Counted from the first letter of the stretch, positions 1 through 64,000 are shown. The stretch: 64,000 nucleotides of DNA from Eubacteriales bacterium (GCA_030533385.1 JAUNJG010000007.1:638-64637), one strand, 5' to 3'. Numbers and translations are program-made. The notes: generated by a model not told the origin, from the letters alone.

Positions 1-136
1 GTCTCCGGCGGATGGCAGTCACACAGACTGACAGGGTGTCAGTGTTTGCTGGTCTGTGTATTGCCGCAGGAACGCAGGGGCGTTCTGAGAGCATGGTTGT
101 TCACCTTGCATACCACATACCAAGGGAGGTAAAGCT

Positions 137-1078
137 ATGACAAAAGGAAATTTTAAAAAGTTAGTTTCTCGCAATCTGGCAGGAAAGGTTGCAGCTTTCA
201 GCATGGCAGCGATGATTGCGGCAGGAGGAGTGTTCACCATGCAGCAGAGTAAGTCTCAGGTACCTGAGCTTACGGAGTTTGTTGACCATCACGGAGAACA
301 GGTGGTGATTGATGACGGAAGCGTGCCTCTGGGAGGAGCTCCGAAGGTGACGAAGTCTACAAAGACAAAGAAAAAGACCGTCATCATGAAAAAGGCAGCG
401 AAAAAGACTTATAAAAAGAAAAACTTAAAAACAAAAACTTCTAATAAAGAAGGCAACGGCGTGATGGTGGAGACAGTCGTTCAGACTTTGAAGACGCAGA
501 AGTTTAAAAAGAACTCCAAGAAGAAAGTCATTATCACAAAGATTACGACGACGACCACAACGACTCTGGCGGAGAGCGCAGTGCAGGCGCAGGCAGCGGA
601 AGATAACACGGCGAAATCTTCCTCTTCCGAGATTTCCGCTCTCGCTCCTAAGCTTAACGGAGCAGTGATGGCAGCTTACAATGACCTGGGATTCACGGTC
701 AACGTTGATCCGTCTGTATCCTATTCCGGTTACTTTAACTCAAGAACCCGTTCCATCACCCTGAAAAGGGAGAGTGACGTCATTTACCACGAGTTGGGAC
801 ATTTCCTGGCCTTCGTTGCCGGAAACGTGGATATGCAGCCTGACTTCAGAAGTGTGTACGAGGCGGAGAAAAACAGCTACAGCGGAACCAACAAGGCTTA
901 TGTGATTCAGAACAGTTCTGAGTACTTTGCAGAGTCTTTCCGTGATTACACGCTGGATCCGGCCGGATTGAAGCAGAGCCGTCCGAGAACCTTTGCCGCC
1001 ATCGAGAGCGCAATTGGCAATGTGACACAACAGCAGATAAGCCAGATTCAATCGGCTTACGCACCGATTTGGGGCTAA
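137..1078 (+). CDS. Membrane-anchored or secreted zinc metallopeptidase with a Pro-Pro-endopeptidase (PPEP) / anthrax-lethal-factor-like (M34-type) catalytic domain
   Basis: 313-aa ORF with SD GGGAGG 7 nt before the ATG. It has an N-terminal hydrophobic anchor (LAGKVAAFSMAAMIAAGGVFTM), then a Lys-rich stretch and a poly-Thr run (ITTTTTTTL). The C-terminal domain has YHELGH (HExxH) followed about 45 aa later by SEYFAESFRDY. PPEP-1-type enzymes have the same motif pair and spacing (HETAH ... EEFFAESF). Confidence 0.6.
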   Translation: MTKGNFKKLVSRNLAGKVAAFSMAAMIAAGGVFTMQQSKSQVPELTEFVDHHGEQVVIDDGSVPLGGAPKVTKSTKTKKKTVIMKKAAKKTYKKKNLKTKTSNKEGNGVMVETVVQTLKTQKFKKNSKKKVIITKITTTTTTTLAESAVQAQAAEDNTAKSSSSEISALAPKLNGAVMAAYNDLGFTVNVDPSVSYSGYFNSRTRSITLKRESDVIYHELGHFLAFVAGNVDMQPDFRSVYEAEKNSYSGTNKAYVIQNSSEYFAESFRDYTLDPAGLKQSRPRTFAAIESAIGNVTQQQISQIQSAYAPIWG

Positions 1079-1241
1079 TTGTCGGATGAATCATTGATAA
1101 ATTGTTGATAGAGTATAAAAAAGAGGGAAACTTTGGGGCATCTTCCGTAAGGAAGGTGCTCTGCTTTTATGCCTGAATTTTGTGTAACGCCCCAGTCATG
1201 TCCGAATCCTACTCGTCTGCTTAGTTAAAAAAATGATAATG

Positions 1242-1271
1242 TTGACTTTATTGTTAGAAATTTTGTATAAT
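1242..1271 (+). promoter_or_regulatory. Sigma-A-type promoter for the HD-tarI-tarJ operon
   Basis: TTGACT (1242-1247), 18-nt spacer, TATAAT (1266-1271). It lies about 130 nt upstream of the HD-domain gene. Confidence 0.45.
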
Positions 1272-1404
1272 AGTGCCATACGTTTGTATGGATGCGGCGG
1301 GCGGCTCCGGGTGGGTCGTCTGTGCAGACTGTGGTTTGCGCTGGCCTCAGAGAAAAAAGAGCTGAGAATATTTTGTGATTTACAGTGGGACAGGAGATGA
1401 GTGT

Positions 1405-1947
1405 ATGGAGGAGCGTTACAAGGAGTCTGTGCTGGCGGATAACAGGCTGATAGACAAAATGATAGAATATTTTGCCGGAGATCCGAAGCGTGTTCAGCAT
1501 TTTTTGAAAGTGTATGAGTTTTCCACGTTAATCGGATTGGCGGAAGGGCTGCCGGAGGATGAGCTTTTCATCTTGAAGACGGCGGCCATCGTCCATGATA
1601 TCGGCATCAGGGCCAGTGAGGAGAAATACGGAAAATCCAGCGGAAAGCTTCAGGAGCAGGAGGGTCCGGCGGTGGCAGAACCGCTGCTTACTTCCCTGGG
1701 GTATGACGAGGCTCTCATTGACCGGGTCTTATTTCTGATCGCCAACCATCATACTTATGATGCCGTGGAGGGAGAGGATTATCAGATTTTGGTCGAGGCA
1801 GATTTTCTTGTCAATTTGTTTGAGGATGGATGCAGCGAAGAGACAGTCAGGCATGTGAGAAATAAAATTTTTAAGACAAAGACGGGAACCCGCTACCTGG
1901 ATTTCATGTTTTTCTCTCATTTGGAGACGGAAAACCGGATGGGATGA
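1405..1947 (+). CDS. HD-domain phosphohydrolase
   Basis: An ATG at 1405 is preceded by GGGACAGGAG. HD-superfamily motifs are present: AAIVHDIG and IANHHTYD. The 3' end overlaps the longest tarI reading frame, which suggests an operon. Confidence 0.7.
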   Translation: MEERYKESVLADNRLIDKMIEYFAGDPKRVQHFLKVYEFSTLIGLAEGLPEDELFILKTAAIVHDIGIRASEEKYGKSSGKLQEQEGPAVAEPLLTSLGYDEALIDRVLFLIANHHTYDAVEGEDYQILVEADFLVNLFEDGCSEETVRHVRNKIFKTKTGTRYLDFMFFSHLETENRMG

Positions 1948-2024
1948 AGGCCTCCGGTGGAGGCGCCGGCTTTGGCCGGGACAGGGATTTCCGGGAGAGA
2001 AGGTTTTGCAACAAGGAGGATACT

Positions 2025-2729
2025 ATGATATTTGGAGTGATACTTGCCGGGGGAACCGGTAGCAGGATGGGAAACATGGAGAAACCGAAGCAGTTTCTCA
2101 CGGTGGGCAATAAGCCGGTCATCATCTATACCATTGAGAAGTTTTATGCCAACAGCCGGTTTGAGAAGGTGATCGTGCTTTGTCCGAACCAATGGATAAA
2201 TCACACGCAGAATCTGGTGAAAAAGAATTTTAAGAATCCGGATAAGATTGTCGTGATCGAGGGAGGAAGCACGAGAAACGAGACGATTATGAACTCCATC
2301 CGCTACATCGAAAAAGAATATACGCTGGATGAGGATACCATCATCGTGACCCACGACGCCGTGCGTCCGTTTGTGACTCACCGCATTATTGAGGAAAATA
2401 TTGATTCTGCCATAAAGTACGGGGCCTGCGATACGGTCATTCCGGCTTCTGATACCATCGTGGAAGGAAAGGATCATTGCTTTATCAGCAACATTCCGGA
2501 CCGTTCTATCATGTATCAGGGACAGACGCCGCAGTCTTTCAGAGCAAAGCGGGTAAAAGAGCTTTATGAGTCGCTGACGGAGGAGCAAAAGAGTACCCTC
2601 CCGGATGCCTGTAAAATATGCGTGTTGAAGGGTGAGCAGGTACATCTGGTGGAAGGGGAAGTATTCAATATCAAGATTACTTACCCTTATGATTTGAGAG
2701 TGGCAGAGACATTAATTAAAGGAGAATAA
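2025..2729 (+). CDS. tarI: D-ribitol-5-phosphate cytidylyltransferase (IspD/TarI family)
   Basis: The N-terminus MIFGVILAGGTGSRMG..KPKQFL is the IspD/TarI nucleotidyltransferase signature. SD AAGGAGGA precedes the start. The gene is immediately followed by a TarJ-like reductase. Confidence 0.75.
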   Translation: MIFGVILAGGTGSRMGNMEKPKQFLTVGNKPVIIYTIEKFYANSRFEKVIVLCPNQWINHTQNLVKKNFKNPDKIVVIEGGSTRNETIMNSIRYIEKEYTLDEDTIIVTHDAVRPFVTHRIIEENIDSAIKYGACDTVIPASDTIVEGKDHCFISNIPDRSIMYQGQTPQSFRAKRVKELYESLTEEQKSTLPDACKICVLKGEQVHLVEGEVFNIKITYPYDLRVAETLIKGE

Positions 2730-2732
2730 AAC

Positions 2733-3758
2733 ATGTTAAATACAGTGTATCGTCTGGTTGCGCCCAGACGATTTGAGGTGGCCTTTAATGACATTGACTT
2801 AAATGGGGACAAGGTGGTTGTGCGTCCAACCCATTTGTCGATTTGTCATGCAGACCAGCGTTATTATCAGGGCAGTCGGCCGGTGGAAGTGCTGGCCAAA
2901 AAACTGCCCATGGCGCTGATACACGAAGGAATTGGCGAGGTGGTCTATGACGCCCTCGGTGAGTTTAAGGCGGGAGACCTGGTGGTCATGATCCCGAACA
3001 CTCCGACGGAGAAGGATGACGTCATCGGAGAAAATTATCTTAGAAGCTCCCGTTTCCGGGCCAGTGGGTTTGATGGATTTATGCAGGACAACGTGGCCTT
3101 GGACAGGGACAGGGTGCTTCTGTTGCCGCAGGACATTGACAGGACGGTGGCTACCTTCACGGAGCTGGTGACGGTGAGCGTGCAGGCGCTCAGACGGTTT
3201 GACAGCATCGCCCACGAGCGAAAGGATATCGTCGGTGTGTGGGGAGATGGAAACCTGGGTTATATTACCGCTCTGTTTTTCCACTATATGCATCCGGAGA
3301 CGAAGCTTATCATCTTTGGAACGGATAAGGAAAAGCTGTCAGGATTTTCTTTTGCGGATGAAACTTATCTGGTGTGGGACGTGCCGGAGGGTTTGATGGT
3401 GGATCATGCCATCGAGTGTGTGGGCGGGGACGCCTCCCAGAAGGCCATCGCTCAGATTATTGACCTGATTCAGCCGGAGGGAGCCATCTCTCTTTTGGGC
3501 GTGTCTGAGTATCCTGTGCCGATTAACACGAGGATGGTTCTTGAGAAGGGGCTGCGGGTGTTTGGAAGCAGCAGGAGCGGACGGGCTGATTTTGAAAAGA
3601 CGGTGGAAATGTACAAAGAACATCCGGAGATTCTCGGATACCTGAGCAACCTGGTGGGAGCGCAGGTGGAGATTCATTCCATTGCCGATATGAACCGTGC
3701 CTTTGAGCTGGATATCCAGAAAATGATGGGAAAGACTATCATGATTTGGAAAAAATAA
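2733..3758 (+). CDS. tarJ: Ribulose-5-phosphate reductase (zinc-dependent medium-chain alcohol dehydrogenase family, TarJ-like)
   Basis: 341 aa. It has an MDR-type zinc site region (RPTHLSICHADQRYYQG) and a Rossmann segment (VGVWGDGNLG). It starts 4 nt after the tarI stop. Confidence 0.7.
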   Translation: MLNTVYRLVAPRRFEVAFNDIDLNGDKVVVRPTHLSICHADQRYYQGSRPVEVLAKKLPMALIHEGIGEVVYDALGEFKAGDLVVMIPNTPTEKDDVIGENYLRSSRFRASGFDGFMQDNVALDRDRVLLLPQDIDRTVATFTELVTVSVQALRRFDSIAHERKDIVGVWGDGNLGYITALFFHYMHPETKLIIFGTDKEKLSGFSFADETYLVWDVPEGLMVDHAIECVGGDASQKAIAQIIDLIQPEGAISLLGVSEYPVPINTRMVLEKGLRVFGSSRSGRADFEKTVEMYKEHPEILGYLSNLVGAQVEIHSIADMNRAFELDIQKMMGKTIMIWKK

Positions 3759-3841
3759 AGAAGGAGTTCGGAAACCCATTTGGCGGCAGTGCCGGATGAA
3801 AATCTGAAGTCGGATTGTAACAGTTTTTTTTCTGCCATATA

Positions 3842-3869
3842 TTGACGGAGCAAGATTCTGTGCTAAAAT
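3842..3869 (+). promoter_or_regulatory. Sigma-A-type promoter with extended -10, upstream of the symporter gene
   Basis: TTGACG (3842-3847), 16-nt spacer ending in TGc, TAAAAT (3864-3869). This leaves a leader of about 200 nt before the ATG at 4077. Confidence 0.4.
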
Positions 3870-4076
3870 AATGTATGAAGGGAGCAACGGCGTTCTGACC
3901 GATGCTCCCTTGTTGCTTTATTCCGTCGAAAGTCCCGGGATACATTGGAAGATGTCCTGTAAACTGCAGTGATTTCTCTCAGGTGGGGTGTTGGTCTCTG
4001 GCTAAGAGAAGGACTTTGGCGGATGGACGCCGTACATCCTCTGTGTATGGGGGAAAGGGAAAAGAAGGAGAGAGAG

Positions 4077-5477
4077 ATGAGTAGTTTAGCAAAAATGATT
4101 CAGGCAATTGACGACTTTGTCTGGGGACCGGTGATGCTCGTCCTGCTGGTAGGAACGGGGGTCGTGCTAACGGTAAGGTGTGGATTCCTCACATGGAGAA
4201 ATCTTCCGTGGGCGCTGAAGACAACTTTGAGTAAGGAGGCGAGGACAAAGAGCAGGGGAACCGGAGACGTCTCCCCTTTTTCTGCACTGACGACGGCGCT
4301 GGCTGCCACCATCGGAACAGGAAACATCGTCGGCGTCGCCACCGCCATGGTGTCCGGCGGAGCGGGCGCCCTGGTTTGGATGTGGATATCCGCATGTTTT
4401 GGGCTGACCTCTAAGTTTTCCGAGTGTATGCTTGCCATCAAATATCGGGAAGTCAATGAAAAGGGGGAGATGTCCGGCGGACCGATGTACGTCATGAAAA
4501 AGGGACTGAAAAACAAAACATTTGGTGCGGTTTTGGGATGGCTGTTTGCCTTTTTCGCCGTTGTTGCTTCCTTTGGCATCGGAAATATGACCCAGGCCAA
4601 CTCCATCGCCACTTCCGTTCAATCCACCTTCGGGGTATCGTACAAAGTCACGGGCATTCTTTTGACGGCTCTTTCCCTGATTATCATCATCGGGGGAATC
4701 AAGGCCATTTCCAGAGTATCTTCCGTGGTTGTGCCGTTTATGGCAGTTTTTTATGTGCTTTGCGGACTGGTTGTCATCATCGGGAACTTCCGAAACCTGC
4801 CGGCAGGTCTGTTGATGATTTTTAAGATGGCCTTCAGCGTGAAGGCGGTGGGAGGCGCTCTGTGCGGAAATATTGTGGCATCCATGATGAATGCGGCTCG
4901 CTACGGCGTGGCCCGCGGCGTATTTTCCAACGAGGCCGGCATGGGCTCTGCCGCCATCACAGCGGCGGCGGCCACCACGGACAATCCGGTGCGCCAGGGT
5001 TATATCAATATGACCGGCACGTTCTGGGACACCATCGTGGTGTGTACCATCACCGGTCTTGCCATTGCCAGCTCAGGTATGCTGGGGCAGATTGACCCGG
5101 CGACGGGTGCGATGTACCAAGGTTCTGCGCTGACCATCGCTGCCTTTTCCACAGTTTTTGGCCGCGCCGGGGGCATTTTTGTGACGGTGGGCATTGCCCT
5201 GTTTGCTTTTTCCACCATCCTTGGGTGGGAATACCATGGAGAAAAAGCCTTTGAATATTTGATGGGAACCCACAAGTGCAATATGGTGTACCGCATTGTG
5301 TTCTCCCTCGTTGTCTATGTGGGGGCAACCCAGACGCTGGAATTGGTTTGGAACTTTTCTGATATTGCCAATGCGTTGATGGCCATCCCGAACCTGATTT
5401 GTCTGCTCTTGTTAAGCGGGGAGATTGCGAGGGATATCAAGGCCTTCCAGAAGGTGATTGAGGCAGAAAAAAAGTGA
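4077..5477 (+). CDS. Alanine/glycine:cation symporter (AGCS family)
   Basis: 466 aa and polytopic. AGCS-family motifs are present: SPFSALTTALAATIGTGNIVGVATA and FSNEAGMGSAAI. SD AAGGAGAGAGAG precedes the ATG at 4077. Confidence 0.9.
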   Translation: MSSLAKMIQAIDDFVWGPVMLVLLVGTGVVLTVRCGFLTWRNLPWALKTTLSKEARTKSRGTGDVSPFSALTTALAATIGTGNIVGVATAMVSGGAGALVWMWISACFGLTSKFSECMLAIKYREVNEKGEMSGGPMYVMKKGLKNKTFGAVLGWLFAFFAVVASFGIGNMTQANSIATSVQSTFGVSYKVTGILLTALSLIIIIGGIKAISRVSSVVVPFMAVFYVLCGLVVIIGNFRNLPAGLLMIFKMAFSVKAVGGALCGNIVASMMNAARYGVARGVFSNEAGMGSAAITAAAATTDNPVRQGYINMTGTFWDTIVVCTITGLAIASSGMLGQIDPATGAMYQGSALTIAAFSTVFGRAGGIFVTVGIALFAFSTILGWEYHGEKAFEYLMGTHKCNMVYRIVFSLVVYVGATQTLELVWNFSDIANALMAIPNLICLLLLSGEIARDIKAFQKVIEAEKK

Positions 5478-5483
5478 CAGAGA

Positions 5484-5539
5484 AAACAGGCAGGATGTCG
5501 TCTGTGAGCGATCACGTTCGGCATCCTGCCTGTTTCTTT
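5484..5539 (+). terminator. Rho-independent terminator after the symporter gene
   Basis: A 14-bp stem, AAACAGGCAGGATG (5484-5497) paired with CATCCTGCCTGTTT (5522-5535), followed by CTTT. Confidence 0.6.
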
Positions 5540-5622
5540 GGTGAGGTGACAGAGACTGTCATAAAAAACCGGCCGATGAGGCGGGTAGAAAATTCATGCC
5601 GACAAAGGCCAGCTGTCTTTGA

Positions 5623-6276
5623 TTAGTCTAATTTTAATCCTGAGAGAAGGGCGCCCAGGCCGGTGGAAGCGTTCCCCTCATCTTTATATGTGATGGAAGG
5701 CGCTTCGTCTGGTGTTTCCTCCTGATCTGCGGCGGCCTTGATGCTCAGGCTGATTTTGCCGTTTTCTACTTTGAGTACCTTGACCTTGACTTCCTGTCCC
5801 ACTTTCAGCACTTCGCCCGGAGACTCGATATGTCTGTTGGCAATCTGGGAAATATGTACCAGACCGGAGATGGAGTCACCCAAATCTACGAAAGCGCCGT
5901 AAGGCATGAGAGATTCCACCTTTCCTTCCAGGAGGGAGCCGGGAGCGATGGCGTTAATTTTTTCTTCCTTTTCTTTTCTGCGGCGATCGTACATGACTTC
6001 CTTCACGGAGAGAACGAGGCGATCCTTTTCCTCGTCTGCGGTGATCACTTTTGCCTCCACGGTTTTTCCAAGATAAGTGTTCGTATCTTCGACATAGCCG
6101 ATGTCAAGATGGGATGCCGGAATAAAGCCGCGAAGCCCCTCTACATAGACAATGACGCCTTTGTTGACGATGCCGCCTACCTCCAGAGAAAGAACGGTGC
6201 CTTCCTCTGCGTATTTTTCCACTGCCGCCCAGGCAGGATTTTTCATTAAATCCGTTGTTTTGTCAAAATCTGCCAT
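5623..6276 (-). CDS. S1 RNA-binding domain protein (two S1 domains)
   Basis: There are two S1/OB repeats: GTVLSLEVGGIVNKGVIVYVEGLRGFIPASHL and GSLLEGKVESLMPYGAFVDLGDSISGLVHISQI. The start is taken at MADFDK (6276) rather than the longest ORF (6369). Confidence 0.8.
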   Translation of the reverse strand: MADFDKTTDLMKNPAWAAVEKYAEEGTVLSLEVGGIVNKGVIVYVEGLRGFIPASHLDIGYVEDTNTYLGKTVEAKVITADEEKDRLVLSVKEVMYDRRRKEKEEKINAIAPGSLLEGKVESLMPYGAFVDLGDSISGLVHISQIANRHIESPGEVLKVGQEVKVKVLKVENGKISLSIKAAADQEETPDEAPSITYKDEGNASTGLGALLSGLKLD

Positions 6277-6595
6277 AGTTTCACACATGATTATAATCCT
6301 CATTTCTATCATTCTATTGTTTACGATGTAAACTACGTCCATTTTATACCAGAATGAAGTCTTTTGCAACAGTCGGTATCCGCTGGTCTGGTGTGAGCTC
6401 TCCGCTATGGCAGACGGTAACTGCGGCAGCGGCGGGAGACAGTGCCGACTGCGAACCTGAGATGTTATGGCCGAACCGTTGCTGTTGTCATGGAGGCCTG
6501 GAAAAATTCATGGCAAAAAAACGGGAAGTTTGCTATACTTATATAATTATGAAAAAAATTTCTCATCGGGGAACTGTGAGAGAGGAGAGACAGTG

Positions 6596-6982
6596 ATGGA
6601 TTTATATAAAGGTATGAAAATGACGAAACGGGAGAAAGTTACTGTGGAGAACACGGCAAAAACGCTGGGGAGTGGAAGTCTTTGCGTGTACGGGACTCCG
6701 GCCATGCTGCTTTTGGTGGAAAAAACCGCTGTCGCCCTTTTGGAGGGGCGGCTGGATGAGGGGATGACCTCCGTGGGAATCAGCCTCAATGTGGAGCATG
6801 TGTCTGCCACGCCGCTGGGGGCGGAAGTCCGCTGTCAGGTGGAACTTTTGGAGATAGACAGAAAACGATTGGTATTTTCTGCTCTGGTGGAAGATGCTGC
6901 CGGGGTCATCGGGAAGGGAACTCACGAGAGGTTCATCGTGGATGCAAAGAAATTCCAGGAAAAAGCCGACGGAAAATTTTAA
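6596..6982 (+). CDS. Hotdog-fold thioesterase family protein
   Basis: 128 aa starting at MDLYKGMK. The pattern GSGSLCVYGTPAMLLLVEKTA ... SVGISLNVEHVSATPLGAEV ... GKGTHERFIV is typical of small FlK-like hotdog thioesterases. Confidence 0.6.
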   Translation: MDLYKGMKMTKREKVTVENTAKTLGSGSLCVYGTPAMLLLVEKTAVALLEGRLDEGMTSVGISLNVEHVSATPLGAEVRCQVELLEIDRKRLVFSALVEDAAGVIGKGTHERFIVDAKKFQEKADGKF

Positions 6983-6987
6983 GAAAA

Positions 6988-7794
6988 ATGGATGACAGGG
7001 CAGGAAACAATATGGAAAAGAAGAAAAAGGAAAAAGAGACGGGGCAGGCAGGCGTTCGCCTCAATAAATATTTAAGCGACGCCGGGGTGTGTTCCAGGAG
7101 ACAGGCGGACGGTATGGTGGAAGCCGGACGGGTGACCGTAGACGGGGTCACGGCGGTTTTGGGGCAGAGAGTGGAGGTCGGCCAGAGTGTTTGCGTGGAT
7201 GGAAAGCCGGTGGGAGAGAGAACCGGGAAGCATCGCCGCCGCATCGTGCTTGCCGTCAACAAGCCCCGGGGCATCGTGTGTACCACCCAGAAGAAGGAAA
7301 AGGACAACATTGTAGATTTCATTGGATATCCGGAGAGGATTTATCCTGTGGGCAGGCTGGACAAGGATTCCGAGGGGCTGATTTTCATGACCAATGACGG
7401 GGAGTTGATGGACGAGATTCTTCGGGCAAGAAATGGTCATGAGAAGGAATACGAGGTGAGAATCAACCGCCCGGTCAGCGACGCTTTTGTAAGGCGGATG
7501 GAGGCGGGAGTTCCCATTCTCGACACGGTGACCCGCCCCTGCAAAATAAAAAAGACGGGAACTTTTACTTTTCGTATTATTCTGACTCAGGGGCTGAATC
7601 GGCAGATCCGCCGGATGTGCGAAGCTCTCGGCTGCCGGGTGGTGAAGCTTAGGAGAGTCCGGGTCATGAATGTGGTGTTGGGAGACCTGCCCACAGGCAG
7701 CTATCGGGAGCTTTCCAGACAGGAGTTATCTGAGCTGGAGCGCTTGACGGGAAGGAGGACAAGGTGGAAAAACAGCAAAGAATCAAGGAGTTGA
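6988..7794 (+). CDS. Pseudouridine synthase, RsuA/RluB family (S4 domain plus catalytic domain)
   Basis: An S4-like N-terminus (RLNKYLSDAGVCSRRQAD) and the catalytic motif VGRLDKDSEGLIFMTNDG are present. An alternative start is at 7012. Confidence 0.85.
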   Translation: MDDRAGNNMEKKKKEKETGQAGVRLNKYLSDAGVCSRRQADGMVEAGRVTVDGVTAVLGQRVEVGQSVCVDGKPVGERTGKHRRRIVLAVNKPRGIVCTTQKKEKDNIVDFIGYPERIYPVGRLDKDSEGLIFMTNDGELMDEILRARNGHEKEYEVRINRPVSDAFVRRMEAGVPILDTVTRPCKIKKTGTFTFRIILTQGLNRQIRRMCEALGCRVVKLRRVRVMNVVLGDLPTGSYRELSRQELSELERLTGRRTRWKNSKESRS

Positions 7795-9734
7795 CAGAGG
7801 TTCTGAATAAGGCCGCCAGAGCTTATTATCAGGAGGACAGGGAGATGATGTCCAACAAGGAGTATGATGCCCTGTATGATGAGCTGGCGGCGTTGGAGGA
7901 GGAGACGGGCATCGTTCTCTCCGGAAGTCCTACTTCAAAAGTAGGATATGAGGTGCTGAGTGAGCTGGAAAAGATGCCCCACGATTCGCCCATGCTCTCG
8001 CTGGATAAAACCAAAAGCCCGGAAGCTTTGAGAGAATGGCTGGGAGAGCGAAGAGGGATGCTCTCCTGGAAGATGGATGGCCTTACCGTGGTGCTGACTT
8101 ATCGGGAGGGACAGCTTTACCGGGCGGTCACCAGGGGGAACGGTCTGGTGGGAGAGGTGATTACCAACAATGCCAGGGTGTTTGAGAATCTTCCGGCCAA
8201 AATCCCCTTTCAGGGCGAGCTGGTTCTTCGGGGGGAGGCGGTGATTCGCTACTCAGATTTCCAAAAGATCAATGAAAGCATAGAAAATGTGGATGCCAGA
8301 TATAAAAATCCCAGGAATTTGTGCAGCGGATCCGTCCGTCAGCTGAACAATGAAATTACGGCGAGACGCCATGTGTTTTTCTTTGCCTTCTCCCTGGTGA
8401 GCGCCGGGGACGGCCTGCCGTCAGACTCCGTGGAGGAAAATATGTGCTGGCTCCGGTCCCTTGGATTTGACATCGTTCCCTATGAGATGGTGGACGGCGG
8501 CACGGTGGAGGAGGCGGTGAGCCGCTTTGCAGGGAAGATAGCGGAAAACGATTTTCCTTCCGACGGCCTGGTGTTGATTTATGACGAGATTGCCTATGGG
8601 GTTTCCCTGGGCAGTACCGCCAAGTTCCCCCGCAATGCCATCGCCTTTAAGTGGGCCGACGAGGAGGCGGAAACCACGCTTCGGGAGATTTTGTGGAGTC
8701 CGTCGAGGACGGGGCTTATCAACCCGATTGCCCTTTTTGATTCCGTGGAGCTGGAGGGAACTACCGTGAGCCGGGCGAGCCTTCATAATCTGAGCATTAT
8801 GGACGGCCTCGCCCTGGGAATTGGCGATACCATCAAAGTATATAAGGCCAACATGATCATTCCTCAGGTGTCGGAAAACCTGACGGGAAGCGGGACTTAC
8901 GAGGTGCCGGAGCATTGCCCGGCCTGCGGTGCGAGGACGGAAATCCGCATGGAAAACGAGGTGCGTTCCCTCTACTGCCCAAATCCCTATTGCAGTGCCA
9001 AAAAAGTAAAGCTGTTTGCCCATTATGTAAGCCGGGACGCCATGAACATTGACGGGCTGTCTGAGGCGACCCTGACAAAAATGATTGAGAGAGGGTTCTT
9101 GTCGGAGCTGTACGACCTGTACACCTTGTCTCGGTATAAAGAGGAGATTATGGCCATGGAAGGGTTCGGGGAAAAATCTTACGCAAACCTCATCGCCTCC
9201 GTGGAAGCGTCCAGAAAGACGACGCTGCCCCGATTTTTATACAGTCTGGGTATCTTGAATATCGGGAGCGCCAACGCAAAGCTTCTTTGTCGGCATTTTC
9301 AATATTCTTTGGAGGACATGATGGAAGCTTCCGTGGAGGAGCTGGTGGAGATAGAGGGGATTGGAGAAGTGATTGCCGAAAGTTTTAGAGATTATTTTTC
9401 CAATCTTCACAACCGGGAGATGTTGCAGCGGCTGCTGGAATATCTTACCTTTGAGAAGATGCCGGAGGACACGCAGGGTGGACAAAGTCTTTCCGGCAAG
9501 GTGTTCGTCATCACGGGAACGGTGACACATTTTAAAAATCGAAAAGAGATGAGGGAGCGCATTGAGGCGTTGGGAGGAAAAGTGACAGGTTCCGTGTCCA
9601 AAAACACAGACTATCTGATAAACAACGACAGCACGTCTTCCTCCTCCAAAAATAAAAAGGCGAAGGAGCTGGATATTCCGATTTTGACGGAAGAACAGTT
9701 TTTAGAGATGATCGGGGATTCCCCGGAACGATAG
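7764..9734 (+). CDS. ligA: NAD-dependent DNA ligase
   Basis: 656 aa. A GTG start at 7764 is preceded by GAAGGAGGA. The adenylation motif SWKMDG is present, as are a Zn-finger (CPACGA...CPNPYC), HhH repeats and a C-terminal BRCT (GKVFVITG). Confidence 0.95.
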   Translation: MEKQQRIKELTEVLNKAARAYYQEDREMMSNKEYDALYDELAALEEETGIVLSGSPTSKVGYEVLSELEKMPHDSPMLSLDKTKSPEALREWLGERRGMLSWKMDGLTVVLTYREGQLYRAVTRGNGLVGEVITNNARVFENLPAKIPFQGELVLRGEAVIRYSDFQKINESIENVDARYKNPRNLCSGSVRQLNNEITARRHVFFFAFSLVSAGDGLPSDSVEENMCWLRSLGFDIVPYEMVDGGTVEEAVSRFAGKIAENDFPSDGLVLIYDEIAYGVSLGSTAKFPRNAIAFKWADEEAETTLREILWSPSRTGLINPIALFDSVELEGTTVSRASLHNLSIMDGLALGIGDTIKVYKANMIIPQVSENLTGSGTYEVPEHCPACGARTEIRMENEVRSLYCPNPYCSAKKVKLFAHYVSRDAMNIDGLSEATLTKMIERGFLSELYDLYTLSRYKEEIMAMEGFGEKSYANLIASVEASRKTTLPRFLYSLGILNIGSANAKLLCRHFQYSLEDMMEASVEELVEIEGIGEVIAESFRDYFSNLHNREMLQRLLEYLTFEKMPEDTQGGQSLSGKVFVITGTVTHFKNRKEMRERIEALGGKVTGSVSKNTDYLINNDSTSSSSKNKKAKELDIPILTEEQFLEMIGDSPER

Positions 9735-9764
9735 AAAGAAAAAACAGAAAAGAGATGATAGATT

Positions 9765-10694
9765 ATGCCAATTAGAATAGATGCAGAATTGCCTGCGAAA
9801 AAGATTTTGGAACATGAGAACATTTTTGTGATGGACTATGAGCGCTCCATGCGCCAGGATATCCGTCCTTTGCGAATTATGATTATGAATCTCATGCCCA
9901 CGAAGCAGGAGACGGAGCTTCAGCTTTTGCGAAGCCTTGCCAACACGCCGCTCCAGGTGGATATTTCCTTTCTGAAAACGGAAAGTCACGATTCCAAAAA
10001 TGTGTCGGCCTCCCATCTGGAAGCCTTTTATACTACTTTTACCGAGATTAAGGAAGATTATTACGATGGATTGATTATCACCGGGGCGCCGGTGGAAACG
10101 CTGGACTATGAGGAGGTGGATTACTGGCCCGAACTGGTGGAGATCATGGAGTGGTCCAAAACCCATGTAACCTCCACCTTCCACATCTGCTGGGCGGCGC
10201 AGGCGGGACTTTACTACCATTATGGCGTGAGAAAGTACCTGTTAGATGATAAAATTTTCGGTATTTTCAAACATACTACCATTCACAGGAAAACGCCGCT
10301 GGTGCGGGGATTTGACGATGTGTTCAACGCACCTCATTCCAGACATTCCGCCATCGTGAGGGAGGACGTGGAAAACTGTCCGGAGCTTACCATCCTGGCA
10401 GACTCCGAGGAGGCGGGGCCTTTTATTATCATGGCGAAGGAAGGCCGTCAGATTTTTGTCACCGGACATCCGGAGTACGACGTAGTGACGTTGGATAAGG
10501 AATATAAAAGAGATTTGGACAAAGGCATGGACAATGTGCCATTTCCCAAGAGCTATTATAAAGACGATGACCCGGAGCTTGGCCCGGTAAAATCCTGGCG
10601 GTGCCATGCCAATGCGCTCTATACCAACTGGCTCAATTATTATGTGTATCAGTTGACGCCGTACATTTCCGCAGAGATTAAAAATCTCAAATGA
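9765..10694 (+). CDS. metA: Homoserine O-acyltransferase (MetA family)
   Basis: MPIRIDAELPA...LRIMIMNLMPTK...HICWAAQAG...GHPEYD are MetA/HTS family hallmarks. Confidence 0.9.
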   Translation: MPIRIDAELPAKKILEHENIFVMDYERSMRQDIRPLRIMIMNLMPTKQETELQLLRSLANTPLQVDISFLKTESHDSKNVSASHLEAFYTTFTEIKEDYYDGLIITGAPVETLDYEEVDYWPELVEIMEWSKTHVTSTFHICWAAQAGLYYHYGVRKYLLDDKIFGIFKHTTIHRKTPLVRGFDDVFNAPHSRHSAIVREDVENCPELTILADSEEAGPFIIMAKEGRQIFVTGHPEYDVVTLDKEYKRDLDKGMDNVPFPKSYYKDDDPELGPVKSWRCHANALYTNWLNYYVYQLTPYISAEIKNLK

Positions 10695-10768
10695 CGGGAT
10701 GCTGACGATGCGAGAGTGCGCTGCCTGAAAGAAGGAGGGCCTGGCGCAGTGGGGCGGGAGAATCTGAG

Positions 10769-11986
10769 ATGGACAGAAAGACGATTTTAAAAACTTTACA
10801 TGCGCAAATTCATATCAACGGGCATATTATTGGGGCTGCCATAGGTTCCGGAATGGCGGCCAAATTTTCTGCCATGGGCGGAGCAGATTTTTTGCTGGCG
10901 CTGGGCGCAGGGAAATACCGCACCATGGGAAGAAGTTCCATGGGAACTTTTCTTTGTTATGGAAACAACAATGAGGATGTGATGGAGATGGGGAAGCGGG
11001 AGTTGCTTCCCATCATCAAAGACACGCCGGTGCTATTTGGACTGATGGCCAGCGATCCGTTTATCCATCTGTACGACTATTTAAAAGAATTAAAAGAGGC
11101 AGGATTTTCGGGCATTGTCAACTATCCGACGTTGGCGATGATAGATGGGAAGTTTCGAGAGGCGCTGGAGGAGGAAGGCAACACCTACAGCCGGGAGGCG
11201 GAGGCAATTCAGCTTGCTCATTATCTTGATTTGTTCACAGTGGCCTTTGTGACCAACAGCCGGGAGGCGGAGATGATGCTGCATGCGGGGGCGGACGTCA
11301 TCTGCGTGCATCTCGGGCTGACGAAGGGAGGGTATCTCGGGGCGAAAAAATACATATCCATCGACGAGGCCCGCCGTCTGACCGAGCATATTTTTCACCA
11401 ATGCGACGCCGCAGACAGGGATATCATCAAAATGGTATATGCCGGCCCTGCCAACACCCCCATTGACATGCACTATATTTATGAAACTACAAGATGTCAG
11501 GGATATATCGGCGGCTCTACCTTTGACAGAATTCCCACGGAGCGGGCCATTTACAATACGACAAGGGCATTTAAAAGTTATGGAAGCTTTGATAAATCTG
11601 ACCCTATGACCAGGCTCATCGACGGAGACTGGAATCCGGGCGACTATGTGGATTTTACAAGAAAATATATCGAGGAGCATTACATGGAGAACATTCAGCT
11701 CAGCGACATTGCCATTGTGGCTCACGTTTCCCCCTCCTATTTAAGTACGAAGTTTAAAAAAGAGACAGGGACGAACTTTACGGAATATCTGGTGCGGTTT
11801 CGCTTGAACAAGGCAAAGCAGCTTCTGGAAAGCAGCAATATCATATGTAAAGAAGCTGCGGAAAAAGTAGGATATTTTGACTATGCCCATTTCTCTAAAA
11901 TGTTCAAAAAATATAATGGAATGTCCCCGAGACAATACCAGGAAAACTGTAAAAAAGATAAAGTAGTTGTCTCGTTAGATATCTAA
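10769..11986 (+). CDS. AraC-family transcriptional regulator with an N-terminal PEP-hydrolase-like TIM-barrel (PF09370-type) sensor domain
   Basis: The N-terminal region of about 280 aa aligns along its whole length with the stand-alone TIM-barrel protein at 13530-14360. Examples are PVLFGLMASDPF / [32 protein letters not shown] / [20 protein letters not shown] and GADVICVHLGLTKGG / [15 protein letters not shown]. The C-terminal region of about 100 aa is an AraC HTH (IAIVAHVSPSYLSTKFKKETGTNFTEYL...GYFDYAHFSKMFKKYNGMSPRQY). Confidence 0.8.
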   Translation: MDRKTILKTLHAQIHINGHIIGAAIGSGMAAKFSAMGGADFLLALGAGKYRTMGRSSMGTFLCYGNNNEDVMEMGKRELLPIIKDTPVLFGLMASDPFIHLYDYLKELKEAGFSGIVNYPTLAMIDGKFREALEEEGNTYSREAEAIQLAHYLDLFTVAFVTNSREAEMMLHAGADVICVHLGLTKGGYLGAKKYISIDEARRLTEHIFHQCDAADRDIIKMVYAGPANTPIDMHYIYETTRCQGYIGGSTFDRIPTERAIYNTTRAFKSYGSFDKSDPMTRLIDGDWNPGDYVDFTRKYIEEHYMENIQLSDIAIVAHVSPSYLSTKFKKETGTNFTEYLVRFRLNKAKQLLESSNIICKEAAEKVGYFDYAHFSKMFKKYNGMSPRQYQENCKKDKVVVSLDI

Positions 11987-11987
11987 T

Positions 11988-12042
11988 ATAAACACAAGAA
12001 TAATTTACATAGTTACAAATAATCTGTGAAGATAAACACAAG
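11988..12042 (+). promoter_or_regulatory. Direct repeat ATAAACACAAG x2, a candidate operator between the AraC-type regulator gene and the UPF0261 gene
   Basis: Identical 11-mers lie at 11988-11998 and 12032-12042, 44 bp apart (about 4 helical turns), in an AT-rich intergenic region. Confidence 0.35.
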
Positions 12043-12169
12043 GAATCATAATATAAATACATTTAATAAGATGAGAGAAAAGAGTAGAATCAAGAGTATA
12101 ACCATTGGTTCTGCTTTTTTTGTATATTGGTATAAAAGAAGAAGGTATTTGAGGAAAGGAGATTGTGCA

Positions 12170-13396
12170 GTGAAGACGATAGCCATAGCCGGAACCTTTG
12201 ATTCAAAGGGGACAGAGTTTATGTATGTGAAAAATCTGGCAGAAGAGTTGGGGCTTAACACCCTGATGATTCACACCGGAGTCTTTGAACCGGTCTTTGA
12301 ACCGGATGTGTCCAACGGGGAAGTGGCGGCGGCGGCCGGATATGATATCAAAGAGGTTGCGGCCAAAAAAGACAGGGCGCTGGGAACGAAGGCGTTGTCC
12401 GAGGGGATGGAACGCCTGGTTCCAAAACTGTACGAAGAAGGAAAATTTGACGGGATTCTTTCTTTCGGAGGTTCGGGGGGAACCTCTCTCGTTGCGCCGG
12501 CCATGCGGGCGCTGCCTATCGGGGTGCCTAAGCTCATCGTATCCACCATGGCTTCCGGAGATGTGTCCAGATATGTGGGAACCAGTGATATTATCATGAT
12601 GCCGTCCATCGTAGATGTGGCGGGATTAAATAAAATATCTAAAACGATTTTTAAAAATGCCCTTCTGGCCATGTACGGAATGGTCTCCGGCGCAGAGCGC
12701 CTTGGGGCGGAGGAGGAAGACCACAAGCCTTTGATTGCGGCGACCATGTTTGGGGTGACAACACCGTGCGTGGAGCAGGCAAAAGCCTATCTGGAAGAAA
12801 AGGGATATGAGGTGATGGTGTTCCATGCGACGGGAACCGGCGGAAAAACGATGGAGTCTCTCATTGATGCCGGATTTTTTGCAGGCGTGCTGGATTTGAC
12901 GACCACAGAGTACTGCGACGAGGTCGTCGGAGGAATTTTGGCAGCCGGGCCGGATCGCTGTGGGGCGGCCATTCGTCAGGAAGTGCCGCAGGTTGTCTCA
13001 GTGGGAGCCTGCGATATGGTAAACTTTGGTTCTATCGAGACAGTCCCGGCACAGTTTGCAGGCCGGAATCTCTATAAGCATAATCCGATGGTCACTTTGA
13101 TGAGGACGACGGTGGAAGAAAATATAGAAATCGGAAAGCGTCTGGCGGAAAAATGGGACGAAACAAAGAGAAGGATGGTCGTTCTGCTTCCGAAGAAAGG
13201 CGTGTCTATGATAGATGCTGCCGGGGAACCTTTTGACGGGCCGGAAGAAAGGGAAACTTTATTCCGAACCATCAAAGAGAACATACGGAATGAAAAGGTG
13301 GAAATCATCGACATGGACAACAACATCAATGAGGAGGCGTTTGCTCTGAAGGCGGCGAGGACATTGCTGGAGCTGATGGAGGAGTCAGCTCATTAA
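12170..13396 (+). CDS. UPF0261 family protein (Tm-1 N-terminal-domain-like, predicted ATP-binding)
   Basis: A GTG start at 12170 is preceded by AGGAAAGGAG. The sequence KTIAIAGTFDSKGTE...SFGGSGGTSL...ATMFGVTTPC...FHATGTGG...LDLTTTE matches the UPF0261 pattern. The longest ORF from 12026 would add an implausible Lys/Asn-rich extension. Confidence 0.8.
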   Translation: MKTIAIAGTFDSKGTEFMYVKNLAEELGLNTLMIHTGVFEPVFEPDVSNGEVAAAAGYDIKEVAAKKDRALGTKALSEGMERLVPKLYEEGKFDGILSFGGSGGTSLVAPAMRALPIGVPKLIVSTMASGDVSRYVGTSDIIMMPSIVDVAGLNKISKTIFKNALLAMYGMVSGAERLGAEEEDHKPLIAATMFGVTTPCVEQAKAYLEEKGYEVMVFHATGTGGKTMESLIDAGFFAGVLDLTTTEYCDEVVGGILAAGPDRCGAAIRQEVPQVVSVGACDMVNFGSIETVPAQFAGRNLYKHNPMVTLMRTTVEENIEIGKRLAEKWDETKRRMVVLLPKKGVSMIDAAGEPFDGPEERETLFRTIKENIRNEKVEIIDMDNNINEEAFALKAARTLLELMEESAH

Positions 13397-13529
13397 ACAA
13401 TGCTTTGTTTTGCCCGTCACTGATAAAGGTGGAGTGTTTTTCCACGAGGGAATATGGTATCTAATGTCTTCCGGGGATGGAAGTCCCCTGGCATCAACAT
13501 AGCAATGGAAATGTATAGGAGGAAATGAA

Positions 13530-14360
13530 ATGTTAAGAAAATCCAGAAGTGAAATTTTAAAAGATTTTAAGGAGCAGGTATCTCAGGGGAAAATCCTGGT
13601 GGGCGTGGGTGCCGGAACAGGTATCACGGCAAAGTGCAGTGAGAAGGCGGACGTGGACATGCTCATCATCTACAATTCCGGACGTTTCAGAATGGCAGGC
13701 CGTGGCTCTTTGTCGGGACTGCTCTCCTACGGCGATGCCAATGCCATCGTGCAGGAGATGGGACAGGAAGTCCTTCCGATTGTAAAGAAAACCCCTGTGC
13801 TGGCCGGCGTCTGCGGCACAGATCCGTTCCGCGTGATGGATATTTTCTTAAAACAGCTGAAAGAACAGGGATTTAACGGGGTACAGAACTTCCCTACCGT
13901 CGGACTGATTGACGGAAAGTTCCGTGCAAACCTGGAAGAGACGGGAATGGGATACGGATTGGAAGTAGAGATGATTCGGGAGGCTCATAAACTTGACATG
14001 CTCACCTGTCCATATGTATTTGACCCGGAGCAGGCAAAGGCGATGGCGGAAGCAGGAGCAGATATTCTGGTGGCGCATATGGGTCTGACGACAAAAGGTT
14101 CCATCGGTGCGGAGACCGCTCTTACGCTGGATGACTGCGTGGAAAAAATCCGTGAGATTATCGCAGCGGGACGGGAAGTGAACCCTGACATTATGGTCAT
14201 CTGCCACGGCGGACCGATTGCCGATCCGGAAGATGCGGCTTATGTAATCGGAAAAGTGCCGGAAATTGACGGATTCTTCGGAGCTTCCTCCATCGAGAGA
14301 CTGGCATCCGAGAGAGGAATGACCGCACAGGCGGCAGCCTTCAAGGCCATTGAAAAATAA
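13530..14360 (+). CDS. Phosphoenolpyruvate-hydrolase-like TIM-barrel protein (PF09370-type, Tm-1 C-terminal-domain-like)
   Basis: 276 aa with SD AGGAGGAA. It is a full-length paralogue of the regulator's N-terminal domain and is the classical neighbour of UPF0261. Confidence 0.8.
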
Positions 14361-14441
14361 AAAACGGTAAAAAAATTCCCGGCGGGCGTCCGGGAAGATA
14401 ACATGATCAATCAGATCGCTATCAAAGATTAAAAATTTTTT

Positions 14442-14477
14442 AAACAGGCATGGTTTGTATGTAATCATGCCTGTTTT
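14442..14477. terminator. Bidirectional terminator between convergent genes
   Basis: AAACAGGCATG (14442-14452) pairs with CATGCCTGTTT (14466-14476), with an A-rich tract upstream and a T-rich tract downstream. Confidence 0.55.
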
Positions 14478-14540
14478 GTGTGCGCCTTCCAGAGTGTGTG
14501 TCTGCCCGTCTGCCCGGCTATTTCTGCCCATCTTTGTTGC

Positions 14541-15104
14541 TCATATACCATATACGAACGCCCCGCAGAAAGCGGCTATGATAATCAGCGTAATCGGAGA
14601 AATCTGTTTTTTTAACACCGGTTTTGATGCAAACATGATGGTTCCGAGAAGAAGGGTCAAAAAGATGGACCTTCCGTCATAAGCGAAATTTTTGGTAAGT
14701 CCCAATGCATTGTTCAGAATCATAAATACGCCTGTAGCCAGAATGATGCCGATGATGCACGGCTTTAAACCGGAAAGAACCGCCTGCATATAACGGTTTT
14801 TCAGCAAGTTGGTTACCGTTGCTGTGACAAGAAGGATGATGACAAAAGAAGGAAGAACAACGGCCAGGGTGGCGAGGACAGCGCCGGGAAAGCCGGCCTG
14901 GCTGCTGCCGACGTAGGTGGCCAGATTGACCATGATGGGGCCGGGAGTGCTTTCGCTGACGGCAATCATGTAGGACAGTGCCTCGTCGGTGAGCCAGCCG
15001 TAAGAAAGGACGGTATCTCGAATGAGAGGGATTGCGCCATATGCGCCGCCAAAGGCAAAAAGGCCGACGTGAAGAAAACCAAGAAATAAATCGAGATAAA
15101 TCAT
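14541..15104 (-). CDS. chrA: Chromate transporter (CHR family, short-chain half, C-terminal-type)
   Basis: MIYLDLFLGFLHVGLFAFGGAYGAIPLI is the CHR signature. An ATGA overlap joins it to the upstream half-gene. Confidence 0.8.
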   Translation of the reverse strand: MIYLDLFLGFLHVGLFAFGGAYGAIPLIRDTVLSYGWLTDEALSYMIAVSESTPGPIMVNLATYVGSSQAGFPGAVLATLAVVLPSFVIILLVTATVTNLLKNRYMQAVLSGLKPCIIGIILATGVFMILNNALGLTKNFAYDGRSIFLTLLLGTIMFASKPVLKKQISPITLIIIAAFCGAFVYGI

Positions 15105-15673
15105 CGCTTTGCACCGCCTTTCTGCTTCTGCCTGTCTTTGGCAATGAAAATGAAAAGGCTTACGATTACGGCAGCCAGCATCAATGAGATGGATGAGAAA
15201 TTCCATGCAAAAATATTGATGGCGAGCATGGCCAAAAAGGAGCATAACATAATCATCTGGGATAGCGTTCCCTTTTGCATTTTTTTGACCATCGTAATTC
15301 CGGCCTTTAAAATCAAGATGCCAACGGCTATTTTGATGCCTTGAAATGCGTGGGTGATGACTGTGATTTCGAGGAAATGATCCAGAAACATGGAAATGAT
15401 GTAAATAACCGCAAAAGAGGGGACGATGATGCCGAAGGTCGCAGCTGCGGCGCCGGGAAATCCCGCCTGTTTATAGCCGACAAAAGTGGCGCAGTTGATG
15501 GCGATCGGTCCCGGCGTGGATTCTGCGATTACTGTCACGTTCATCATTTCATCGTGGGTGATCCACTGCTTTCGCTCGACGCAATTGTTTTCTATGATAG
15601 AGATCATTGCATAACCGCCGCCGAAAGTGAAAAAACCGATTTTCATAAACGTTAAAAATAAATCTAACAACAT
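15101..15673 (-). CDS. chrA: Chromate transporter (CHR family, short-chain half, N-terminal-type)
   Basis: LLDLFLTFMKIGFFTFGGGYAMISII is present. The gene is paired with the downstream half, as in short-chain CHR pairs. An alternative start is at 15697. Confidence 0.8.
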   Translation of the reverse strand: MLLDLFLTFMKIGFFTFGGGYAMISIIENNCVERKQWITHDEMMNVTVIAESTPGPIAINCATFVGYKQAGFPGAAAATFGIIVPSFAVIYIISMFLDHFLEITVITHAFQGIKIAVGILILKAGITMVKKMQKGTLSQMIMLCSFLAMLAINIFAWNFSSISLMLAAVIVSLFIFIAKDRQKQKGGAKR

Positions 15674-15892
15674 GTCCTGTACTCCTTTGATTCTCATCTC
15701 TTATCCAGTGTAAAATTTGTAACGATTCGATTATAACATCTCAGGCCCGCCTGCTTCTCTCGTCGGGGAGGACTTCGCAGGGCAGTCTTCTTTTTCATTA
15801 TACACGGATGCCATATGTTTGTGAACCACCCGCCGTCTAAAGTCAGTCCCTGGGCAGTCTTGCTTTCAATCGGGGACAGTATTTACAGGCAT

Positions 15893-15940
15893 AAAAAAGA
15901 ACGATGTCAATCATATAGAACCTGACACCGTTCTTTTTTA
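15893..15940. terminator. Bidirectional-looking terminator downstream of the RHH gene
   Basis: AAAAAGAACGATGTC (15894-15908) pairs with GACACCGTTCTTTTT (15924-15938) with one mismatch, flanked by A and T runs. Confidence 0.6.
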
Positions 15941-16019
15941 TTCTGCGTTTGAATCCTGCCGGCAGATGCCGCAAAAGAATATTTTGCAGGATTAGCGTCC
16001 CAGGGACAGCCAATGTCTT

Positions 16020-16214
16020 TTACACATGCTCCTCTAATTCATCGCTGATCACCATATGTTCCAGCGCATATTTTAATGCCATGCTGATAAGTTCATTTCT
16101 GGAACGATTGGTTTTGGCAGACAAATCATTGTATTGTTCCTGGAGTTTTCTTTCCATGCGAATGGTCATAGTAACGTAATTTTCTTCTTTGGGTGTAATA
16201 ATAAATTTATCCAT
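16020..16214 (-). CDS. Ribbon-helix-helix (CopG/Arc-like) DNA-binding protein
   Basis: 64 aa with SD GGAGAG upstream. It has an N-terminal beta-strand (VTMTIRMERKLQEQ) followed by two helices (YNDLSAKTNRSRNELISMALKYALEHM), the RHH pattern. No partner gene is nearby. Confidence 0.55.
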   Translation of the reverse strand: MDKFIITPKEENYVTMTIRMERKLQEQYNDLSAKTNRSRNELISMALKYALEHMVISDELEEHV

Positions 16215-16519
16215 ATATGTACTCTCCTGTTTTTTCTTTAGCTATATTATAGAGTGAAGTATGGGCATAAATCTATAACAGAAAATAGAGTGAAATTTCA
16301 ATGTAAATGTGATATTATTTATAATAGTATATCAGACATCATAAGAATCCCGTCTGACACATGAACTGCGGGAAGGCACAGGAAGAGATGCGGATAAGAA
16401 AAATGTCATACAGGGGTGGGCGCATCCTGCACCGGGCTCGCAGACAAGTTCGGAACAATATAGATGATAAATAAGGTTATGTATTATAGCAGAATATGGA
16501 AGGAAAGAAGGTTGGGAAA

Positions 16520-16816
16520 ATGAGAAAGAAACGATCTGTCAGAGAAGAGAAAAAAAGAGAAGAGAGATTGTTGTGGTACGGGATCTCTTGTTTTGGCGCA
16601 GTTTTTGTCGCATGGACAATGCGGAGGATATTTCCCGGGCAGGATAGCTTTTTTACTGTTTTGCAGTGCTTCTTTTTCTTTGCTGCTTTGTTTTTGATGT
16701 TTTTGTACGGATGGAAAAATCAGGATTTCTTTTTGGTGGAAGACTGGGATGTGGGGGAGGACGTGCTGGAAGAGCTGACAAAAATTATGAAAAATGCGAG
16801 GGAGAGGCTGCCCTAG
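16520..16816 (+). CDS. Hypothetical small membrane protein
   Basis: It has a basic N-terminus, two hydrophobic segments (LLWYGISCFGAVFVAWTM and FFFFAALFLMFLYGW) and an acidic tail. I recognise no homology. Confidence 0.35.
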   Translation: MRKKRSVREEKKREERLLWYGISCFGAVFVAWTMRRIFPGQDSFFTVLQCFFFFAALFLMFLYGWKNQDFFLVEDWDVGEDVLEELTKIMKNARERLP

Positions 16817-17017
16817 GTTTTCTGACACTTCATGACTCACAAAGAAGAACGTTGGCATCTGTCAAAACGCCCATGTCTGTGAACCTCATTTTACAATGCT
16901 TTGGCAAATGTTTGCGCGGTCTGTTCGGGACGTGTTACAATGTGCTGAGCAGGTGCGCCAAAGAAGTGGCGGGCAGAGTGCTTTTTTAGCGGAGAGGAGG
17001 ATGAGGACGGTTTGCAG

Positions 17018-17527
17018 ATGAACTATTGCATGGAGTGCGGCACAAAGCTGCAAAAAAAGTATCTGGAAAAAGAGGGGATGATTCCTTTTTGTGAGACTTG
17101 TCATACATATCGCTTCCCGGTCTTTTCCACAGCGGTGAGCATGGAGGTGCTGTCTCCTGACAGGGAGAAGGTTCTGTTGATTCAACAATATGGCAGGGAC
17201 AGAAATATTTTGGTGGCAGGCTACATCAATCAGGGAGAAAATGCGGAGGAGACGGTCAAAAGAGAGGTCATGGAGGAAATTGGCGTCTCCGTTTCTCAGG
17301 TTCACTTTGAGAGAAGTGAATATTATGAGAGGAGCAATACGCTGATGTTGAATTTTTCTTGTGTGGCGGATACGGAAAGGCTGGACAATGTGTCAGAGAC
17401 GGAAATTGATTCCTGCGCCTGGTTTCCTTTGGAGGAGGCGAAGTGGGCGGTGGCGGAGGGCAGCCTGGCGGGAAAGTTTTTGAAGGCTTTCCTCGCAGGG
17501 AGAGAATCTGCGTCAGAATCGAAATGA
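17018..17527 (+). CDS. NUDIX hydrolase with an N-terminal zinc ribbon (NudC-like architecture)
   Basis: CMECGTKL...CETC forms the zinc ribbon. The Nudix box GYINQGENAEETVKREVMEEIGV matches GX5EX7REUXEEXGU. Confidence 0.8.
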   Translation: MNYCMECGTKLQKKYLEKEGMIPFCETCHTYRFPVFSTAVSMEVLSPDREKVLLIQQYGRDRNILVAGYINQGENAEETVKREVMEEIGVSVSQVHFERSEYYERSNTLMLNFSCVADTERLDNVSETEIDSCAWFPLEEAKWAVAEGSLAGKFLKAFLAGRESASESK

Positions 17528-17614
17528 AAAAATAGAATCAAAAAGACAAGAGAGGAAGAAACAGAGGAGAGCTGGAAGGGTAGGAAACCAGGAAGTCGGT
17601 CTCCGTGCTGTTTT

Positions 17615-18646
17615 TTGGCAATGACGACGGACGTTTTGGACAAAGGAGAGCCGGTCAGTGGCGAATTGAGATTCTTGTCATATCATAGTAAAAAGGCAGG
17701 CCGGCAGGACGGAGAAATGGGACCGGATTTAGAAGCTATTTTGGGCTTGAAACCTCTTTATGATAAAAACATTACCGGGCGGGGCGTCACGGTGGCGGTT
17801 CTTGATACCGGGCTGTATCCCCACAAAGATTTTTTTGTTCCCGGCAAACGAATCTGCGACTTTCGGGACTTTGTGCATGGGAGAGAGCGGGTGTATGATG
17901 ACAACGGACATGGAACCCATGTGAGCGGGATCATTGCGTCGGGCGGCCGGCTTCCCGGAGGGCAGAGAATCGGAATCGCACCGGAGGCCACCCTGCTTCC
18001 CCTCAAGGTGCTGGATGCCGGAGGAAGTGGAAAGCTTTCCAACATGCTGGAAGCCATCGAGTGGATTTTACGTTTTCAGCATCAGTACGGGATACGGCTT
18101 GTGAACATCTCCGTGGGGATGCCCGTCAGAAACCGGAGCAACCCGGAAAAAGATGTGCTGGTAGAAAAGGTGGAACAGCTCTGGGATGCGGGGATGACGG
18201 TAGTTGTGGCGGCGGGAAACGAGGGGCCGAGCCAATATACGGTGACAAGCCCCGGCGTCAGCAAAAAGGTGATTACGGTAGGCGCCCTGGACAGGGAGAT
18301 GATGCTGGGCAAAAAGAGAAGTCCCGGAACCCGTTATTCCGGGTGCGGACCGGTGCCGGGAAGCTGCGTGTGTAAACCGGACGTCGTCGCCCCGGCTTCC
18401 GGTATTTTAAGCTGCGATAACCGGTCTGGCGCCTACCGGAAAAGAAGCGGTACTTCCATGGCGACCCCCGTGGTAACGGGAACTTTGGCGCTGCTCTTGT
18501 CGGCAAAACCCTGGCTTACCAACCTGGACATAAAAATCCGATTGATGGAGACGGCGATTGACTGCGGCGCTCCGAGGAATAAGCAGGGCTGGGGTATCTT
18601 AAATGCAAGGGGGTTGTTTGGAGCGGAAGAATCTTCTCTTTTATAA
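17615..18646 (+). CDS. S8 family serine peptidase (subtilisin-like), with no obvious signal peptide
   Basis: The catalytic triad contexts are VAVLDTGL (Asp), HGTHVSGIIA (His) and SGTSMATPVVTG (Ser). The start is uncertain, with an alternative at ATG 17717. Confidence 0.85.
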   Translation: MAMTTDVLDKGEPVSGELRFLSYHSKKAGRQDGEMGPDLEAILGLKPLYDKNITGRGVTVAVLDTGLYPHKDFFVPGKRICDFRDFVHGRERVYDDNGHGTHVSGIIASGGRLPGGQRIGIAPEATLLPLKVLDAGGSGKLSNMLEAIEWILRFQHQYGIRLVNISVGMPVRNRSNPEKDVLVEKVEQLWDAGMTVVVAAGNEGPSQYTVTSPGVSKKVITVGALDREMMLGKKRSPGTRYSGCGPVPGSCVCKPDVVAPASGILSCDNRSGAYRKRSGTSMATPVVTGTLALLLSAKPWLTNLDIKIRLMETAIDCGAPRNKQGWGILNARGLFGAEESSLL

Positions 18647-18690
18647 TGCATCATATTGCTGCACTTTCAAAGAAGGAAAGGGCATGGAGC

Positions 18691-18719
18691 GGGGAGCTGT
18701 TGTTGACGGCTCCCTTTTT
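18691..18719 (+). terminator. Rho-independent terminator after the S8 peptidase gene
   Basis: GGGAGC (18692-18697) pairs with GCTCCC (18709-18714), followed by TTTTT. Confidence 0.5.
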
Positions 18720-18794
18720 GTGGCACAAAAAAATCTGGCAGACGACGCTTTGACCTGGTGAAAAGAGACGGCGCAAAAAAGGAAAAAAGGAATC

Positions 18795-19373
18795 TCAGGA
18801 TAAGATCTGTGGCAGTCCCAGATAGTTTAAAAGTCCGACATAGATGCCGTAGGCAAACTGATAAGGTTCCTGGAGCATGAGCTGATTGTCCTCGTAGTTG
18901 GTGATGTATCCAAGCTCCACCAGGATGGCGGGCATCTTTGTGTTTCTTAACACATAGAGGGAGGGGTTGGTGAAGACTCCGTTGTATTTTGTGTTGACTC
19001 TGCGGACGATTTCTGCCAGCACATCCAGGGCGAGATACCAGGCGGGCGTGTAGCTTTGCGCCACATAGACTTCCGAGCCGTTGCTGTCCGGATTCTCACT
19101 GGCGTTGGCGTGGATGCTGATAAAATAGTCGGCGGGCCAGTTGTTGGCCTGGGTGACTCGCGCTCTGAGACTGCTTGTATTGTTGTAACCTAAGGTGGTC
19201 TCCGGCGTGGGGCGGGACAATCTGGCGAGAAACCGATAATCCTCGGATAAAATATTATAAAGATACAGCCCCACTTGATAGTTGATGTCCTGCTCCCGGA
19301 TGCCGAAGCCTTCTGCTCCAGCGTTGATTCCGGCGGGATTGTGTCCCTGGTCGATATAAATTCTGATGGCCAA
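18795..19373 (-). CDS. N-acetylmuramoyl-L-alanine amidase (Amidase_3 family)
   Basis: IYIDQGHNPAG...FISIHANAS...GSEVYV are Amidase_3 zinc-site contexts. The apparent start is a TTG at 19373 with GAGG upstream. There is no signal peptide. Confidence 0.8.
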   Translation of the reverse strand: MAIRIYIDQGHNPAGINAGAEGFGIREQDINYQVGLYLYNILSEDYRFLARLSRPTPETTLGYNNTSSLRARVTQANNWPADYFISIHANASENPDSNGSEVYVAQSYTPAWYLALDVLAEIVRRVNTKYNGVFTNPSLYVLRNTKMPAILVELGYITNYEDNQLMLQEPYQFAYGIYVGLLNYLGLPQILS

Positions 19374-19484
19374 TAGAAAACCTCATTCGTTTTTTTTAAG
19401 TATATTCTTTTTGAAAAAAAAGATGTTTTTTTCAGAAAAAAAGATTCATAGAAAAAAGCAGGATTTCGTGCTATACTGTAAAGC

Positions 19485-20741
19485 ATGGAAGAAAGAAAAA
19501 AGAAATATGACAATCAGGATTTTGATACTTTTGGAGATTGGCTCCAGGATGTGGTACAGGATGCGATGGATGCGGTGGAGTCCGTAGATTTCGGAGAAAT
19601 CGGCAGGAACATCCATCAGGCGGTAGACCAGGCAAAATATGAGGTTGGCAGACAGTTTTGGAAAAATAGCGGGGAGGAGCAAAGAGAGCAGTGGAAGCAT
19701 AAGCTGAAAAAACCGATAGCCAGCCGCCAGCCGATGCGTCTGCGCCGCCTTCCCGGAAAATGGAGCGGTCCCATCGGGACGATTTTCGGAGGAATCGGCC
19801 TTACTGTTTTCGGTGCTTTAAGCCTTGGAATTGCTCTGGCCGGTCTTGGAGGATTTGGTGCTGGTGGTGCCGAGGTTTTCATCCCGGAGAGCATATGTCT
19901 CATCCTGACGCAGTTAAGCGGAATCTTGTTTTTTGCAGGACGGTCTGTGGGGAAGAGAGCAAAGAGAATTCAGAAATATGTGAAAATCTGGGGAGAGAAC
20001 TCCTTCATGATGCTGGAGGAGTTGTCAGTAAAAACCGGGTATTCCCTGAAGAAAATCCGAAAAGACGTCCGTTTTATGATAGAGCAGCGGCTGTGGCCGC
20101 ACGCTCGTCTGGATGAGGAGCAAACCTGTCTGATGCTCACGGAGGAAGCCGGGCAGCAGTACGATGCGGCCATGGAGACAAAGGAGCGCCGAGAGCAGGA
20201 GGAGAGGATTCGTCAGGAGCAGGAGCAGGAAAGAGTGCGACAGCAGGAGGAGAGGGAGCAGCTCTCCGCTGAGGAGCGCCGGCTTTTGGAACTGCAAGAG
20301 AGTGCGGGCGTCTGCCTTCAGGAAATCAAGGAGGCCAGAGACCGGATTCATACGAAGACAGTGCTGGAGAAGATAGATCGTCTGGAGCTTTTGCTCAGCC
20401 GGATTTTTGTCAGCATACAAAAACACCCGGAGAATATTTCCCGCACGGATCGTCTGGCGGAGTATTATCTTCCCGCTATCTTAAAATTGATACAGGTGTA
20501 TGCCGAGACGGAACAGCAGCCGGTGCAGGGAGAAAATATCATCCGGACGAGAAAAGAAATCGAAGATTCGCTGGACACGGTAAATCAGGCGCTGGAAGAG
20601 ATGTTTGACGATATGTTCCAGGAGATTGCCATGGATGTTTCCTCAGACATCCGGGTGCTGGAAGCGATGCTGGCAAAGGACGGATGGGGAGCGAGGAAGC
20701 TCCGCTCCCAGGGAGAGGAAGGCAGAGACTTCTGGCAATGA
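19485..20741 (+). CDS. XpaC-like (5-bromo-4-chloroindolyl phosphate hydrolysis protein family) membrane protein with a coiled-coil
   Basis: It has two TM segments (IGTIFGGIGLTVFGALSLGIALAGLG...) and an E/R/Q-rich coiled coil. The C-terminal TDRLAEYYLPAILKLIQVY is typical of XpaC-like proteins, and the gene sits next to a TelA-like gene. Confidence 0.6.
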   Translation: MEERKKKYDNQDFDTFGDWLQDVVQDAMDAVESVDFGEIGRNIHQAVDQAKYEVGRQFWKNSGEEQREQWKHKLKKPIASRQPMRLRRLPGKWSGPIGTIFGGIGLTVFGALSLGIALAGLGGFGAGGAEVFIPESICLILTQLSGILFFAGRSVGKRAKRIQKYVKIWGENSFMMLEELSVKTGYSLKKIRKDVRFMIEQRLWPHARLDEEQTCLMLTEEAGQQYDAAMETKERREQEERIRQEQEQERVRQQEEREQLSAEERRLLELQESAGVCLQEIKEARDRIHTKTVLEKIDRLELLLSRIFVSIQKHPENISRTDRLAEYYLPAILKLIQVYAETEQQPVQGENIIRTRKEIEDSLDTVNQALEEMFDDMFQEIAMDVSSDIRVLEAMLAKDGWGARKLRSQGEEGRDFWQ

Positions 20742-20772
20742 GAACTGCGAAAAAAGAAAAGGAGCGAGAGAG

Positions 20773-21906
20773 ATGGATATCGAAGAATTATTGAAGGAAG
20801 GGCCATCCCTCACCTTGACCCCGGAGGTGGAGGAGATGGAACTGACAGTGCAGCAGGAGGACAAGCCGATCGTTTTCGAGGAAGAAAAATACCTGACGGA
20901 AGAAGAAAAAAAGCAGGTGGAAGAGTTTGTCGACCAGATTGCGCTGACGGACACGGCAGCCATTTTGCAGTACGGGGCCGGAGTGCAGAAGAAAATGTCC
21001 GATTTTTCCGAGGGAACGCTGAACAAAGTCCGGGGAAAAGACCTGGGAGAGATCGGAGAGCTGCTAAACGGCGTCGTGATGGAATTAAAAGAATTTGATG
21101 AGGAAGGGAGCAAGGGCGTGTTTGGCTTCTTCCGAAAAAAGGTGGCAAAGGCGGAGATGATGAAGCTGAAGTACGATAAGGCGGAGGCGAGCATAGAAAA
21201 GATCGTCAAGACGCTGGAAGGCCATCAGATGCAGTTATTGAAGGACAGTGCCCTGTTGGATCAGCTGTATGATCTGAACAAGGTTTATTTTCGGGAGTTG
21301 AACATGTACATTCTCGCCGGGAAGAAGAAACTGGCCCAGGTCAGGGAGACAGAGCTTCCGGAGGTGAGGGAGCGGGCACTGCAATCCGGACTTGCGGAAG
21401 ACGCCCAGGAGGTCAGCGATTTGGAGGGGCTGTGCAACCGCTTTGAAAAAAAGATACACGATTTGGAGCTGACCCGCATGGTTTCCTTGCAGATGGCTCC
21501 TCAGATTCGCATGATTCAGTCCAGCGATGCCGTGATGTCAGAAAAGATTCAGTCCACGCTGGTCAACACCATCCCTCTTTGGAAAAGTCAGATGCTCATC
21601 GCCCTTGGAGTGGAACATTCAAAGCGGGCGGCGGAGGCGCAGAGGCAGGTTTCAGATTTAACCAATGAGCTGTTGAAAAAGAATGCAGAGAAGCTGAAGA
21701 TGGCGACGGTGGAGACCGCCAGGGAGAGCGAGAGGGGCGTTGTGGACATGGAGACCCTCGTCGCCACCAATGAGAACCTGATTTCGACCATTGACGAGGT
21801 GATGAAGATTCAGGAAGAAGGCCGTGTGAAACGCCGGGAGGCGGAGGCGAAGCTGACAGAGTTGGAAGAGCAGTTGAAAAACAAGATGATGCACCGTGGA
21901 AACTGA
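20773..21906 (+). CDS. Toxic anion resistance protein (TelA/YaaN family)
   Basis: 377 aa from the ATG at 20773, with SD AAAGGAGCGAGAGAG. The TelA-like helical pattern is present (ILQYGAGVQKKMSDFS...LDQLYDLNKVYFRELNMYILAGKKKL...). Confidence 0.8.
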   Translation: MDIEELLKEGPSLTLTPEVEEMELTVQQEDKPIVFEEEKYLTEEEKKQVEEFVDQIALTDTAAILQYGAGVQKKMSDFSEGTLNKVRGKDLGEIGELLNGVVMELKEFDEEGSKGVFGFFRKKVAKAEMMKLKYDKAEASIEKIVKTLEGHQMQLLKDSALLDQLYDLNKVYFRELNMYILAGKKKLAQVRETELPEVRERALQSGLAEDAQEVSDLEGLCNRFEKKIHDLELTRMVSLQMAPQIRMIQSSDAVMSEKIQSTLVNTIPLWKSQMLIALGVEHSKRAAEAQRQVSDLTNELLKKNAEKLKMATVETARESERGVVDMETLVATNENLISTIDEVMKIQEEGRVKRREAEAKLTELEEQLKNKMMHRGN

Positions 21907-22056
21907 CGGTGTGGAGGACAAAGGGCGCAATGGGAAAGCTGTTGGGGGATGAGAAAGCGCCCGCCCTTTCTTTCTGTACATTTCCACAAGGGCAAGGTGC
22001 GATGATAAAAAGAGAACAGAAAAGATAATAGAGAAAAGATAATAGAGATAAGAGAC

Positions 22057-22103
22057 AAAGGCTGCTGTATGATTTCTTTATGAGGTCATACAGCAGCCTT
22101 TTT
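22057..22103 (+). terminator. Rho-independent terminator after the telA-like gene
   Basis: AAAGGCTGCTGTATGA (22057-22072) pairs with TCATACAGCAGCCTTT (22086-22101), then a T-run. Confidence 0.75.
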
Positions 22104-22118
22104 GAGAAGTTTCGCCGC

Positions 22119-22143
22119 AAAAAAATGCCGCCTTTCGGCGGCA
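22119..22143 (-). terminator. Rho-independent terminator after the NlpC/P60 gene (minus strand)
   Basis: TGCCGCC (22126-22132) pairs with GGCGGCA (22137-22143). The A7 run at 22119-22125 is the T-run on the minus strand. Confidence 0.65.
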
Positions 22144-22206
22144 GATAGATATTATGTAGAGGAAACCATGATATCTTGAAAGTTATTTTCTGAAACCATG
22201 ATTTTT

Positions 22207-23097
22207 TTAATTAAAGATGCGTCGGATAGTAACGATCGGGCGGTAGGAAGCGTTGGTAGAAATCTTGATACCGTCCCGTGGGTTGCTGGCGTGAACAATC
22301 TTGTTATTTCCCATGTAGAGGGAGACGTGACCGTTATAACAGATGATGTCGCCAGGTTTTGCACTCTTTAAACTGCTGACCCTCGTTCCGCATCCTCTCA
22401 TGGCGCGGGAGGAATGAGGAAGAGACTTGCCGAAACGTCTGTAAACGCTCATGATGTAGCCGGAGCAGTCTGCGCCGCCGGTAAGGCTGGTGCCGCCCCA
22501 TCGGTATGGATTTCCGACGAACTGCAAAGCGTACTGCACGACTTCTTCTCCCTTGGTGCTGGTGTTGGAAGCGGTGCCTCCATTGTCTGTCCCAATCTGG
22601 TCTCCCTTGGCATAACCTGTAATTCCGTGAACGTACACCTTGACCCAGCGCTTGTTCGGGGTGAGAACCTTCACCTTGGTTCCTTTGTCCACCGTGGCAA
22701 CTACTGTCGAAGCGTCGTTTTTGGAAGAGTGAACTTTTAACTTCTTGGAGCTTACCTCGCCGTCAATGACGTTGGCATCAAGACAGGAAGCATTTCCGTA
22801 TTCGGTGGAAAGATATCTTCCCTGGGTGTAGCCGGTCTTACCGCCGATTTTTACTTTGACCCACTTCTTTCCGGTGGTGAGAACCTCCACATTTCTTCCT
22901 TTGCGAAGAACTTTGATGCATTTTGCCTTCGTGCTTTTGGAAGAGCGGATGTGAAGCTTTCTGGCGTTGACAGTCGCCTGTGTGCTGGCCTCTGCCTGAA
23001 TGGCAGGACGAAAACCGGTTGCCGGCAGGATTGCTGCATTTAAAAGGAATGCGGCTGCAAAAATACGAACGATTGGCCGCTTTATTATATTTAACAT
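22207..23097 (-). CDS. Secreted cell-wall hydrolase with three SH3b repeats and a C-terminal NlpC/P60 cysteine peptidase domain
   Basis: The start at MLNIIKRP (23097) has GGAGGT 5 nt upstream. A signal peptide ends at AIQAEAS. There are three repeats of the type LHIRSSKSTKAKCIKVL.KG..V.VL...KKWVKV. The NlpC/P60 core is YRWGGTS..GADCSGYI...HVSLYMG. Confidence 0.85.
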   Translation of the reverse strand: MLNIIKRPIVRIFAAAFLLNAAILPATGFRPAIQAEASTQATVNARKLHIRSSKSTKAKCIKVLRKGRNVEVLTTGKKWVKVKIGGKTGYTQGRYLSTEYGNASCLDANVIDGEVSSKKLKVHSSKNDASTVVATVDKGTKVKVLTPNKRWVKVYVHGITGYAKGDQIGTDNGGTASNTSTKGEEVVQYALQFVGNPYRWGGTSLTGGADCSGYIMSVYRRFGKSLPHSSRAMRGCGTRVSSLKSAKPGDIICYNGHVSLYMGNNKIVHASNPRDGIKISTNASYRPIVTIRRIFN

Positions 23098-23383
23098 ATC
23101 TGACCTCCATAGATTCATCATCACTTGCTATGGCAATTATAAAACCAGAATGTGTGTGAAATGTGACTTTTGTTATATTTTTTAATAAATTTGTAATAAT
23201 AGCCGAGGAAATAATAAGTAAATGTTATGTATTTATATTAATTAACAAAACTCCCGGTGGATTATGAATTTTTTGTCATATTTTCTTCAAAAGAAAAGGT
23301 GACTGCCTGAGAAAATCTTCCGGAAAATGCCTGTTTGTCTTCTGTTTTTGAGAAGATGGATGGCTTTTGATGAGATGATATTG

Positions 23384-23417
23384 AAAAAACCGGCCCCGGC
23401 AAAAGCGCCGGGGCCGG
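23384..23417 (-). terminator. Rho-independent terminator after the McrB-like gene (minus strand)
   Basis: A GC-rich stem, CCGGCCCCGGC (23390-23400) with CGCCGGGGCCGG (23406-23417). The A6 at 23384-23389 is the T-run on the minus strand. Confidence 0.7.
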
Positions 23418-23429
23418 AAGGTGTTTTTG

Positions 23430-26249
23430 TCAGTGGTAGATGCCGATGTAGCTGGCAGGATGAAAAAATGCTTCTGTATTTTTGTGGTAAATGGATTTCC
23501 CTGTGTCGAAGGAATCAGGGATTTCTCCGAGGAAGAGGCCGCCGGAAAAGGGGATTTCCTGATAAAATACGGTGTCGGGGTGCTGTTTTCCGTTGTCTCC
23601 CAACACATAGCGAATCCGCTCCATATCTCCGTCAAACCATTTTTCCAACAGGGGGATGATCTGTTCTGAGAAAATGCGGCTCAGGGAGAGAAAGGGGTCT
23701 TTTTCCGGAGAACTGAGGAAAAATCCTTCTCCGAGCTGGTAATCCGGTCCCAGAAAATAGGAAATTCTCTGGTTCATTGTAATCATCATCCGCTCTAAAT
23801 GGATGCCTTCTACCTGTATGCCCTTTAGGATTGCCGGATTGGGGGCGATGGAGCGAATGAAGAAATCATGAGCGACTGCTCCGGTTATCGTGTCCTCGCT
23901 CACGTCGCAGTCGCAGGTGGCAACGAGGTAGAGGTTGGAAGGCAGAGTAAAAGTCTCTCCGGAGCAGGAGAGGGTTACGGCGGTTTCACTTCCCATCCCC
24001 TCCCTCCGGTTGTCCCTTAACAAGACGGCGGTTTCTCCAAACAGATGCGCCCAGTTCATGTTGACTTCTTCCATCATAACCACATAGCGTCCGTCGGCAC
24101 AGTGGTTGGCAAAAGTTTTGAAGATGCCGCTTTGTACGCCAAAGGACTGCCGGGATTCAATCCAGCCGGCATAGCCGTCCCCGTCTCTGTCCGGGTAGGA
24201 AATATGGAGAATCCTTCCCTCTTCCACATATTCTTTATAATGTTCCAAAACGTCGGACCTTGGCTCAATCCGCATCATGGAAAGTTCCTTCCCCTCGATG
24301 ATTCCCACCGCCGTCAGAATGGCCTCATGGTATTTTCCTGTTTTGACCGGGCCTTTGATCAGAGTGTTTTTCGGATAGAGACGAAAGCCCTGCTCTCTGC
24401 GGTCGGGGTGGGTGGATGCTGTCGAAGAAGGGGACGGTGAGCTTCCGGTACGGTGGTAAGATGGCGTCCCCTCCCCGAATGTCGCAGGGCGCTGTTCCGA
24501 AAGGTTTTCAGGAGGCAGCGGAGATTCTGGATTGGAAGGGAGGAGAGGCGGCGGTGCGGAAAGAGATTCCCCGTCCGGCTCCGTCTTTGTCGTCTCTTCT
24601 TTTTTTGTGGGGGCATAGCCTTGTAATACTCTTGTAATGTAGTCGGAAGTGGGGGAACTTCCGCCCTGTTTATAGATGATCTGAGGGCCGGGAACCTGGA
24701 CGGCTGCCCGGTAGGTCAGCTTGGAGCCAAGAGCGGCTGCAAGGGGGTCTTCCTGCATCGTCTCATCGGGAGCGGGGTAGTCGTTTTGGCAGATATCTGT
24801 ATAATAAGAAGCCAGAATCTGGGAGGCGGTGGACATCATGTCGATGATATCTTCTTCTTTCATGGTCTTAAAGTCCTCGTAGAGGTAGAGAGCGGAGGCT
24901 TTTAGCTTCTGGCTGTCCTCAATCAGGTCAAAACCTTCGGTGGCTCTGTTTTCCACCCGGAAGGGAGCCGCAGTCATGAGAGGAAGCTTCCCGCATTTTT
25001 CCTGAATATTTAACATGGCCTCCTCGTCTGCGCAGTAAGGCAGGTTGAGGGCAATCTCGATATTGACGGCGTCCTTGTCGGGAATGGTAAGAAAGGACAG
25101 TCCGGCATGGGTATGGGCATAATCTTCTATGGAGAGGACGTCGCAGAAGAGATAGGAAACCCTTCCGTCTTCCTCTGTGTGCCAGTGCGCTTTTCTTGCG
25201 TAAGTAAAATTGGGATATTCTCCGATGAGGGCGTCCGCCAGCCGGTGAAAAACAGCCGAGCAGTCTTCGCCGTCGGCCCGGAGGGCGAGAGACTGCTCGG
25301 AGGTGTCTTCGGGATCATAGACGGTTCCCCCCTGCCTTGTGAGAAAATCTGCCAGACGGACAAAACCGTTAGAATGATTCAGCTCCACATAGGAGGCATC
25401 CACCAGGTGAGCGTATTCATGTTCCACGAAATCAAGGAGGGTGGAGAGGGTCATGTAGCCGTAGATAGAGTAGATATATGCGGTATCATCTATATTTTCG
25501 TCTTCCGGTCGCTCCCTGTCGCCGCCAAATTCGCCGGGATAGCTGATGCGGTAATATTTGTAAATATCCCGCAGATACCGGAGGCGGTGTCCCGGCTCGT
25601 CAGCATTGCAAATCCGGGTGATGGTGTTGACGTTGACGTCCTGCCCGAATACCTTTTGTGCCCGGGTCTGCACCTCATACTGCATGAGAAGGATGTCGTC
25701 GGCGCTGATGCCCGGATTTTGGTAATATTTTTCATAGAGGAGAACGGCGGCCGCAATCCAGACGGAATCCTCCTGGGTATAACGAATCTGAAGGCTGCGC
25801 TCCACGTCGTTCATGAAGGCATAGTAGCGCTGTTCCAGATCGGGCCAGAGGGCGCCGATGGCCTCGCCAAGTTCGGGGTGAAGTTTCCATTCCAGACTCT
25901 CTGTCTCCTTTGCGCCTGTATGTTTGCCCCAGAAAAAGAGAAACCACCAGTATTCCTCGCCTTGAAAATCCACTTCGGCGGGAATGTCGTTGGCGTTTGC
26001 CAGAAGTTTTCCCATGTCGTTGGCGTCCGCCAGGAGTGCCGCCTCCGTTGCATGGCCGCAAAAGGAAAGTTGGAGGAGGGTGGCGGCGTGGTTATAGGAG
26101 GCGTAGACCTGTTTTAGGAGGGAAAGCTGTGGCTCAGTGAGCTGTCCGGATTCTAAGAGGCTTTTCCACTGTTCTGTGGTGTAGCGGCTCTTAGACTGAT
26201 AGTCTGCCTCATACTCATAGTCTCGTTGTCTTTGTTTGTCGGTAATCAT
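23430..26249 (-). CDS. McrB-like AAA+ (AAA_5/GTPase-type) protein with degenerate nucleotide-binding motifs and a large unassigned N-terminal region
   Basis: 939 aa. The C-terminal region of about 330 aa is collinear with McrB-family NTPase domains. GPVKTGKY occupies the GPPGxGKT position (nt 24330-24353). VVMMEEVNMN...LFGE occupies the IIDEINRAN..FGE position (nt 24054-24083). LYLVATCDCD occupies the IIGTMNTAD position, and AHDFFIRSI the RRRFxF position. An IIPLLEKWF tail follows. A Pro/Ser/Thr-rich linker lies at about nt 24380-24620, and I cannot assign the N-terminal ~550 aa. Confidence 0.65.
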   Translation of the reverse strand: MITDKQRQRDYEYEADYQSKSRYTTEQWKSLLESGQLTEPQLSLLKQVYASYNHAATLLQLSFCGHATEAALLADANDMGKLLANANDIPAEVDFQGEEYWWFLFFWGKHTGAKETESLEWKLHPELGEAIGALWPDLEQRYYAFMNDVERSLQIRYTQEDSVWIAAAVLLYEKYYQNPGISADDILLMQYEVQTRAQKVFGQDVNVNTITRICNADEPGHRLRYLRDIYKYYRISYPGEFGGDRERPEDENIDDTAYIYSIYGYMTLSTLLDFVEHEYAHLVDASYVELNHSNGFVRLADFLTRQGGTVYDPEDTSEQSLALRADGEDCSAVFHRLADALIGEYPNFTYARKAHWHTEEDGRVSYLFCDVLSIEDYAHTHAGLSFLTIPDKDAVNIEIALNLPYCADEEAMLNIQEKCGKLPLMTAAPFRVENRATEGFDLIEDSQKLKASALYLYEDFKTMKEEDIIDMMSTASQILASYYTDICQNDYPAPDETMQEDPLAAALGSKLTYRAAVQVPGPQIIYKQGGSSPTSDYITRVLQGYAPTKKEETTKTEPDGESLSAPPPLLPSNPESPLPPENLSEQRPATFGEGTPSYHRTGSSPSPSSTASTHPDRREQGFRLYPKNTLIKGPVKTGKYHEAILTAVGIIEGKELSMMRIEPRSDVLEHYKEYVEEGRILHISYPDRDGDGYAGWIESRQSFGVQSGIFKTFANHCADGRYVVMMEEVNMNWAHLFGETAVLLRDNRREGMGSETAVTLSCSGETFTLPSNLYLVATCDCDVSEDTITGAVAHDFFIRSIAPNPAILKGIQVEGIHLERMMITMNQRISYFLGPDYQLGEGFFLSSPEKDPFLSLSRIFSEQIIPLLEKWFDGDMERIRYVLGDNGKQHPDTVFYQEIPFSGGLFLGEIPDSFDTGKSIYHKNTEAFFHPASYIGIYH

Positions 26250-26415
26250 TTGGTCATCGATCCTTTCTGCAAAAAGAAAAGACCTGCCGCAGATGCGACA
26301 GGCCTGTCAGCAGGCGGAAAGCCGCAGCTTTCGCCGGAATATGCGTATCGCCATGATACGAAGGTGTAAAGGCAGCGGTAGCGCTGGGACGGCGTTTGTC
26401 GGCCCACGCGCCGGT

Positions 26416-27714
26416 TTAAGAACCGGCCTCCTCCTGCCCTTCTATTTTTATATAAACAGTTTCGATTCGGTTTTTATCCATTTTTTTGACGGAGTAAAGA
26501 TAGTTTCCTTCCCGCACCGTCTCTCCCTCTTCAGGAAGATGGTCGAGAAGCTCGATGATATGTCCTCCGATGGAGTCATAGTCTTCGGATTCGATGTCAG
26601 AACCCAGGGTGTCGTTCAGGTCGTCAAGCTTCATGCTGCCCACCACCTCGTATTCCCCGGTACCGACGCATCGGATGGTGTCCAGCTCGTCAGCGTCAAA
26701 CTCATCCCGGATGTCTCCCACAATCTCCTCCACCAGATCTTCCAGGGTAATCAGACCGGCGGTGGAGCCGTATTCGTCCAGGACGATGACAAAGCTCAGT
26801 GGTTTTTCCCTGATCTCTTCCATGAGAACGGCAATCTTTTGAAACTCGTAGGTAAAATAAGGCTTCCTCAAAATCTTTCGCACGTCGAAGTCCTCATTTT
26901 TGTGGGTTTCCCGGTAAAAGAAAAGATCCTTCACCGTCAGGATGCCGATGACATGATCTTTGGTGTCCTCATAGACCGGAAGCCTGGAGTACTGTTCCTC
27001 CATAAAAATATCTACCAGCTCGTGGTAACTCATGTCCGCCGAGGCGAACACCATGTCAATGCGAGGTATCATGATATCTCTGGCAATGGAATCACCGAAA
27101 TCAAATACGTTGTTGATAATTTCTTTTTCCTCTTTTTCGATGACACCTTCCTCCTGGCTTACGTCCATGATGGTGCGAAGCTCCATCTCCGTCATGGTAT
27201 GACCGCTTTCCCCGTGGATGCCAAGGAGGCGACTGAGGAAATAGCTGATGGAGTTGATTACAAAAATAACCGGAGTCAGCACGACGGTTAAAACTTGAAT
27301 GGGGCCGGAATAAAAAAGAGACATCGCCTCACTTTTTTTGGTAGCGATATTTTTTGGGGTAATCTCGCCGAAAATGAGAATCAAGAGGGTCAGGATACCG
27401 GTGGCAAAGCCAACGAAGGTGCTGGTGTTTTGTCCAAGTCCTGCCTGTTTGGCCAGGTCAATGGCAAGAGTCGTCGTCAGGGAAGAAGCCTGAAGGTTGA
27501 CGATATTGTTGCCGATTAATATTGCGCTGAGCATCTTTTCGGGATTTTCCGTCATTTTTAAAATGCGGGCGGCCCGCTTGTCTCCACTTTCTGCCAAGGC
27601 GCGCATCCGGTGCTTGTTGCTGGTGGTGAGAGCGGTTTCCGCAGAGGAAAACAAAGCGGAAAGAGTCAGTAATAACAATAAAACAATTAGTTGGACTATG
27701 GAACTGGGGTCCAA
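26416..27714 (-). CDS. CNNM/HlyC/CorC-family transporter (DUF21 TM domain, CBS pair and CorC_HlyC domain)
   Basis: [18 protein letters not shown] (DUF21), a CBS pair ([12 protein letters not shown]...[18 protein letters not shown]) and a C-terminal CorC domain are present. The start is taken as the TTG at 27714, with AAGGAGA 7 nt upstream. The longest ORF reaches 27804. Confidence 0.85.
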
Positions 27715-27899
27715 GACATCATCTCCTTTAAAATATATTTTAAAGCTATTATATTTTATAAAGGAAGCTCTGTCAATCTTTCCTTTAGGAAGGAAAGCTC
27801 GCAAAACGGTGGGGGAAACAGTCCTGTTGAACGAAGGACCGGCGGTGGATTTTTTATTTTTGGGCCGGGGAAGGGAGGGCTGGAAGGGGACGGTTGCGG

Positions 27900-27928
27900 T
27901 TGTATTTTTCGCCGTTTTCTTTTATACT
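27900..27928 (+). promoter_or_regulatory. Sigma-A-type promoter upstream of the sigma-like/dnaG/rpoD genes
   Basis: TTGTAT (27900-27905), 17-nt spacer, TATACT (27923-27928). Confidence 0.4.
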
Positions 27929-28012
27929 GTTTACCATAAGACAGACCGGTGGGACATATCCGAGTGCGGATATTTTTTCATCGTGATAAGAAAAGAAAAA
28001 GGAGGGACATCC

Positions 28013-28768
28013 ATGGGAGGACAAGCAGAATTTTTACAGGCGGTGCAGGAGCTGGAACGGCTGGCGGAGACGAACGACAATCGCCTGGACATGGAAGAAA
28101 TCAGAGATTATTTTTCCGAGATGAACCTGGAAGAAAAACAACTCGATTACATTTGCCGCTACCTGGAAAGTCACAGGATTTTTATTCGCAACCGAATACA
28201 AAGAGGGCAGAGCGAGGTGGAGGAGCCGGTGGAGACGAAGGAGGATCCTCTGGATAGGGATATGGTCAATCTTTATATGGAAGAGATTCAAAAAGCCAGA
28301 CAGGTCAGCGCAGAGCAGGAAGAATTGCTGGTAAAAAAACTGATGAGCGGGGACGTCAATGCAAAAAATCTTTTGATAGAGGCTAATCTGGGCTTTGCCG
28401 TCTCCCTGGCCGATGAATATGTGGGGAGAGGGTTGCTGCTTGGGGATCTGATTCAGGAGTGCAACATCGGACTGATGATGGCCGTCAATGAGTTTGAGCC
28501 GGAAATTCACGGAAAATTTCGGGATTATAAAGAGCAGGTGATACGCCGCCATGTGGAGGACGTGATGGCGGAGTACAACCAGTCCACCCGCTCCGCCCAG
28601 AAGATGGCGAGCCGGGTCAATGAGATGAATGCGCTGGCGACGGCCTTTGCCAGAGAGTACGAAAGAGAGGCGAAGCCGTCGGAGCTTGCGGAGCGTATGG
28701 GCATTTCGGAGGAGGAGGTTCGGGAACTTATGAAGGTGTCCCTGGATGCCATTGCCGTGTTAGAATAA
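28013..28768 (+). CDS. Truncated sigma-70 paralogue with regions 1.1/1.2-like, 2 and 3.0/3.1 but no region 3.2 or region 4
   Basis: An ATG at 28013 is preceded by AAAGGAGGGA. The product (251 aa) aligns with the bona fide RpoD at 30697. Region 2.1/2.2 is LIEANLGFAVSLADEYVGRGLLLGDLIQECNIGLMMAVNEF against [41 protein letters not shown]. The ORF stops right after the region-3 helix (MKVSLDAIAVLE*). Confidence 0.65.
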   Translation: MGGQAEFLQAVQELERLAETNDNRLDMEEIRDYFSEMNLEEKQLDYICRYLESHRIFIRNRIQRGQSEVEEPVETKEDPLDRDMVNLYMEEIQKARQVSAEQEELLVKKLMSGDVNAKNLLIEANLGFAVSLADEYVGRGLLLGDLIQECNIGLMMAVNEFEPEIHGKFRDYKEQVIRRHVEDVMAEYNQSTRSAQKMASRVNEMNALATAFAREYEREAKPSELAERMGISEEEVRELMKVSLDAIAVLE

Positions 28769-28825
28769 AACTCTGCATGATTTGACAGTTTGTATCATAT
28801 ATTTAGAAGGGAAGATAGAGACGGC

Positions 28826-30604
28826 ATGAGATATGAAGATGATTTGGTAGAAGAAGTCCGGGAGAAAAATGACATTGTAGACGTGATATCCCAGTATGTC
28901 TCTCTCAAGAAAAAGGGAGCTTCCTATTTTGGGCTGTGCCCTTTCCATAATGAAAAATCGCCTTCGTTTTCCGTCAGCCGGGAAAAGCAGCTTTATTATT
29001 GCTTTGGTTGTGGACAGGGAGGCAATGTATACACCTTTTTGATGGAGTACAACCGTCTCTCCTTCGTGGAGGCGTTGGAGGAGCTTGCCGGGAGAGCCGG
29101 CATGACCTTGCCGCAAAGGGAGCAGACGCCGGAAGAAAGGCAGCAGGCGGACGGCCGGATTCTCTTAAAGGAGATGAACAAGAAAGCCGCTGTGTATTTT
29201 CATTACCTTCTGCACACAAAGAGAGGGGAAAAGGCGATGGAATACCTGAGGGGGCGAGGACTTACCCAGGAGACGATTCGGCATTTCGGCCTCGGCTACG
29301 CAGACATTTACCGGGATGACCTGTATCAGTATCTGAAAAAAGAGGGGTATAAGGATGAGCAGCTAAAGGAGTCCTCTCTGGTGACGGTGGATGCGGTCAG
29401 AGGGAGCTATGATAAATTTTTTCATCGCGTCATCTTTCCAATCATGGATGTCAATCAGAGGGTCATAGGATTTGGAGGACGGGTACTCGGAGAAGGAGAG
29501 CCGAAGTATTTAAACTCTAAGGAAACGCTTTTGTTTGACAAAGGACGGAATTTGTATGGATTAAATTATGCGAAGCGTTCCAGGGAGAGAGCGATTATTT
29601 TATGTGAAGGATATATGGACGTGATTTCCCTGCATCAGGCAGGCTTCACCAATGCGGTGGCACCGCTCGGGACGGCCTTTACACCCCAGCAGGCAATGCT
29701 GTTAAAGCGCTACACAAGTGAGGTCATCCTCTCGTTTGACAGCGACGGCGCAGGCGTGAAGGCGGCGCTGCGGGCGCTGCCGATTTTGAGGGAGAACGGA
29801 TTGCGGGGACGGGTTCTCTCCATGAAGCCTTACAAAGATCCGGATGAGCTGATTAAGGCGGAGGGGCAGGAGGCCTACCGAAAGAGGATGGAGGAGGCGG
29901 AGCCGGGAAGAATGTTTGAGCTGCTTGTTCTTTGCGAGCAGTACAATCAAAAAGACCCGGAAAGCCGCACGGAATTTATCAAGGCGGTGGCGAAAAATCT
30001 GGCGCAGATAGAAGAGCCGGTGGAGAGGGGCGCCTATCTGGATGCGGCGGCCAACCGCTTTATGATTGTGAAAAAGGATTTGGAGGAGTTGGTGGAAAAA
30101 TACGGCATGGGACTTTCCTATGAGAAGGTCAATGAACAGTACAAGACTTCTCCGGAGACGAGAGAGTCGAGGCAGGAGAAAAAGGAGAAATATAAAAACC
30201 AGCCGCAGAGAATCCTGCTGACCTGGCTGACGGAGCACCCCGACATCTATCCGCTGGTTCGCCCTTATGTGAAGGCGGAGGATTTTCTGACGCCCCTTTA
30301 TCACTCTGTGGCCGTGATGCTGTTTTCACAGTTGGAAGAAGAAGGTTCGGTAAATCCTGCCCGTATTTTGAGCCAGTTCACCCAGCTGGAAGAGCAAAGA
30401 GAAGTTTCGGCCATATTTAACACGCATTTGAAATATGAAACTTCCCCGGAGGACAGGAGCAAGGCCTTGTCTGACGTGGTGAAAAAAATCCGTCTTGCAG
30501 GCATCGAGGACGCCATGAGCCGCACCGGAGACATTGTAAAATGGCAGGAGCTTCTTTCCCAGAAAAACAAAATACAAAAACTGTACATTTCCTTGGAAGA
30601 ATAA
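28826..30604 (+). CDS. dnaG: DNA primase
   Basis: It has a zinc finger (CPFHNEKSPSFSVSREKQLYYCFGCGQGGNV), a Toprim motif (ILCEGYMDVISL...SFDSDGAG) and a DnaB-binding C-terminus. Confidence 0.95.
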   Translation: MRYEDDLVEEVREKNDIVDVISQYVSLKKKGASYFGLCPFHNEKSPSFSVSREKQLYYCFGCGQGGNVYTFLMEYNRLSFVEALEELAGRAGMTLPQREQTPEERQQADGRILLKEMNKKAAVYFHYLLHTKRGEKAMEYLRGRGLTQETIRHFGLGYADIYRDDLYQYLKKEGYKDEQLKESSLVTVDAVRGSYDKFFHRVIFPIMDVNQRVIGFGGRVLGEGEPKYLNSKETLLFDKGRNLYGLNYAKRSRERAIILCEGYMDVISLHQAGFTNAVAPLGTAFTPQQAMLLKRYTSEVILSFDSDGAGVKAALRALPILRENGLRGRVLSMKPYKDPDELIKAEGQEAYRKRMEEAEPGRMFELLVLCEQYNQKDPESRTEFIKAVAKNLAQIEEPVERGAYLDAAANRFMIVKKDLEELVEKYGMGLSYEKVNEQYKTSPETRESRQEKKEKYKNQPQRILLTWLTEHPDIYPLVRPYVKAEDFLTPLYHSVAVMLFSQLEEEGSVNPARILSQFTQLEEQREVSAIFNTHLKYETSPEDRSKALSDVVKKIRLAGIEDAMSRTGDIVKWQELLSQKNKIQKLYISLEE

Positions 30605-30696
30605 TTAAAAAGAAAATGGTTAGACTTTACCTAAACCGGGGAAACCATCGTTCCCCATAATCATTTGGAGGGCATATTTTGGATAAGGGAGAGCAG

Positions 30697-31767
30697 ATGT
30701 TTGACAGTCAATTCAATACCCTGCTGGAGAGGGCGAGGGGGAATAAAAATGTTTTGGAGATGGGGGAGATCAAAGAAGCTTTTCAAGATTCCCCCCTCAA
30801 TCCCATGCAGATGGAACAGGTCGTTTCCCTGCTGGAAAGCCGGGACATTGACGTGCTCACCGTGCCCGAAGATGCGGAGGAGGAGCTGGAAGAAGAAGGG
30901 ATAGAGGAGGCATTTCGCCTGATGAACGTGGAAAATGTTTCCATGGAGGATCCGGTTCGGATGTATTTAAAAGAGATAGGTAAGATTCCGCTCTTAAGGC
31001 CGGAGGAGGAGATCGAGCTGGCAAAGCGGATGGAGGAGGGGGATGCGGAAGCAAAAAGAAGGCTTTCTGAGGCGAATCTCCGACTCACCGTCAGCATTGC
31101 TAAACGGTATGCCGGAAGGGGAATGCAGTTTCTGGATTTGATTCAGGAGGGTAACCTGGGACTGATTAAGGCCGTGGACAAATTTGACTATCGAAAGGGA
31201 TACAAATTCAGCACCTATGCGACCTGGTGGATCAGGCAGTCCATCACGAGAGCCATCGCCGACCAGGCAAGAACCATTCGGATTCCGGTACACATGGTGG
31301 AGACGATCAACCGGGTCAACCGGGCGAGGCGGGCGCTGCTTCAGGAGATGGGGCGGGAACCGACGCCGGAGGAGGTGGCGGCAAGGATGGAAATGCCGGT
31401 GGAGAGAATTTTGGAGATCACAAAAATTTCTCAGGAGCCGGTATCCTTGGAGATGCCCATCGGGGAGGAGGAGGACAGCCATCTGGGGGATTTTATTCAG
31501 GATGAGCATATTCCCGTTCCTTCGGAGGAGGCGGCTCACTCCCTGTTAAAAGACCAGCTTTGCGAGGTGATGGATACCTTGTCGGAGCGGGAGCAGAAGG
31601 TGCTGGCTCTGCGGTTTGGGCTGGAGGATGGCAAACCGCACACGCTGGAGGAGGTGGGAAAGGACTTTCAGGTGACGAGGGAGCGGATTCGCCAGATTGA
31701 GGCGAAGGCGCTAAGAAAGCTGCGCCATCCTACCAGGAGCAGGAAGCTGCGGGACTTTCTCGAATAA
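30697..31767 (+). CDS. rpoD: Primary RNA polymerase sigma factor (RpoD/SigA)
   Basis: All regions are present: [11 protein letters not shown] (1.2), [11 protein letters not shown] (2.3/2.4), IRIPVHMVE (3.0) and [30 protein letters not shown] (4.2). An alternative start is at 30679. Confidence 0.95.
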
Positions 31768-31813
31768 AACAAAGGGACGGCGAAGAACACAAAAAGAATA
31801 CTGAGGAGAAATT

Positions 31814-32563
31814 ATGGAATTATCAAAGCGGCTGGGAACCGTGGCGGAGGCGGTGACGGCGGGATGCCGGGTGGCTGATGTGGGGACTGACCACGGCTAC
31901 GTTCCCATTTATCTGGTCAGGGAAAAAGGATGTAAAAAGGCCTATGCCATGGATGTGAACAAAGGCCCTCTGGAGAGGGCGGAGGCACACATTCGCATGG
32001 AGGGTATGGAAGATGTCATCGAAGTGAGGAGAGGAGACGGACTGTCGGCGCTGGAGCCGGAGGAGGCGGACAGTGTGGTGATTGCAGGGATGGGAGGGGA
32101 GCTGATTTGCAGAATTTTAAGAGAGGCTTCCCGCTTTCTGGAGGCAGGTACGGAGTTTGTATTGCAGCCCCAGTCGGAATGGTTCAAGGTGCGCCATCTC
32201 CTTCACGAAGCAGGATATCGGATTGCCAAAGAATGGTTTTTAAAAGAGGAAGGGAAATATTACGTTGTCTTAAAGGCTCTTCCCGCCGGGGAGGAGAAGG
32301 AGCAATATGAGGAGGAGTTTTGCTATGAATATGGCGCCAGCCTTCTCAGGGAGCGCCATCCTGTGCTGTTGGAGTATCTGCAAAAAGAGGTAGAAAAAAG
32401 AGAACATATTTTAGAGAAGATGAGGAGGGCGGCATCCGGAGAGAAGAAGGCGAAAAAGACAGAGGAAAGGAATGTGGAGACCAGAGAGCGCCGGTGCCGG
32501 GAGCTGGAAAAAGAAATCAAAAAGATCAAAGAATATTTGGACGAAAATCCCGGAGGGGCATAA
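31814..32563 (+). CDS. trmK: tRNA (adenine22-N1)-methyltransferase with a C-terminal coiled-coil extension
   Basis: LSKRLGTVAE...VADVGTDHGYVPIYL...IAGMGGELI...VLQPQ matches the TrmK/YqfN pattern. The position downstream of rpoD is the same as in Bacillus. Confidence 0.8.
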   Translation: MELSKRLGTVAEAVTAGCRVADVGTDHGYVPIYLVREKGCKKAYAMDVNKGPLERAEAHIRMEGMEDVIEVRRGDGLSALEPEEADSVVIAGMGGELICRILREASRFLEAGTEFVLQPQSEWFKVRHLLHEAGYRIAKEWFLKEEGKYYVVLKALPAGEEKEQYEEEFCYEYGASLLRERHPVLLEYLQKEVEKREHILEKMRRAASGEKKAKKTEERNVETRERRCRELEKEIKKIKEYLDENPGGA

Positions 32564-32596
32564 AGCAGACGGCTCGGACGGGATAGAGGACATAAA

Positions 32597-32670
32597 GAAA
32601 AAGAAGGCGGAGGTCTGTTTCTTCCCTGAGAGTGGAAACTTGATGGGAAGAGACGAACCTCCGCTTTTTT
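32597..32670. terminator. Long bidirectional terminator hairpin between convergent trmK and trmO
   Basis: The outer stem is GCGGAGGT (32607-32614) with ACCTCCGC (32657-32664). An inner stem pairs CTTCCC with GGGAAG. T6 follows at 32665-32670 and an A-rich tract lies upstream. Confidence 0.65.
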
Positions 32671-33382
32671 ATATTCTCTTGCAGATTTCGCTGACGTACA
32701 GATTGTTGTCCTTCACAAAAAAGCGCACCGTGTAGCTGGAAAAGCTCATGCCGTACTGTCTGTCGGGGTCGCTGTGATAGGCGGGACGGGGGTCCAGGGC
32801 CAGGGCGGACAAAAGGGCTTCCCGTTTTTTCTCAGGAATGAGGGAGAGCAGGGACGGCTCGCAGTGAACTTGCAGGCGGTGTTTGAGGGCGTCTGCCGTG
32901 AAGGAGGCCGACGCATCCGGGTGGCAGTCCGTAAAAGGCAGGTAAGGTTTGATGTCATAGATGGGAGTACCGTCCATCAAGTCTGCGCCGGACAAAAAGA
33001 GTGCCGGGCCATCCGCTCCATATTCAATCTTATCCAGCCGGACGGAGGACAGTCCGACAGGGTTGGGGCGAAAGGGGGAGCGGGAAGCGAAAACGCCGGT
33101 GTGCTTATTTCCTCCCAGCCGGGGCGGCCGCACCGTCGGGGACCAGCGCCCGGCTTCGTTGGCAGAAAAACCCCAGAGGAGCCACAGGTGGGAAAACTGT
33201 TCCAAATCCCGGATGCAGTCCGGGCTGCGGTATTCTTTTTCAAAGAGAAGAAAGGAGGAAACCTCCGCCATCCCGCTCTGCCTTGGAATGCCGAATTTTT
33301 CGGGAAAGTCAGAGTGGATGTGGGCGATGGGGGTGAGAGACAAGGTCTCAAAATAAGTGGATGCGTCGGTTCGTCTGTTCAT
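32669..33382 (-). CDS. trmO: tRNA (t6A37-N6)-methyltransferase TrmO (TsaA/YaeB family)
   Basis: FSHLWLLWGFS...RPPRLGG...GVFASRSPFRPNPVGLSSVRL...GTPIYDIKPY are TsaA-family motifs. Confidence 0.85.
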   Translation of the reverse strand: MNRRTDASTYFETLSLTPIAHIHSDFPEKFGIPRQSGMAEVSSFLLFEKEYRSPDCIRDLEQFSHLWLLWGFSANEAGRWSPTVRPPRLGGNKHTGVFASRSPFRPNPVGLSSVRLDKIEYGADGPALFLSGADLMDGTPIYDIKPYLPFTDCHPDASASFTADALKHRLQVHCEPSLLSLIPEKKREALLSALALDPRPAYHSDPDRQYGMSFSSYTVRFFVKDNNLYVSEICKRI

Positions 33383-33609
33383 AATCGTACCTCTCATGAA
33401 ATGTATTCTGCGTGTATTTCCAATGTACCTTACTGTGCTTGATGGAAAACATTACAAGGCCGCAAAAAAGCAGGCGGCCATTGAAATTCGTGAATTTCTG
33501 TGATAATGTGTAGGAATATTAACTATAACATTGAAATAAAGAAAGTCAAGAACAAAACATAGAGCAAAAACCTACAAAAACATAGAGCAAAAAGCAACGA
33601 AAACACAGG

Positions 33610-34578
33610 ATGAGAACAAAGATGGAAAAGATGAAAAAGAAGGAAAAGAAATGTTCAGTCTATGCAGCTCCCATGGAGGGAGTGACGGGATACATTTACA
33701 GAAATGCCCATTGGCGCCATTTTAAGGGGATCGATAAGTACTTCACCCCGTTTTTGACGCCGAAGCAGGGAAAAGGCTGGACATCCAGAGAAAAAAATGA
33801 CGTGGCTGCGGAACATAACAAAGGCGTGCCGGTGGTGCCGCAGATTCTGACGAATCATGCCGGAGATTTTGTGCGGATGGCATCCTTGTTACAAGATTGT
33901 GGATATGAAGAAGTGAACCTGAACCTGGGATGCCCGTCGGGGACCGTCGTCTCCAAGGGGAAAGGCTGTGGCTTTTTGAGGGACAAAGAGAAGCTTCTTT
34001 ATTTTTTTGATGAGATATTTCAGAAGGTGGATGTGAAGGTGTCGGTAAAGACCCGGCTTGGGATGGAAGACCCCGGGGAGATAGAGGAGCTGGTGAAGAT
34101 TTACAACCGTTTTCCCCTGTCAGAAGTCATTGTACACGCCAGAGTTCGTGGAGATTTTTACAAAAAACCGGTGAATTGGGACGCCTTTGAAAAAGGATTC
34201 TTGCTGACAGACCATTGCATGTGTTACAATGGAGACATCTATGCGAAGAGTGACCTGCAAAGATTTCAGGACAGATTTCCTCAGATAGATACGGTGATGA
34301 TAGGCCGGGGTCTCATTGCCAATCCGCAGCTGGCGGAGACTTTGGCGGGGGAGGAAGCTCGGGATTTGAAAAGATGGAGAGCCTTTCACGATGAAGTCTG
34401 CCTTGGCTATGAGGAAATCATGTCGGGAGAGCGGAACGTTTTATTTAAGATGAAGGAGCTTTGGAGCTATATGCTTCCCATGTTTCCGGGGGCGGAACGC
34501 TGGGGAAAGAAAATAAAAAAGGCGGTCTGCTTAAAGGATTATCAGGAAGCGGTAAATGAAGTTTTTGAGAGAGGGTAA
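33610..34578 (+). CDS. dus: tRNA-dihydrouridine synthase
   Basis: YAAPMEGVTG...VNLNLGCPSGTVVSKGKGCGFL...MIGRGLIANP are Dus-family motifs. The exact start (33610, 33622 or 33631) is uncertain. Confidence 0.85.
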   Translation: MRTKMEKMKKKEKKCSVYAAPMEGVTGYIYRNAHWRHFKGIDKYFTPFLTPKQGKGWTSREKNDVAAEHNKGVPVVPQILTNHAGDFVRMASLLQDCGYEEVNLNLGCPSGTVVSKGKGCGFLRDKEKLLYFFDEIFQKVDVKVSVKTRLGMEDPGEIEELVKIYNRFPLSEVIVHARVRGDFYKKPVNWDAFEKGFLLTDHCMCYNGDIYAKSDLQRFQDRFPQIDTVMIGRGLIANPQLAETLAGEEARDLKRWRAFHDEVCLGYEEIMSGERNVLFKMKELWSYMLPMFPGAERWGKKIKKAVCLKDYQEAVNEVFERG

Positions 34579-34697
34579 AGAGCAGCTTTCCCCGGGGAAG
34601 GCAGATTCGCAAGTGGCAATGCTAAAGGATACCGGAGATGCGGCGGACGGACCGGCAGAGTTTCCGGGTATGCTTTTGGAAAGGTGAAGAGGTAGGA

Positions 34698-36782
34698 ATG
34701 GAAAAGAGTAAAGGTACAAGATGGAAAAGACCGGGCAGAGTCTGCCTTGCACTGATTATGACTCTTTTGATCTGTGTGAGCAGCGTGAGCGTGCAGGCCG
34801 GCAGTCCGGGAAAAGTCCGCCCTGCCGACGTGTCTTCCTGCATGGAGATTTCCGATCTGATTGCCGACACCTGGGAAGAAGGTTATTTCAGCACCATGAC
34901 GGTGGACGCAGATTCCGGGGAGGTGACGGTGGATGGCGGGAAAGCCGGAAGCGTGCGGGACGTGCTGCAAAAGGGCAGAGTTTTGTCTCTCAGAAAACAG
35001 GGAATCAAAAAGGAAAACCGGGGCGCTGTTACCGTCACGAAAAAACAGGTGAGAGCTTATGCGGACGCCCTGTCAAAGGACGGCGTCTATGAGATAAAGA
35101 AGGGGCTGGGAGGAGACTACGAAATCACGGCACCCTACCAGACCAGGCGGATTATCGTGGAGGATATCGTCAGAGGGGATGTCTATGGAGCCAGTCGGAT
35201 CATTTATAATGAGGAGCTGGGAGAGACGATTCTGCAATATGAGACCCAGAAGGAGGCGGAGGAGGCCTGCGAAAATTTTCAGGAAATCTACGGGGAGGCC
35301 GACTGTTATCCGGATATGGTGTGCCGGGTGGATGACGTTCCCTTCTCGATGCCGGAGGAGATCATTCTCGAAAACACAGGGGTATATTCCTGGGGGAATG
35401 ACTATATGGGAATGAGTGAGCTGAAAACCCGGGCGGCGGGTGCAGCTCCCGTGATGGTAGCCATTTTGGATACGGGGATAGACCGGTCGAATTTTCTCTT
35501 TGCTTCCAGAAACATATCTTCCAAAAGCTATAATTTTGTGGAGGGCAATAAAAATGTGATGGACAACCACGGCCACGGTACCCATGTGGCGGGGATTATC
35601 GCCGACGCCACGCCGGACAACGTCCAGATTATGATGCTGAAAATATCAAATACCAGCGGATATTCGTCTCTGCTCACCATCAAGACCGCCTTGCAGTACG
35701 CTCTGAATAAAAGGGTGGACGTAGTCAACATGAGCCTGGGGTTCGTGGGGGTGAATGCGTCGAAATGCACCTATTTGGACAGTCTCATCAACCGGGCTTA
35801 CCGGGAGGGGGTTGCCATCTGTACTGCGGCGGGTAACAGCGGCGTGGACGTGAATTACTGCTATCCAGCCTGCAATAAAAAGACGCTGGCGATCTCTGCC
35901 ATAGACTCGGATGAAGGGTTCGCCTACTACTCAAACCGGGGGGCTTTGATTGATTTTTGTGCACCGGGAAGTCAGGTCATCAGCGCCGCTCCCGGCAACG
36001 GGCTGATCGGGATGTCCGGCACTTCGATGTCCGCCCCTCATGTGACGGCGGCGGTGGCCTACATAAAAATGATAAAGAAAGATATGTCGGTCAGCGGAAT
36101 CTATAATGAGCTGAAGGCGCGGTGCAGAGATCTGGGCGCACCGGGCCGGGATATTTATTATGGATGGGGCTGTCCGGTGATGACCGATCTGTTCGATACC
36201 GGGGTCATCTATAAAGACAGCGTGGTGAAGGCCGATGACGGCACTCCGGTATTAAAATCTGTAAAAAACGTGAATGACGGCGTAAAAATCTCCTGGACGA
36301 AGGTGAAAAAGGCGAAGAAATACTATGTGTATCGAAGGCGGGGGAGCGGTCCTTTTCAAAAGGTCAAAACCCTGTCCGGACGTACGACAAGCTGGCTGGA
36401 TGGAAAAGTATCCCAGAATAAAAAATATACTTACATGATAAGAGCTGTCAAAAAAAACAAGGCCGGCGACAGGAGCAATGAAAAAGGGATTGTATATTTA
36501 AAAAAAGTAGGGAAGCTTGTGTTGAAAAGCCGGAAAAAGAAGTCGGTGGACATTAGCTGGTCAAAAAGAAAAGGTGCGACAGACTATGAGATTTTTTTCT
36601 CCGGAAAAAAGAAGATGAACCGGGGAAGACTGCTCTCCGTGTCCCGAAAGGCAAACAGAGTCCGCCTGCGGGGATTAAAGAGAAATAAAACCTACTATTT
36701 CAGAATCCGGGTTGTGAAGAAGGTCGGGGAGACCAGTTTTTATTCTTCATGGTCGGAGATGAAAAAAGTAAAAATAAAGTGA
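34698..36782 (+). CDS. Secreted S8 family serine peptidase with an N-terminal propeptide-like region and two very basic FN3-like C-terminal repeats
   Basis: A signal peptide (GRVCLALIMTLLICVSSVSVQA) is present. The triad contexts are VAILDTGID, HGHGTHVAGIIA and SGTSMSAPHVTAAVA. The C-terminal repeats are VKISWTKVKKAKKYYVYRR... and VDISWSKRKGATDYEIFFS...KTYYFRIRV. Confidence 0.85.
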   Translation: MEKSKGTRWKRPGRVCLALIMTLLICVSSVSVQAGSPGKVRPADVSSCMEISDLIADTWEEGYFSTMTVDADSGEVTVDGGKAGSVRDVLQKGRVLSLRKQGIKKENRGAVTVTKKQVRAYADALSKDGVYEIKKGLGGDYEITAPYQTRRIIVEDIVRGDVYGASRIIYNEELGETILQYETQKEAEEACENFQEIYGEADCYPDMVCRVDDVPFSMPEEIILENTGVYSWGNDYMGMSELKTRAAGAAPVMVAILDTGIDRSNFLFASRNISSKSYNFVEGNKNVMDNHGHGTHVAGIIADATPDNVQIMMLKISNTSGYSSLLTIKTALQYALNKRVDVVNMSLGFVGVNASKCTYLDSLINRAYREGVAICTAAGNSGVDVNYCYPACNKKTLAISAIDSDEGFAYYSNRGALIDFCAPGSQVISAAPGNGLIGMSGTSMSAPHVTAAVAYIKMIKKDMSVSGIYNELKARCRDLGAPGRDIYYGWGCPVMTDLFDTGVIYKDSVVKADDGTPVLKSVKNVNDGVKISWTKVKKAKKYYVYRRRGSGPFQKVKTLSGRTTSWLDGKVSQNKKYTYMIRAVKKNKAGDRSNEKGIVYLKKVGKLVLKSRKKKSVDISWSKRKGATDYEIFFSGKKKMNRGRLLSVSRKANRVRLRGLKRNKTYYFRIRVVKKVGETSFYSSWSEMKKVKIK

Positions 36783-36855
36783 CCTTTGTGATGATGCAGT
36801 CATGTCTGATAACAGACGGCCTCCGGCGCAGGCTGGGCTGCAAGAGAGGGCGCTT

Positions 36856-39800
36856 ATGACCAGGCGCAGGCCAACAAAGAGTATAGACGATTGGTGGGAA
36901 CATAAGTTGAAAGAAAAAGTAGATTTCACAGAAGAGATAAATGAAACAGAAACTCCGGTTCTTGGGATTTCCGTCACGAACCTGGAAATTACCGTGGAGG
37001 AAGGCAAAGTATACAAAGGCTCCTTTGTCGTGGAGAGCCGCGGTAAAGTGCCGGTGCGGGGAATCGTTCGCTCTACCAATGACAAGGTGGGGCTGGAAAC
37101 AGAAGAGTTTGAGGGCGTCCGGACGGAGATCTCCTATTATTTTAAAGGGAAGCTGGCGACGGCGGGCAATGAATTTGAGGGGGATTTTCTTTTGATTACG
37201 GACGGCGGAGAATACAACATCCCCTACCGTATTCTTGTCGTGCCTACCTCGGTGGACACCTCTGTCGGGGAGATCTCCAACATGGAGGACTTTACAAAAC
37301 TATATTATGAAAATAGGCAGGAAGCGATGGAGCTGTTTTTCCTGCCTAATTTTGCCGATGTGTTTCTGCGGAACCTGCCGGAGCAAAAGGAGTTGTATCA
37401 CGGTCTGATGAAGAGCCGCTCCCGAAGCATGATTTTGGAGGAGTTTCTCTGTGCGGCAGGGTACAAGGAGCCGACCTGCCTGACGGTGGAGAAGGAGCAG
37501 ATTACCCTGGACGCAGGAAAGGAGCAGGAAAAGCTTGTCATTTCCCTGACCCAGAAAGGGTACGTTGAGGGAAAAATCAAGGCGGAAAAAGGGCAGGTTA
37601 CCCTTTCTGTCGGCGCTTTTACCAGCGAAGATTTCGCCGAAGGGCGTCTGGAACTGATTCTGGAGAAGAACCACAATTACACGATGGGAAGCGATGTCAT
37701 TCGCATCGTCACCATGCGCCAGGAGATAGCGGTTCGCGTGGAATGGTGGGGGACGCTGCCGGAGTACACGAAGGAGAGAGAGAAAAAGAGCGGGCTGAAA
37801 AAGCAGAGAGCGGAGCTGATGCACAACTATCTTTCCTTCCGCACGGGGAGCATTGGCTTTGAAGATTTTGCCGACGAGGCGGTTCGGGGATTGGAAGAGC
37901 TGTCCCGCCGGAGCGGAGAAGTGGAGTGGAAGCTTTATCTGTTGCAGATTTTTATGATGGAAGAGCGGCAGGAAGAGGCGAAGGAATTGTTTGAGGCCAT
38001 GGAGGCGAAGGAAGGGGAGCAGGCCTTCTCTCCGCTGCTGCACAATTATTTTCTCTATCTGAAAGCGCTGTTGCTGAGAACGCCGGAGAGCATTTCTGCG
38101 GCCGTCCTTTCTATTCGGGAGTTTTACGAGGCGTCCGAGCGCAAGGCAGAGGCACTCTGGATGCTCATTTATCTGGACAGAGAGTATGTGTACAACAAAC
38201 GCCTTCGGTATGATACGATAAAACAGCTGTTTCAGCAGGGAGAAAACAGTAGTCTTCTATACTTTGAAGCCTGTGATCTGCTCAATGACAATCCGGATTA
38301 TATGGAGGAACTTGGCTCCTTTGAAATCAGCGTGTTCCGGTGGGGCGTGCGCTACGGCTATGTCTCCATGTCCCTGGCCTATCAGTTTGCAAGGCTTGCG
38401 TTGAAAGCAAAATATTTTAGTAAGGCGGTGTATCACATTGCTGAAAAACTGTATCAGGTGGAACCGGACGAAAGATTTTTGCAAGTGATTTGTTCCCTTC
38501 TCATCAAGGGAAATCGACATGGGAGAGAATATCATGGATATTTTCGTCAGGCGGTGGAGGCCAATCTGAAAATCATCGGCCTGAACGAATTTTTTATCCG
38601 AAGCATGGATTTTTCGGAATACGAGGTGATTCCACATCGGGTACTCATCTATTTCACTTACAGCAACAGCCTTGATTCCACGGAAAAGGCGTACCTGTAC
38701 TCGAACGTGCTGGAAAATAAAACGTTTTATGACGAAGTGTACGGCGCTTACTATGCGAAGATGCTGCCTTTTGTGGAAGAACAGCTGTTAAAAGGCCGGA
38801 TGAACGAACATCTTGCCTATCTTTACAGTTATTTCCAGAAAGAAATTTTGGAAAAGCCGGCCAACACGAAGGCGGTCTGTGACATCTTATTTTACCAGAA
38901 GCTGACCTGTCTGAACAAAAACATGATTGGGGTTTATGTGGCAAGGCCGGAGACCGGGGAGGAAACCTACTATCCCCTCGCCGGCGGCATCTGCTATGTG
39001 GAGATTCCAAACGGCAGAACCATCCTCTATTTTGTGGACAGTCGGGAGCAGCGGTATGTCACCGGAATCGACTGCGAAAAAGAGCCGTTCCTTTTGACGG
39101 AACAGTTTCCGAAAGGCTGGCTGCAAAAAAATATGGGAAATAAAAAAATCCTTCTCGCCCTTTCCTACAAGGTGGATGGCGACATCCGGGAGAGTGACCT
39201 GCCGGTGCTTCAAAAGGTCGCCTTTCAGGACGGATATCAGCCGTGGATACGGATGAGGGCGGCGGAAAAACTGCTCATTTACTACGAGGGGCATCAGAGA
39301 AAGGAAGAGCTGGCAATCTGGCTGGAGAGAATGGATTATTCCAATGTGTCCGCCGGATTTAGAAAGCGGCTGATGGATTTTTACATGGAAGTCGGCATGA
39401 TGGAAGAAGCTTACTTTGGCATTGAACTTTACGGCTGTGGCATCATGGGTGCGGCCAAGCGGTTGAAGCTGGCTTCCTTCGGCGTCGTCCACAGCGGGGG
39501 AAATCTGGATGAGACTACCCTCTCCCTTGCCTACTCCGCTTTTGTGAGCAAAAAATATAACAGAGATACCCTCTCTTATCTGATGAGACATTTTGAGGGA
39601 GAGACGGAGGATTTTTTGCTTATCTGGGAGCGAAGTCGCAAATTTGGGCTTGACACCACGGATTTTGAAAAGAAGATGTTGAGGCAGAGCATGTTTACGG
39701 GAAATGACACCGACGGTCTGTTCGCCGTCCTGGAATCACTCTGCGGTGCGGAGCAGGAGAGGGAGATGACCGGGGAGTATCTGCGCTATCTGTCCGAGAG

Positions 39801-40404
39801 GGAGAGACAGGGACTGGTGGAACTGCCCGCTTCTGTCCACGTCATGATCGGCGAGGAAATTCTGGCGGGAAGAATCAGGGACCAGGAGGCCCAGCTTCAT
39901 TTCCTCTGGTATTTTGCGGATAAGGAGCCGTGGAAGGCGAAGATTCGAGAGACCGCCGTGATGCTCATCCATCGTTTTTTGAGAGAAGAACTGTACTTGC
40001 CGGTATTTTATGCGTACCGGGATTGGGTGAGCTTTCCGGCGCAGTATGTGGAGAAAACCTTTTTGACCTACCGGGGAAGCCGGGGAAGCAATGTGGTGCT
40101 TTATTATCAGATTGAGGGAGAAGAAGAGCGCACGAGAAAGTGCAGGCTGGAAGAGTTTTTGCCGGGCATCTACGTTTGTTCCATGCATTTTTATCAAAAT
40201 GACCATGTGAATTATCGTCTGGAAGAAAATGAAGCTCTCGTGGAAGACGAGAGTCGTCTTTCCTTTGAGACATTTGAATATGAAGGAGAGGAGAGCCGGT
40301 TCTTTGCCCTGAATCATTTTGGAGGGGAAGACTGGAATCAAGAAGAATTTGAGTATTATCTAAAGAAAGCCTACTTTGCAGAGCATGTCATGGGTATGCT
40401 GTGA
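36856..40404 (+). CDS. Large (about 1180 aa) protein of unknown function with an N-terminal beta-rich module followed by an extended region that looks helical from its composition
   Basis: The ORF is uninterrupted. The ATG at 36856 is preceded by AGAGAGGG, and the longest frame starts at 36802. Residues ~40-150 look like a beta-sandwich (LEITVEEGKVYKGSFVVESRG...GDFLLITDGGEYNIPYRILVVP). The rest looks helical-repeat-like by composition. I see no TM segment, signal peptide or catalytic motif. Confidence 0.6.
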   Translation: MTRRRPTKSIDDWWEHKLKEKVDFTEEINETETPVLGISVTNLEITVEEGKVYKGSFVVESRGKVPVRGIVRSTNDKVGLETEEFEGVRTEISYYFKGKLATAGNEFEGDFLLITDGGEYNIPYRILVVPTSVDTSVGEISNMEDFTKLYYENRQEAMELFFLPNFADVFLRNLPEQKELYHGLMKSRSRSMILEEFLCAAGYKEPTCLTVEKEQITLDAGKEQEKLVISLTQKGYVEGKIKAEKGQVTLSVGAFTSEDFAEGRLELILEKNHNYTMGSDVIRIVTMRQEIAVRVEWWGTLPEYTKEREKKSGLKKQRAELMHNYLSFRTGSIGFEDFADEAVRGLEELSRRSGEVEWKLYLLQIFMMEERQEEAKELFEAMEAKEGEQAFSPLLHNYFLYLKALLLRTPESISAAVLSIREFYEASERKAEALWMLIYLDREYVYNKRLRYDTIKQLFQQGENSSLLYFEACDLLNDNPDYMEELGSFEISVFRWGVRYGYVSMSLAYQFARLALKAKYFSKAVYHIAEKLYQVEPDERFLQVICSLLIKGNRHGREYHGYFRQAVEANLKIIGLNEFFIRSMDFSEYEVIPHRVLIYFTYSNSLDSTEKAYLYSNVLENKTFYDEVYGAYYAKMLPFVEEQLLKGRMNEHLAYLYSYFQKEILEKPANTKAVCDILFYQKLTCLNKNMIGVYVARPETGEETYYPLAGGICYVEIPNGRTILYFVDSREQRYVTGIDCEKEPFLLTEQFPKGWLQKNMGNKKILLALSYKVDGDIRESDLPVLQKVAFQDGYQPWIRMRAAEKLLIYYEGHQRKEELAIWLERMDYSNVSAGFRKRLMDFYMEVGMMEEAYFGIELYGCGIMGAAKRLKLASFGVVHSGGNLDETTLSLAYSAFVSKKYNRDTLSYLMRHFEGETEDFLLIWERSRKFGLDTTDFEKKMLRQSMFTGNDTDGLFAVLESLCGAEQEREMTGEYLRYLSERERQGLVELPASVHVMIGEEILAGRIRDQEAQLHFLWYFADKEPWKAKIRETAVMLIHRFLREELYLPVFYAYRDWVSFPAQYVEKTFLTYRGSRGSNVVLYYQIEGEEERTRKCRLEEFLPGIYVCSMHFYQNDHVNYRLEENEALVEDESRLSFETFEYEGEESRFFALNHFGGEDWNQEEFEYYLKKAYFAEHVMGML

Positions 40405-40454
40405 GGAGCCGGACGCAGACATTGACAACAGGAAAGAGCCTTTTAGGGGGATTT

Positions 40455-41558
40455 ATGGGAGAACTAGAAACTAGGAAATATATCGGCATTGATATTGGAA
40501 AAGATTCTGTGCAGCTGAGCATTTACGAAGAATCCGGGGCGGAGATGAGGGAGGAGAGTTTTCCGGTTCCGCCGGATGAGAGAGAGGATTGCATTGCTTT
40601 TGCCATGAACATGGCAGAAAAGTACATGGAATGTAACGGGCTGGCATGGACGGATTTTCAGGATGTGAATTTTACGATGGAGGACACCTCCGAGGCGTGC
40701 CGCAAGCAGCTTGGTTCCCTCCTGAAAGAGGAGGTAAAAGAGCGTTTCGGACTTCGGGTCATGACCCGGTTCAGAGCTTTCGTGGAGTATGTTTTTCACC
40801 AGGAAAGAGCAGTGTGGGACAGAAGCACCCTCCTTCTTGACTACAGGGAGAACACCCTTCGATATATTCTGGCAGACCAGATTCGTCCATCCAGGCAAAA
40901 GGCATACCGGGCGGTGATAAAAGAGCTGGATCTGACCCAGTATGAGATTTATGCGGAGGATGAAAATAAAGACTATGCCTTCAGCAAAATGATGAAACAG
41001 TTTCTCGTAAAAAATCCGGCCCACATCATTTTCCTGACCGGAAAAGGATTTGAGGGGAACTGGATGAAGAAGACACTGACCTATCTTTGCGCCGGGCGGA
41101 GGGTCTTTCTCGGACAAAATCTTTACGCCAACGGCGCCTGTCTCAGAGGAACCGGGGTGATTCCTCTGATGAAGGAAGGGATGCTCTTGATGCAGGGGCC
41201 GGAGATGGTGTATCATACCATCGGCGTCGTGAGTCAGGAGGCCGGGAAGGCGAAATATGTGCCGATTACATCCATCGGCCGGGAGTGGTATAACACGAGG
41301 GGTACGATGGATATCATTTTAGATAAGAGCCAGAAGGTAGAGTTCTTTTATCACAACACGAAGGAAAATGAGATGGAATGTTCTTCCTGTGAGATAAAAG
41401 AGCTTCCGGCCAGGCCGCCGAAAACGACGAGAATCCGCATTGAGGTGCAGTTTACCTCGGAGACAGAGGGTGTGATTTTACTGAAGGATTTGGGGTTTGG
41501 GACGATGTTTCCGGCGACGGGAAAGGTGACGGTGTTCCCCTTTTCCCTGATTTCATAG
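40455..41558 (+). CDS. Divergent Hsp70/actin-fold (ASKHA) protein with degenerate phosphate-binding loops and a short beta-rich C-terminal domain
   Basis: The landmark order matches Hsp70: YIGIDIGKDS, LLLDYRENT, IIFLTGKGFEGNW, GQNLYANGACL, then IRIEVQFTSETEGVILLKDLG. The start is ambiguous. The ATG at 40455 has AGGGGGA 4 nt upstream. A GTG at 40401 forms a GTGA overlap with the upstream stop. Confidence 0.5.
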   Translation: MGELETRKYIGIDIGKDSVQLSIYEESGAEMREESFPVPPDEREDCIAFAMNMAEKYMECNGLAWTDFQDVNFTMEDTSEACRKQLGSLLKEEVKERFGLRVMTRFRAFVEYVFHQERAVWDRSTLLLDYRENTLRYILADQIRPSRQKAYRAVIKELDLTQYEIYAEDENKDYAFSKMMKQFLVKNPAHIIFLTGKGFEGNWMKKTLTYLCAGRRVFLGQNLYANGACLRGTGVIPLMKEGMLLMQGPEMVYHTIGVVSQEAGKAKYVPITSIGREWYNTRGTMDIILDKSQKVEFFYHNTKENEMECSSCEIKELPARPPKTTRIRIEVQFTSETEGVILLKDLGFGTMFPATGKVTVFPFSLIS

Positions 41559-41571
41559 CGGGAGGAAGATT

Positions 41572-42453
41572 ATGCGAGAAACAATCATATGCATCGGCAG
41601 AACGGCAGAAAAGCCGTACTGTTTTCCGGAGACGGGAATCAGCGTCTCCTCCTATGAGGAAATATGCTATTATTTTAGCAATTACATGATTTGTTATCTT
41701 TACACTCTGCCGGAGGAGGAGTTTTTGTACTTTATCAGGGAGGAGCTTGGCCTTGACAAACTGTACCGGCAGCTTGTAAAGCTGACAGATGCGGACAGGG
41801 ATCAGATGAAATATTTTTCTGCCCTGTTTCGCGAAGGAAGCTATTTTTCCGAAGATGAGATTCGCCGGATACTGGACGAGTACCGGAATCTGAAGAACCT
41901 TCCCTATTCTTTGCAGAGCAAGAGGCTGGGGGACGTGTACCTTCGGGCAGGAAGAGCCTCCATGGCGATTCACTGTTATGGGGAAGCTCTGAAGCAGGGG
42001 GAGCTGGAAGGGAAGGAGGCCGGGGCGGTCTGCCATAACCGGGGAATCGCTCTCGCCCGTCTCTTTCGCTTTCACGACGCAAAAATACAGTTTGTAAAAG
42101 CGTACCAGCATGGAGGAGAGGAAGAATCGCTTTTTTGCTATTATTGCATGATTGCCCTCACGGAAGGATTGGAGAAGGCGCGGCGGGAGCTGGAAGGGTT
42201 TCAGGTGTCGGAGCTGTCGCAGGAGGCTTTTGAAAGCCGTTTTGCGGAGGCGAACGAAGCCTTCGATTACAGTGAGGAGGCAGTGAGAGAAGAAAAGCTG
42301 CGCTTTCTCATGGAAAACGGAAAAGAGGAGGAAGGCGGACTGCTGTACAAAAAGACAGTGAGGGATTTTCAAAAAGCATTTCGGAGAGAGCTGGATGTGG
42401 ATGAAAATCTGCTGACGGTCAATGTACCTGTTCCCAGGAGCGACGCTCCCTGA
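41572..42453 (+). CDS. TPR-like repeat protein of unknown function
   Basis: SD GGGAGGAAG lies 4 nt before the ATG. TPR-like helices are present (LGDVYLRAGRASMAIHCYGEALKQ...VCHNRGIALARLFRFHDAKIQFVKAYQ). The start is 13 nt after the upstream stop. Confidence 0.55.
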   Translation: MRETIICIGRTAEKPYCFPETGISVSSYEEICYYFSNYMICYLYTLPEEEFLYFIREELGLDKLYRQLVKLTDADRDQMKYFSALFREGSYFSEDEIRRILDEYRNLKNLPYSLQSKRLGDVYLRAGRASMAIHCYGEALKQGELEGKEAGAVCHNRGIALARLFRFHDAKIQFVKAYQHGGEEESLFCYYCMIALTEGLEKARRELEGFQVSELSQEAFESRFAEANEAFDYSEEAVREEKLRFLMENGKEEEGGLLYKKTVRDFQKAFRRELDVDENLLTVNVPVPRSDAP

Positions 42454-42462
42454 TTTTTCAGA

Positions 42463-42504
42463 GGACATTCCCGGGAGATCCGGGCGGAGGAGAGTCCCTT
42501 TTTT
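42463..42504 (+). terminator. Weak terminator-like hairpin plus T6 between the TPR gene and valS
   Basis: An inner stem CCCGG (42470-42474) / CCGGG (42480-42484) and an outer stem GGAC (42463-42466) / GTCC (42494-42497) are followed by TTTTTT (42499-42504). Confidence 0.35.
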
Positions 42505-42546
42505 ATGAAAAGATATCACTTAACAATTGCAGGAGGAAATAATTTC

Positions 42547-45189
42547 ATGGCAACAGAAATGAATAAAACTTACAATCCATCTGAGATAGAAGACAGGCTT
42601 TATCAAAAATGGATGGATAAAAAATATTTTCATGCGGAGATAGATCGCAGTAAAAAACCCTTTACCATCGTGATGCCGCCGCCAAACATCACCGGGCAGC
42701 TTCACATGGGACACGCCCTGGATAACACGCTGCAAGATATCCTCATTCGCTTTAAAAGGATGCAGGGATACAATGCCCTCTGGCAGCCGGGCACGGATCA
42801 CGCCAGCATTGCCACGGAAGTCAAGGTCATTGAAAAGCTGAAAGAAGAGGGCATCGAAAAAGAAGATCTGGGCAGGGAAGGATTTTTGAAACGTACCTGG
42901 GAGTGGAGAGAGGAATACGGCGGACGCATCGTCAGCCAGCTGAAGAAGCTGGGTTCTTCCGCCGACTGGGACAGAGAGCGTTTCACCCTCGATGAGGGGT
43001 GTTCCAAGGCGGTGGAAGAAGTCTTCATTAAGTTGTATGAGAAAGGCTACATCTACAAAGGTTCCCGCATCATCAACTGGTGTCCGGTCTGCCAGACTTC
43101 CATCTCCGACGCTGAGGTGGAATATGAGGATCAGAACGGACATTTCTGGCACATCAATTATCCGATCATTGGCACGGATAAACAGATTGAGATTGCCACC
43201 ACCCGCCCGGAGACCATGCTGGGCGATACGGCCATCGCCGTTCATCCGGAGGATGAGCGATACAAAGATCTGGTTGGAAAAATGGTGCTTTTGCCAATCG
43301 TGGGCAGGGAGATTCCAATCGTGGCCGACGCATATGTAGACAAGGAATTCGGAACGGGAGCCGTGAAGATTACCCCGGCTCATGATCCTAACGATTTTGA
43401 GGTGGGAAGACGTCACGGCCTGGAAGAAATCAACGTGATGAACGATGACGGAACCATCAATGAAAACGGCGGAAAGTTTGCGGGCATGGACCGCTATGAG
43501 GCAAGAAAGGCCATTGTGGCGCAGCTGGAAGAAGAAGGATTCCTTGTGAAGGTGGAACCGCACAGTCACAACGTGGGAACCCATGACCGCTGCCACTCCA
43601 CTGTGGAGCCGATGGTGAAACAGCAGTGGTTTGTCCGCATGGAGGAGCTGGCAAAACCGGCCATCGAAGCGGTGAAAAACGGAGAGCTGAGATTTGTGCC
43701 GGAGCATTTTGACCGCACCTATTTGCACTGGCTGGAAAATATCAGAGACTGGTGTATTTCCAGACAGCTTTGGTGGGGACACCGGATTCCGGCCTACTAC
43801 TGCGAGCAGTGTGGAGAGATCGTAGTTGCAAGGGAAAAGCCGGAGGTGTGTCCAAAATGCGGCTGCACCCACCTGGTGCAGGATGAGGACACCCTGGACA
43901 CCTGGTTTAGTTCGGCGCTGTGGCCGTTTTCCACGTTGGGATGGCCGGAGAAGACAGAAGATTTGGAATATTTTTATCCGACCAGTGTGCTGGTGACCGG
44001 CTACGACATTATTTTCTTCTGGGTCATCCGTATGGTATTTTCCGGCTATGAACACACCGGCAAATCCCCGTTCCAGGATGTGCTGATTCACGGTCTGGTA
44101 AGAGATGAGCAGGGGCGGAAGATGAGTAAGTCTTTGGGCAATGGCATTGATCCGCTGGAGGTTATCGAGCAGTACGGCGCCGACGCCCTGCGTCTTACGC
44201 TTGTAACGGGAAATGCGCCGGGCAATGATATGCGCTTTTCTGAGAAGAAAATCATTGCCAGCCGAAATTTTGCCAACAAAGTGTGGAATGCGTCCCGCTT
44301 CATGCTCATGAATATAGAAAAGGCAGAGTTGAGCGACGTTTCCCTGGATTCCCTGACGGCGGCGGACAAGTGGATCTTATCCAAGGCCAACACGCTGGTA
44401 AAAGAAGTGACGGAAAACATGGAAAACTACGATTTGGGCATCGCCGTGGCAAAGCTCTATGATTTCATCTGGGAGGAATTTTGCGACTGGTACATCGAGA
44501 TGGTAAAACCAAGGCTGTACAACGACGAGGATGAGACGAAGGCGGCGGCCCTCTACACGTTAAAATATGTGCTGACCATTGCGCTGAAGCTTCTTCACCC
44601 ATATATGCCGTTCCTCACCGAAGAAATTTTTTGCAGTATGCAGGAGGAGGAAGAATCCATCATGGTATCCCGGTGGCCGGAATTTAAAGAGGAGTTTAAT
44701 TTTAAGGCCGAGGAACATGAGGTGGAAACCATCAAGACAGCAGTGAGAAACATCCGTAATCTCCGGGCGGACATGAACGTGCCGCCGAGCAAAAAAGCCA
44801 CGGTGTATGTGGTATCGGAGCAGCGGGAGATCAGAGAGATCTTCGAGCGTTCCCGGGTATTTTTTGCCACCCTGGGATATGCCAGTGAAGTGTATGTGCA
44901 GGCCGATAAGGACGGCATTGCCGAGGATGCGGTGTCCACGGTGATTCCGGATGCTGTAATCTATCTTCCGTTCGCCGAGCTGGTGGATGTGGAAAAAGAA
45001 ATCGCCCGTCTGGAAAAGGAGGCGAAGCGCCTGTCAGGAGAAATCAAGCGGGCAAATGGTATGTTAAATAACCAGAAGTTTGTCAGCAAGGCCCCGGCGG
45101 ATAAGGTTGCCGCAGAAAAAGAAAAGCTAGAGAAGTATACGGCGATGGCAAAACAGGTGGAGGAGCGCCTGGGACAATTGAGGAAATAA
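42547..45189 (+). CDS. valS: Valine--tRNA ligase
   Basis: It has the class I motifs [15 protein letters not shown] and KMSKSLGN, an editing domain and a C-terminal coiled coil. SD AGGAGGAA precedes the ATG at 42547. Confidence 0.97.
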
Positions 45190-45480
45190 AGACTGTGAAC
45201 GCAGAAGAAGCAGTTCCCCTCTTCAAAGGTGCAGAACATCCAGTGGGAGTAGGAGACTCTTATTTCAGTGGGGGATGTGCCCCCTGCTGAAAGCTGCGAA
45301 GCAGCCTGCATTCATGAGCAGGTGGAGAAGCGGATTGCAAATGTCCGCTTTACCGGTAAGGGAAGAAGGCTGAGGATAGCCACCCGACAGGGGATAGTAG
45401 GGATGCCGACTGTTTTCCCGGAGGTTTTAGAGGTTTATAGGAGCTGCGTGAAGGAATTATGAATGTTTGAGGGGGTTGTT

Positions 45481-46773
45481 ATGACGATTGAGGAGCTGGA
45501 GGCGGAGATTTCTGCCGTTCCCCGGTTTGGCAGCGGGGCAGGTCTTGATAATCTGAAATTGTATTTGGAGAAAATGGGACATCCGGAGCGAAAGCTTCGG
45601 GTGATTCATGTGGCGGGAACCAACGGAAAAGGTTCTGTCTGTGCATATCTGGAATCGATCTTGCGGGAGGCAGGATATAAGACAGCACTGTTTACGTCTC
45701 CGCATCTCCTTTGCATAAATGAAAGATTTCGGATTAATTTTCAGATGTGCGGGGATGCACTTCTTGTGGACGCATGGAAAAAAGTGCGGTGCCTGATGGA
45801 GGAGCCAAAAGAAGGAAGGAAGCCGCTGACTTATTTTGAAATATTATTTTTGATGGGACTTTTGATTTTTGAGAAGGAAAAGCCGGATTATTGCATCATG
45901 GAGACCGGTCTTGGAGGTCGGCTGGACGCCACAGTGCTGACTGCTCCCGTACTGTCTGTCATCACCTCCATCAGTCTTGACCACACGGAGATACTGGGAG
46001 ATACCATCGAAAAAATTGCGGCGGAAAAAGCTGGAATCATCAAACCGGGCGTGCCGGTGGTGGCACTGGATGAAAAAAACGGAGCATTTACAGTAATTCG
46101 ACAGAAAGCAGTAAGACAACGTTCCCCTCTTTACAAAGTAGAATCCGAAAGTATAACAATTTCAAAAAAAACAGAGAATACGATTGATTTTTCCATCAGG
46201 AATCGTTATTATAGAGGTGATTCTTTGAGGATTCGAGGACATGCGGAGTATCAGGCGGAGAATGGAGGCCTGGCGGCAGTGGCTGCCAGAGTGCTGCTGC
46301 CGGATTTGACCGGGGACGTTTTGCAAAGAGGTCTTTTGGGCATGTTCTGGGAGGGAAGAATGGAAGAGGTGCTTCCCGGCGTGTATGTAGATGGCGCTCA
46401 TAATCCGGGTGCGGTCAGACAGGTATGCCGGATGGCCAGAAAGGGAAACGGCAGATGGAATCTGCTGTTTGCTGTGTGTGGGGATAAAGACTATTCCGAG
46501 ATGATACACATCCTGGCTTCCATTTCCTGGAAGAGAATATTCATTACAGGAACCGGACAGCAAAGAGGAGCGGACGTTTGGAAGATAGCGGAATGTTTCC
46601 GGAAAGAGACGGACGGTTTCCTGAGGATATATGAGCGACCGGAGCAGGCGCTGTCGGCTGCGCTAAAAGAAAAAAAAGAAGAAGAACGCCTTCTTTGTCT
46701 CGGCTCCCTTTATCTGGCAGGCGAGTTAAAAAGATGCGTCACATATAGATTGGAAAGTGAGGATTTATCATGA
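45481..46773 (+). CDS. folC: Folylpolyglutamate synthase / dihydrofolate synthase (Mur ligase family)
   Basis: The P-loop HVAGTNGKGS is present, with TSPHL...ETGLGGRLDAT...DGAHNP. The valS-folC order is the same as in Bacillus. Confidence 0.9.
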   Translation: MTIEELEAEISAVPRFGSGAGLDNLKLYLEKMGHPERKLRVIHVAGTNGKGSVCAYLESILREAGYKTALFTSPHLLCINERFRINFQMCGDALLVDAWKKVRCLMEEPKEGRKPLTYFEILFLMGLLIFEKEKPDYCIMETGLGGRLDATVLTAPVLSVITSISLDHTEILGDTIEKIAAEKAGIIKPGVPVVALDEKNGAFTVIRQKAVRQRSPLYKVESESITISKKTENTIDFSIRNRYYRGDSLRIRGHAEYQAENGGLAAVAARVLLPDLTGDVLQRGLLGMFWEGRMEEVLPGVYVDGAHNPGAVRQVCRMARKGNGRWNLLFAVCGDKDYSEMIHILASISWKRIFITGTGQQRGADVWKIAECFRKETDGFLRIYERPEQALSAALKEKKEEERLLCLGSLYLAGELKRCVTYRLESEDLS

Positions 46774-46919
46774 TTGATTTTAATCTCGAATTAAAAAAAT
46801 TCAAACCGGCAGTGGGCGTGGAAGTGGGAGAGACCGACCTGTTTGAGGAAGATATTAAGGATATCACCGACTTAGTGGAAGAGATGGTGCAGGAACAGCT
46901 GAAGAAAAAAGAAAAATAA
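46770..46919 (+). CDS. Small acidic protein (49 aa), apparently translationally coupled to folC
   Basis: It is absent from the ORF track because it is under 60 aa. The ATG at 46770 overlaps the folC TGA (ATGA). The product is MIDFNLELKKFKPAVGVEVGETDLFEEDIKDITDLVEEMVQEQLKKKEK, ending at the TAA at 46917-46919. Confidence 0.4.
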   Translation: MIDFNLELKKFKPAVGVEVGETDLFEEDIKDITDLVEEMVQEQLKKKEK

Positions 46920-46955
46920 TCATTCCGTCAGGGTACAGTGTGTAGGAGGAATTAC

Positions 46956-48437
46956 ATGAGATGTGTAAAATGTGGCCGCAACGTGGGAGCTGATGGATTT
47001 TGTACCTGCTGCGGTTTTGAGAACAAACATATAGCAAAGGCATGCAACACTGCCAATTATTTTTATAACATCGGCCTGGAAAAGGTGCAGATGAGAGACA
47101 TGAGCGGTGCGGAGGAAGCGCTAAGGAAGGCGCTCTCTTACAATAAGTGTCACAAGGACGCCCGCAACCTTCTGGGGCTTGTATATTACAAGACGGGGGA
47201 GGCCGGAAAGGCGTACATCCAGTGGCGTATCAGCTCCAGATTAAACAACGTGGAGGAGAACCAGGCCAATCGTTACTTAAAAGAGATGGAGGAACACCCG
47301 GCGGTGTTTGAGGAGATTAACGAGACGGCCAAGAAGTTTAACCAGGCTCTTCTCTACGCCAAGCAGGGCAGTGACGACCTGGCGATGATTCAGATTAAGA
47401 AGGTGTTGAGCATCACGCCGCATTTCGTGCGGGGCCATCTTTTGTTTGCCCTGCTTCACATGAGAGCGGGAGACAATGCGGCGGCGAAGGTGGACTTGAA
47501 CAATGCGCTGGCCATAGACCCTTACAATACGACGGCGAGAAGGCTGTTGTCCGAGGTGGGAGAGAATCCGATGGCAGCGCCGGAGCCGATTCCGGCGGCA
47601 GCGATGAAGCCGGACAATGAAAACTTAAAAAATGTCCGTCCGGTGGATCACTATGAAGATCCGAGCAGGGAGACGTGGAAGCAGTTTGTCTACATGCTCA
47701 TCGGACTTGCCATCGGCGTGGTGGCCATGTTCGTGCTGGTGATTCCGAGCGTGAAGGCCGGCGTGAGCATCGATTACAACAAGCTGAAAAAAGAATATAA
47801 AGAGACCGTACAGGAAAAGGACAGCGAGATTGCCAGCCTCCAGGATGACAAGGCATCCCTGGAAGGCAACAATAAAAAACTGACGAAGCGACTGAAAGTA
47901 TACGAGGGAGCAGACGGGGAGGACAGCATGTATGATTCTTTGCTGAAGGCGAGCCAGGCATACTCTAAGGGAGATTATGTAGGCTGCGCTGAGGAATTGT
48001 CCGACATTGACAAAGAGTCCCTTCCGTCCAAGATGTCCCAGGAGTTATACACGTCCATGAAGGACACTGCTTATCCTAAGGCGTCCAGCCAGTTATACAA
48101 CGAGGGAAAGGCTCTCTATGACCGGTACAAATATGCCGAGGCGAAGAAGAACCTGGAGGACGCTTATAAGTACAGTGATAATGATTATGAAACCCTTTAT
48201 GTGCTTGCCATGTGCTATAAGAGGACAGGGGAAGAGGAGAAGGCGAAAGAATATTTCTATGATATTATCAATAACTCCGGCGACAATGACCTGATCCGCA
48301 GATCCGCCAACCACGGATTGGAGATGCTGGTAAATTCTGCGAAGGCGGCAGCGGCTGCCAGCCAGGAAAAAGAAAAGGGAACGACGGCGGCCAAGAAAGG
48401 TACCGACGAGGCTTCCACCACAGAAAAGAAAGATTGA
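46956..48437 (+). CDS. Zinc-ribbon / TPR membrane protein
   Basis: SD AGGAGG lies 6 nt before the ATG. It has a zinc ribbon (CVKCGRNVGADGFCTCCG), TPR repeats, one TM segment (FVYMLIGLAIGVVAMFVLVIP), a coiled coil and C-terminal TPR repeats. Confidence 0.7.
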   Translation: MRCVKCGRNVGADGFCTCCGFENKHIAKACNTANYFYNIGLEKVQMRDMSGAEEALRKALSYNKCHKDARNLLGLVYYKTGEAGKAYIQWRISSRLNNVEENQANRYLKEMEEHPAVFEEINETAKKFNQALLYAKQGSDDLAMIQIKKVLSITPHFVRGHLLFALLHMRAGDNAAAKVDLNNALAIDPYNTTARRLLSEVGENPMAAPEPIPAAAMKPDNENLKNVRPVDHYEDPSRETWKQFVYMLIGLAIGVVAMFVLVIPSVKAGVSIDYNKLKKEYKETVQEKDSEIASLQDDKASLEGNNKKLTKRLKVYEGADGEDSMYDSLLKASQAYSKGDYVGCAEELSDIDKESLPSKMSQELYTSMKDTAYPKASSQLYNEGKALYDRYKYAEAKKNLEDAYKYSDNDYETLYVLAMCYKRTGEEEKAKEYFYDIINNSGDNDLIRRSANHGLEMLVNSAKAAAAASQEKEKGTTAAKKGTDEASTTEKKD

Positions 48438-48513
48438 CGGGAGTCAGGAACATTTTAGAGGGAGAGGTTCTCCCATCCAAAAGATAGAGGGAAAAGAACG
48501 ATAAACGAATGAA

Positions 48514-48553
48514 AAAAATAAGTTCGACATATTTTGTCGGACTTATTTTTTTT
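48514..48553 (+). terminator. Rho-independent terminator
   Basis: AATAAGTTCGAC (48517-48528) pairs with GTCGGACTTATT (48536-48547) with one mismatch, followed by a T-run to 48553. Confidence 0.7.
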
Positions 48554-48568
48554 GCTTTGCTATCATAA

Positions 48569-48598
48569 AAGAAGGCAGAGCTGCCGCAACAAGAATGA
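48569..48598 (+). promoter_or_regulatory. Possible sigma-H-type promoter for spoIIA
   Basis: GAAGGCAG (about 48571) and AAGAATGA (about 48591-48598) resemble the RnAGGAwww / RnnGAATww elements with roughly 11-12 nt spacing. The match is imperfect. Confidence 0.25.
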
Positions 48599-48618
48599 AA
48601 AGCGAGGGAGGAGCCATC

Positions 48619-48954
48619 ATGGGTGCATGTCATGTGAGAAACCAGTGTCTGATCATCCGAATGCCGCGGGAGGTGGATCATTTTCAGGCGGAAATCATCA
48701 GAGGGGAATGTGAGATTATGTTTTTTAAGTCCTGCATTCGGGACGTGATTTTTGATTTCAGCGATACGGCATTTATGGACAGTTCCGGAATCGGGTTGAT
48801 TCTGGGGAGGATGCAGCAGGTGTATCCGGTGGAAGGACAGGTATATTTATTCGGGGGCAGTCCTTCCATCAGAAAAATGTGGGAGATGTCCGGACTTTCG
48901 GGCAGAGTGGTATTGCTGGAGACGGCGGAGGAGATGAGGGAGGTGTATGCATGA
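48619..48954 (+). CDS. spoIIAA: Anti-sigma-F factor antagonist (STAS domain)
   Basis: The STAS pattern is present, including the phosphorylatable-Ser context FMDSSGIGLILG. SD GAGGGAGGAG precedes the start. It is followed by spoIIAB and sigF. Confidence 0.85.
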   Translation: MGACHVRNQCLIIRMPREVDHFQAEIIRGECEIMFFKSCIRDVIFDFSDTAFMDSSGIGLILGRMQQVYPVEGQVYLFGGSPSIRKMWEMSGLSGRVVLLETAEEMREVYA

Positions 48955-49382
48955 AGACGAAAAAGAACGAGATGGACCTGATTTTTTGGAACTACCCGGA
49001 AAATGAGAGGATTGGAAGAACGGCGGCAGCAGTGTTTGCAGCCATTCTGAATCCGACGATGGAGGAGATTTCCGACTTTAAGACCGCAGTGTCCGAGGCG
49101 ATCACCAATGCGATTATTCACGCCTATCCGGGAAAAGAAGGAAAAATATTTATGCACCTGGAAAGGGAGGGCAGGGAAGTAACCGTACATATCCGGGATG
49201 AGGGGGTCGGCATCGCCGATATTCAAAAATCAATGGAGCCGATGTACACCACCTTGGAAGAGGAGGAGCGCTCCGGCATGGGATTTACTTTTATGGAAGC
49301 TTTCAGCGACGAGATGAGGGTGGAGAGTGAGCCGGGCAGGGGGACGAGCGTCTATCTGATGAAAAAAATGGGAGGGAGATAG
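48951..49382 (+). CDS. spoIIAB: Anti-sigma-F factor (serine protein kinase)
   Basis: An ATGA overlap joins it to spoIIAA. The GHKL motifs are EAITNAIIHAY (N-box), DEGVGI (G1) and SGMGFTFM (G2). Confidence 0.9.
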   Translation: MKTKKNEMDLIFWNYPENERIGRTAAAVFAAILNPTMEEISDFKTAVSEAITNAIIHAYPGKEGKIFMHLEREGREVTVHIRDEGVGIADIQKSMEPMYTTLEEEERSGMGFTFMEAFSDEMRVESEPGRGTSVYLMKKMGGR

Positions 49383-50092
49383 TGGAGCATACCTGTGAAT
49401 TGATTCGACAGGCAAAGGAAGGAAATCAGAAAGCACGATCCCGCCTCGTGGAAGAAAATGTGGGATTGATTTGGAGTGTGGTGCGACGTTTTCAGGGGAG
49501 AGGTTATGAGAAGGAAGACCTGTTCCAGATAGGGAGCATCGGGCTGCTTAAATGCATCGACAACTTTGATTTGAGTCGGGAAGTAAAGTTTTCCACCTAT
49601 GCGGTTCCCCTGATATTGGGGGAAATCAAGCGCTTTTTACGGGATGACGGCATGGTGAAAGTCAGCCGCAGTTTGAAGGAACTCAATTATAAAATAAAAA
49701 GAGAGATAGAGTTTTATGAAAAAGAAAATAACAGGGAACCGACGCTCCGGGAGCTGTGCAGGGCGCTGGGTGCGGAGGAGGAAGACGTTTTGATGGCGCT
49801 GGAGGCGGGACAGGAAATGCTCTCCTTACATCAGGTCATTTATCAGAAGGAGGGGGATGAAATCTATCTGGAAGACAAAATTGAAAGGCAAAAAGATGAC
49901 ATTGAAGAAACGGTAGACAAAATGTATATTGAGGAACTGCTGATGGGACTGGAAGAAAAAGAAAGGCGGCTCATACAGATGCGCTATTTTCAAAACAAGA
50001 CCCAGGCGGAGGCGGCGAAGGTGCTGGGGGTGTCTCAGGTACAAATTTCCCGCATGGAGAAAAAAGTATTGAAAAAACTGCGAGGTGAATAA
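49382..50092 (+). CDS. sigF: Sporulation sigma factor F
   Basis: The GTG start overlaps the spoIIAB TAG by 1 nt. Regions 2-4 are present (EDLFQIGSIGLLKCIDNFD, FSTYAVPLILGEIKRFLRD, QAEAAKVLGVSQVQISRMEKKVLKKLR). Confidence 0.9.
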   Translation: MEHTCELIRQAKEGNQKARSRLVEENVGLIWSVVRRFQGRGYEKEDLFQIGSIGLLKCIDNFDLSREVKFSTYAVPLILGEIKRFLRDDGMVKVSRSLKELNYKIKREIEFYEKENNREPTLRELCRALGAEEEDVLMALEAGQEMLSLHQVIYQKEGDEIYLEDKIERQKDDIEETVDKMYIEELLMGLEEKERRLIQMRYFQNKTQAEAAKVLGVSQVQISRMEKKVLKKLRGE

Positions 50093-50220
50093 ATTTACGG
50101 CGGATGCATATGCTACCATCCATAAAAACAGTTTTTTTCGCTCCCGGGGAAAGCATCCGATGAGATGGCTCCGGGAGCATACCGGACGGCAGCCGGGGAA
50201 AGAGACGGAAAGGAGAGCGC

Positions 50221-50862
50221 ATGGAGCGTCCGATTATTTATATCCAGCCGGAACAAAGCGCCTATCTGAACCATACAAAGATAACGGTGAAGGATGTGGG
50301 GTCGGTTTTTTGCGAAGATAAAAAGGTGGAGCGAAACGTGGGTCAGATAGAAATCTATCGTTTCCGGGAAAAGAAGGAAGGCAAGATCTCTTTGTCGGTT
50401 CTGTATCTGATAGAAAAAATTCTGGAAAGGTATCCGGGAGGAGAGGTGAGAAACGTGGGAGAGAAAGACTGCGTGCTTTACTATAAAAATCCTTCGGAGG
50501 AAGATTCTATGCCGGCGCAAAAAGGAAAAATATTGTTCGTGGCAATTACCTGTTTTTTTGGCATGGGCATCTCCATCATGGGATACAATAACGATGTGGA
50601 CATGGGAAAGGTGCTATCCCAGCTTTACGAGGTATTTTTGGGAACCAGACCGACAGGGCCAACTTTCGTGGAACTGTTTTATTCTATCGGGCTGACCGTG
50701 GGAATCTTTGTGTTTTTTAAACATATGCCGGGGAAAAAGGTGACCGGCGGGCCGACGCCGATTCAGGTTCAGATGCGCCTCTATGAACAGGACGTGAATC
50801 AGACCATCGTGCTGGATGATTCCAGAAAAGGAGAAGAGCTGGATGTGGGAAATCATCGCTGA
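50221..50862 (+). CDS. spoVAA: Stage V sporulation protein AA
   Basis: It resembles Bacillus SpoVAA: LFYSIGLTVGIFVFFKH against IPYSIGLGLGMIVFFNH, and PTPIQVQM against PSPLEVEM. Confidence 0.75.
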   Translation: MERPIIYIQPEQSAYLNHTKITVKDVGSVFCEDKKVERNVGQIEIYRFREKKEGKISLSVLYLIEKILERYPGGEVRNVGEKDCVLYYKNPSEEDSMPAQKGKILFVAITCFFGMGISIMGYNNDVDMGKVLSQLYEVFLGTRPTGPTFVELFYSIGLTVGIFVFFKHMPGKKVTGGPTPIQVQMRLYEQDVNQTIVLDDSRKGEELDVGNHR

Positions 50863-51286
50863 CGGGATTTTGCTGTGGATTGCCCTGGCGGCTGGCTTCG
50901 CCACGGCGGGAGGATTTATTGCGTTTATCAGCCTGGTGGGAATTTTGCCCCGGCTGGCCGCCATCACGAAGACAGCCAGGCACATTCCTTTTTATGAAAA
51001 TTGTCTCGCCGCGGGACTCATCCTCATGAATTTCGTCTCCCTTTACCCGGTGGATTTCTCCTGGCTTCCGAAGCTGTTTTCTCTCATTTTTATTCACGGC
51101 ATCGGACTGTTTACAGGTATTTTTGTGGGATGTCTGGCGGGGGCGCTGGCGGAAGTCATCAACATCATTCCGATTTTGTCAAGGCGGATTCGTCTCAGAA
51201 AGGGATTTCCCTTGTTTATCAAGGCGGCGGCCGTTGGAAAGTGCATCGGAAGTCTGATGCAGTTTTATCTGTTTTCACAAAAGTAG
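50843..51286 (+). CDS. spoVAB: Stage V sporulation protein AB
   Basis: It overlaps the spoVAA 3' end. AAGFATAGGFIAFISLVGILPRLAAITKTA matches the SpoVAB signature. Confidence 0.7.
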   Translation: MWEIIADGILLWIALAAGFATAGGFIAFISLVGILPRLAAITKTARHIPFYENCLAAGLILMNFVSLYPVDFSWLPKLFSLIFIHGIGLFTGIFVGCLAGALAEVINIIPILSRRIRLRKGFPLFIKAAAVGKCIGSLMQFYLFSQK

Positions 51287-51341
51287 GCGTCTGACGTTTT
51301 TTGCCGGACGTATTTGAAAACCGAGAAGAAGGAGGACTACT

Positions 51342-51803
51342 ATGAAAAAAGAACCGACCAAACAAGAATATGCGGCCCAGGTAAAAAAGCTGACGCCGAA
51401 GTTCAGTTCCTGGAAAAATTGCTGGCACGCCTTTGCATCCGGTGGACTTATCTGCGCGCTGGGGGAGGGAATACGTCAGATGGCGATCTCTCAGTGGAAA
51501 TGCGGAGAAGAAGACGCATTCATGGTCGTGAGCATCGTGCTTGTGCTGCTCAGCGTGATATTGACGGGGTTACAATGGTATGCGCCACTGGCAAAGTGGT
51601 GTGGAGCGGGAACCCTCGTGCCGATTACCGGATTTGCCAACTCCGTAGCTTCCCCGGCCATCGAATACCAGTCGGAGGGACAGGTGTTCGGCATCGGCGT
51701 AAAAATCTTTACCATCGCCGGGCCGGTCATTTTGTACGGCGTGTTTGCAAGCTGGGTTGTCGGACTTTTTTACTGGGTTGGGATGCAGATTGGAATCGTT
51801 TGA
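51342..51803 (+). CDS. spoVAC: Stage V sporulation protein AC
   Basis: 153 aa. FASGGLICALGEGI...GAGTLVPITGFANSVASPA...KIFTIAGPVILYG is the SpoVAC pattern. Confidence 0.9.
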   Translation: MKKEPTKQEYAAQVKKLTPKFSSWKNCWHAFASGGLICALGEGIRQMAISQWKCGEEDAFMVVSIVLVLLSVILTGLQWYAPLAKWCGAGTLVPITGFANSVASPAIEYQSEGQVFGIGVKIFTIAGPVILYGVFASWVVGLFYWVGMQIGIV

Positions 51804-51818
51804 AAAATTCATATCAGA

Positions 51819-51853
51819 AGGCTGGGAGGATGGTGTACCAGCCTCTTTTTTTT
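51819..51853 (+). terminator. Rho-independent terminator immediately after spoVAC
   Basis: AGGCTGG (51819-51825) pairs with CCAGCCT (51838-51844), followed by T8 (51846-51853). Confidence 0.7.
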
Positions 51854-51854
51854 A

Positions 51855-51883
51855 TTGACTTTTGGTGTGTGAAAGCATAGTAT
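51855..51883 (+). promoter_or_regulatory. Sigma-A-type promoter for the diguanylate cyclase gene
   Basis: TTGACT (51855-51860), 17-nt spacer, TAGTAT (51878-51883). Confidence 0.4.
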
Positions 51884-52016
51884 ATAAACAAAGTTAGAAG
51901 CGAGGGGAGATTCTTTCTCCCCTATTTCGTTTATCCGATGTGTCGTAAAATCCTTTGCTTTCGCTATGGGGAGTATCAAAGTAAAAAAGTACAGGAAAAA
52001 TTGGGGGGGGGTACGG

Positions 52017-54587
52017 ATGAAAACAAGGAGAAGGCTATTATTATTTTTTTGCATATTAGGAGTGGTCCTCGGAACTGCCGCAGTTCCCGCCAGCGCAAAA
52101 AACAGAAGGACGGTGCGGGTGGGATGTCCCTCCCAGAAAGGGTTGACCTTCCGGACGGAGGACGGGAAGTACGAAGGGTACACCATAGATTATCTGGAAG
52201 AAATCAGCAAATACACGGACTGGACATGTGAGTATGTGGAGGTGGAGGGAGATTTGAACACCCAGATCCTCACTCTCATGGAAATGCTTCAGAAGGGGGA
52301 GATTGACCTGCTGGGTGCCATGAATTACAGTGAGGCGCTGGCGGAGGAGTTTTTTTATCCAAGTTATAATTACGGAACCTCCTACACCGCCCTGACGGTC
52401 AGCAAAAGTTCCGTAAAGTGGATGGAGGAGGACTATAAGAACTGGAACGGCATACGGATTGCCTCCTACCCGGGAATGGAAAAGAGAATGCAGCTTTTGG
52501 ATGCATTTGCCCGGGTCAACGGATTTACCTACGAGGTGGTGGAGTGCAGCGATGCCAAAGAGATGTTTCAGAGTGTGTACGACGGGGAGGCGGACGCCAT
52601 TTTGCAGGTGGACATCTCCATGGCGGAAGGGTTTCGCAGCATTGCCCGGTTCAATCCTCAGAACTTTTACTTTGCCGTCAGCAAAGAGAAGCCGGAGCTG
52701 TTTAAGGAGTTGAATCAGGGACTTTACAGCCTGGTGCAGTCCTATCCTGACTTGCAGACAGAGCTTTATGAAAAATATTTTTCTCACAAGGGAGACTTTT
52801 ATCTGACGGAGGAGAGCAAGAAGTACATCGAGAGTCTGGGGACGTTAAAGGTACTGTTTTTCGAGGGAAACAAACCGATGCAGGACGGGAAAGGCGGAAA
52901 GGCAGTGGGGCTTGCGGCCGGTCTGTTTGAGAAGCTGGCGAGGGACCTCGGCCTTCAATACGAGGAAGTGATAGCCAAAAACTATGTGGAAGGACGGGAA
53001 CTCATCAGGGAAGGCAAGATAGATTTGGTGGCGGCGGTGCCTCCCGGCGCCCGGCTTCAAGAGGAGGTCAGGCTGTCCATGACCCATTCTTATTTTGAGA
53101 GCTACGGCATTGCCGTGAGCAACGGAGAGATAGACGATGAAGATATCGGGATGCTAAACCTCTCTGCCAATGTGGAGAAGGACTTAAAGAGAATGGCGAG
53201 GCACAAGGGCAGCCGGGTTTCGATGGATGCCAACTGTATCAGCTTTTACATAAGAAAGAAAGGGTTGTATGAGTCCTTGTCTTTTGATTGGGGAACGACC
53301 ATGAGCATCCGGTATTCCATAGGGATTGCGAAAGGCGGGGATAACAGACTGAGAAATGTCATAAACAGCTACATTAACAGTATGCCCAGAGACAGTATCC
53401 AGCAGATGGTTTATGAAAATTCCTATGAGCCTGTGGAATACTCTTTCTCTGAGTTGATTTATGTTTACTGGGAGCGGATTTTGATCGTCGTCATAGGCAT
53501 TCTCGTTTCGGTTTCCCTCTATCTGGGTTACAGGAAACGGCGGGAGTTAAGGCAGAAGGCTCTGGAGAGCGATAAAATTTATCAGTTTTCCAGAATGACC
53601 AACGAATGTCTGTTTGAGTATGATTTCAGGCGGGATCAGTTAAATGTGCAAAACAGCCAGCTGTTTTTCCCTGACGAAAATATTTTAAATAACTTTCTGA
53701 AAGCGTTTGAAAGCTCTTTTGAAAAATTTGACAAAATAGAACAAAAAGAGATTGGCCGTACCCTGCATGAGATGCTGTCGGGAAGACAGGAGCAAAGGGA
53801 TGTCTGGTGCCGGAAAGAAGATGGAGACTGCTGGTATCGGATACAGATTCGCTATATCGGAAAAGAGGGGGAGAGTGCCATCGGAAGGATCTCCGATATC
53901 AGCCAGACGATGATGGAACAAAATGCGCTGAAAAGGCGGGCGGAGAGCGATTCTCTCACGGGGATTCACAATCGGGCGGCGGCAGAACGATATATCGATG
54001 ATTTCCTTCGTGTGAAGGGAAACGAGGGCATCATGATTTTGTTTGATATTGATAATTTCAAGACGGTAAATGATACTCTGGGACATCTGGCGGGCGACCA
54101 GCTGATTCAGGAGTTTGCCGAAAGACTGAAAAAAAGCTTTCGCCACACCGATTTCATGGCAAGGCTGGGCGGCGACGAATTTGTCGTGTTCCTGACGAAG
54201 GCCATCGAGGAGGAGAAGCTGGCGGCAAAGCTCCAGGCGGTCATTGATGATATGAATCAGAAGGTGTTTGCCGCATATCCGTCCTGCGCCTTATCTGCCA
54301 GCATTGGCGCCGCCTACTCAGGGGAGCAGAGTAACGATTATAAATCTCTGTACCGCTTTGCGGACAACGCCATGTATGTGGCAAAGTTTGGAGGGAAAAA
54401 TGACTTTTTCATTGCAGAAGACGAGGTCTGCATGAAGAGGGGATGTGACAATTGCAGGCCGGTGTGCAGACGCCGGGAGTATCTGCTCGGAAAGGGTGTG
54501 TTGCGCCGGGATGAAAAGAATCCTGGAAAGTTTATCGTCGTGGACCCTCATAACAATGGGGGAAGGAGAGGCGAATCATTACAGTAG
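52017..54587 (+). CDS. Diguanylate cyclase with two extracytoplasmic solute-binding (SBP_bac_3-like) domains, one TM segment and an intact GGDEF domain
   Basis: A signal/anchor (LLLFFCILGVVLGTAAVPASA) is followed by two PBP-type repeats, a TM segment (ILIVVIGILVSVSLYLGY) and the GGDEF domain (DSLTGIHNR...DIDNFKTVNDTLGH..GD...RLGGDEFVVF). Confidence 0.85.
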   Translation: MKTRRRLLLFFCILGVVLGTAAVPASAKNRRTVRVGCPSQKGLTFRTEDGKYEGYTIDYLEEISKYTDWTCEYVEVEGDLNTQILTLMEMLQKGEIDLLGAMNYSEALAEEFFYPSYNYGTSYTALTVSKSSVKWMEEDYKNWNGIRIASYPGMEKRMQLLDAFARVNGFTYEVVECSDAKEMFQSVYDGEADAILQVDISMAEGFRSIARFNPQNFYFAVSKEKPELFKELNQGLYSLVQSYPDLQTELYEKYFSHKGDFYLTEESKKYIESLGTLKVLFFEGNKPMQDGKGGKAVGLAAGLFEKLARDLGLQYEEVIAKNYVEGRELIREGKIDLVAAVPPGARLQEEVRLSMTHSYFESYGIAVSNGEIDDEDIGMLNLSANVEKDLKRMARHKGSRVSMDANCISFYIRKKGLYESLSFDWGTTMSIRYSIGIAKGGDNRLRNVINSYINSMPRDSIQQMVYENSYEPVEYSFSELIYVYWERILIVVIGILVSVSLYLGYRKRRELRQKALESDKIYQFSRMTNECLFEYDFRRDQLNVQNSQLFFPDENILNNFLKAFESSFEKFDKIEQKEIGRTLHEMLSGRQEQRDVWCRKEDGDCWYRIQIRYIGKEGESAIGRISDISQTMMEQNALKRRAESDSLTGIHNRAAAERYIDDFLRVKGNEGIMILFDIDNFKTVNDTLGHLAGDQLIQEFAERLKKSFRHTDFMARLGGDEFVVFLTKAIEEEKLAAKLQAVIDDMNQKVFAAYPSCALSASIGAAYSGEQSNDYKSLYRFADNAMYVAKFGGKNDFFIAEDEVCMKRGCDNCRPVCRRREYLLGKGVLRRDEKNPGKFIVVDPHNNGGRRGESLQ

Positions 54588-54913
54588 AAGGCAGACGGAA
54601 GTGATAGAAAAAAGACGAGGGGCGTTCCTGATAACGATGGGGAGCGCCCTGTCCCTTGTCCGGGTGTAAATGCGCTTTGTGCTTCGGCAGTTATGGACAA
54701 AATTTGTATTTTGTGGTAGTCTAAAATTCATAATATTTTTAGATAAACAGAACATTTTTGTGATGATTTACATATTTCAGGTTGGTTTATTGTTAGTTTT
54801 TTCATCGGTTTTATCCGAACAGAGCCGGCGTATTTGGTCGGAAAACATACGAAGCGACTGCAAAGGTGCGTGAGGGGAGGTATCGTTGCAGGGTTTAGAA
54901 GAGGGTCTGTAGT

Positions 54914-57187
54914 ATGAATGAAAAAAGATTAAATAAAAAATTATTTCGCAGCATCGTCATCTGCCTGGGAATCGCCGCAACCATTCTTATGGTCTGGTTT
55001 GGCGTACTTTCTATGATGAATGACTCGCTGAATGAGATGATGTCAGAGCAGATGGAGACGGAGGCCAGAGAGTACAGGAGACGGATTACGAGGCAGATTG
55101 ATAAGGATTTCCAGACACTTCACACCTTGTCCGCCTTTTTTACCTGCGAGGACGTCACGAAGAGCGATGATTTTGATGACAGTTTATGCAGGGCAAATCA
55201 AAATAACAATTTTATCGGAATGGCCTATTTTGGCATGGATGGGACAGGGACGATGGTTCAAAAAGAAAATGGCATGAAAACCCAGATGGATTATCGGGAA
55301 CTGAATGAAATGGTGCAGGGGATCATGGAGAAGGCGTACCGGGGAGAGCCGGCGCTCTCCGATTTATTTGACAGCACCATAGTCTCGGACAGGATCTTCG
55401 TCTACGCCCTTCCTGTCTTTGACGAGCAGAAAAACGTTATGGGCGTGCTGTCTGCCGGGAATAACGTGGAAACTTTCGAGGAAGTTTTGGCCAGTGACCG
55501 GGTGATAAACGGGACCGGATCGGTCAGCCTGGTAAATGAGGAGGGAGAGGTTTTGCTGTCGTTGTCCGAGAACGACGATCCGGACATTGTGAAGGAGCTG
55601 TTTGAGTCCTCTCTGGATGAGGAGGAGGAGCAAAAAGATGCGGAGAGTCTCTTGGGAACTGTGAGGAAAGAGGAGGGGATTTACACGCATCTGGATTGCG
55701 GAAAAAGAGAGTATCATGTGTATCTCACTCCGGTGAAGGTGAATGGCTGGTATGTCATGTGCATCAACAGCCGGGGACATGGGAACTATGTGGCTAATCA
55801 GATGGTCAATACCCTGGGAAGCGTTTTTCTCATGCTGCTGGTGCTGATTTTGTCACTGCTCATATGCATTTGTCATATGATTGCAAAGAACAATAAAAAT
55901 CTCACTGAACTGGCCTATCAGGACGCCCTGACCGGCGCAGATAATCTGCTCCGTTTTCAGGGAAATCTAACCGCCGTCAGAAAGATGGAAAACCAATTTT
56001 GTCTGGTTATTTTAAATGTTCACCAGTTTAAATTTGTAAATGAAATCTTCGGAGTAAAAGAAGCCAATCGCTTTTTGTGTAATATCGCAGGAGGGATTGA
56101 GGAGCATCTGGGAGAAGAAGAGTTTTTCTGTCGGGAAAGCGGAGATAACTTTTATCTGTATTTAAAGGAAGACGACGAGAGGGTGATTCGTGACAGAATT
56201 GAGGCGTTGATGGATGACATCTGCATCACGATGGTAGACGAGAAGGTGGATTATCAGATTTTGCTTTATGCCGGTGCCGTTTTGTATGACGAAAGAGACG
56301 GCGTTCTCTCCAATGAATTGTTGATTACCCGCGCCCGCTTTGCCACCAAGTATTGCAAGATGCTGCCCGGTGAGTTTCTCCATTTCTATGACGAGGAGAT
56401 TCACAAGAGCGAGGAGATGGAAAACTATGTGGAAACCCATATGCATCAGGCTCTGGAGCGGGAAGAGTTTCAACTGTTTTTGCAGCCGAAGATGGACTTG
56501 GAAGACGGAAGCCTGGGCGGAGCGGAGGCCCTTGTGCGCTGGGTACCTGAAGACAGAGACATCATATATCCGGGGGCATTTATTCCTCAGTTTGAAAGAA
56601 ATGGTTTTTGTGTTCAGCTTGACATGTACATGGCCGAGATGGTCTTTAAGCAGATTCGAGCCTGGATGGACGAGGGCATTTCTCCGATTCCCATCTCCGT
56701 CAATCAGTCCAAGCTGATGTTTTTCGATGCTCACTACATCCGCTTTATGGCGGATTTGGTGGAAAAATATCAGGTTCCGGCGAACCTGATTACGCTGGAG
56801 ATTCTGGAAGGACTGGCGCTGGAGCATGCAAAAGAGCTGAATCGGAAGCTGGAGCGCCTCAGAGAGATGGGATTTAGAATTTCCATGGATGATTTCGGAA
56901 GTGGTTATGCCTCCTTTAACACGCTGGCAAACTTGGAAATTGATGAGTTGAAACTGGATCGTTCCTTCCTTCTGGAAATGTCGGAAGAAAAAGGAGGCCG
57001 CTATGCGCGCATCATGGGCAACATCATCAATCTGGCAAAAAGCATGGGCATTGTTACGGTGACGGAAGGCGTGGAGAGGGCGGAAGACGAGGAACTGATT
57101 CGCAATCTCGGCTGCGATTATGGCCAGGGCTTTTTGTACAGCAAGCCAATCTCGGCAGAAGAATTTACAAGAAGATATATGCGTTAG
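54914..57187 (+). CDS. c-di-GMP phosphodiesterase with a Cache-like extracytoplasmic sensor, a degenerate GGDEF domain and an intact EAL domain
   Basis: Two TM segments flank a periplasmic region of about 270 aa. The GGDEF site reads SGDNF. The EAL domain is intact (GAEALVRW, DDFGSGYAS, ELKLDRSF, EGVE, GQGFLYSKP). Confidence 0.8.
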   Translation: MNEKRLNKKLFRSIVICLGIAATILMVWFGVLSMMNDSLNEMMSEQMETEAREYRRRITRQIDKDFQTLHTLSAFFTCEDVTKSDDFDDSLCRANQNNNFIGMAYFGMDGTGTMVQKENGMKTQMDYRELNEMVQGIMEKAYRGEPALSDLFDSTIVSDRIFVYALPVFDEQKNVMGVLSAGNNVETFEEVLASDRVINGTGSVSLVNEEGEVLLSLSENDDPDIVKELFESSLDEEEEQKDAESLLGTVRKEEGIYTHLDCGKREYHVYLTPVKVNGWYVMCINSRGHGNYVANQMVNTLGSVFLMLLVLILSLLICICHMIAKNNKNLTELAYQDALTGADNLLRFQGNLTAVRKMENQFCLVILNVHQFKFVNEIFGVKEANRFLCNIAGGIEEHLGEEEFFCRESGDNFYLYLKEDDERVIRDRIEALMDDICITMVDEKVDYQILLYAGAVLYDERDGVLSNELLITRARFATKYCKMLPGEFLHFYDEEIHKSEEMENYVETHMHQALEREEFQLFLQPKMDLEDGSLGGAEALVRWVPEDRDIIYPGAFIPQFERNGFCVQLDMYMAEMVFKQIRAWMDEGISPIPISVNQSKLMFFDAHYIRFMADLVEKYQVPANLITLEILEGLALEHAKELNRKLERLREMGFRISMDDFGSGYASFNTLANLEIDELKLDRSFLLEMSEEKGGRYARIMGNIINLAKSMGIVTVTEGVERAEDEELIRNLGCDYGQGFLYSKPISAEEFTRRYMR

Positions 57188-57471
57188 AGGTTCAGACTTC
57201 CGTCTTGGCCAGAGGAATCCTGTTGGCGGGAGAGGCTGGCGCAAGGCGGAAGAATGAGCGCTTCCCTCATGAGAAAAGAGGATGCAAGGCGGGGAAGTCC
57301 CCAAAATTTCATTGCGGATATTTTACATAAATTTTAATAAAAAATCCTGAATTTTACATAATAATACAAAAAAATCTCGTCAGTATAAAAAATCTATATA
57401 ATATAAGTAAAAAATGACAAAAAAATACTATAATTTTATATATTATTGATAAAAAAGATGAAAAAAAAGAG

Positions 57472-57500
57472 TTGAGATTCTCTGCAAAAATTTATATAAT
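57472..57500 (+). promoter_or_regulatory. Near-consensus sigma-A promoter far upstream of the third c-di-GMP gene
   Basis: TTGAGA (57472-57477), exactly 17-nt spacer, TATAAT (57495-57500), within an extremely AT-rich tract. Confidence 0.5.
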
Positions 57501-57960
57501 AAATGAGTATAATGCCGCAGACAAATTCGGTAGGATGCGCCTGAGGTTTTTTCTTTTCTGTCAACGAAAACGGGGACGAGTGTTTCACGGTACCCGCTTT
57601 TGTCTTTTGGATGAAATCATATCTATATGTTTATTATTTAATTCCTTCACTTCGTCATGGGGAATGTCAGCAAAATATAATGTATCGGTATACCGGAGAG
57701 AAAAAAGCAGAAGGCTGTATCAAGAATGTGGTGTGATATATCAATATATGAGAAGGCTGCAATTGAAGGGCGCCCCGGCGTTCTTGCGGCGGCGCACCGG
57801 CCGACGGAGACTGGCATCACAGGAAGCTGTGCGCCTGTCATCCGCCTAAGAATGGTTTCTCAGCCGGAGACCGCATGCTTGCTGGGATGAATCGGAGCGT
57901 CTCACCATGAATGAGAGTGGAAGTCTTCTCCGACGAGATAAAATCAGAGGTTTTTTGAGT

Positions 57961-60189
57961 ATGGAAAAAGTTTTTAGACAGGAGTTCCGGCTGGGAGTAA
58001 AGTCTATATTTACTATGATATTGACGCTGGCGGTTTTTCTTGTGCTTTCTGTGTATGTATTTCAGTGGCTTCACGAAAATATCAGAGAAGTGGTGCGGGA
58101 AGAGGACAGGAAAAATATCACAAACATCAGCGAGCTGAATTCGGATGCCGTATATCGTGAGCTGTCCAATCGACAGATTTTGTTGCAGTCTATGGCGGAC
58201 AGTCTGTCAGACAGAGAAGAATATGACGTGAAAAACATCCTGAAAAAAATGAGGCGGTATGCGGAAAATTATAATTTTTATAACATGGGCGTGCTGACGG
58301 AAGACGGCGTACTGTATACTACTTCAGGAGAGGTCGTGGACGTGTCGGAAGGAGACACTCCTTACAAGGATGCGATGAGTGGCAGGGCGATTATTTCCAA
58401 GAGCTTTCTTCCGACGGACGGAGGAAATCGGATGGTGAATTTGCTGACGGAACCGGTGTATGATGGAGGCAGGCTGATGTTCATCCTGACCGGAACCTAC
58501 CGCTCTGCTGATTTGGCGCAGACATTGAATATCAGTGCGCTGGATGGCAAAGGATTCAGTTTTTTGATTGACGCAGAAGGGCGGGCGGTCATTTATCCCC
58601 GAAAGTCGGAGAATGAATTATATCTGCGGCTGTTGAAGTTTGTCAACAATTCTGAGGATATCCTGCCCTCAAAAGGAGGAGCAAGAGATACGGGATTTCG
58701 CTTTGAAGAAGAAAACTACTATGCCCACTTTGAAAAGATAGCCATCAACGACTGGTATCTGATGACCTGTGCGAAGGAGGAGGACGTATTTAGCGGAGCC
58801 GGGATTATTTTGGACAGAGTGAGATCCAGCATGGTGTTTATCTGGGTGCAGGTGTGGTTGGCCATCGTCGGCATCGTCTATGTATACATACGTTTTCAGG
58901 GAAAGGCGGAGAGAGTCGTCTTTGAAGACAAGCTGTTGAGAGGAAAGAATTTTGAATATTTAAGGATTTATTTTGGACAGATTCCTGAGGAAGAAAGAGT
59001 GAGAATGGCCTTTTTTGTGCTGGATGTCGATAAATTTAAAGAGTTTAATTTTATCTATGGCAGCAAAAAGGGGGACTATCTGCTGAAATACATTTACAAA
59101 ACTTTCAAAAAGATTCTTCCGGAAGATCAGATTTATCGCTACACGGCGGACCAATTTGCCGGTCTTTTGTATTGCGGGAATGTGAGAGGGGCAGAAAAAA
59201 AGGTACGAGTTTTACTGGACCACGCCTCGGATGATATCAGGCAGGGCTCTATCCAGCCTTTCGTGCTTTCCATAGGAATCTGCATGTTGAAAGACTATGA
59301 CGATATTCGCACCGTTTACAGCGATGCCATGATTGCAAAGAATACAGTAAAAGGAAATCATGTACAAAAATATGCATTTTATGATGAGTGCATGAGAAGA
59401 GAACGACTAAAATATATGTCTATGGAATCTGCTTTCCAGGAGGCGGTGGCCAACGGGGAATTTCAGGTATATTATCAGCCTAAGTTCGATATGAGAACCG
59501 GAGAGATGATTGGAGCCGAGGCGCTGGCCCGGTGGAAAAAGCCGGACGGCACGATGATTTCTCCTTCGGAATTTGTGCCGTGCTTTGAGGCGAACGGACA
59601 GATTATTCTTTTGGATGAGCTGATGCTTGAAAATGTCTGTCGCCAGATGGATCAGATGAAGAAAGAGGGGCTTCCGATTTTGCAGGTTTCCGTCAATTTA
59701 TCCAGGGTACAGCTAAAGTATCCCGGAATCTCTCAAAAAATATCTTATATGATGCAGAGTATGCATATCGATCCGAATATGCTGGCCATCGAGATTACAG
59801 AAAGTGCATTGTATGATGATACCATTCCACTGAAACAAATCGTAGGTAATCTTCATGATCTGGGGTGTCAGGTCAATATGGATGATTACGGTACGGGTAT
59901 TTCCAGTCTGAGCGCTTTGGCGAACATTTCTTTTGACGTCATAAAACTGGACAAATCATTCATTGATAAAATTGGAAACAAAAAAATGGAAGAAGTCATT
60001 CGCTCCAGCATCAGGTTGTCCGCAGATTTGGGGATAGAGATGATTGCAGAAGGAGTGGAAGAAAAGAAACAGATAGACTGGCTGATAAAAAATGGGTGCA
60101 ATTACGCCCAGGGCTTTTATTATTCCATGCCTGTGTCAGGGGCCGAGTACCGGAGACTTTTGAGAAGGTGTGAGAAACGGTCTTCATGA
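57961..60189 (+). CDS. c-di-GMP phosphodiesterase with a Cache-like extracytoplasmic sensor, a degenerate GGDEF domain and an intact EAL domain
   Basis: The architecture is the same as the preceding gene. The GGDEF site reads ADQFA. The EAL domain is intact (GAEALARW, DDYGTGISS, VIKLDKSF, EGVE, AQGFYYSMP). An alternative start is at 57907. Confidence 0.8.
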   Translation: MEKVFRQEFRLGVKSIFTMILTLAVFLVLSVYVFQWLHENIREVVREEDRKNITNISELNSDAVYRELSNRQILLQSMADSLSDREEYDVKNILKKMRRYAENYNFYNMGVLTEDGVLYTTSGEVVDVSEGDTPYKDAMSGRAIISKSFLPTDGGNRMVNLLTEPVYDGGRLMFILTGTYRSADLAQTLNISALDGKGFSFLIDAEGRAVIYPRKSENELYLRLLKFVNNSEDILPSKGGARDTGFRFEEENYYAHFEKIAINDWYLMTCAKEEDVFSGAGIILDRVRSSMVFIWVQVWLAIVGIVYVYIRFQGKAERVVFEDKLLRGKNFEYLRIYFGQIPEEERVRMAFFVLDVDKFKEFNFIYGSKKGDYLLKYIYKTFKKILPEDQIYRYTADQFAGLLYCGNVRGAEKKVRVLLDHASDDIRQGSIQPFVLSIGICMLKDYDDIRTVYSDAMIAKNTVKGNHVQKYAFYDECMRRERLKYMSMESAFQEAVANGEFQVYYQPKFDMRTGEMIGAEALARWKKPDGTMISPSEFVPCFEANGQIILLDELMLENVCRQMDQMKKEGLPILQVSVNLSRVQLKYPGISQKISYMMQSMHIDPNMLAIEITESALYDDTIPLKQIVGNLHDLGCQVNMDDYGTGISSLSALANISFDVIKLDKSFIDKIGNKKMEEVIRSSIRLSADLGIEMIAEGVEEKKQIDWLIKNGCNYAQGFYYSMPVSGAEYRRLLRRCEKRSS

Positions 60190-60205
60190 TCAAGAAAAAT
60201 AGTTC

Positions 60206-60234
60206 TTGTATTCGAGGAGGTTTTGTATTATACT
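60206..60234 (+). promoter_or_regulatory. Sigma-A-type promoter for the thiamine-regulated operon
   Basis: TTGTAT (60206-60211), 17-nt spacer, TATACT (60229-60234). Confidence 0.45.
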
Positions 60235-60249
60235 CTGGATAGTTGGATA

Positions 60250-60345
60250 GTAGTAATCAGGGGAGCTGAATGTGAGATGCTGAGAGTAAGGTAGACCTTA
60301 GACCCTTAAACCTGTTGGATAATGCCAGTGTAGGGAGTATTTATG
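60250..60345 (+). promoter_or_regulatory. TPP (THI-box) riboswitch aptamer
   Basis: The conserved THI-element blocks appear in the correct order: AGGGGAGC ... CTGAGAG ... ACCCTTAAACCTGTTGGATAATGCCAGTGTAGGGAG. It is followed by an intrinsic terminator and thiamine-related transport genes. Confidence 0.85.
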
Positions 60346-60366
60346 GAATCTGTTGTATGGAACCGG

Positions 60367-60395
60367 AGCGTCTGCATTGTGCAGGCGCTTTTTTT
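60367..60395 (+). terminator. Riboswitch expression-platform terminator
   Basis: AGCGTCTGCA (60367-60376) pairs with TGCAGGCGCT (60380-60389), followed by a T-run reaching 60395. Confidence 0.8.
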
Positions 60396-60481
60396 AGTGT
60401 GACGGACACACGGTGAGCAGGCTATGCCCGCATGGGAAAGCGCTTTGCCATGTGGAAGGACACAGACGGAAAGGAGAAGCT

Positions 60482-60778
60482 ATGAACGCAAGTGTTGCAA
60501 TTCAGGTTCTGCCGAGTGTGCAGGAGGAGGAAGAAGTGATTCGCATTGTGGATGAGGTAATTGACTACATCAAGTCCACGGGATACCACTATTATGTGGG
60601 ACCCAGCGAGACATCGATAGAGGGGGATTATGACGCCCTGATGGAAATCGTAAAAAATTGCCAGCTTGTGGCGGCAAAGGCAGGGTGTACTGCCATGAAC
60701 ACTTATGTAAAAATATCATTCAAATCAGAAGGAGATGTGCTGAGCATTGACAAAAAGGTTACAAAGCATCACCAATAA
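60482..60778 (+). CDS. Small thiamine-binding protein (MTH1187/YkoF-like, UPF0045-type)
   Basis: 98 aa with SD AAAGGAGAAG. MNASVAIQVLPS...VIDYIKSTGYHYYVGPSETSIEGDYDALMEIV matches the MTH1187/YkoF-like ferredoxin-fold family. It is the first gene after the TPP riboswitch. Confidence 0.7.
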   Translation: MNASVAIQVLPSVQEEEEVIRIVDEVIDYIKSTGYHYYVGPSETSIEGDYDALMEIVKNCQLVAAKAGCTAMNTYVKISFKSEGDVLSIDKKVTKHHQ

Positions 60779-61532
60779 CATTCCGGCGGTTGTGGCATTT
60801 GGTCTGGTACTGCTTTTGTGGGAGTTCCTGTGCGGGGCTAATATCGTGCCGGGGTACATGCTTCCTTCTCCGGCGGACGTGATGAAGGCGTTGGTGGGAG
60901 ATTTCCCGCTGATTTTGCAGCATGCCCGCATTACCTTGCAGGAAGCCTTTTACGGCCTGTTTGTCGGGATTGGACTGGCCTTTTTTGCCGCGACGCTGAT
61001 GGATCGCTTTTTGATATTACACAGGGCGCTGTATCCTCTCATGATTATTACCCAGACGATTCCGACTATTGCGATTGCGCCGGTGCTCGTCCTTTGGATG
61101 GGATTTGGCATGGCACCCAAAATCACCCTCGTGGTAATCACCACCTTTTTCCCCATCACGGTCGGACTGCTGGATGGATATCAAAGTGTGGACAAAGATT
61201 CGGTTGATTTGATGCGGGCCATGGGAGCGACGAGAGTGCAGATTTTCAGGCATGTTAAATTTCCGGCGGCGCTGCCCCACTTTTTTGGAGGATTAAAAAT
61301 CTCTGCGTCCTATGCCGTGGTGGGAGCGGTAATCTCAGAGTGGCTGGGCGGCTTTCAGGGACTGGGCGTCTATATGACGAGAGTAAAAAAGGCGTATGCG
61401 TTTGACAAGATGTTTGCGGTGATTATTTTCATCGTGGTCATCAGTCTTTTGCTGATGGCGCTGGTGAACGTAATCCGGAGAGTCTCTATGCCGTGGATGG
61501 CGGTGGAGAAGAAAGAAACGATTCAGCCGTGA
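60747..61532 (+). CDS. thiX: ABC transporter permease (NitT/TauT-type, ThiX-like HMP/pyrimidine-precursor uptake)
   Basis: About 6 TM segments are present, with an EAA-like loop (DLMRAMGATRVQIFRHVKFPAALPHF). The start codon is uncertain. The longest frame begins at the TTG at 60747 and overlaps the upstream gene. Confidence 0.75.
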   Translation: MTKRLQSITNNIPAVVAFGLVLLLWEFLCGANIVPGYMLPSPADVMKALVGDFPLILQHARITLQEAFYGLFVGIGLAFFAATLMDRFLILHRALYPLMIITQTIPTIAIAPVLVLWMGFGMAPKITLVVITTFFPITVGLLDGYQSVDKDSVDLMRAMGATRVQIFRHVKFPAALPHFFGGLKISASYAVVGAVISEWLGGFQGLGVYMTRVKKAYAFDKMFAVIIFIVVISLLLMALVNVIRRVSMPWMAVEKKETIQP

Positions 61533-61685
61533 CCATTTGGGTTTGCAGCCGGCGCAGCGGATCCTTTGGTTCGGGGGAAAGGCCCTGTGCTGAGAGTGGA
61601 CATTCTTTTTTGCAGGCGCACCTGCGTCGGATGTCGTCTGGTATCAGGCACATACCTGAATCGTTATAGAAGAAAGGAGAAGAAA

Positions 61686-62720
61686 ATGTTTGATAAAAAA
61701 AGATGGATGGCGGCGGCCGTGAGCGCTGCGATGGCGGTGGGGCTTGTCGGCTGCGCTTCCCCGGTCAAAGAGGCCGGTTCCACGGAGGCGGGACAGGACG
61801 GGGAGATGACAAAAATTACATTCTGCCTGGACTGGACGCCAAACACCAATCATACGGGAATCTATGTGGCTGATGCGCTGGGATATTATGCGGACGCAGG
61901 GCTGGATGTGGAGATTGTGCAGCCGCCGGAGAACGGGGCGGCCACCATGTGTGCAGCAGGGCAGGCCCAGTTTGCCGTGGAGGCCCAGGATACTATGGCG
62001 GCGGCTCTGGACTCTGAGGAGCCTTTGGGCATCACCGCCGTGGCGGCGTTGTTGCAGCACAATACTTCCGGCGTGATTTCCAGGGCGGGAGAAGGCATGG
62101 ACAGACCAAGGGGATTGGAAGGAAAGACTTATTCGACCTGGGACTCCCCGACGGAGCTTGCCACCTTAAAGACCGTGGTGGAAAATGACGGGGGAGATTT
62201 TGGAAAGGTAACATTGATTCCGAATGACATCACCGACGAGCCGGCGGCTCTGGAGGCGAAGCAGACCGATGCCATCTGGATTTTTTACGGATGGGGAGGC
62301 ATCAATGCAGAGCTTAGAGGCACGGACTTTGACTACTGGAATTTCAGAGATATCAACAGCGTGTTTGACTATTATACGCCGGTACTCATCGCCAACAATG
62401 AATTCTTAGAGGATTCGCCGGAGGTGGCGAAGGCCTTCCTGGCGGCGACCCGGCAGGGGTATGAGTATGCGGTGGAACATCCCGGGGAGGCGGCGGATAT
62501 GCTCATTGCGGGAGATAGCACAGGGTCTCTTGGCGGCTCTGAGGAGCTTGTGACAAAGAGTCAGGAATGGCTGTCTGCGGAATATATTTCCGACGGGGAA
62601 AAGTGGGGATATATCGACCCGGCCAGATGGGATGGATTTTATACATGGCTTTATGAAAACGGACTGACCGAGAGGGACCTGACCGGACTTGGTTATTCCG
62701 ATGCCTATCTTCCGGAATAG
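61686..62720 (+). CDS. thiY: ABC transporter substrate-binding lipoprotein (NMT1/THI5-like, ThiY-like)
   Basis: A lipobox is present (AVGLVGCASP). LDWTPNTNHTGIYVA is the NMT1/THI5-like signature. SD AAGGAGAAG precedes the start. Confidence 0.8.
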   Translation: MFDKKRWMAAAVSAAMAVGLVGCASPVKEAGSTEAGQDGEMTKITFCLDWTPNTNHTGIYVADALGYYADAGLDVEIVQPPENGAATMCAAGQAQFAVEAQDTMAAALDSEEPLGITAVAALLQHNTSGVISRAGEGMDRPRGLEGKTYSTWDSPTELATLKTVVENDGGDFGKVTLIPNDITDEPAALEAKQTDAIWIFYGWGGINAELRGTDFDYWNFRDINSVFDYYTPVLIANNEFLEDSPEVAKAFLAATRQGYEYAVEHPGEAADMLIAGDSTGSLGGSEELVTKSQEWLSAEYISDGEKWGYIDPARWDGFYTWLYENGLTERDLTGLGYSDAYLPE

Positions 62721-62726
62721 ACGGCC

Positions 62727-63461
62727 ATGCCATTGTTAAAAGCGGAAGGAATTACCAAGCGGTACGACGGAAGAACGATTATCAGGGACATCAACATCGT
62801 GCTGCATAAAGGGGAGCTGATTTCCCTTCTGGGAGTCAGCGGTTCCGGAAAAACCACCCTCTTTCACATTCTCTCCGGCCTGGTGGTGCCGGAGGAGGGG
62901 AGGGTGCTTCTGGGGGAGGAGGACATTACCGGGAAGCCGGGAAAAATCAGCTACATGATGCAAAAAGACCTCCTGCTTCCTCATAAAAAAATCATCGATA
63001 ATGTTTCTTTACCCTTGCTGTTAAAAGGTGTGCCAAAAAAGCAGGCAAGAGAGAAGGCGGAGAGTCTGTTTGGGGACTTTGGCCTGGAGGGGACGCAGTT
63101 TCAGTATCCGGCCCAACTGTCCGGCGGGATGCGGCAGCGGGCTGCACTCCTGCGCACCTATCTTTCCTCGGGAGGGGTGGCCCTTTTGGATGAGCCTTTT
63201 AGCGCCCTTGACACCATCACCAAGTCAGCCATCCACCGATGGTATCTTCAGGTGATGGAACGCATCGATTTATCCACCATTTTTATTACCCACGACATCG
63301 ACGAGGCAATTTTGCTCTCCGACAGAATCTATATCTTGAATGGGGTGCCGGGAGAGATTAAAGATGAGATCGTGATACGGGAAAAGAAACCGAGATTGGA
63401 AGATTTTTATCTGACAGAGGCATTTTTGTCCTACAAAAGAGAAATCAGAAAAAAATTGTAA
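62727..63461 (+). CDS. thiZ: ABC transporter ATP-binding protein (ThiZ-like)
   Basis: Walker A is GVSGSGKTT, the signature is LSGGMRQR and Walker B is LLDEPFSALD. Confidence 0.85.
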   Translation: MPLLKAEGITKRYDGRTIIRDINIVLHKGELISLLGVSGSGKTTLFHILSGLVVPEEGRVLLGEEDITGKPGKISYMMQKDLLLPHKKIIDNVSLPLLLKGVPKKQAREKAESLFGDFGLEGTQFQYPAQLSGGMRQRAALLRTYLSSGGVALLDEPFSALDTITKSAIHRWYLQVMERIDLSTIFITHDIDEAILLSDRIYILNGVPGEIKDEIVIREKKPRLEDFYLTEAFLSYKREIRKKL

Positions 63462-63476
63462 AGATTATAAAGAAAC

Positions 63477-63520
63477 AAAAGGCAGCCTGGCAGGGAGGGA
63501 ACCCCGCCAGGCTGCCTTTT
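63477..63520. terminator. Bidirectional terminator between thiZ and the convergent HAD gene
   Basis: A 15-bp stem, AAAAGGCAGCCTGGC (63477-63491) with GCCAGGCTGCCTTTT (63506-63520). Confidence 0.8.
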
Positions 63521-63528
63521 GTGTGCGC

Positions 63529-64000
63529 CTATTTTTGATGCCGGACGTTCAGGTGCAGCAGCTCCTCGATGCCGACAGCCACTCCATCTTCCCGGTTTCC
63601 CGGCAAAATTTTGTCTGCGGCGGCCAGACAGCCCGGGCTGGCATTTTTCACGGCAAATCCGATTCCGGCAAAGCGGAGCATGTCGATGTCGTTGTCCGCA
63701 TTTCCAAAGCTGGCGGCTTCCTCTGGAAGGATGCCCGACCGCTTCAGAATATAGGCAAGTCCGGCATGTTTTCCCGCCTTTTTGGACACGGTCTCAATGC
63801 GCCCTTTCACGGAGGAAGTCACATACACATCAGGAAGGCGGCTTATGTCCTGATAGAGGATGTCGTAGAGAGCCTCGTCGGCAGTCAGAATATCCACGCC
63901 GTACAGTTCTTTTTGGTGAGTTCTCATAAAAGAGAAGATATCGGGAACAGAACTTCTCGTTCTTTGTACATATTCCGCATGAGATATGCCGTAAGGCGCC
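63529..64000 (-). CDS. Cof-type HAD-IIB family hydrolase (C-terminal part; the gene runs off the window edge)
   Basis: The C-terminal HAD motifs are KGRIETVSKKAGKHAGLAYI and SFGNADNDIDMLRFAGIGFAVKNA. The reading frame stays open upstream of the first Met out to nt 64000. Confidence 0.8.
   Translation of the reverse strand, partial: APYGISHAEYVQRTRSSVPDIFSFMRTHQKELYGVDILTADEALYDILYQDISRLPDVYVTSSVKGRIETVSKKAGKHAGLAYILKRSGILPEEAASFGNADNDIDMLRFAGIGFAVKNASPGCLAAADKILPGNREDGVAVGIEELLHLNVRHQK

Follow-up and report, generated by a model that had tools for sequence, protein, structure and literature searches.

A conserved Lachnospiraceae operon encodes a diverged Hsp70 homologue together with a TPR protein and a large predicted scaffold

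Canonical Hsp70 proteins, such as those of the DnaK-DnaJ-GrpE, HscA and HscC systems, are about 640 amino acids in length and have the domain order NBD, linker and SBDβ. Atypical, non-cycling members of the family are represented by Hsp110 and by Ssz1 of the ribosome-associated complex, the latter a structural subunit with a truncated or altered substrate-binding domain. In eukaryotes, HOP/STI1, CHIP, Tah1, Tom70, RPAP3, SPAG1 and UNC-45 carry TPR units of about three repeats that are dedicated to an Hsp70-type partner. In bacteria, the CnuD and CnuCD proteins of type III CoCoNuT systems contain degenerate Hsp70-like NBD/SBD units together with α-helical repeats, either fused or encoded as neighbours (PMC11090510).

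Here we describe a locus found in a 64,000-nucleotide stretch of DNA from a Eubacteriales bacterium (the window), in which a relative of Hsp70 is encoded between a large protein and a TPR protein. The features, numbered from the first nucleotide of the window, are:

34698-36782, + strand: secreted S8 subtilase (Pfam Peptidase_S8, 6e-40; two fn3 domains)
36907-40404, + strand: DUF5717 scaffold, 1165 aa (Pfam DUF5717_N, 9e-211; DUF5717, 5e-45)
40455-41558, + strand: DUF5716, 367 aa (Pfam DUF5716_C, 3e-78)
41572-42453, + strand: TPR partner protein, 293 aa (sub-cut-off matches to Pfam TPR_2/TPR_1)
42437-42504, + strand: two weak terminator-like elements at the TPR gene-valS junction

According to the original prediction, only the subtilase could be named. 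The naming of the subtilase stands, but genes 2 and 3 are not nameless, as they fall clearly into DUF5717 (PF18984 and PF18983, 702.5 and 154.5 bits against gathering cut-offs of 25) and DUF5716 (PF18980, 263 bits against a cut-off of 34.7). The claim that these products match nothing was therefore too strong, because two of them belong to catalogued Pfam families, albeit ones whose names carry no function. A literature search found no paper discussing DUF5716 or DUF5717, and the Hsp70 homology, the DUF5717 fold, the obligatory TPR partner, the gene fusions and the fourth, membrane-protein gene described below are absent from the literature that we found.

Four ORFs are present on the + strand at 34698-36782, 36856-40404, 40455-41558 and 41572-42453, each with a purine-rich RBS at its start, and with these starts the gaps of 73, 50 and 13 nt given previously are correct. 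The true start of DUF5717 is, however, probably the TTG at 36907, 17 codons downstream of 36856; it is preceded by the RBS GGTGGGA 7 nt upstream, the homologues are about 1165 aa in length and residues 1-30 of the AlphaFold2 (AF2) model are disordered. Moving the start to this TTG widens the gap between the subtilase and DUF5717 genes to approximately 124 nt. An alternative GTG start for gene 3 at 40401 is unsupported, the homologues being 367 aa long. As had been noted, none of the three intergenic gaps contains a hairpin followed by a T-run, and the + strand scan matches all lie within coding sequence. At the end of the block, the terminator scan picked out a 5-bp hairpin at 42437-42449, which overlaps the stop codon of the TPR gene and is followed by TTTTT, instead of the terminator originally placed at 42463-42504. 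A second terminator-like element has a T6 run distal to a CCCGG...CCGGG hairpin. The terminator at 42463-42504 is weak, the region folding no better than shuffled controls (z = -0.43). For valS, the most probable start is ATG 42547, ahead of which the window contains no T-box or any other Rfam element.

A hydrophobic N-terminal signal is present in the subtilase (Kyte-Doolittle 2.27, residues 15-33), whose C-terminal 184 residues, which comprise the two FN3 domains, are 30% Lys plus Arg. The products of genes 2-4 have no segment scoring above 1.6 on the Kyte-Doolittle scale and are all net acidic. The secreted nature of the subtilase and the cytoplasmic nature of the other three products, as noted originally, are real. 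When scored with NCBIfam models, the subtilase was rejected as a T7SS mycosin (114 bits against a cut-off of 278.75), and a T7SS EccA was likewise rejected (13 bits against 466.65).

Comparative genomics separated the subtilase from the other three genes, which are syntenic in 80 related genomes. It lies upstream of the trio at only 23 loci, all of them from a close, Anaerobutyricum-like clade; there is no subtilase at trio loci L005, L031 and L032, nor at the distant loci L033-L080, and at some close-clade loci a promoter and other genes separate it from the trio by 2-3 kb. This clade-limited presence and variable distance contradict the proposal that it forms a block with genes 2-4. We conclude that the subtilase is a clade-specific neighbour outside the conserved module; in this window the two may be on one transcript.

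The DUF5717, DUF5716 and TPR genes are contiguous and co-directional in all 80 genome loci wherever the contig reaches, at identities from 74% down to about 25% and with median intergenic gaps of 18, 18.5 and 14 nt, and the TPR gene adjoins DUF5716 in 77 loci. Pairwise distances among the three proteins are strongly correlated (rho 0.91-0.95) and follow the divergence of ValS (rho about 0.87), with the trio evolving 3-4 times faster than ValS. Moreover, DUF5716 and the TPR protein occur as natural fusions in six independent 50%-identity cluster representatives (P0350, P0394, P0409, P0422, P0437 and P0444; hhalign probability 100%, E 2.7e-54). If the three genes were adjacent by accident, each having an unrelated function, they would behave as the subtilase does; synteny in 80 genomes to about 25% identity, gaps of 14-18 nt, fusions and correlated rates all speak against this, and we regard it as scarcely credible. 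Retention in 80 genomes therefore rules out a chance arrangement, and synteny, tight spacing, correlated divergence and the gene 3-4 fusions bear out the idea that the genes for the three cytoplasmic proteins function as a unit. The valS gene adjoins the operon in several clades, distant ones included. No plasmid copies of the trio were found, and apparent phage copies were rejected as bacterial fragments carrying valS. Some of the trio-protein clusters contain thousands of member sequences. We conclude that the operon, which is typical of Lachnospiraceae, has been inherited vertically; it comprises the three genes in this window and a further one in most lineages.

The fourth gene of most lineages, c3, is missing from the window. 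It encodes a 2-TM coiled-coil protein with a TM hairpin at about residues 174-228, and it is found directly 3' of the TPR gene in 42 of 43 loci with a long form of DUF5716 but in none of 29 with a short form, although the correlation between loss of c3 and loss of lobe IB of DUF5716 rests on one single phylogenetic event. The window copy also lacks the TGnTATAAT element, a sigma-A type promoter with an extended -10, that was found ahead of DUF5717 at 36 of 63 loci (1.26 expected). Being without this promoter and the membrane partner, the window copy may therefore work unlike the ancestral four-gene form.

The AF2 model of DUF5717 (pLDDT 84.8; residue numbers run from 36856) has, in order, an ASH/MSP-like Ig domain (36-140), a helical linker, a second Ig domain (209-297), a TPR-like solenoid (306-678), a β-domain (680-744), a second solenoid (753-1065) and a C-terminal β-sandwich (1066-1141). 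In Foldseek searches the Ig pairs resembled ASH-type Ig pairs of hydin/central-pair proteins and CEP192, the solenoids resembled those of Ctr9, Naa15, Ski3, IFT-A and APC, and no enzyme or NTPase fold was among the matches. No relative by sequence was found in the PDB. Structure prediction and profile searches are thus consistent with the earlier label of a large helical scaffold.

DUF5716 gave a confident AF2 model (pLDDT 92.4, pTM 0.89), in which an approximately 240-residue, two-lobed ASKHA NBD is joined by a short hydrophobic linker to an eight-stranded SBDβ-like sandwich at residues 244-364. In the window protein the NBD lacks lobe IB and has a reduced lobe IIB, and there is no α-helical lid (SBDα), the chain stopping three residues past the last β-strand. 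The best 50 Foldseek matches were all two-domain Hsp70, DnaK, BiP, Hsp110 or Ssz1 chains of at least 491 aa, with Hsc70 also represented (best E 1.8e-14, probability 1.0). When a profile of the long form was searched against the PDB it matched DnaK (E 8.5e-5 and 2.2e-4), and every match below E 0.5 was a DnaK chain. The motif LPxRPxKTTRxxI..F......G.......DxGFG can be aligned to a 33-residue stretch covering β7-β8 of the DnaK SBD; the stretch alone is not significant. Direct comparison of DUF5716 with DnaK by hhalign gave a probability of only 4-17%, and Pfam HSP70 matched neither the window protein (E up to 1) nor a long form (up to 0.1). We conclude that DUF5716 is a highly diverged, minimal Hsp70 homologue, and the name pseudo-Hsp70 given to it previously fits both its predicted structure and the profile searches.

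A different possibility is that DUF5716 works as an unconventional ASKHA ATPase, whether as an actin-like protein or as a genuine Hsp70 with non-canonical catalytic residues, and drives remodelling or polymerisation on DUF5717. Several features of the nucleotide site persist, so that DUF5716 may bind nucleotide. In the phosphate-1 motif all sequences have G11 and 42 of 46 have D13, while the second Gly occurs in 23 of 46 and the TT varies; an acidic residue is aligned with DnaK D194 in 41 of 46. There is no variation in the loop T195-G196-x-G198-F199 or in the segment GRRVFxGQNLYxxGA that comes after it, and so a functional pocket seems preserved. The model is also nearest to domain-docked, ATP-like DnaK (TMq 0.44-0.46 with 7kru and 7krv; undocked forms reach about 0.35). 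On the other hand, the phosphate-2 'DLGGG' has become D-[YF]-x-x-x with loss of its glycines, 'NEPTAAA' is replaced by T-R-x-R-A-F, the position aligned with the catalytic Glu171 is R, H or Q, and the whole of lobe IB, home of Lys70, is deleted in the window form; the alignment to DnaK from which these positions are read is of low confidence. No conserved HP[DE] (J-domain) motif could be seen in the DUF5717, DUF5716, TPR or c3 alignments and there were no Pfam matches to DnaJ or GrpE in the operon, which is therefore without a J-domain or a recognisable exchange factor. Hsp70s led the Foldseek results, and the polymer-forming proteins MreB, ParM and FtsA were absent among the best 50 matches listed. 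An active ATPase is therefore unlikely, and ATPase activity has probably been lost, as judged from these sequence features.

The TPR protein opens with a conserved N-terminal domain of no assigned family, in which the motif ILC...Y.F...SYEELCYY is found; two to three TPR repeats come after it, at about residues 107-186. Matches of the window protein to Pfam TPR_2 and TPR_1 fall just under the cut-off; among 26 family members TPR_2 was found in 16 and TPR_1 in eight. Its profile matched consensus TPRs along with Tah1, SPAG1, Tom70, CHIP, STI1, RPAP3 and UNC-45, these co-chaperone TPRs being the best natural PDB matches (E 1e-6 to 1e-3), although this may reflect mere closeness to the TPR consensus. 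By eye, two of the five carboxylate-clamp positions are kept (K117 and N156), the first clamp Asn is replaced by Asp, and the conservation profiles show no Lys/Arg pair in the third repeat. The C-terminus of DUF5716 is a β-strand, '...FPFSLIS', with no EEVD-like acidic tail. The description of gene 4 as a TPR adaptor is in keeping with these profile searches.

Bacterial immune proteins commonly use large TPR arrays as sensors, and a potential alternative is that the module is a defence or conflict system in which the TPR scaffold senses, the Hsp70-like and TPR proteins relay or gate the signal, and c3 is a membrane-disrupting effector, the version in the window having decayed. The fast evolution of the trio would suit such a role, as would the degenerate Hsp70-like units and helical repeats of type III CoCoNuT (PMC11090510) and weak matches of c3 to LeoBC (E 7.5e-4, PADLOC) and SLATT_1 2-TM effectors (E 0.022). 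These c3 matches, however, fall on TM and coiled-coil segments, PADLOC returned no match for any of the three trio proteins, and McrB/McrC, HEPN, nuclease, protease and P-loop NTPase domains are all absent. The operon sits in a housekeeping position beside valS even in distant clades and diverges with ValS, copies on plasmids or genuine phages were not found, and clusters of thousands of members fit a core gene carried by abundant gut species. A defence role is thus distinctly improbable. A STAND/NLR-like (Avs-type) sensor was also rejected, as no Walker A motif is present in any of the four proteins and there was no PADLOC match.

A further alternative is that the trio is a sporulation or cell-morphogenesis module, a membrane-tethered scaffold that organises a lineage-specific envelope or spore structure in the manner of fast-evolving coat or divisome organisers. 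A sigF-like sigma factor gene (49382-50092), spoVAA and spoVAB lie near the trio, the proteins are lineage-specific and fast-evolving, and the ancestral operon includes a membrane-anchored coiled-coil partner; in Bacillus subtilis, the coat morphogenesis genes spoVID-ysxE are immediately upstream of valS. Against this, the nearby spo genes are in separate operons with valS, folC and a TPR gene between, the promoter found in 36 of 63 loci is of the sigma-A type, no consensus resembling that of sigma-E, K, F or G could be seen by eye, and LysM, SpoIVA-like and coat-protein domains were not found. We consider this explanation quite unlikely.

The reading that we prefer, and to which we would give an even chance, is that the trio forms a dedicated pseudo-Hsp70/TPR/scaffold complex, its products acting jointly in the cytoplasm. 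DUF5717 would be the non-enzymatic scaffold of 1165 aa, with its ASH-type Ig domains and TPR-like solenoids, and may be in a physical complex with DUF5716 and the TPR protein, as synteny and correlated rates suggest. DUF5716 would be an Hsp70 descendant that keeps the ASKHA core and the β-sandwich substrate-binding domain; since it is without lobe IB, the phosphate-2 glycine loop and the lid, it is probably a nucleotide-independent or very slow peptide clamp, a pseudo-chaperone with a structural role and not a chaperone that cycles. The TPR protein, which in some genomes is part of the same polypeptide, would bind DUF5716 directly and likely link it to a client or to the scaffold. Where c3 is present, as it is in most lineages, its 2-TM hairpin between cytoplasmic coiled coils would anchor the complex on the inner side of the membrane, and the clade of the window would have lost c3 together with the lobe IB segment. 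The function of the module would be chaperone-like, with a holdase, assembly or docking role for some client. The earlier proposal of a chaperone-like module, or of one for assembly or sensing, is an inference that can be narrowed: the trio is vertically inherited and non-enzymatic, is probably dead as an ATPase and is unlikely to serve in defence.

When compared with canonical Hsp70, DUF5716 has the same domain order and shares the phosphate-1 motif, as G-[ILV]-D-[LI], and 'IPTxL...W.xGxxA' of the long form matches 'TPSxxA...LVGxxA' of Hsp70. It is, however, only 367-420 aa in length, and it is always paired with DUF5717 and the TPR protein in an operon that has no J-protein or GrpE. Ssz1 and Hsp110 chains were among its Foldseek matches (6sr6, 5mb9, 7x3k, 2qxl and 3d2e), but Ssz1 is eukaryotic, has a full-size, ATP-binding NBD and has the J-protein zuotin as partner; no link from the trio operon to ribosomes was found here. 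The likeness to CnuD, which we draw from its description, lies in the combination of a degenerate bacterial Hsp70-like unit with helical repeats. The McrB-like GTPase, McrC/DUF2357, HEPN nuclease, cold-shock domains and defence-island context of CoCoNuT are absent at the trio and its neighbours (Pfam, NCBIfam and PADLOC), and the net acidic character of the trio proteins speaks against RNA binding of the kind that has been proposed for CnuD. The eukaryotic co-chaperones are likewise built on about three TPR repeats dedicated to an Hsp70-type partner, but the TPR protein differs from them in its incomplete clamp, its new N-terminal domain and a partner that lacks the EEVD tail. It is conceivable, though doubtful, that gut Lachnospiraceae have a self-contained machine of the chaperone type, bacterial in origin, in which a minimal, ATPase-dead Hsp70 descendant stays permanently joined to a TPR adaptor of its own, in some genomes within a single chain, and the pair sits on the 1165-aa Ig/solenoid scaffold docked to a dedicated 2-TM receptor in the membrane. 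If so, the machine would serve a lineage-specific client or membrane-targeting step, and bacteria would have an equivalent of the Hsp70-TPR adaptor networks that have so far been regarded as eukaryotic.

The genes for a DUF5717 protein, a DUF5716 protein and a TPR protein (hereafter the trio) form a conserved three- or four-gene operon that is vertically inherited. The original prediction, which joined them with the subtilase gene upstream into one chaperone-like module, therefore holds in part: the trio stands as a unit, but the subtilase must leave it. The block and its flanks are as follows, the flanking genes being of housekeeping type.

Upstream, in order: dnaG, rpoD, trmK, trmO (- strand), dus
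34698-36782, + strand: S8 subtilase
36907 (or 36856)-40404, + strand: DUF5717
40455-41558, + strand: DUF5716
41572-42453, + strand: TPR protein
Downstream, in order: valS, folC, TPR/zinc-ribbon protein

All four plus-strand open reading frames are present, with gaps of 73, 50 and 13 nt if the starts first proposed are used; each start is preceded by a purine-rich ribosome binding site, and a terminator scan likewise placed no hairpin with a T-run between any of the four genes. The DUF5717 gene is as described except for its start, which is most probably TTG 36907 and not 36856. The TTG has the ribosome binding site GGTGGGA 7 nt upstream and gives an N-terminus, 'LKEKV...', that fits the family pattern 'MKxK[IV]E'; homologues are ~1165 aa long, and residues 1-30 of the model that begins at 36856 are disordered. 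The GTG at 40401, put forward as another start for DUF5716, finds no support because DUF5716 homologues are 367 aa in length. An antisense ORF of 355 aa (41452-42519, minus strand) lies across the TPR gene and the last part of DUF5716, and is almost certainly spurious since the plus-strand genes are conserved. The terminator-like element noted at 42463-42504, before valS, is weak and behaves the same as shuffled sequence (z = -0.43). valS itself probably starts at ATG 42547 and not at 42505, ~93 nt beyond the TPR gene (42454-42546). No T-box was found before valS in the window; a bona fide T-box (104 bits) lies in front of valS in a distant relative (L078:12982-13247). An Rfam search of 33-47 kb with E up to 1 gave no match except a chance lncRNA. 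In the window's clade transcription from the trio may continue into valS.

As predicted, the first product of the block has an S8 domain, two FN3 domains (Pfam) and a hydrophobic N-terminal signal, and Lys and Arg make up 30% of its C-terminal 184 residues. The gene is found upstream of the trio in only 23 loci, all from the Anaerobutyricum-like clade, and at some of these the distance is 2-3 kb, a stretch that contains minus-strand genes and a promoter. The subtilase gene is missing at L005, L031 and L032 and at all 48 distant loci.

Homologous loci were collected by scanning one genome per GTDB species with a DUF5716 alignment, which gave 114 confirmed loci, 80 of which were kept. It can be seen that the trio genes are adjacent and co-directional in these 80 loci wherever the contig reaches, so that the proposed co-occurrence is borne out; identity to the window copies ranges from 74% down to ~25%, and the median gaps across loci are 18, 18.5 and 14 nt. 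Carriers include Anaerobutyricum, 'Eubacterium', Clostridium sp. CAG:590, Herbinix, Mobilitalea, Anaerolentibacter and many other Lachnospiraceae, with Anaerobutyricum hallii DSM 3353 (L013) and Anaerolentibacter hominis CSJ-1 (L079) as cultured representatives. Anaerobutyricum is an abundant butyrate producer in the human gut. An exhaustive DUF5716 profile search returned 1,798 clusters (50% identity) at E <=1e-3 and 675 at <=1e-30, with thousands of metagenomic members in single clusters of close homologues.

Protein distances of the trio correlate with those of ValS (rho 0.87) and with one another (0.91-0.95), the trio evolving at 3-4 times the ValS rate, and valS follows the operon throughout the close clade and in several of the distant ones. 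No plasmid matched the trio. Five 'Bacteriophage sp.' records did match, and the two that we examined, GenBank MT835719.1 (L081) and MT835486.1 (L082), are unverified virome scaffolds that carry DUF5717-DUF5716-TPR-c3, where c3 is a fourth operon gene present in most lineages; MT835486 also has valS (81% identity). We reject a phage origin for both, as the four-gene module in each and valS in one make them look like bacterial chromosomal fragments and not phage genomes. These observations are what one expects of a lineage-specific core operon passed on vertically, and not of a mobile or defence element.

The product of the third gene had been left without a family, but it is DUF5716_C (Pfam, E 3e-78). 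Its AF2 model (pLDDT 92.4, pTM 0.89) has two βββαβαβα lobes that span ~240 residues; eight β-strands come next, at 244-364, and C-terminal helices are missing. The pseudo-Hsp70 label originally given to it is borne out by the predicted structure: in a Foldseek search against the PDB the best 50 matches were all Hsp70-family chains (DnaK, BiP, Hsc70, mortalin, Ssb, Ssz1 and Hsp110; E to 1.8e-14), two-domain constructs of >=491 aa throughout, and TM-scores were highest, at 0.44-0.46, for domain-docked DnaK states. Searched singly against PDB sequences, the trio proteins had no match below E 0.2, and NCBIfam yielded nothing meaningful for them. With the DUF5716 family profile DnaK was the best match (E 0.014), and a profile of 47 diverse representatives of the long form (DUF5716 of >=400 aa) reached DnaK at 8.5e-5 and 2.2e-4, DnaK chains being its only PDB matches below E 0.5. 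HMMER aligned the SBDβ segment 'LeglpeRpnkttRleiklefldektvvitvkDlGFGe' of this long-form profile to its DnaK counterpart. In hhalign 'GIDLG' fell on 'GIDLG' and 'IPTvl...W.xGeeA' on 'TPSiiay..tlvGqpA', at a low probability of 4-17%; the DnaK sequence, entered by hand, was used for the hhalign comparisons only and had no part in the PDB profile searches.

The catalytic motifs are degenerate. The phosphate-2 glycines are lost, R, H or Q stands where Glu171 aligns, half of the DUF5716 sequences have the second phosphate-1 glycine, and the lobe IB segment, which bears Lys70 in DnaK, is deleted in the window's clade (the short form). D13, a mostly acidic phosphate-2 position, T-G-x-G-F and GRRVFxGQNLYxxGA are still conserved, and therefore a residual pocket or interface is still under selection. 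We conclude that DUF5716 is an Hsp70 that has diverged and whose catalytic motifs have degenerated; an active but unconventional ATPase is a less likely alternative. No conserved HPD motif, J domain or GrpE domain was found in any operon partner.

The second product, likewise left without a family at first, matches two Pfam entries, DUF5717_N (E 9e-211) and DUF5717 (5e-45). Its model (pLDDT 84.8) runs from two Ig-like β-sandwiches through a long α-solenoid, a small β-domain and a second solenoid to a C-terminal β-sandwich. Foldseek likened the N-terminal pair to ASH/MSP-type Ig arrays (hydin-like central-pair proteins, the CEP192 SPD-2 domain and 2qsv) and the solenoids to TPR/HAT scaffolds (Ctr9, Naa15, Ski3, IFT-A, Syf1 and APC subunits). 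There was no enzyme fold among the Foldseek matches, the DUF5717 profile matched no PDB sequence, and no Walker A motif is present in DUF5717 or in its partners. DUF5717 is a large Ig/solenoid scaffold, in keeping with the role first suggested. The trio proteins were also correctly placed in the cytoplasm, as no segment exceeds 1.6 on the Kyte-Doolittle scale and all three are net acidic.

Pfam TPR matches to the fourth product lie slightly below the cut-offs; nevertheless the TPR label stands, as its family profile matches designed consensus TPRs first. The family has an N-terminal domain of ~100 residues with invariant E29, E30 and C32 (motif SYEELCYY), followed by the TPR repeats with invariant Y136, H155 and N156. 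The top natural matches to the profile are TPR domains of Hsp70/Hsp90 co-chaperones (SPAG1, Tah1, Tom70, CHIP, STI1, RPAP3 and UNC-45). In contrast to these EEVD-binding proteins, the carboxylate clamp here is incomplete by eye and DUF5716 has no EEVD-like tail, and we therefore regard the likeness as resemblance and not membership. Among the best 150 of the 1,798 clusters there are six fusions of ~700-727 aa in which DUF5716 is joined to the TPR protein with the gene order kept; in one of them, P0350, hhalign placed positions 13-286 of the TPR profile on residues 433-707 (probability 100%, E 2.7e-54). These fusions are the strongest functional link in the operon. Another DUF5716 representative, P0360 (691 aa), has a ~270-aa acidic low-complexity tail of DSDEE repeats in place of the TPR fusion.

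The fourth operon gene, c3, is carried by the distant loci; it lies directly after the TPR gene and encodes a protein of ~392 aa with cytoplasmic coiled coils flanking a 2-TM hairpin and no Pfam family.

L040:11755-12933, + strand: c3, with an equivalent gene in 41 other loci

Of the 43 long-form loci 42 have c3, whereas none of the 29 short-form loci does, so that its loss coincides with loss of the lobe IB segment, though as a single clade event. Neither tblastn nor an HMM search over six-frame ORFs found c3 in the 64-kb window. We also considered whether the operon could be a defence system. This is unlikely, as PADLOC had no match for the trio, there is no effector enzyme and the housekeeping position is fixed. 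Weak LeoBC and SLATT matches to c3 were discarded as evidence of defence, since they fall on TM or coiled-coil segments.

Of 63 loci, 36 have an extended -10 element, TGnTATAAT, in the 250 nt before DUF5717, where chance alone would give 1.26; close-clade loci with the subtilase further away are among them. In one large subclade a fixed pair of boxes lies downstream of it.

L046:5948-6031, L049:5921-6054 and 17 other loci, upstream of DUF5717: ATTATA-N15-AAACATCAAG

Across 1.36 Mb of loci the 10-mer AAACATCAAG was counted 22 times, and in 19 cases it stands directly before DUF5717; the pair may be an operator for a regulator, and conserved RNA structure does not go with it. No conserved secondary structure was found in the 5' leaders of 13 distant loci. 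Both TGnTATAAT and the box pair are missing from the window and its nearest relatives, and therefore the trio is probably transcribed there from further upstream, possibly via the subtilase gene. By eye the upstream boxes fit none of the sigma-E, K, F, G, H, D or sigma-54 consensus sequences. A sporulation or morphogenesis module is a possible alternative that the promoter type argues against; the organism does carry sporulation genes, as seen from the first of the following features.

49382-51286, + strand: 236-aa sigma-70-family protein, sigF-like by position, then spoVAA and spoVAB
51966-60189, + strand: three consecutive large cyclic-di-GMP proteins, SBP_bac_3+GGDEF and then two dCache+GGDEF+EAL

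In related loci two small ORFs of spoIIAA/spoIIAB size (~110-150 aa) precede a similar sigma gene. Elsewhere in the window, Pfam (E up to 1e-4) has no family for a 939-aa ORF at 23430-26249 (minus strand), which adjoins a CNNM/CorC transporter gene.

The reading that we favour is a chaperone-like module in which the trio proteins would form one complex, with DUF5716 acting as a nucleotide-independent or slow clamp. Such a complex might hold, assemble or dock a client, in most lineages at the membrane via c3.

Neither the two DUF families nor their Pfam accessions are discussed in the literature that we searched, where the single text match was unrelated. What is already known is that the families are catalogued as DUFs; nothing in that literature reports that DUF5716 descends from Hsp70, how the scaffold is built, that the TPR partner is obligatory and in some genomes naturally fused, or that a fourth, membrane gene exists. 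In many gut genomes three 'hypothetical' genes can now be given a joint annotation as one module. DUF5716 is a natural 'minimal Hsp70', comprising the core NBD and SBDβ with no lid and here no lobe IB, and it tells which parts of the fold are dispensable with NBD-SBD pairing kept under selection. To our knowledge bacterial DnaK has no TPR co-chaperones, and a dedicated, sometimes fused TPR partner is unusual for bacteria.

RNA binding, as put forward for CnuD of type III CoCoNuT systems, is disfavoured here because of the net acidic charge of all three proteins. Although the McrBC and HEPN components that define CoCoNuT are all missing from the operon, CnuD, with its Hsp70-like NBD/SBD, degenerate motifs and HEAT repeats, is the closest described analogue (PMC11090510).
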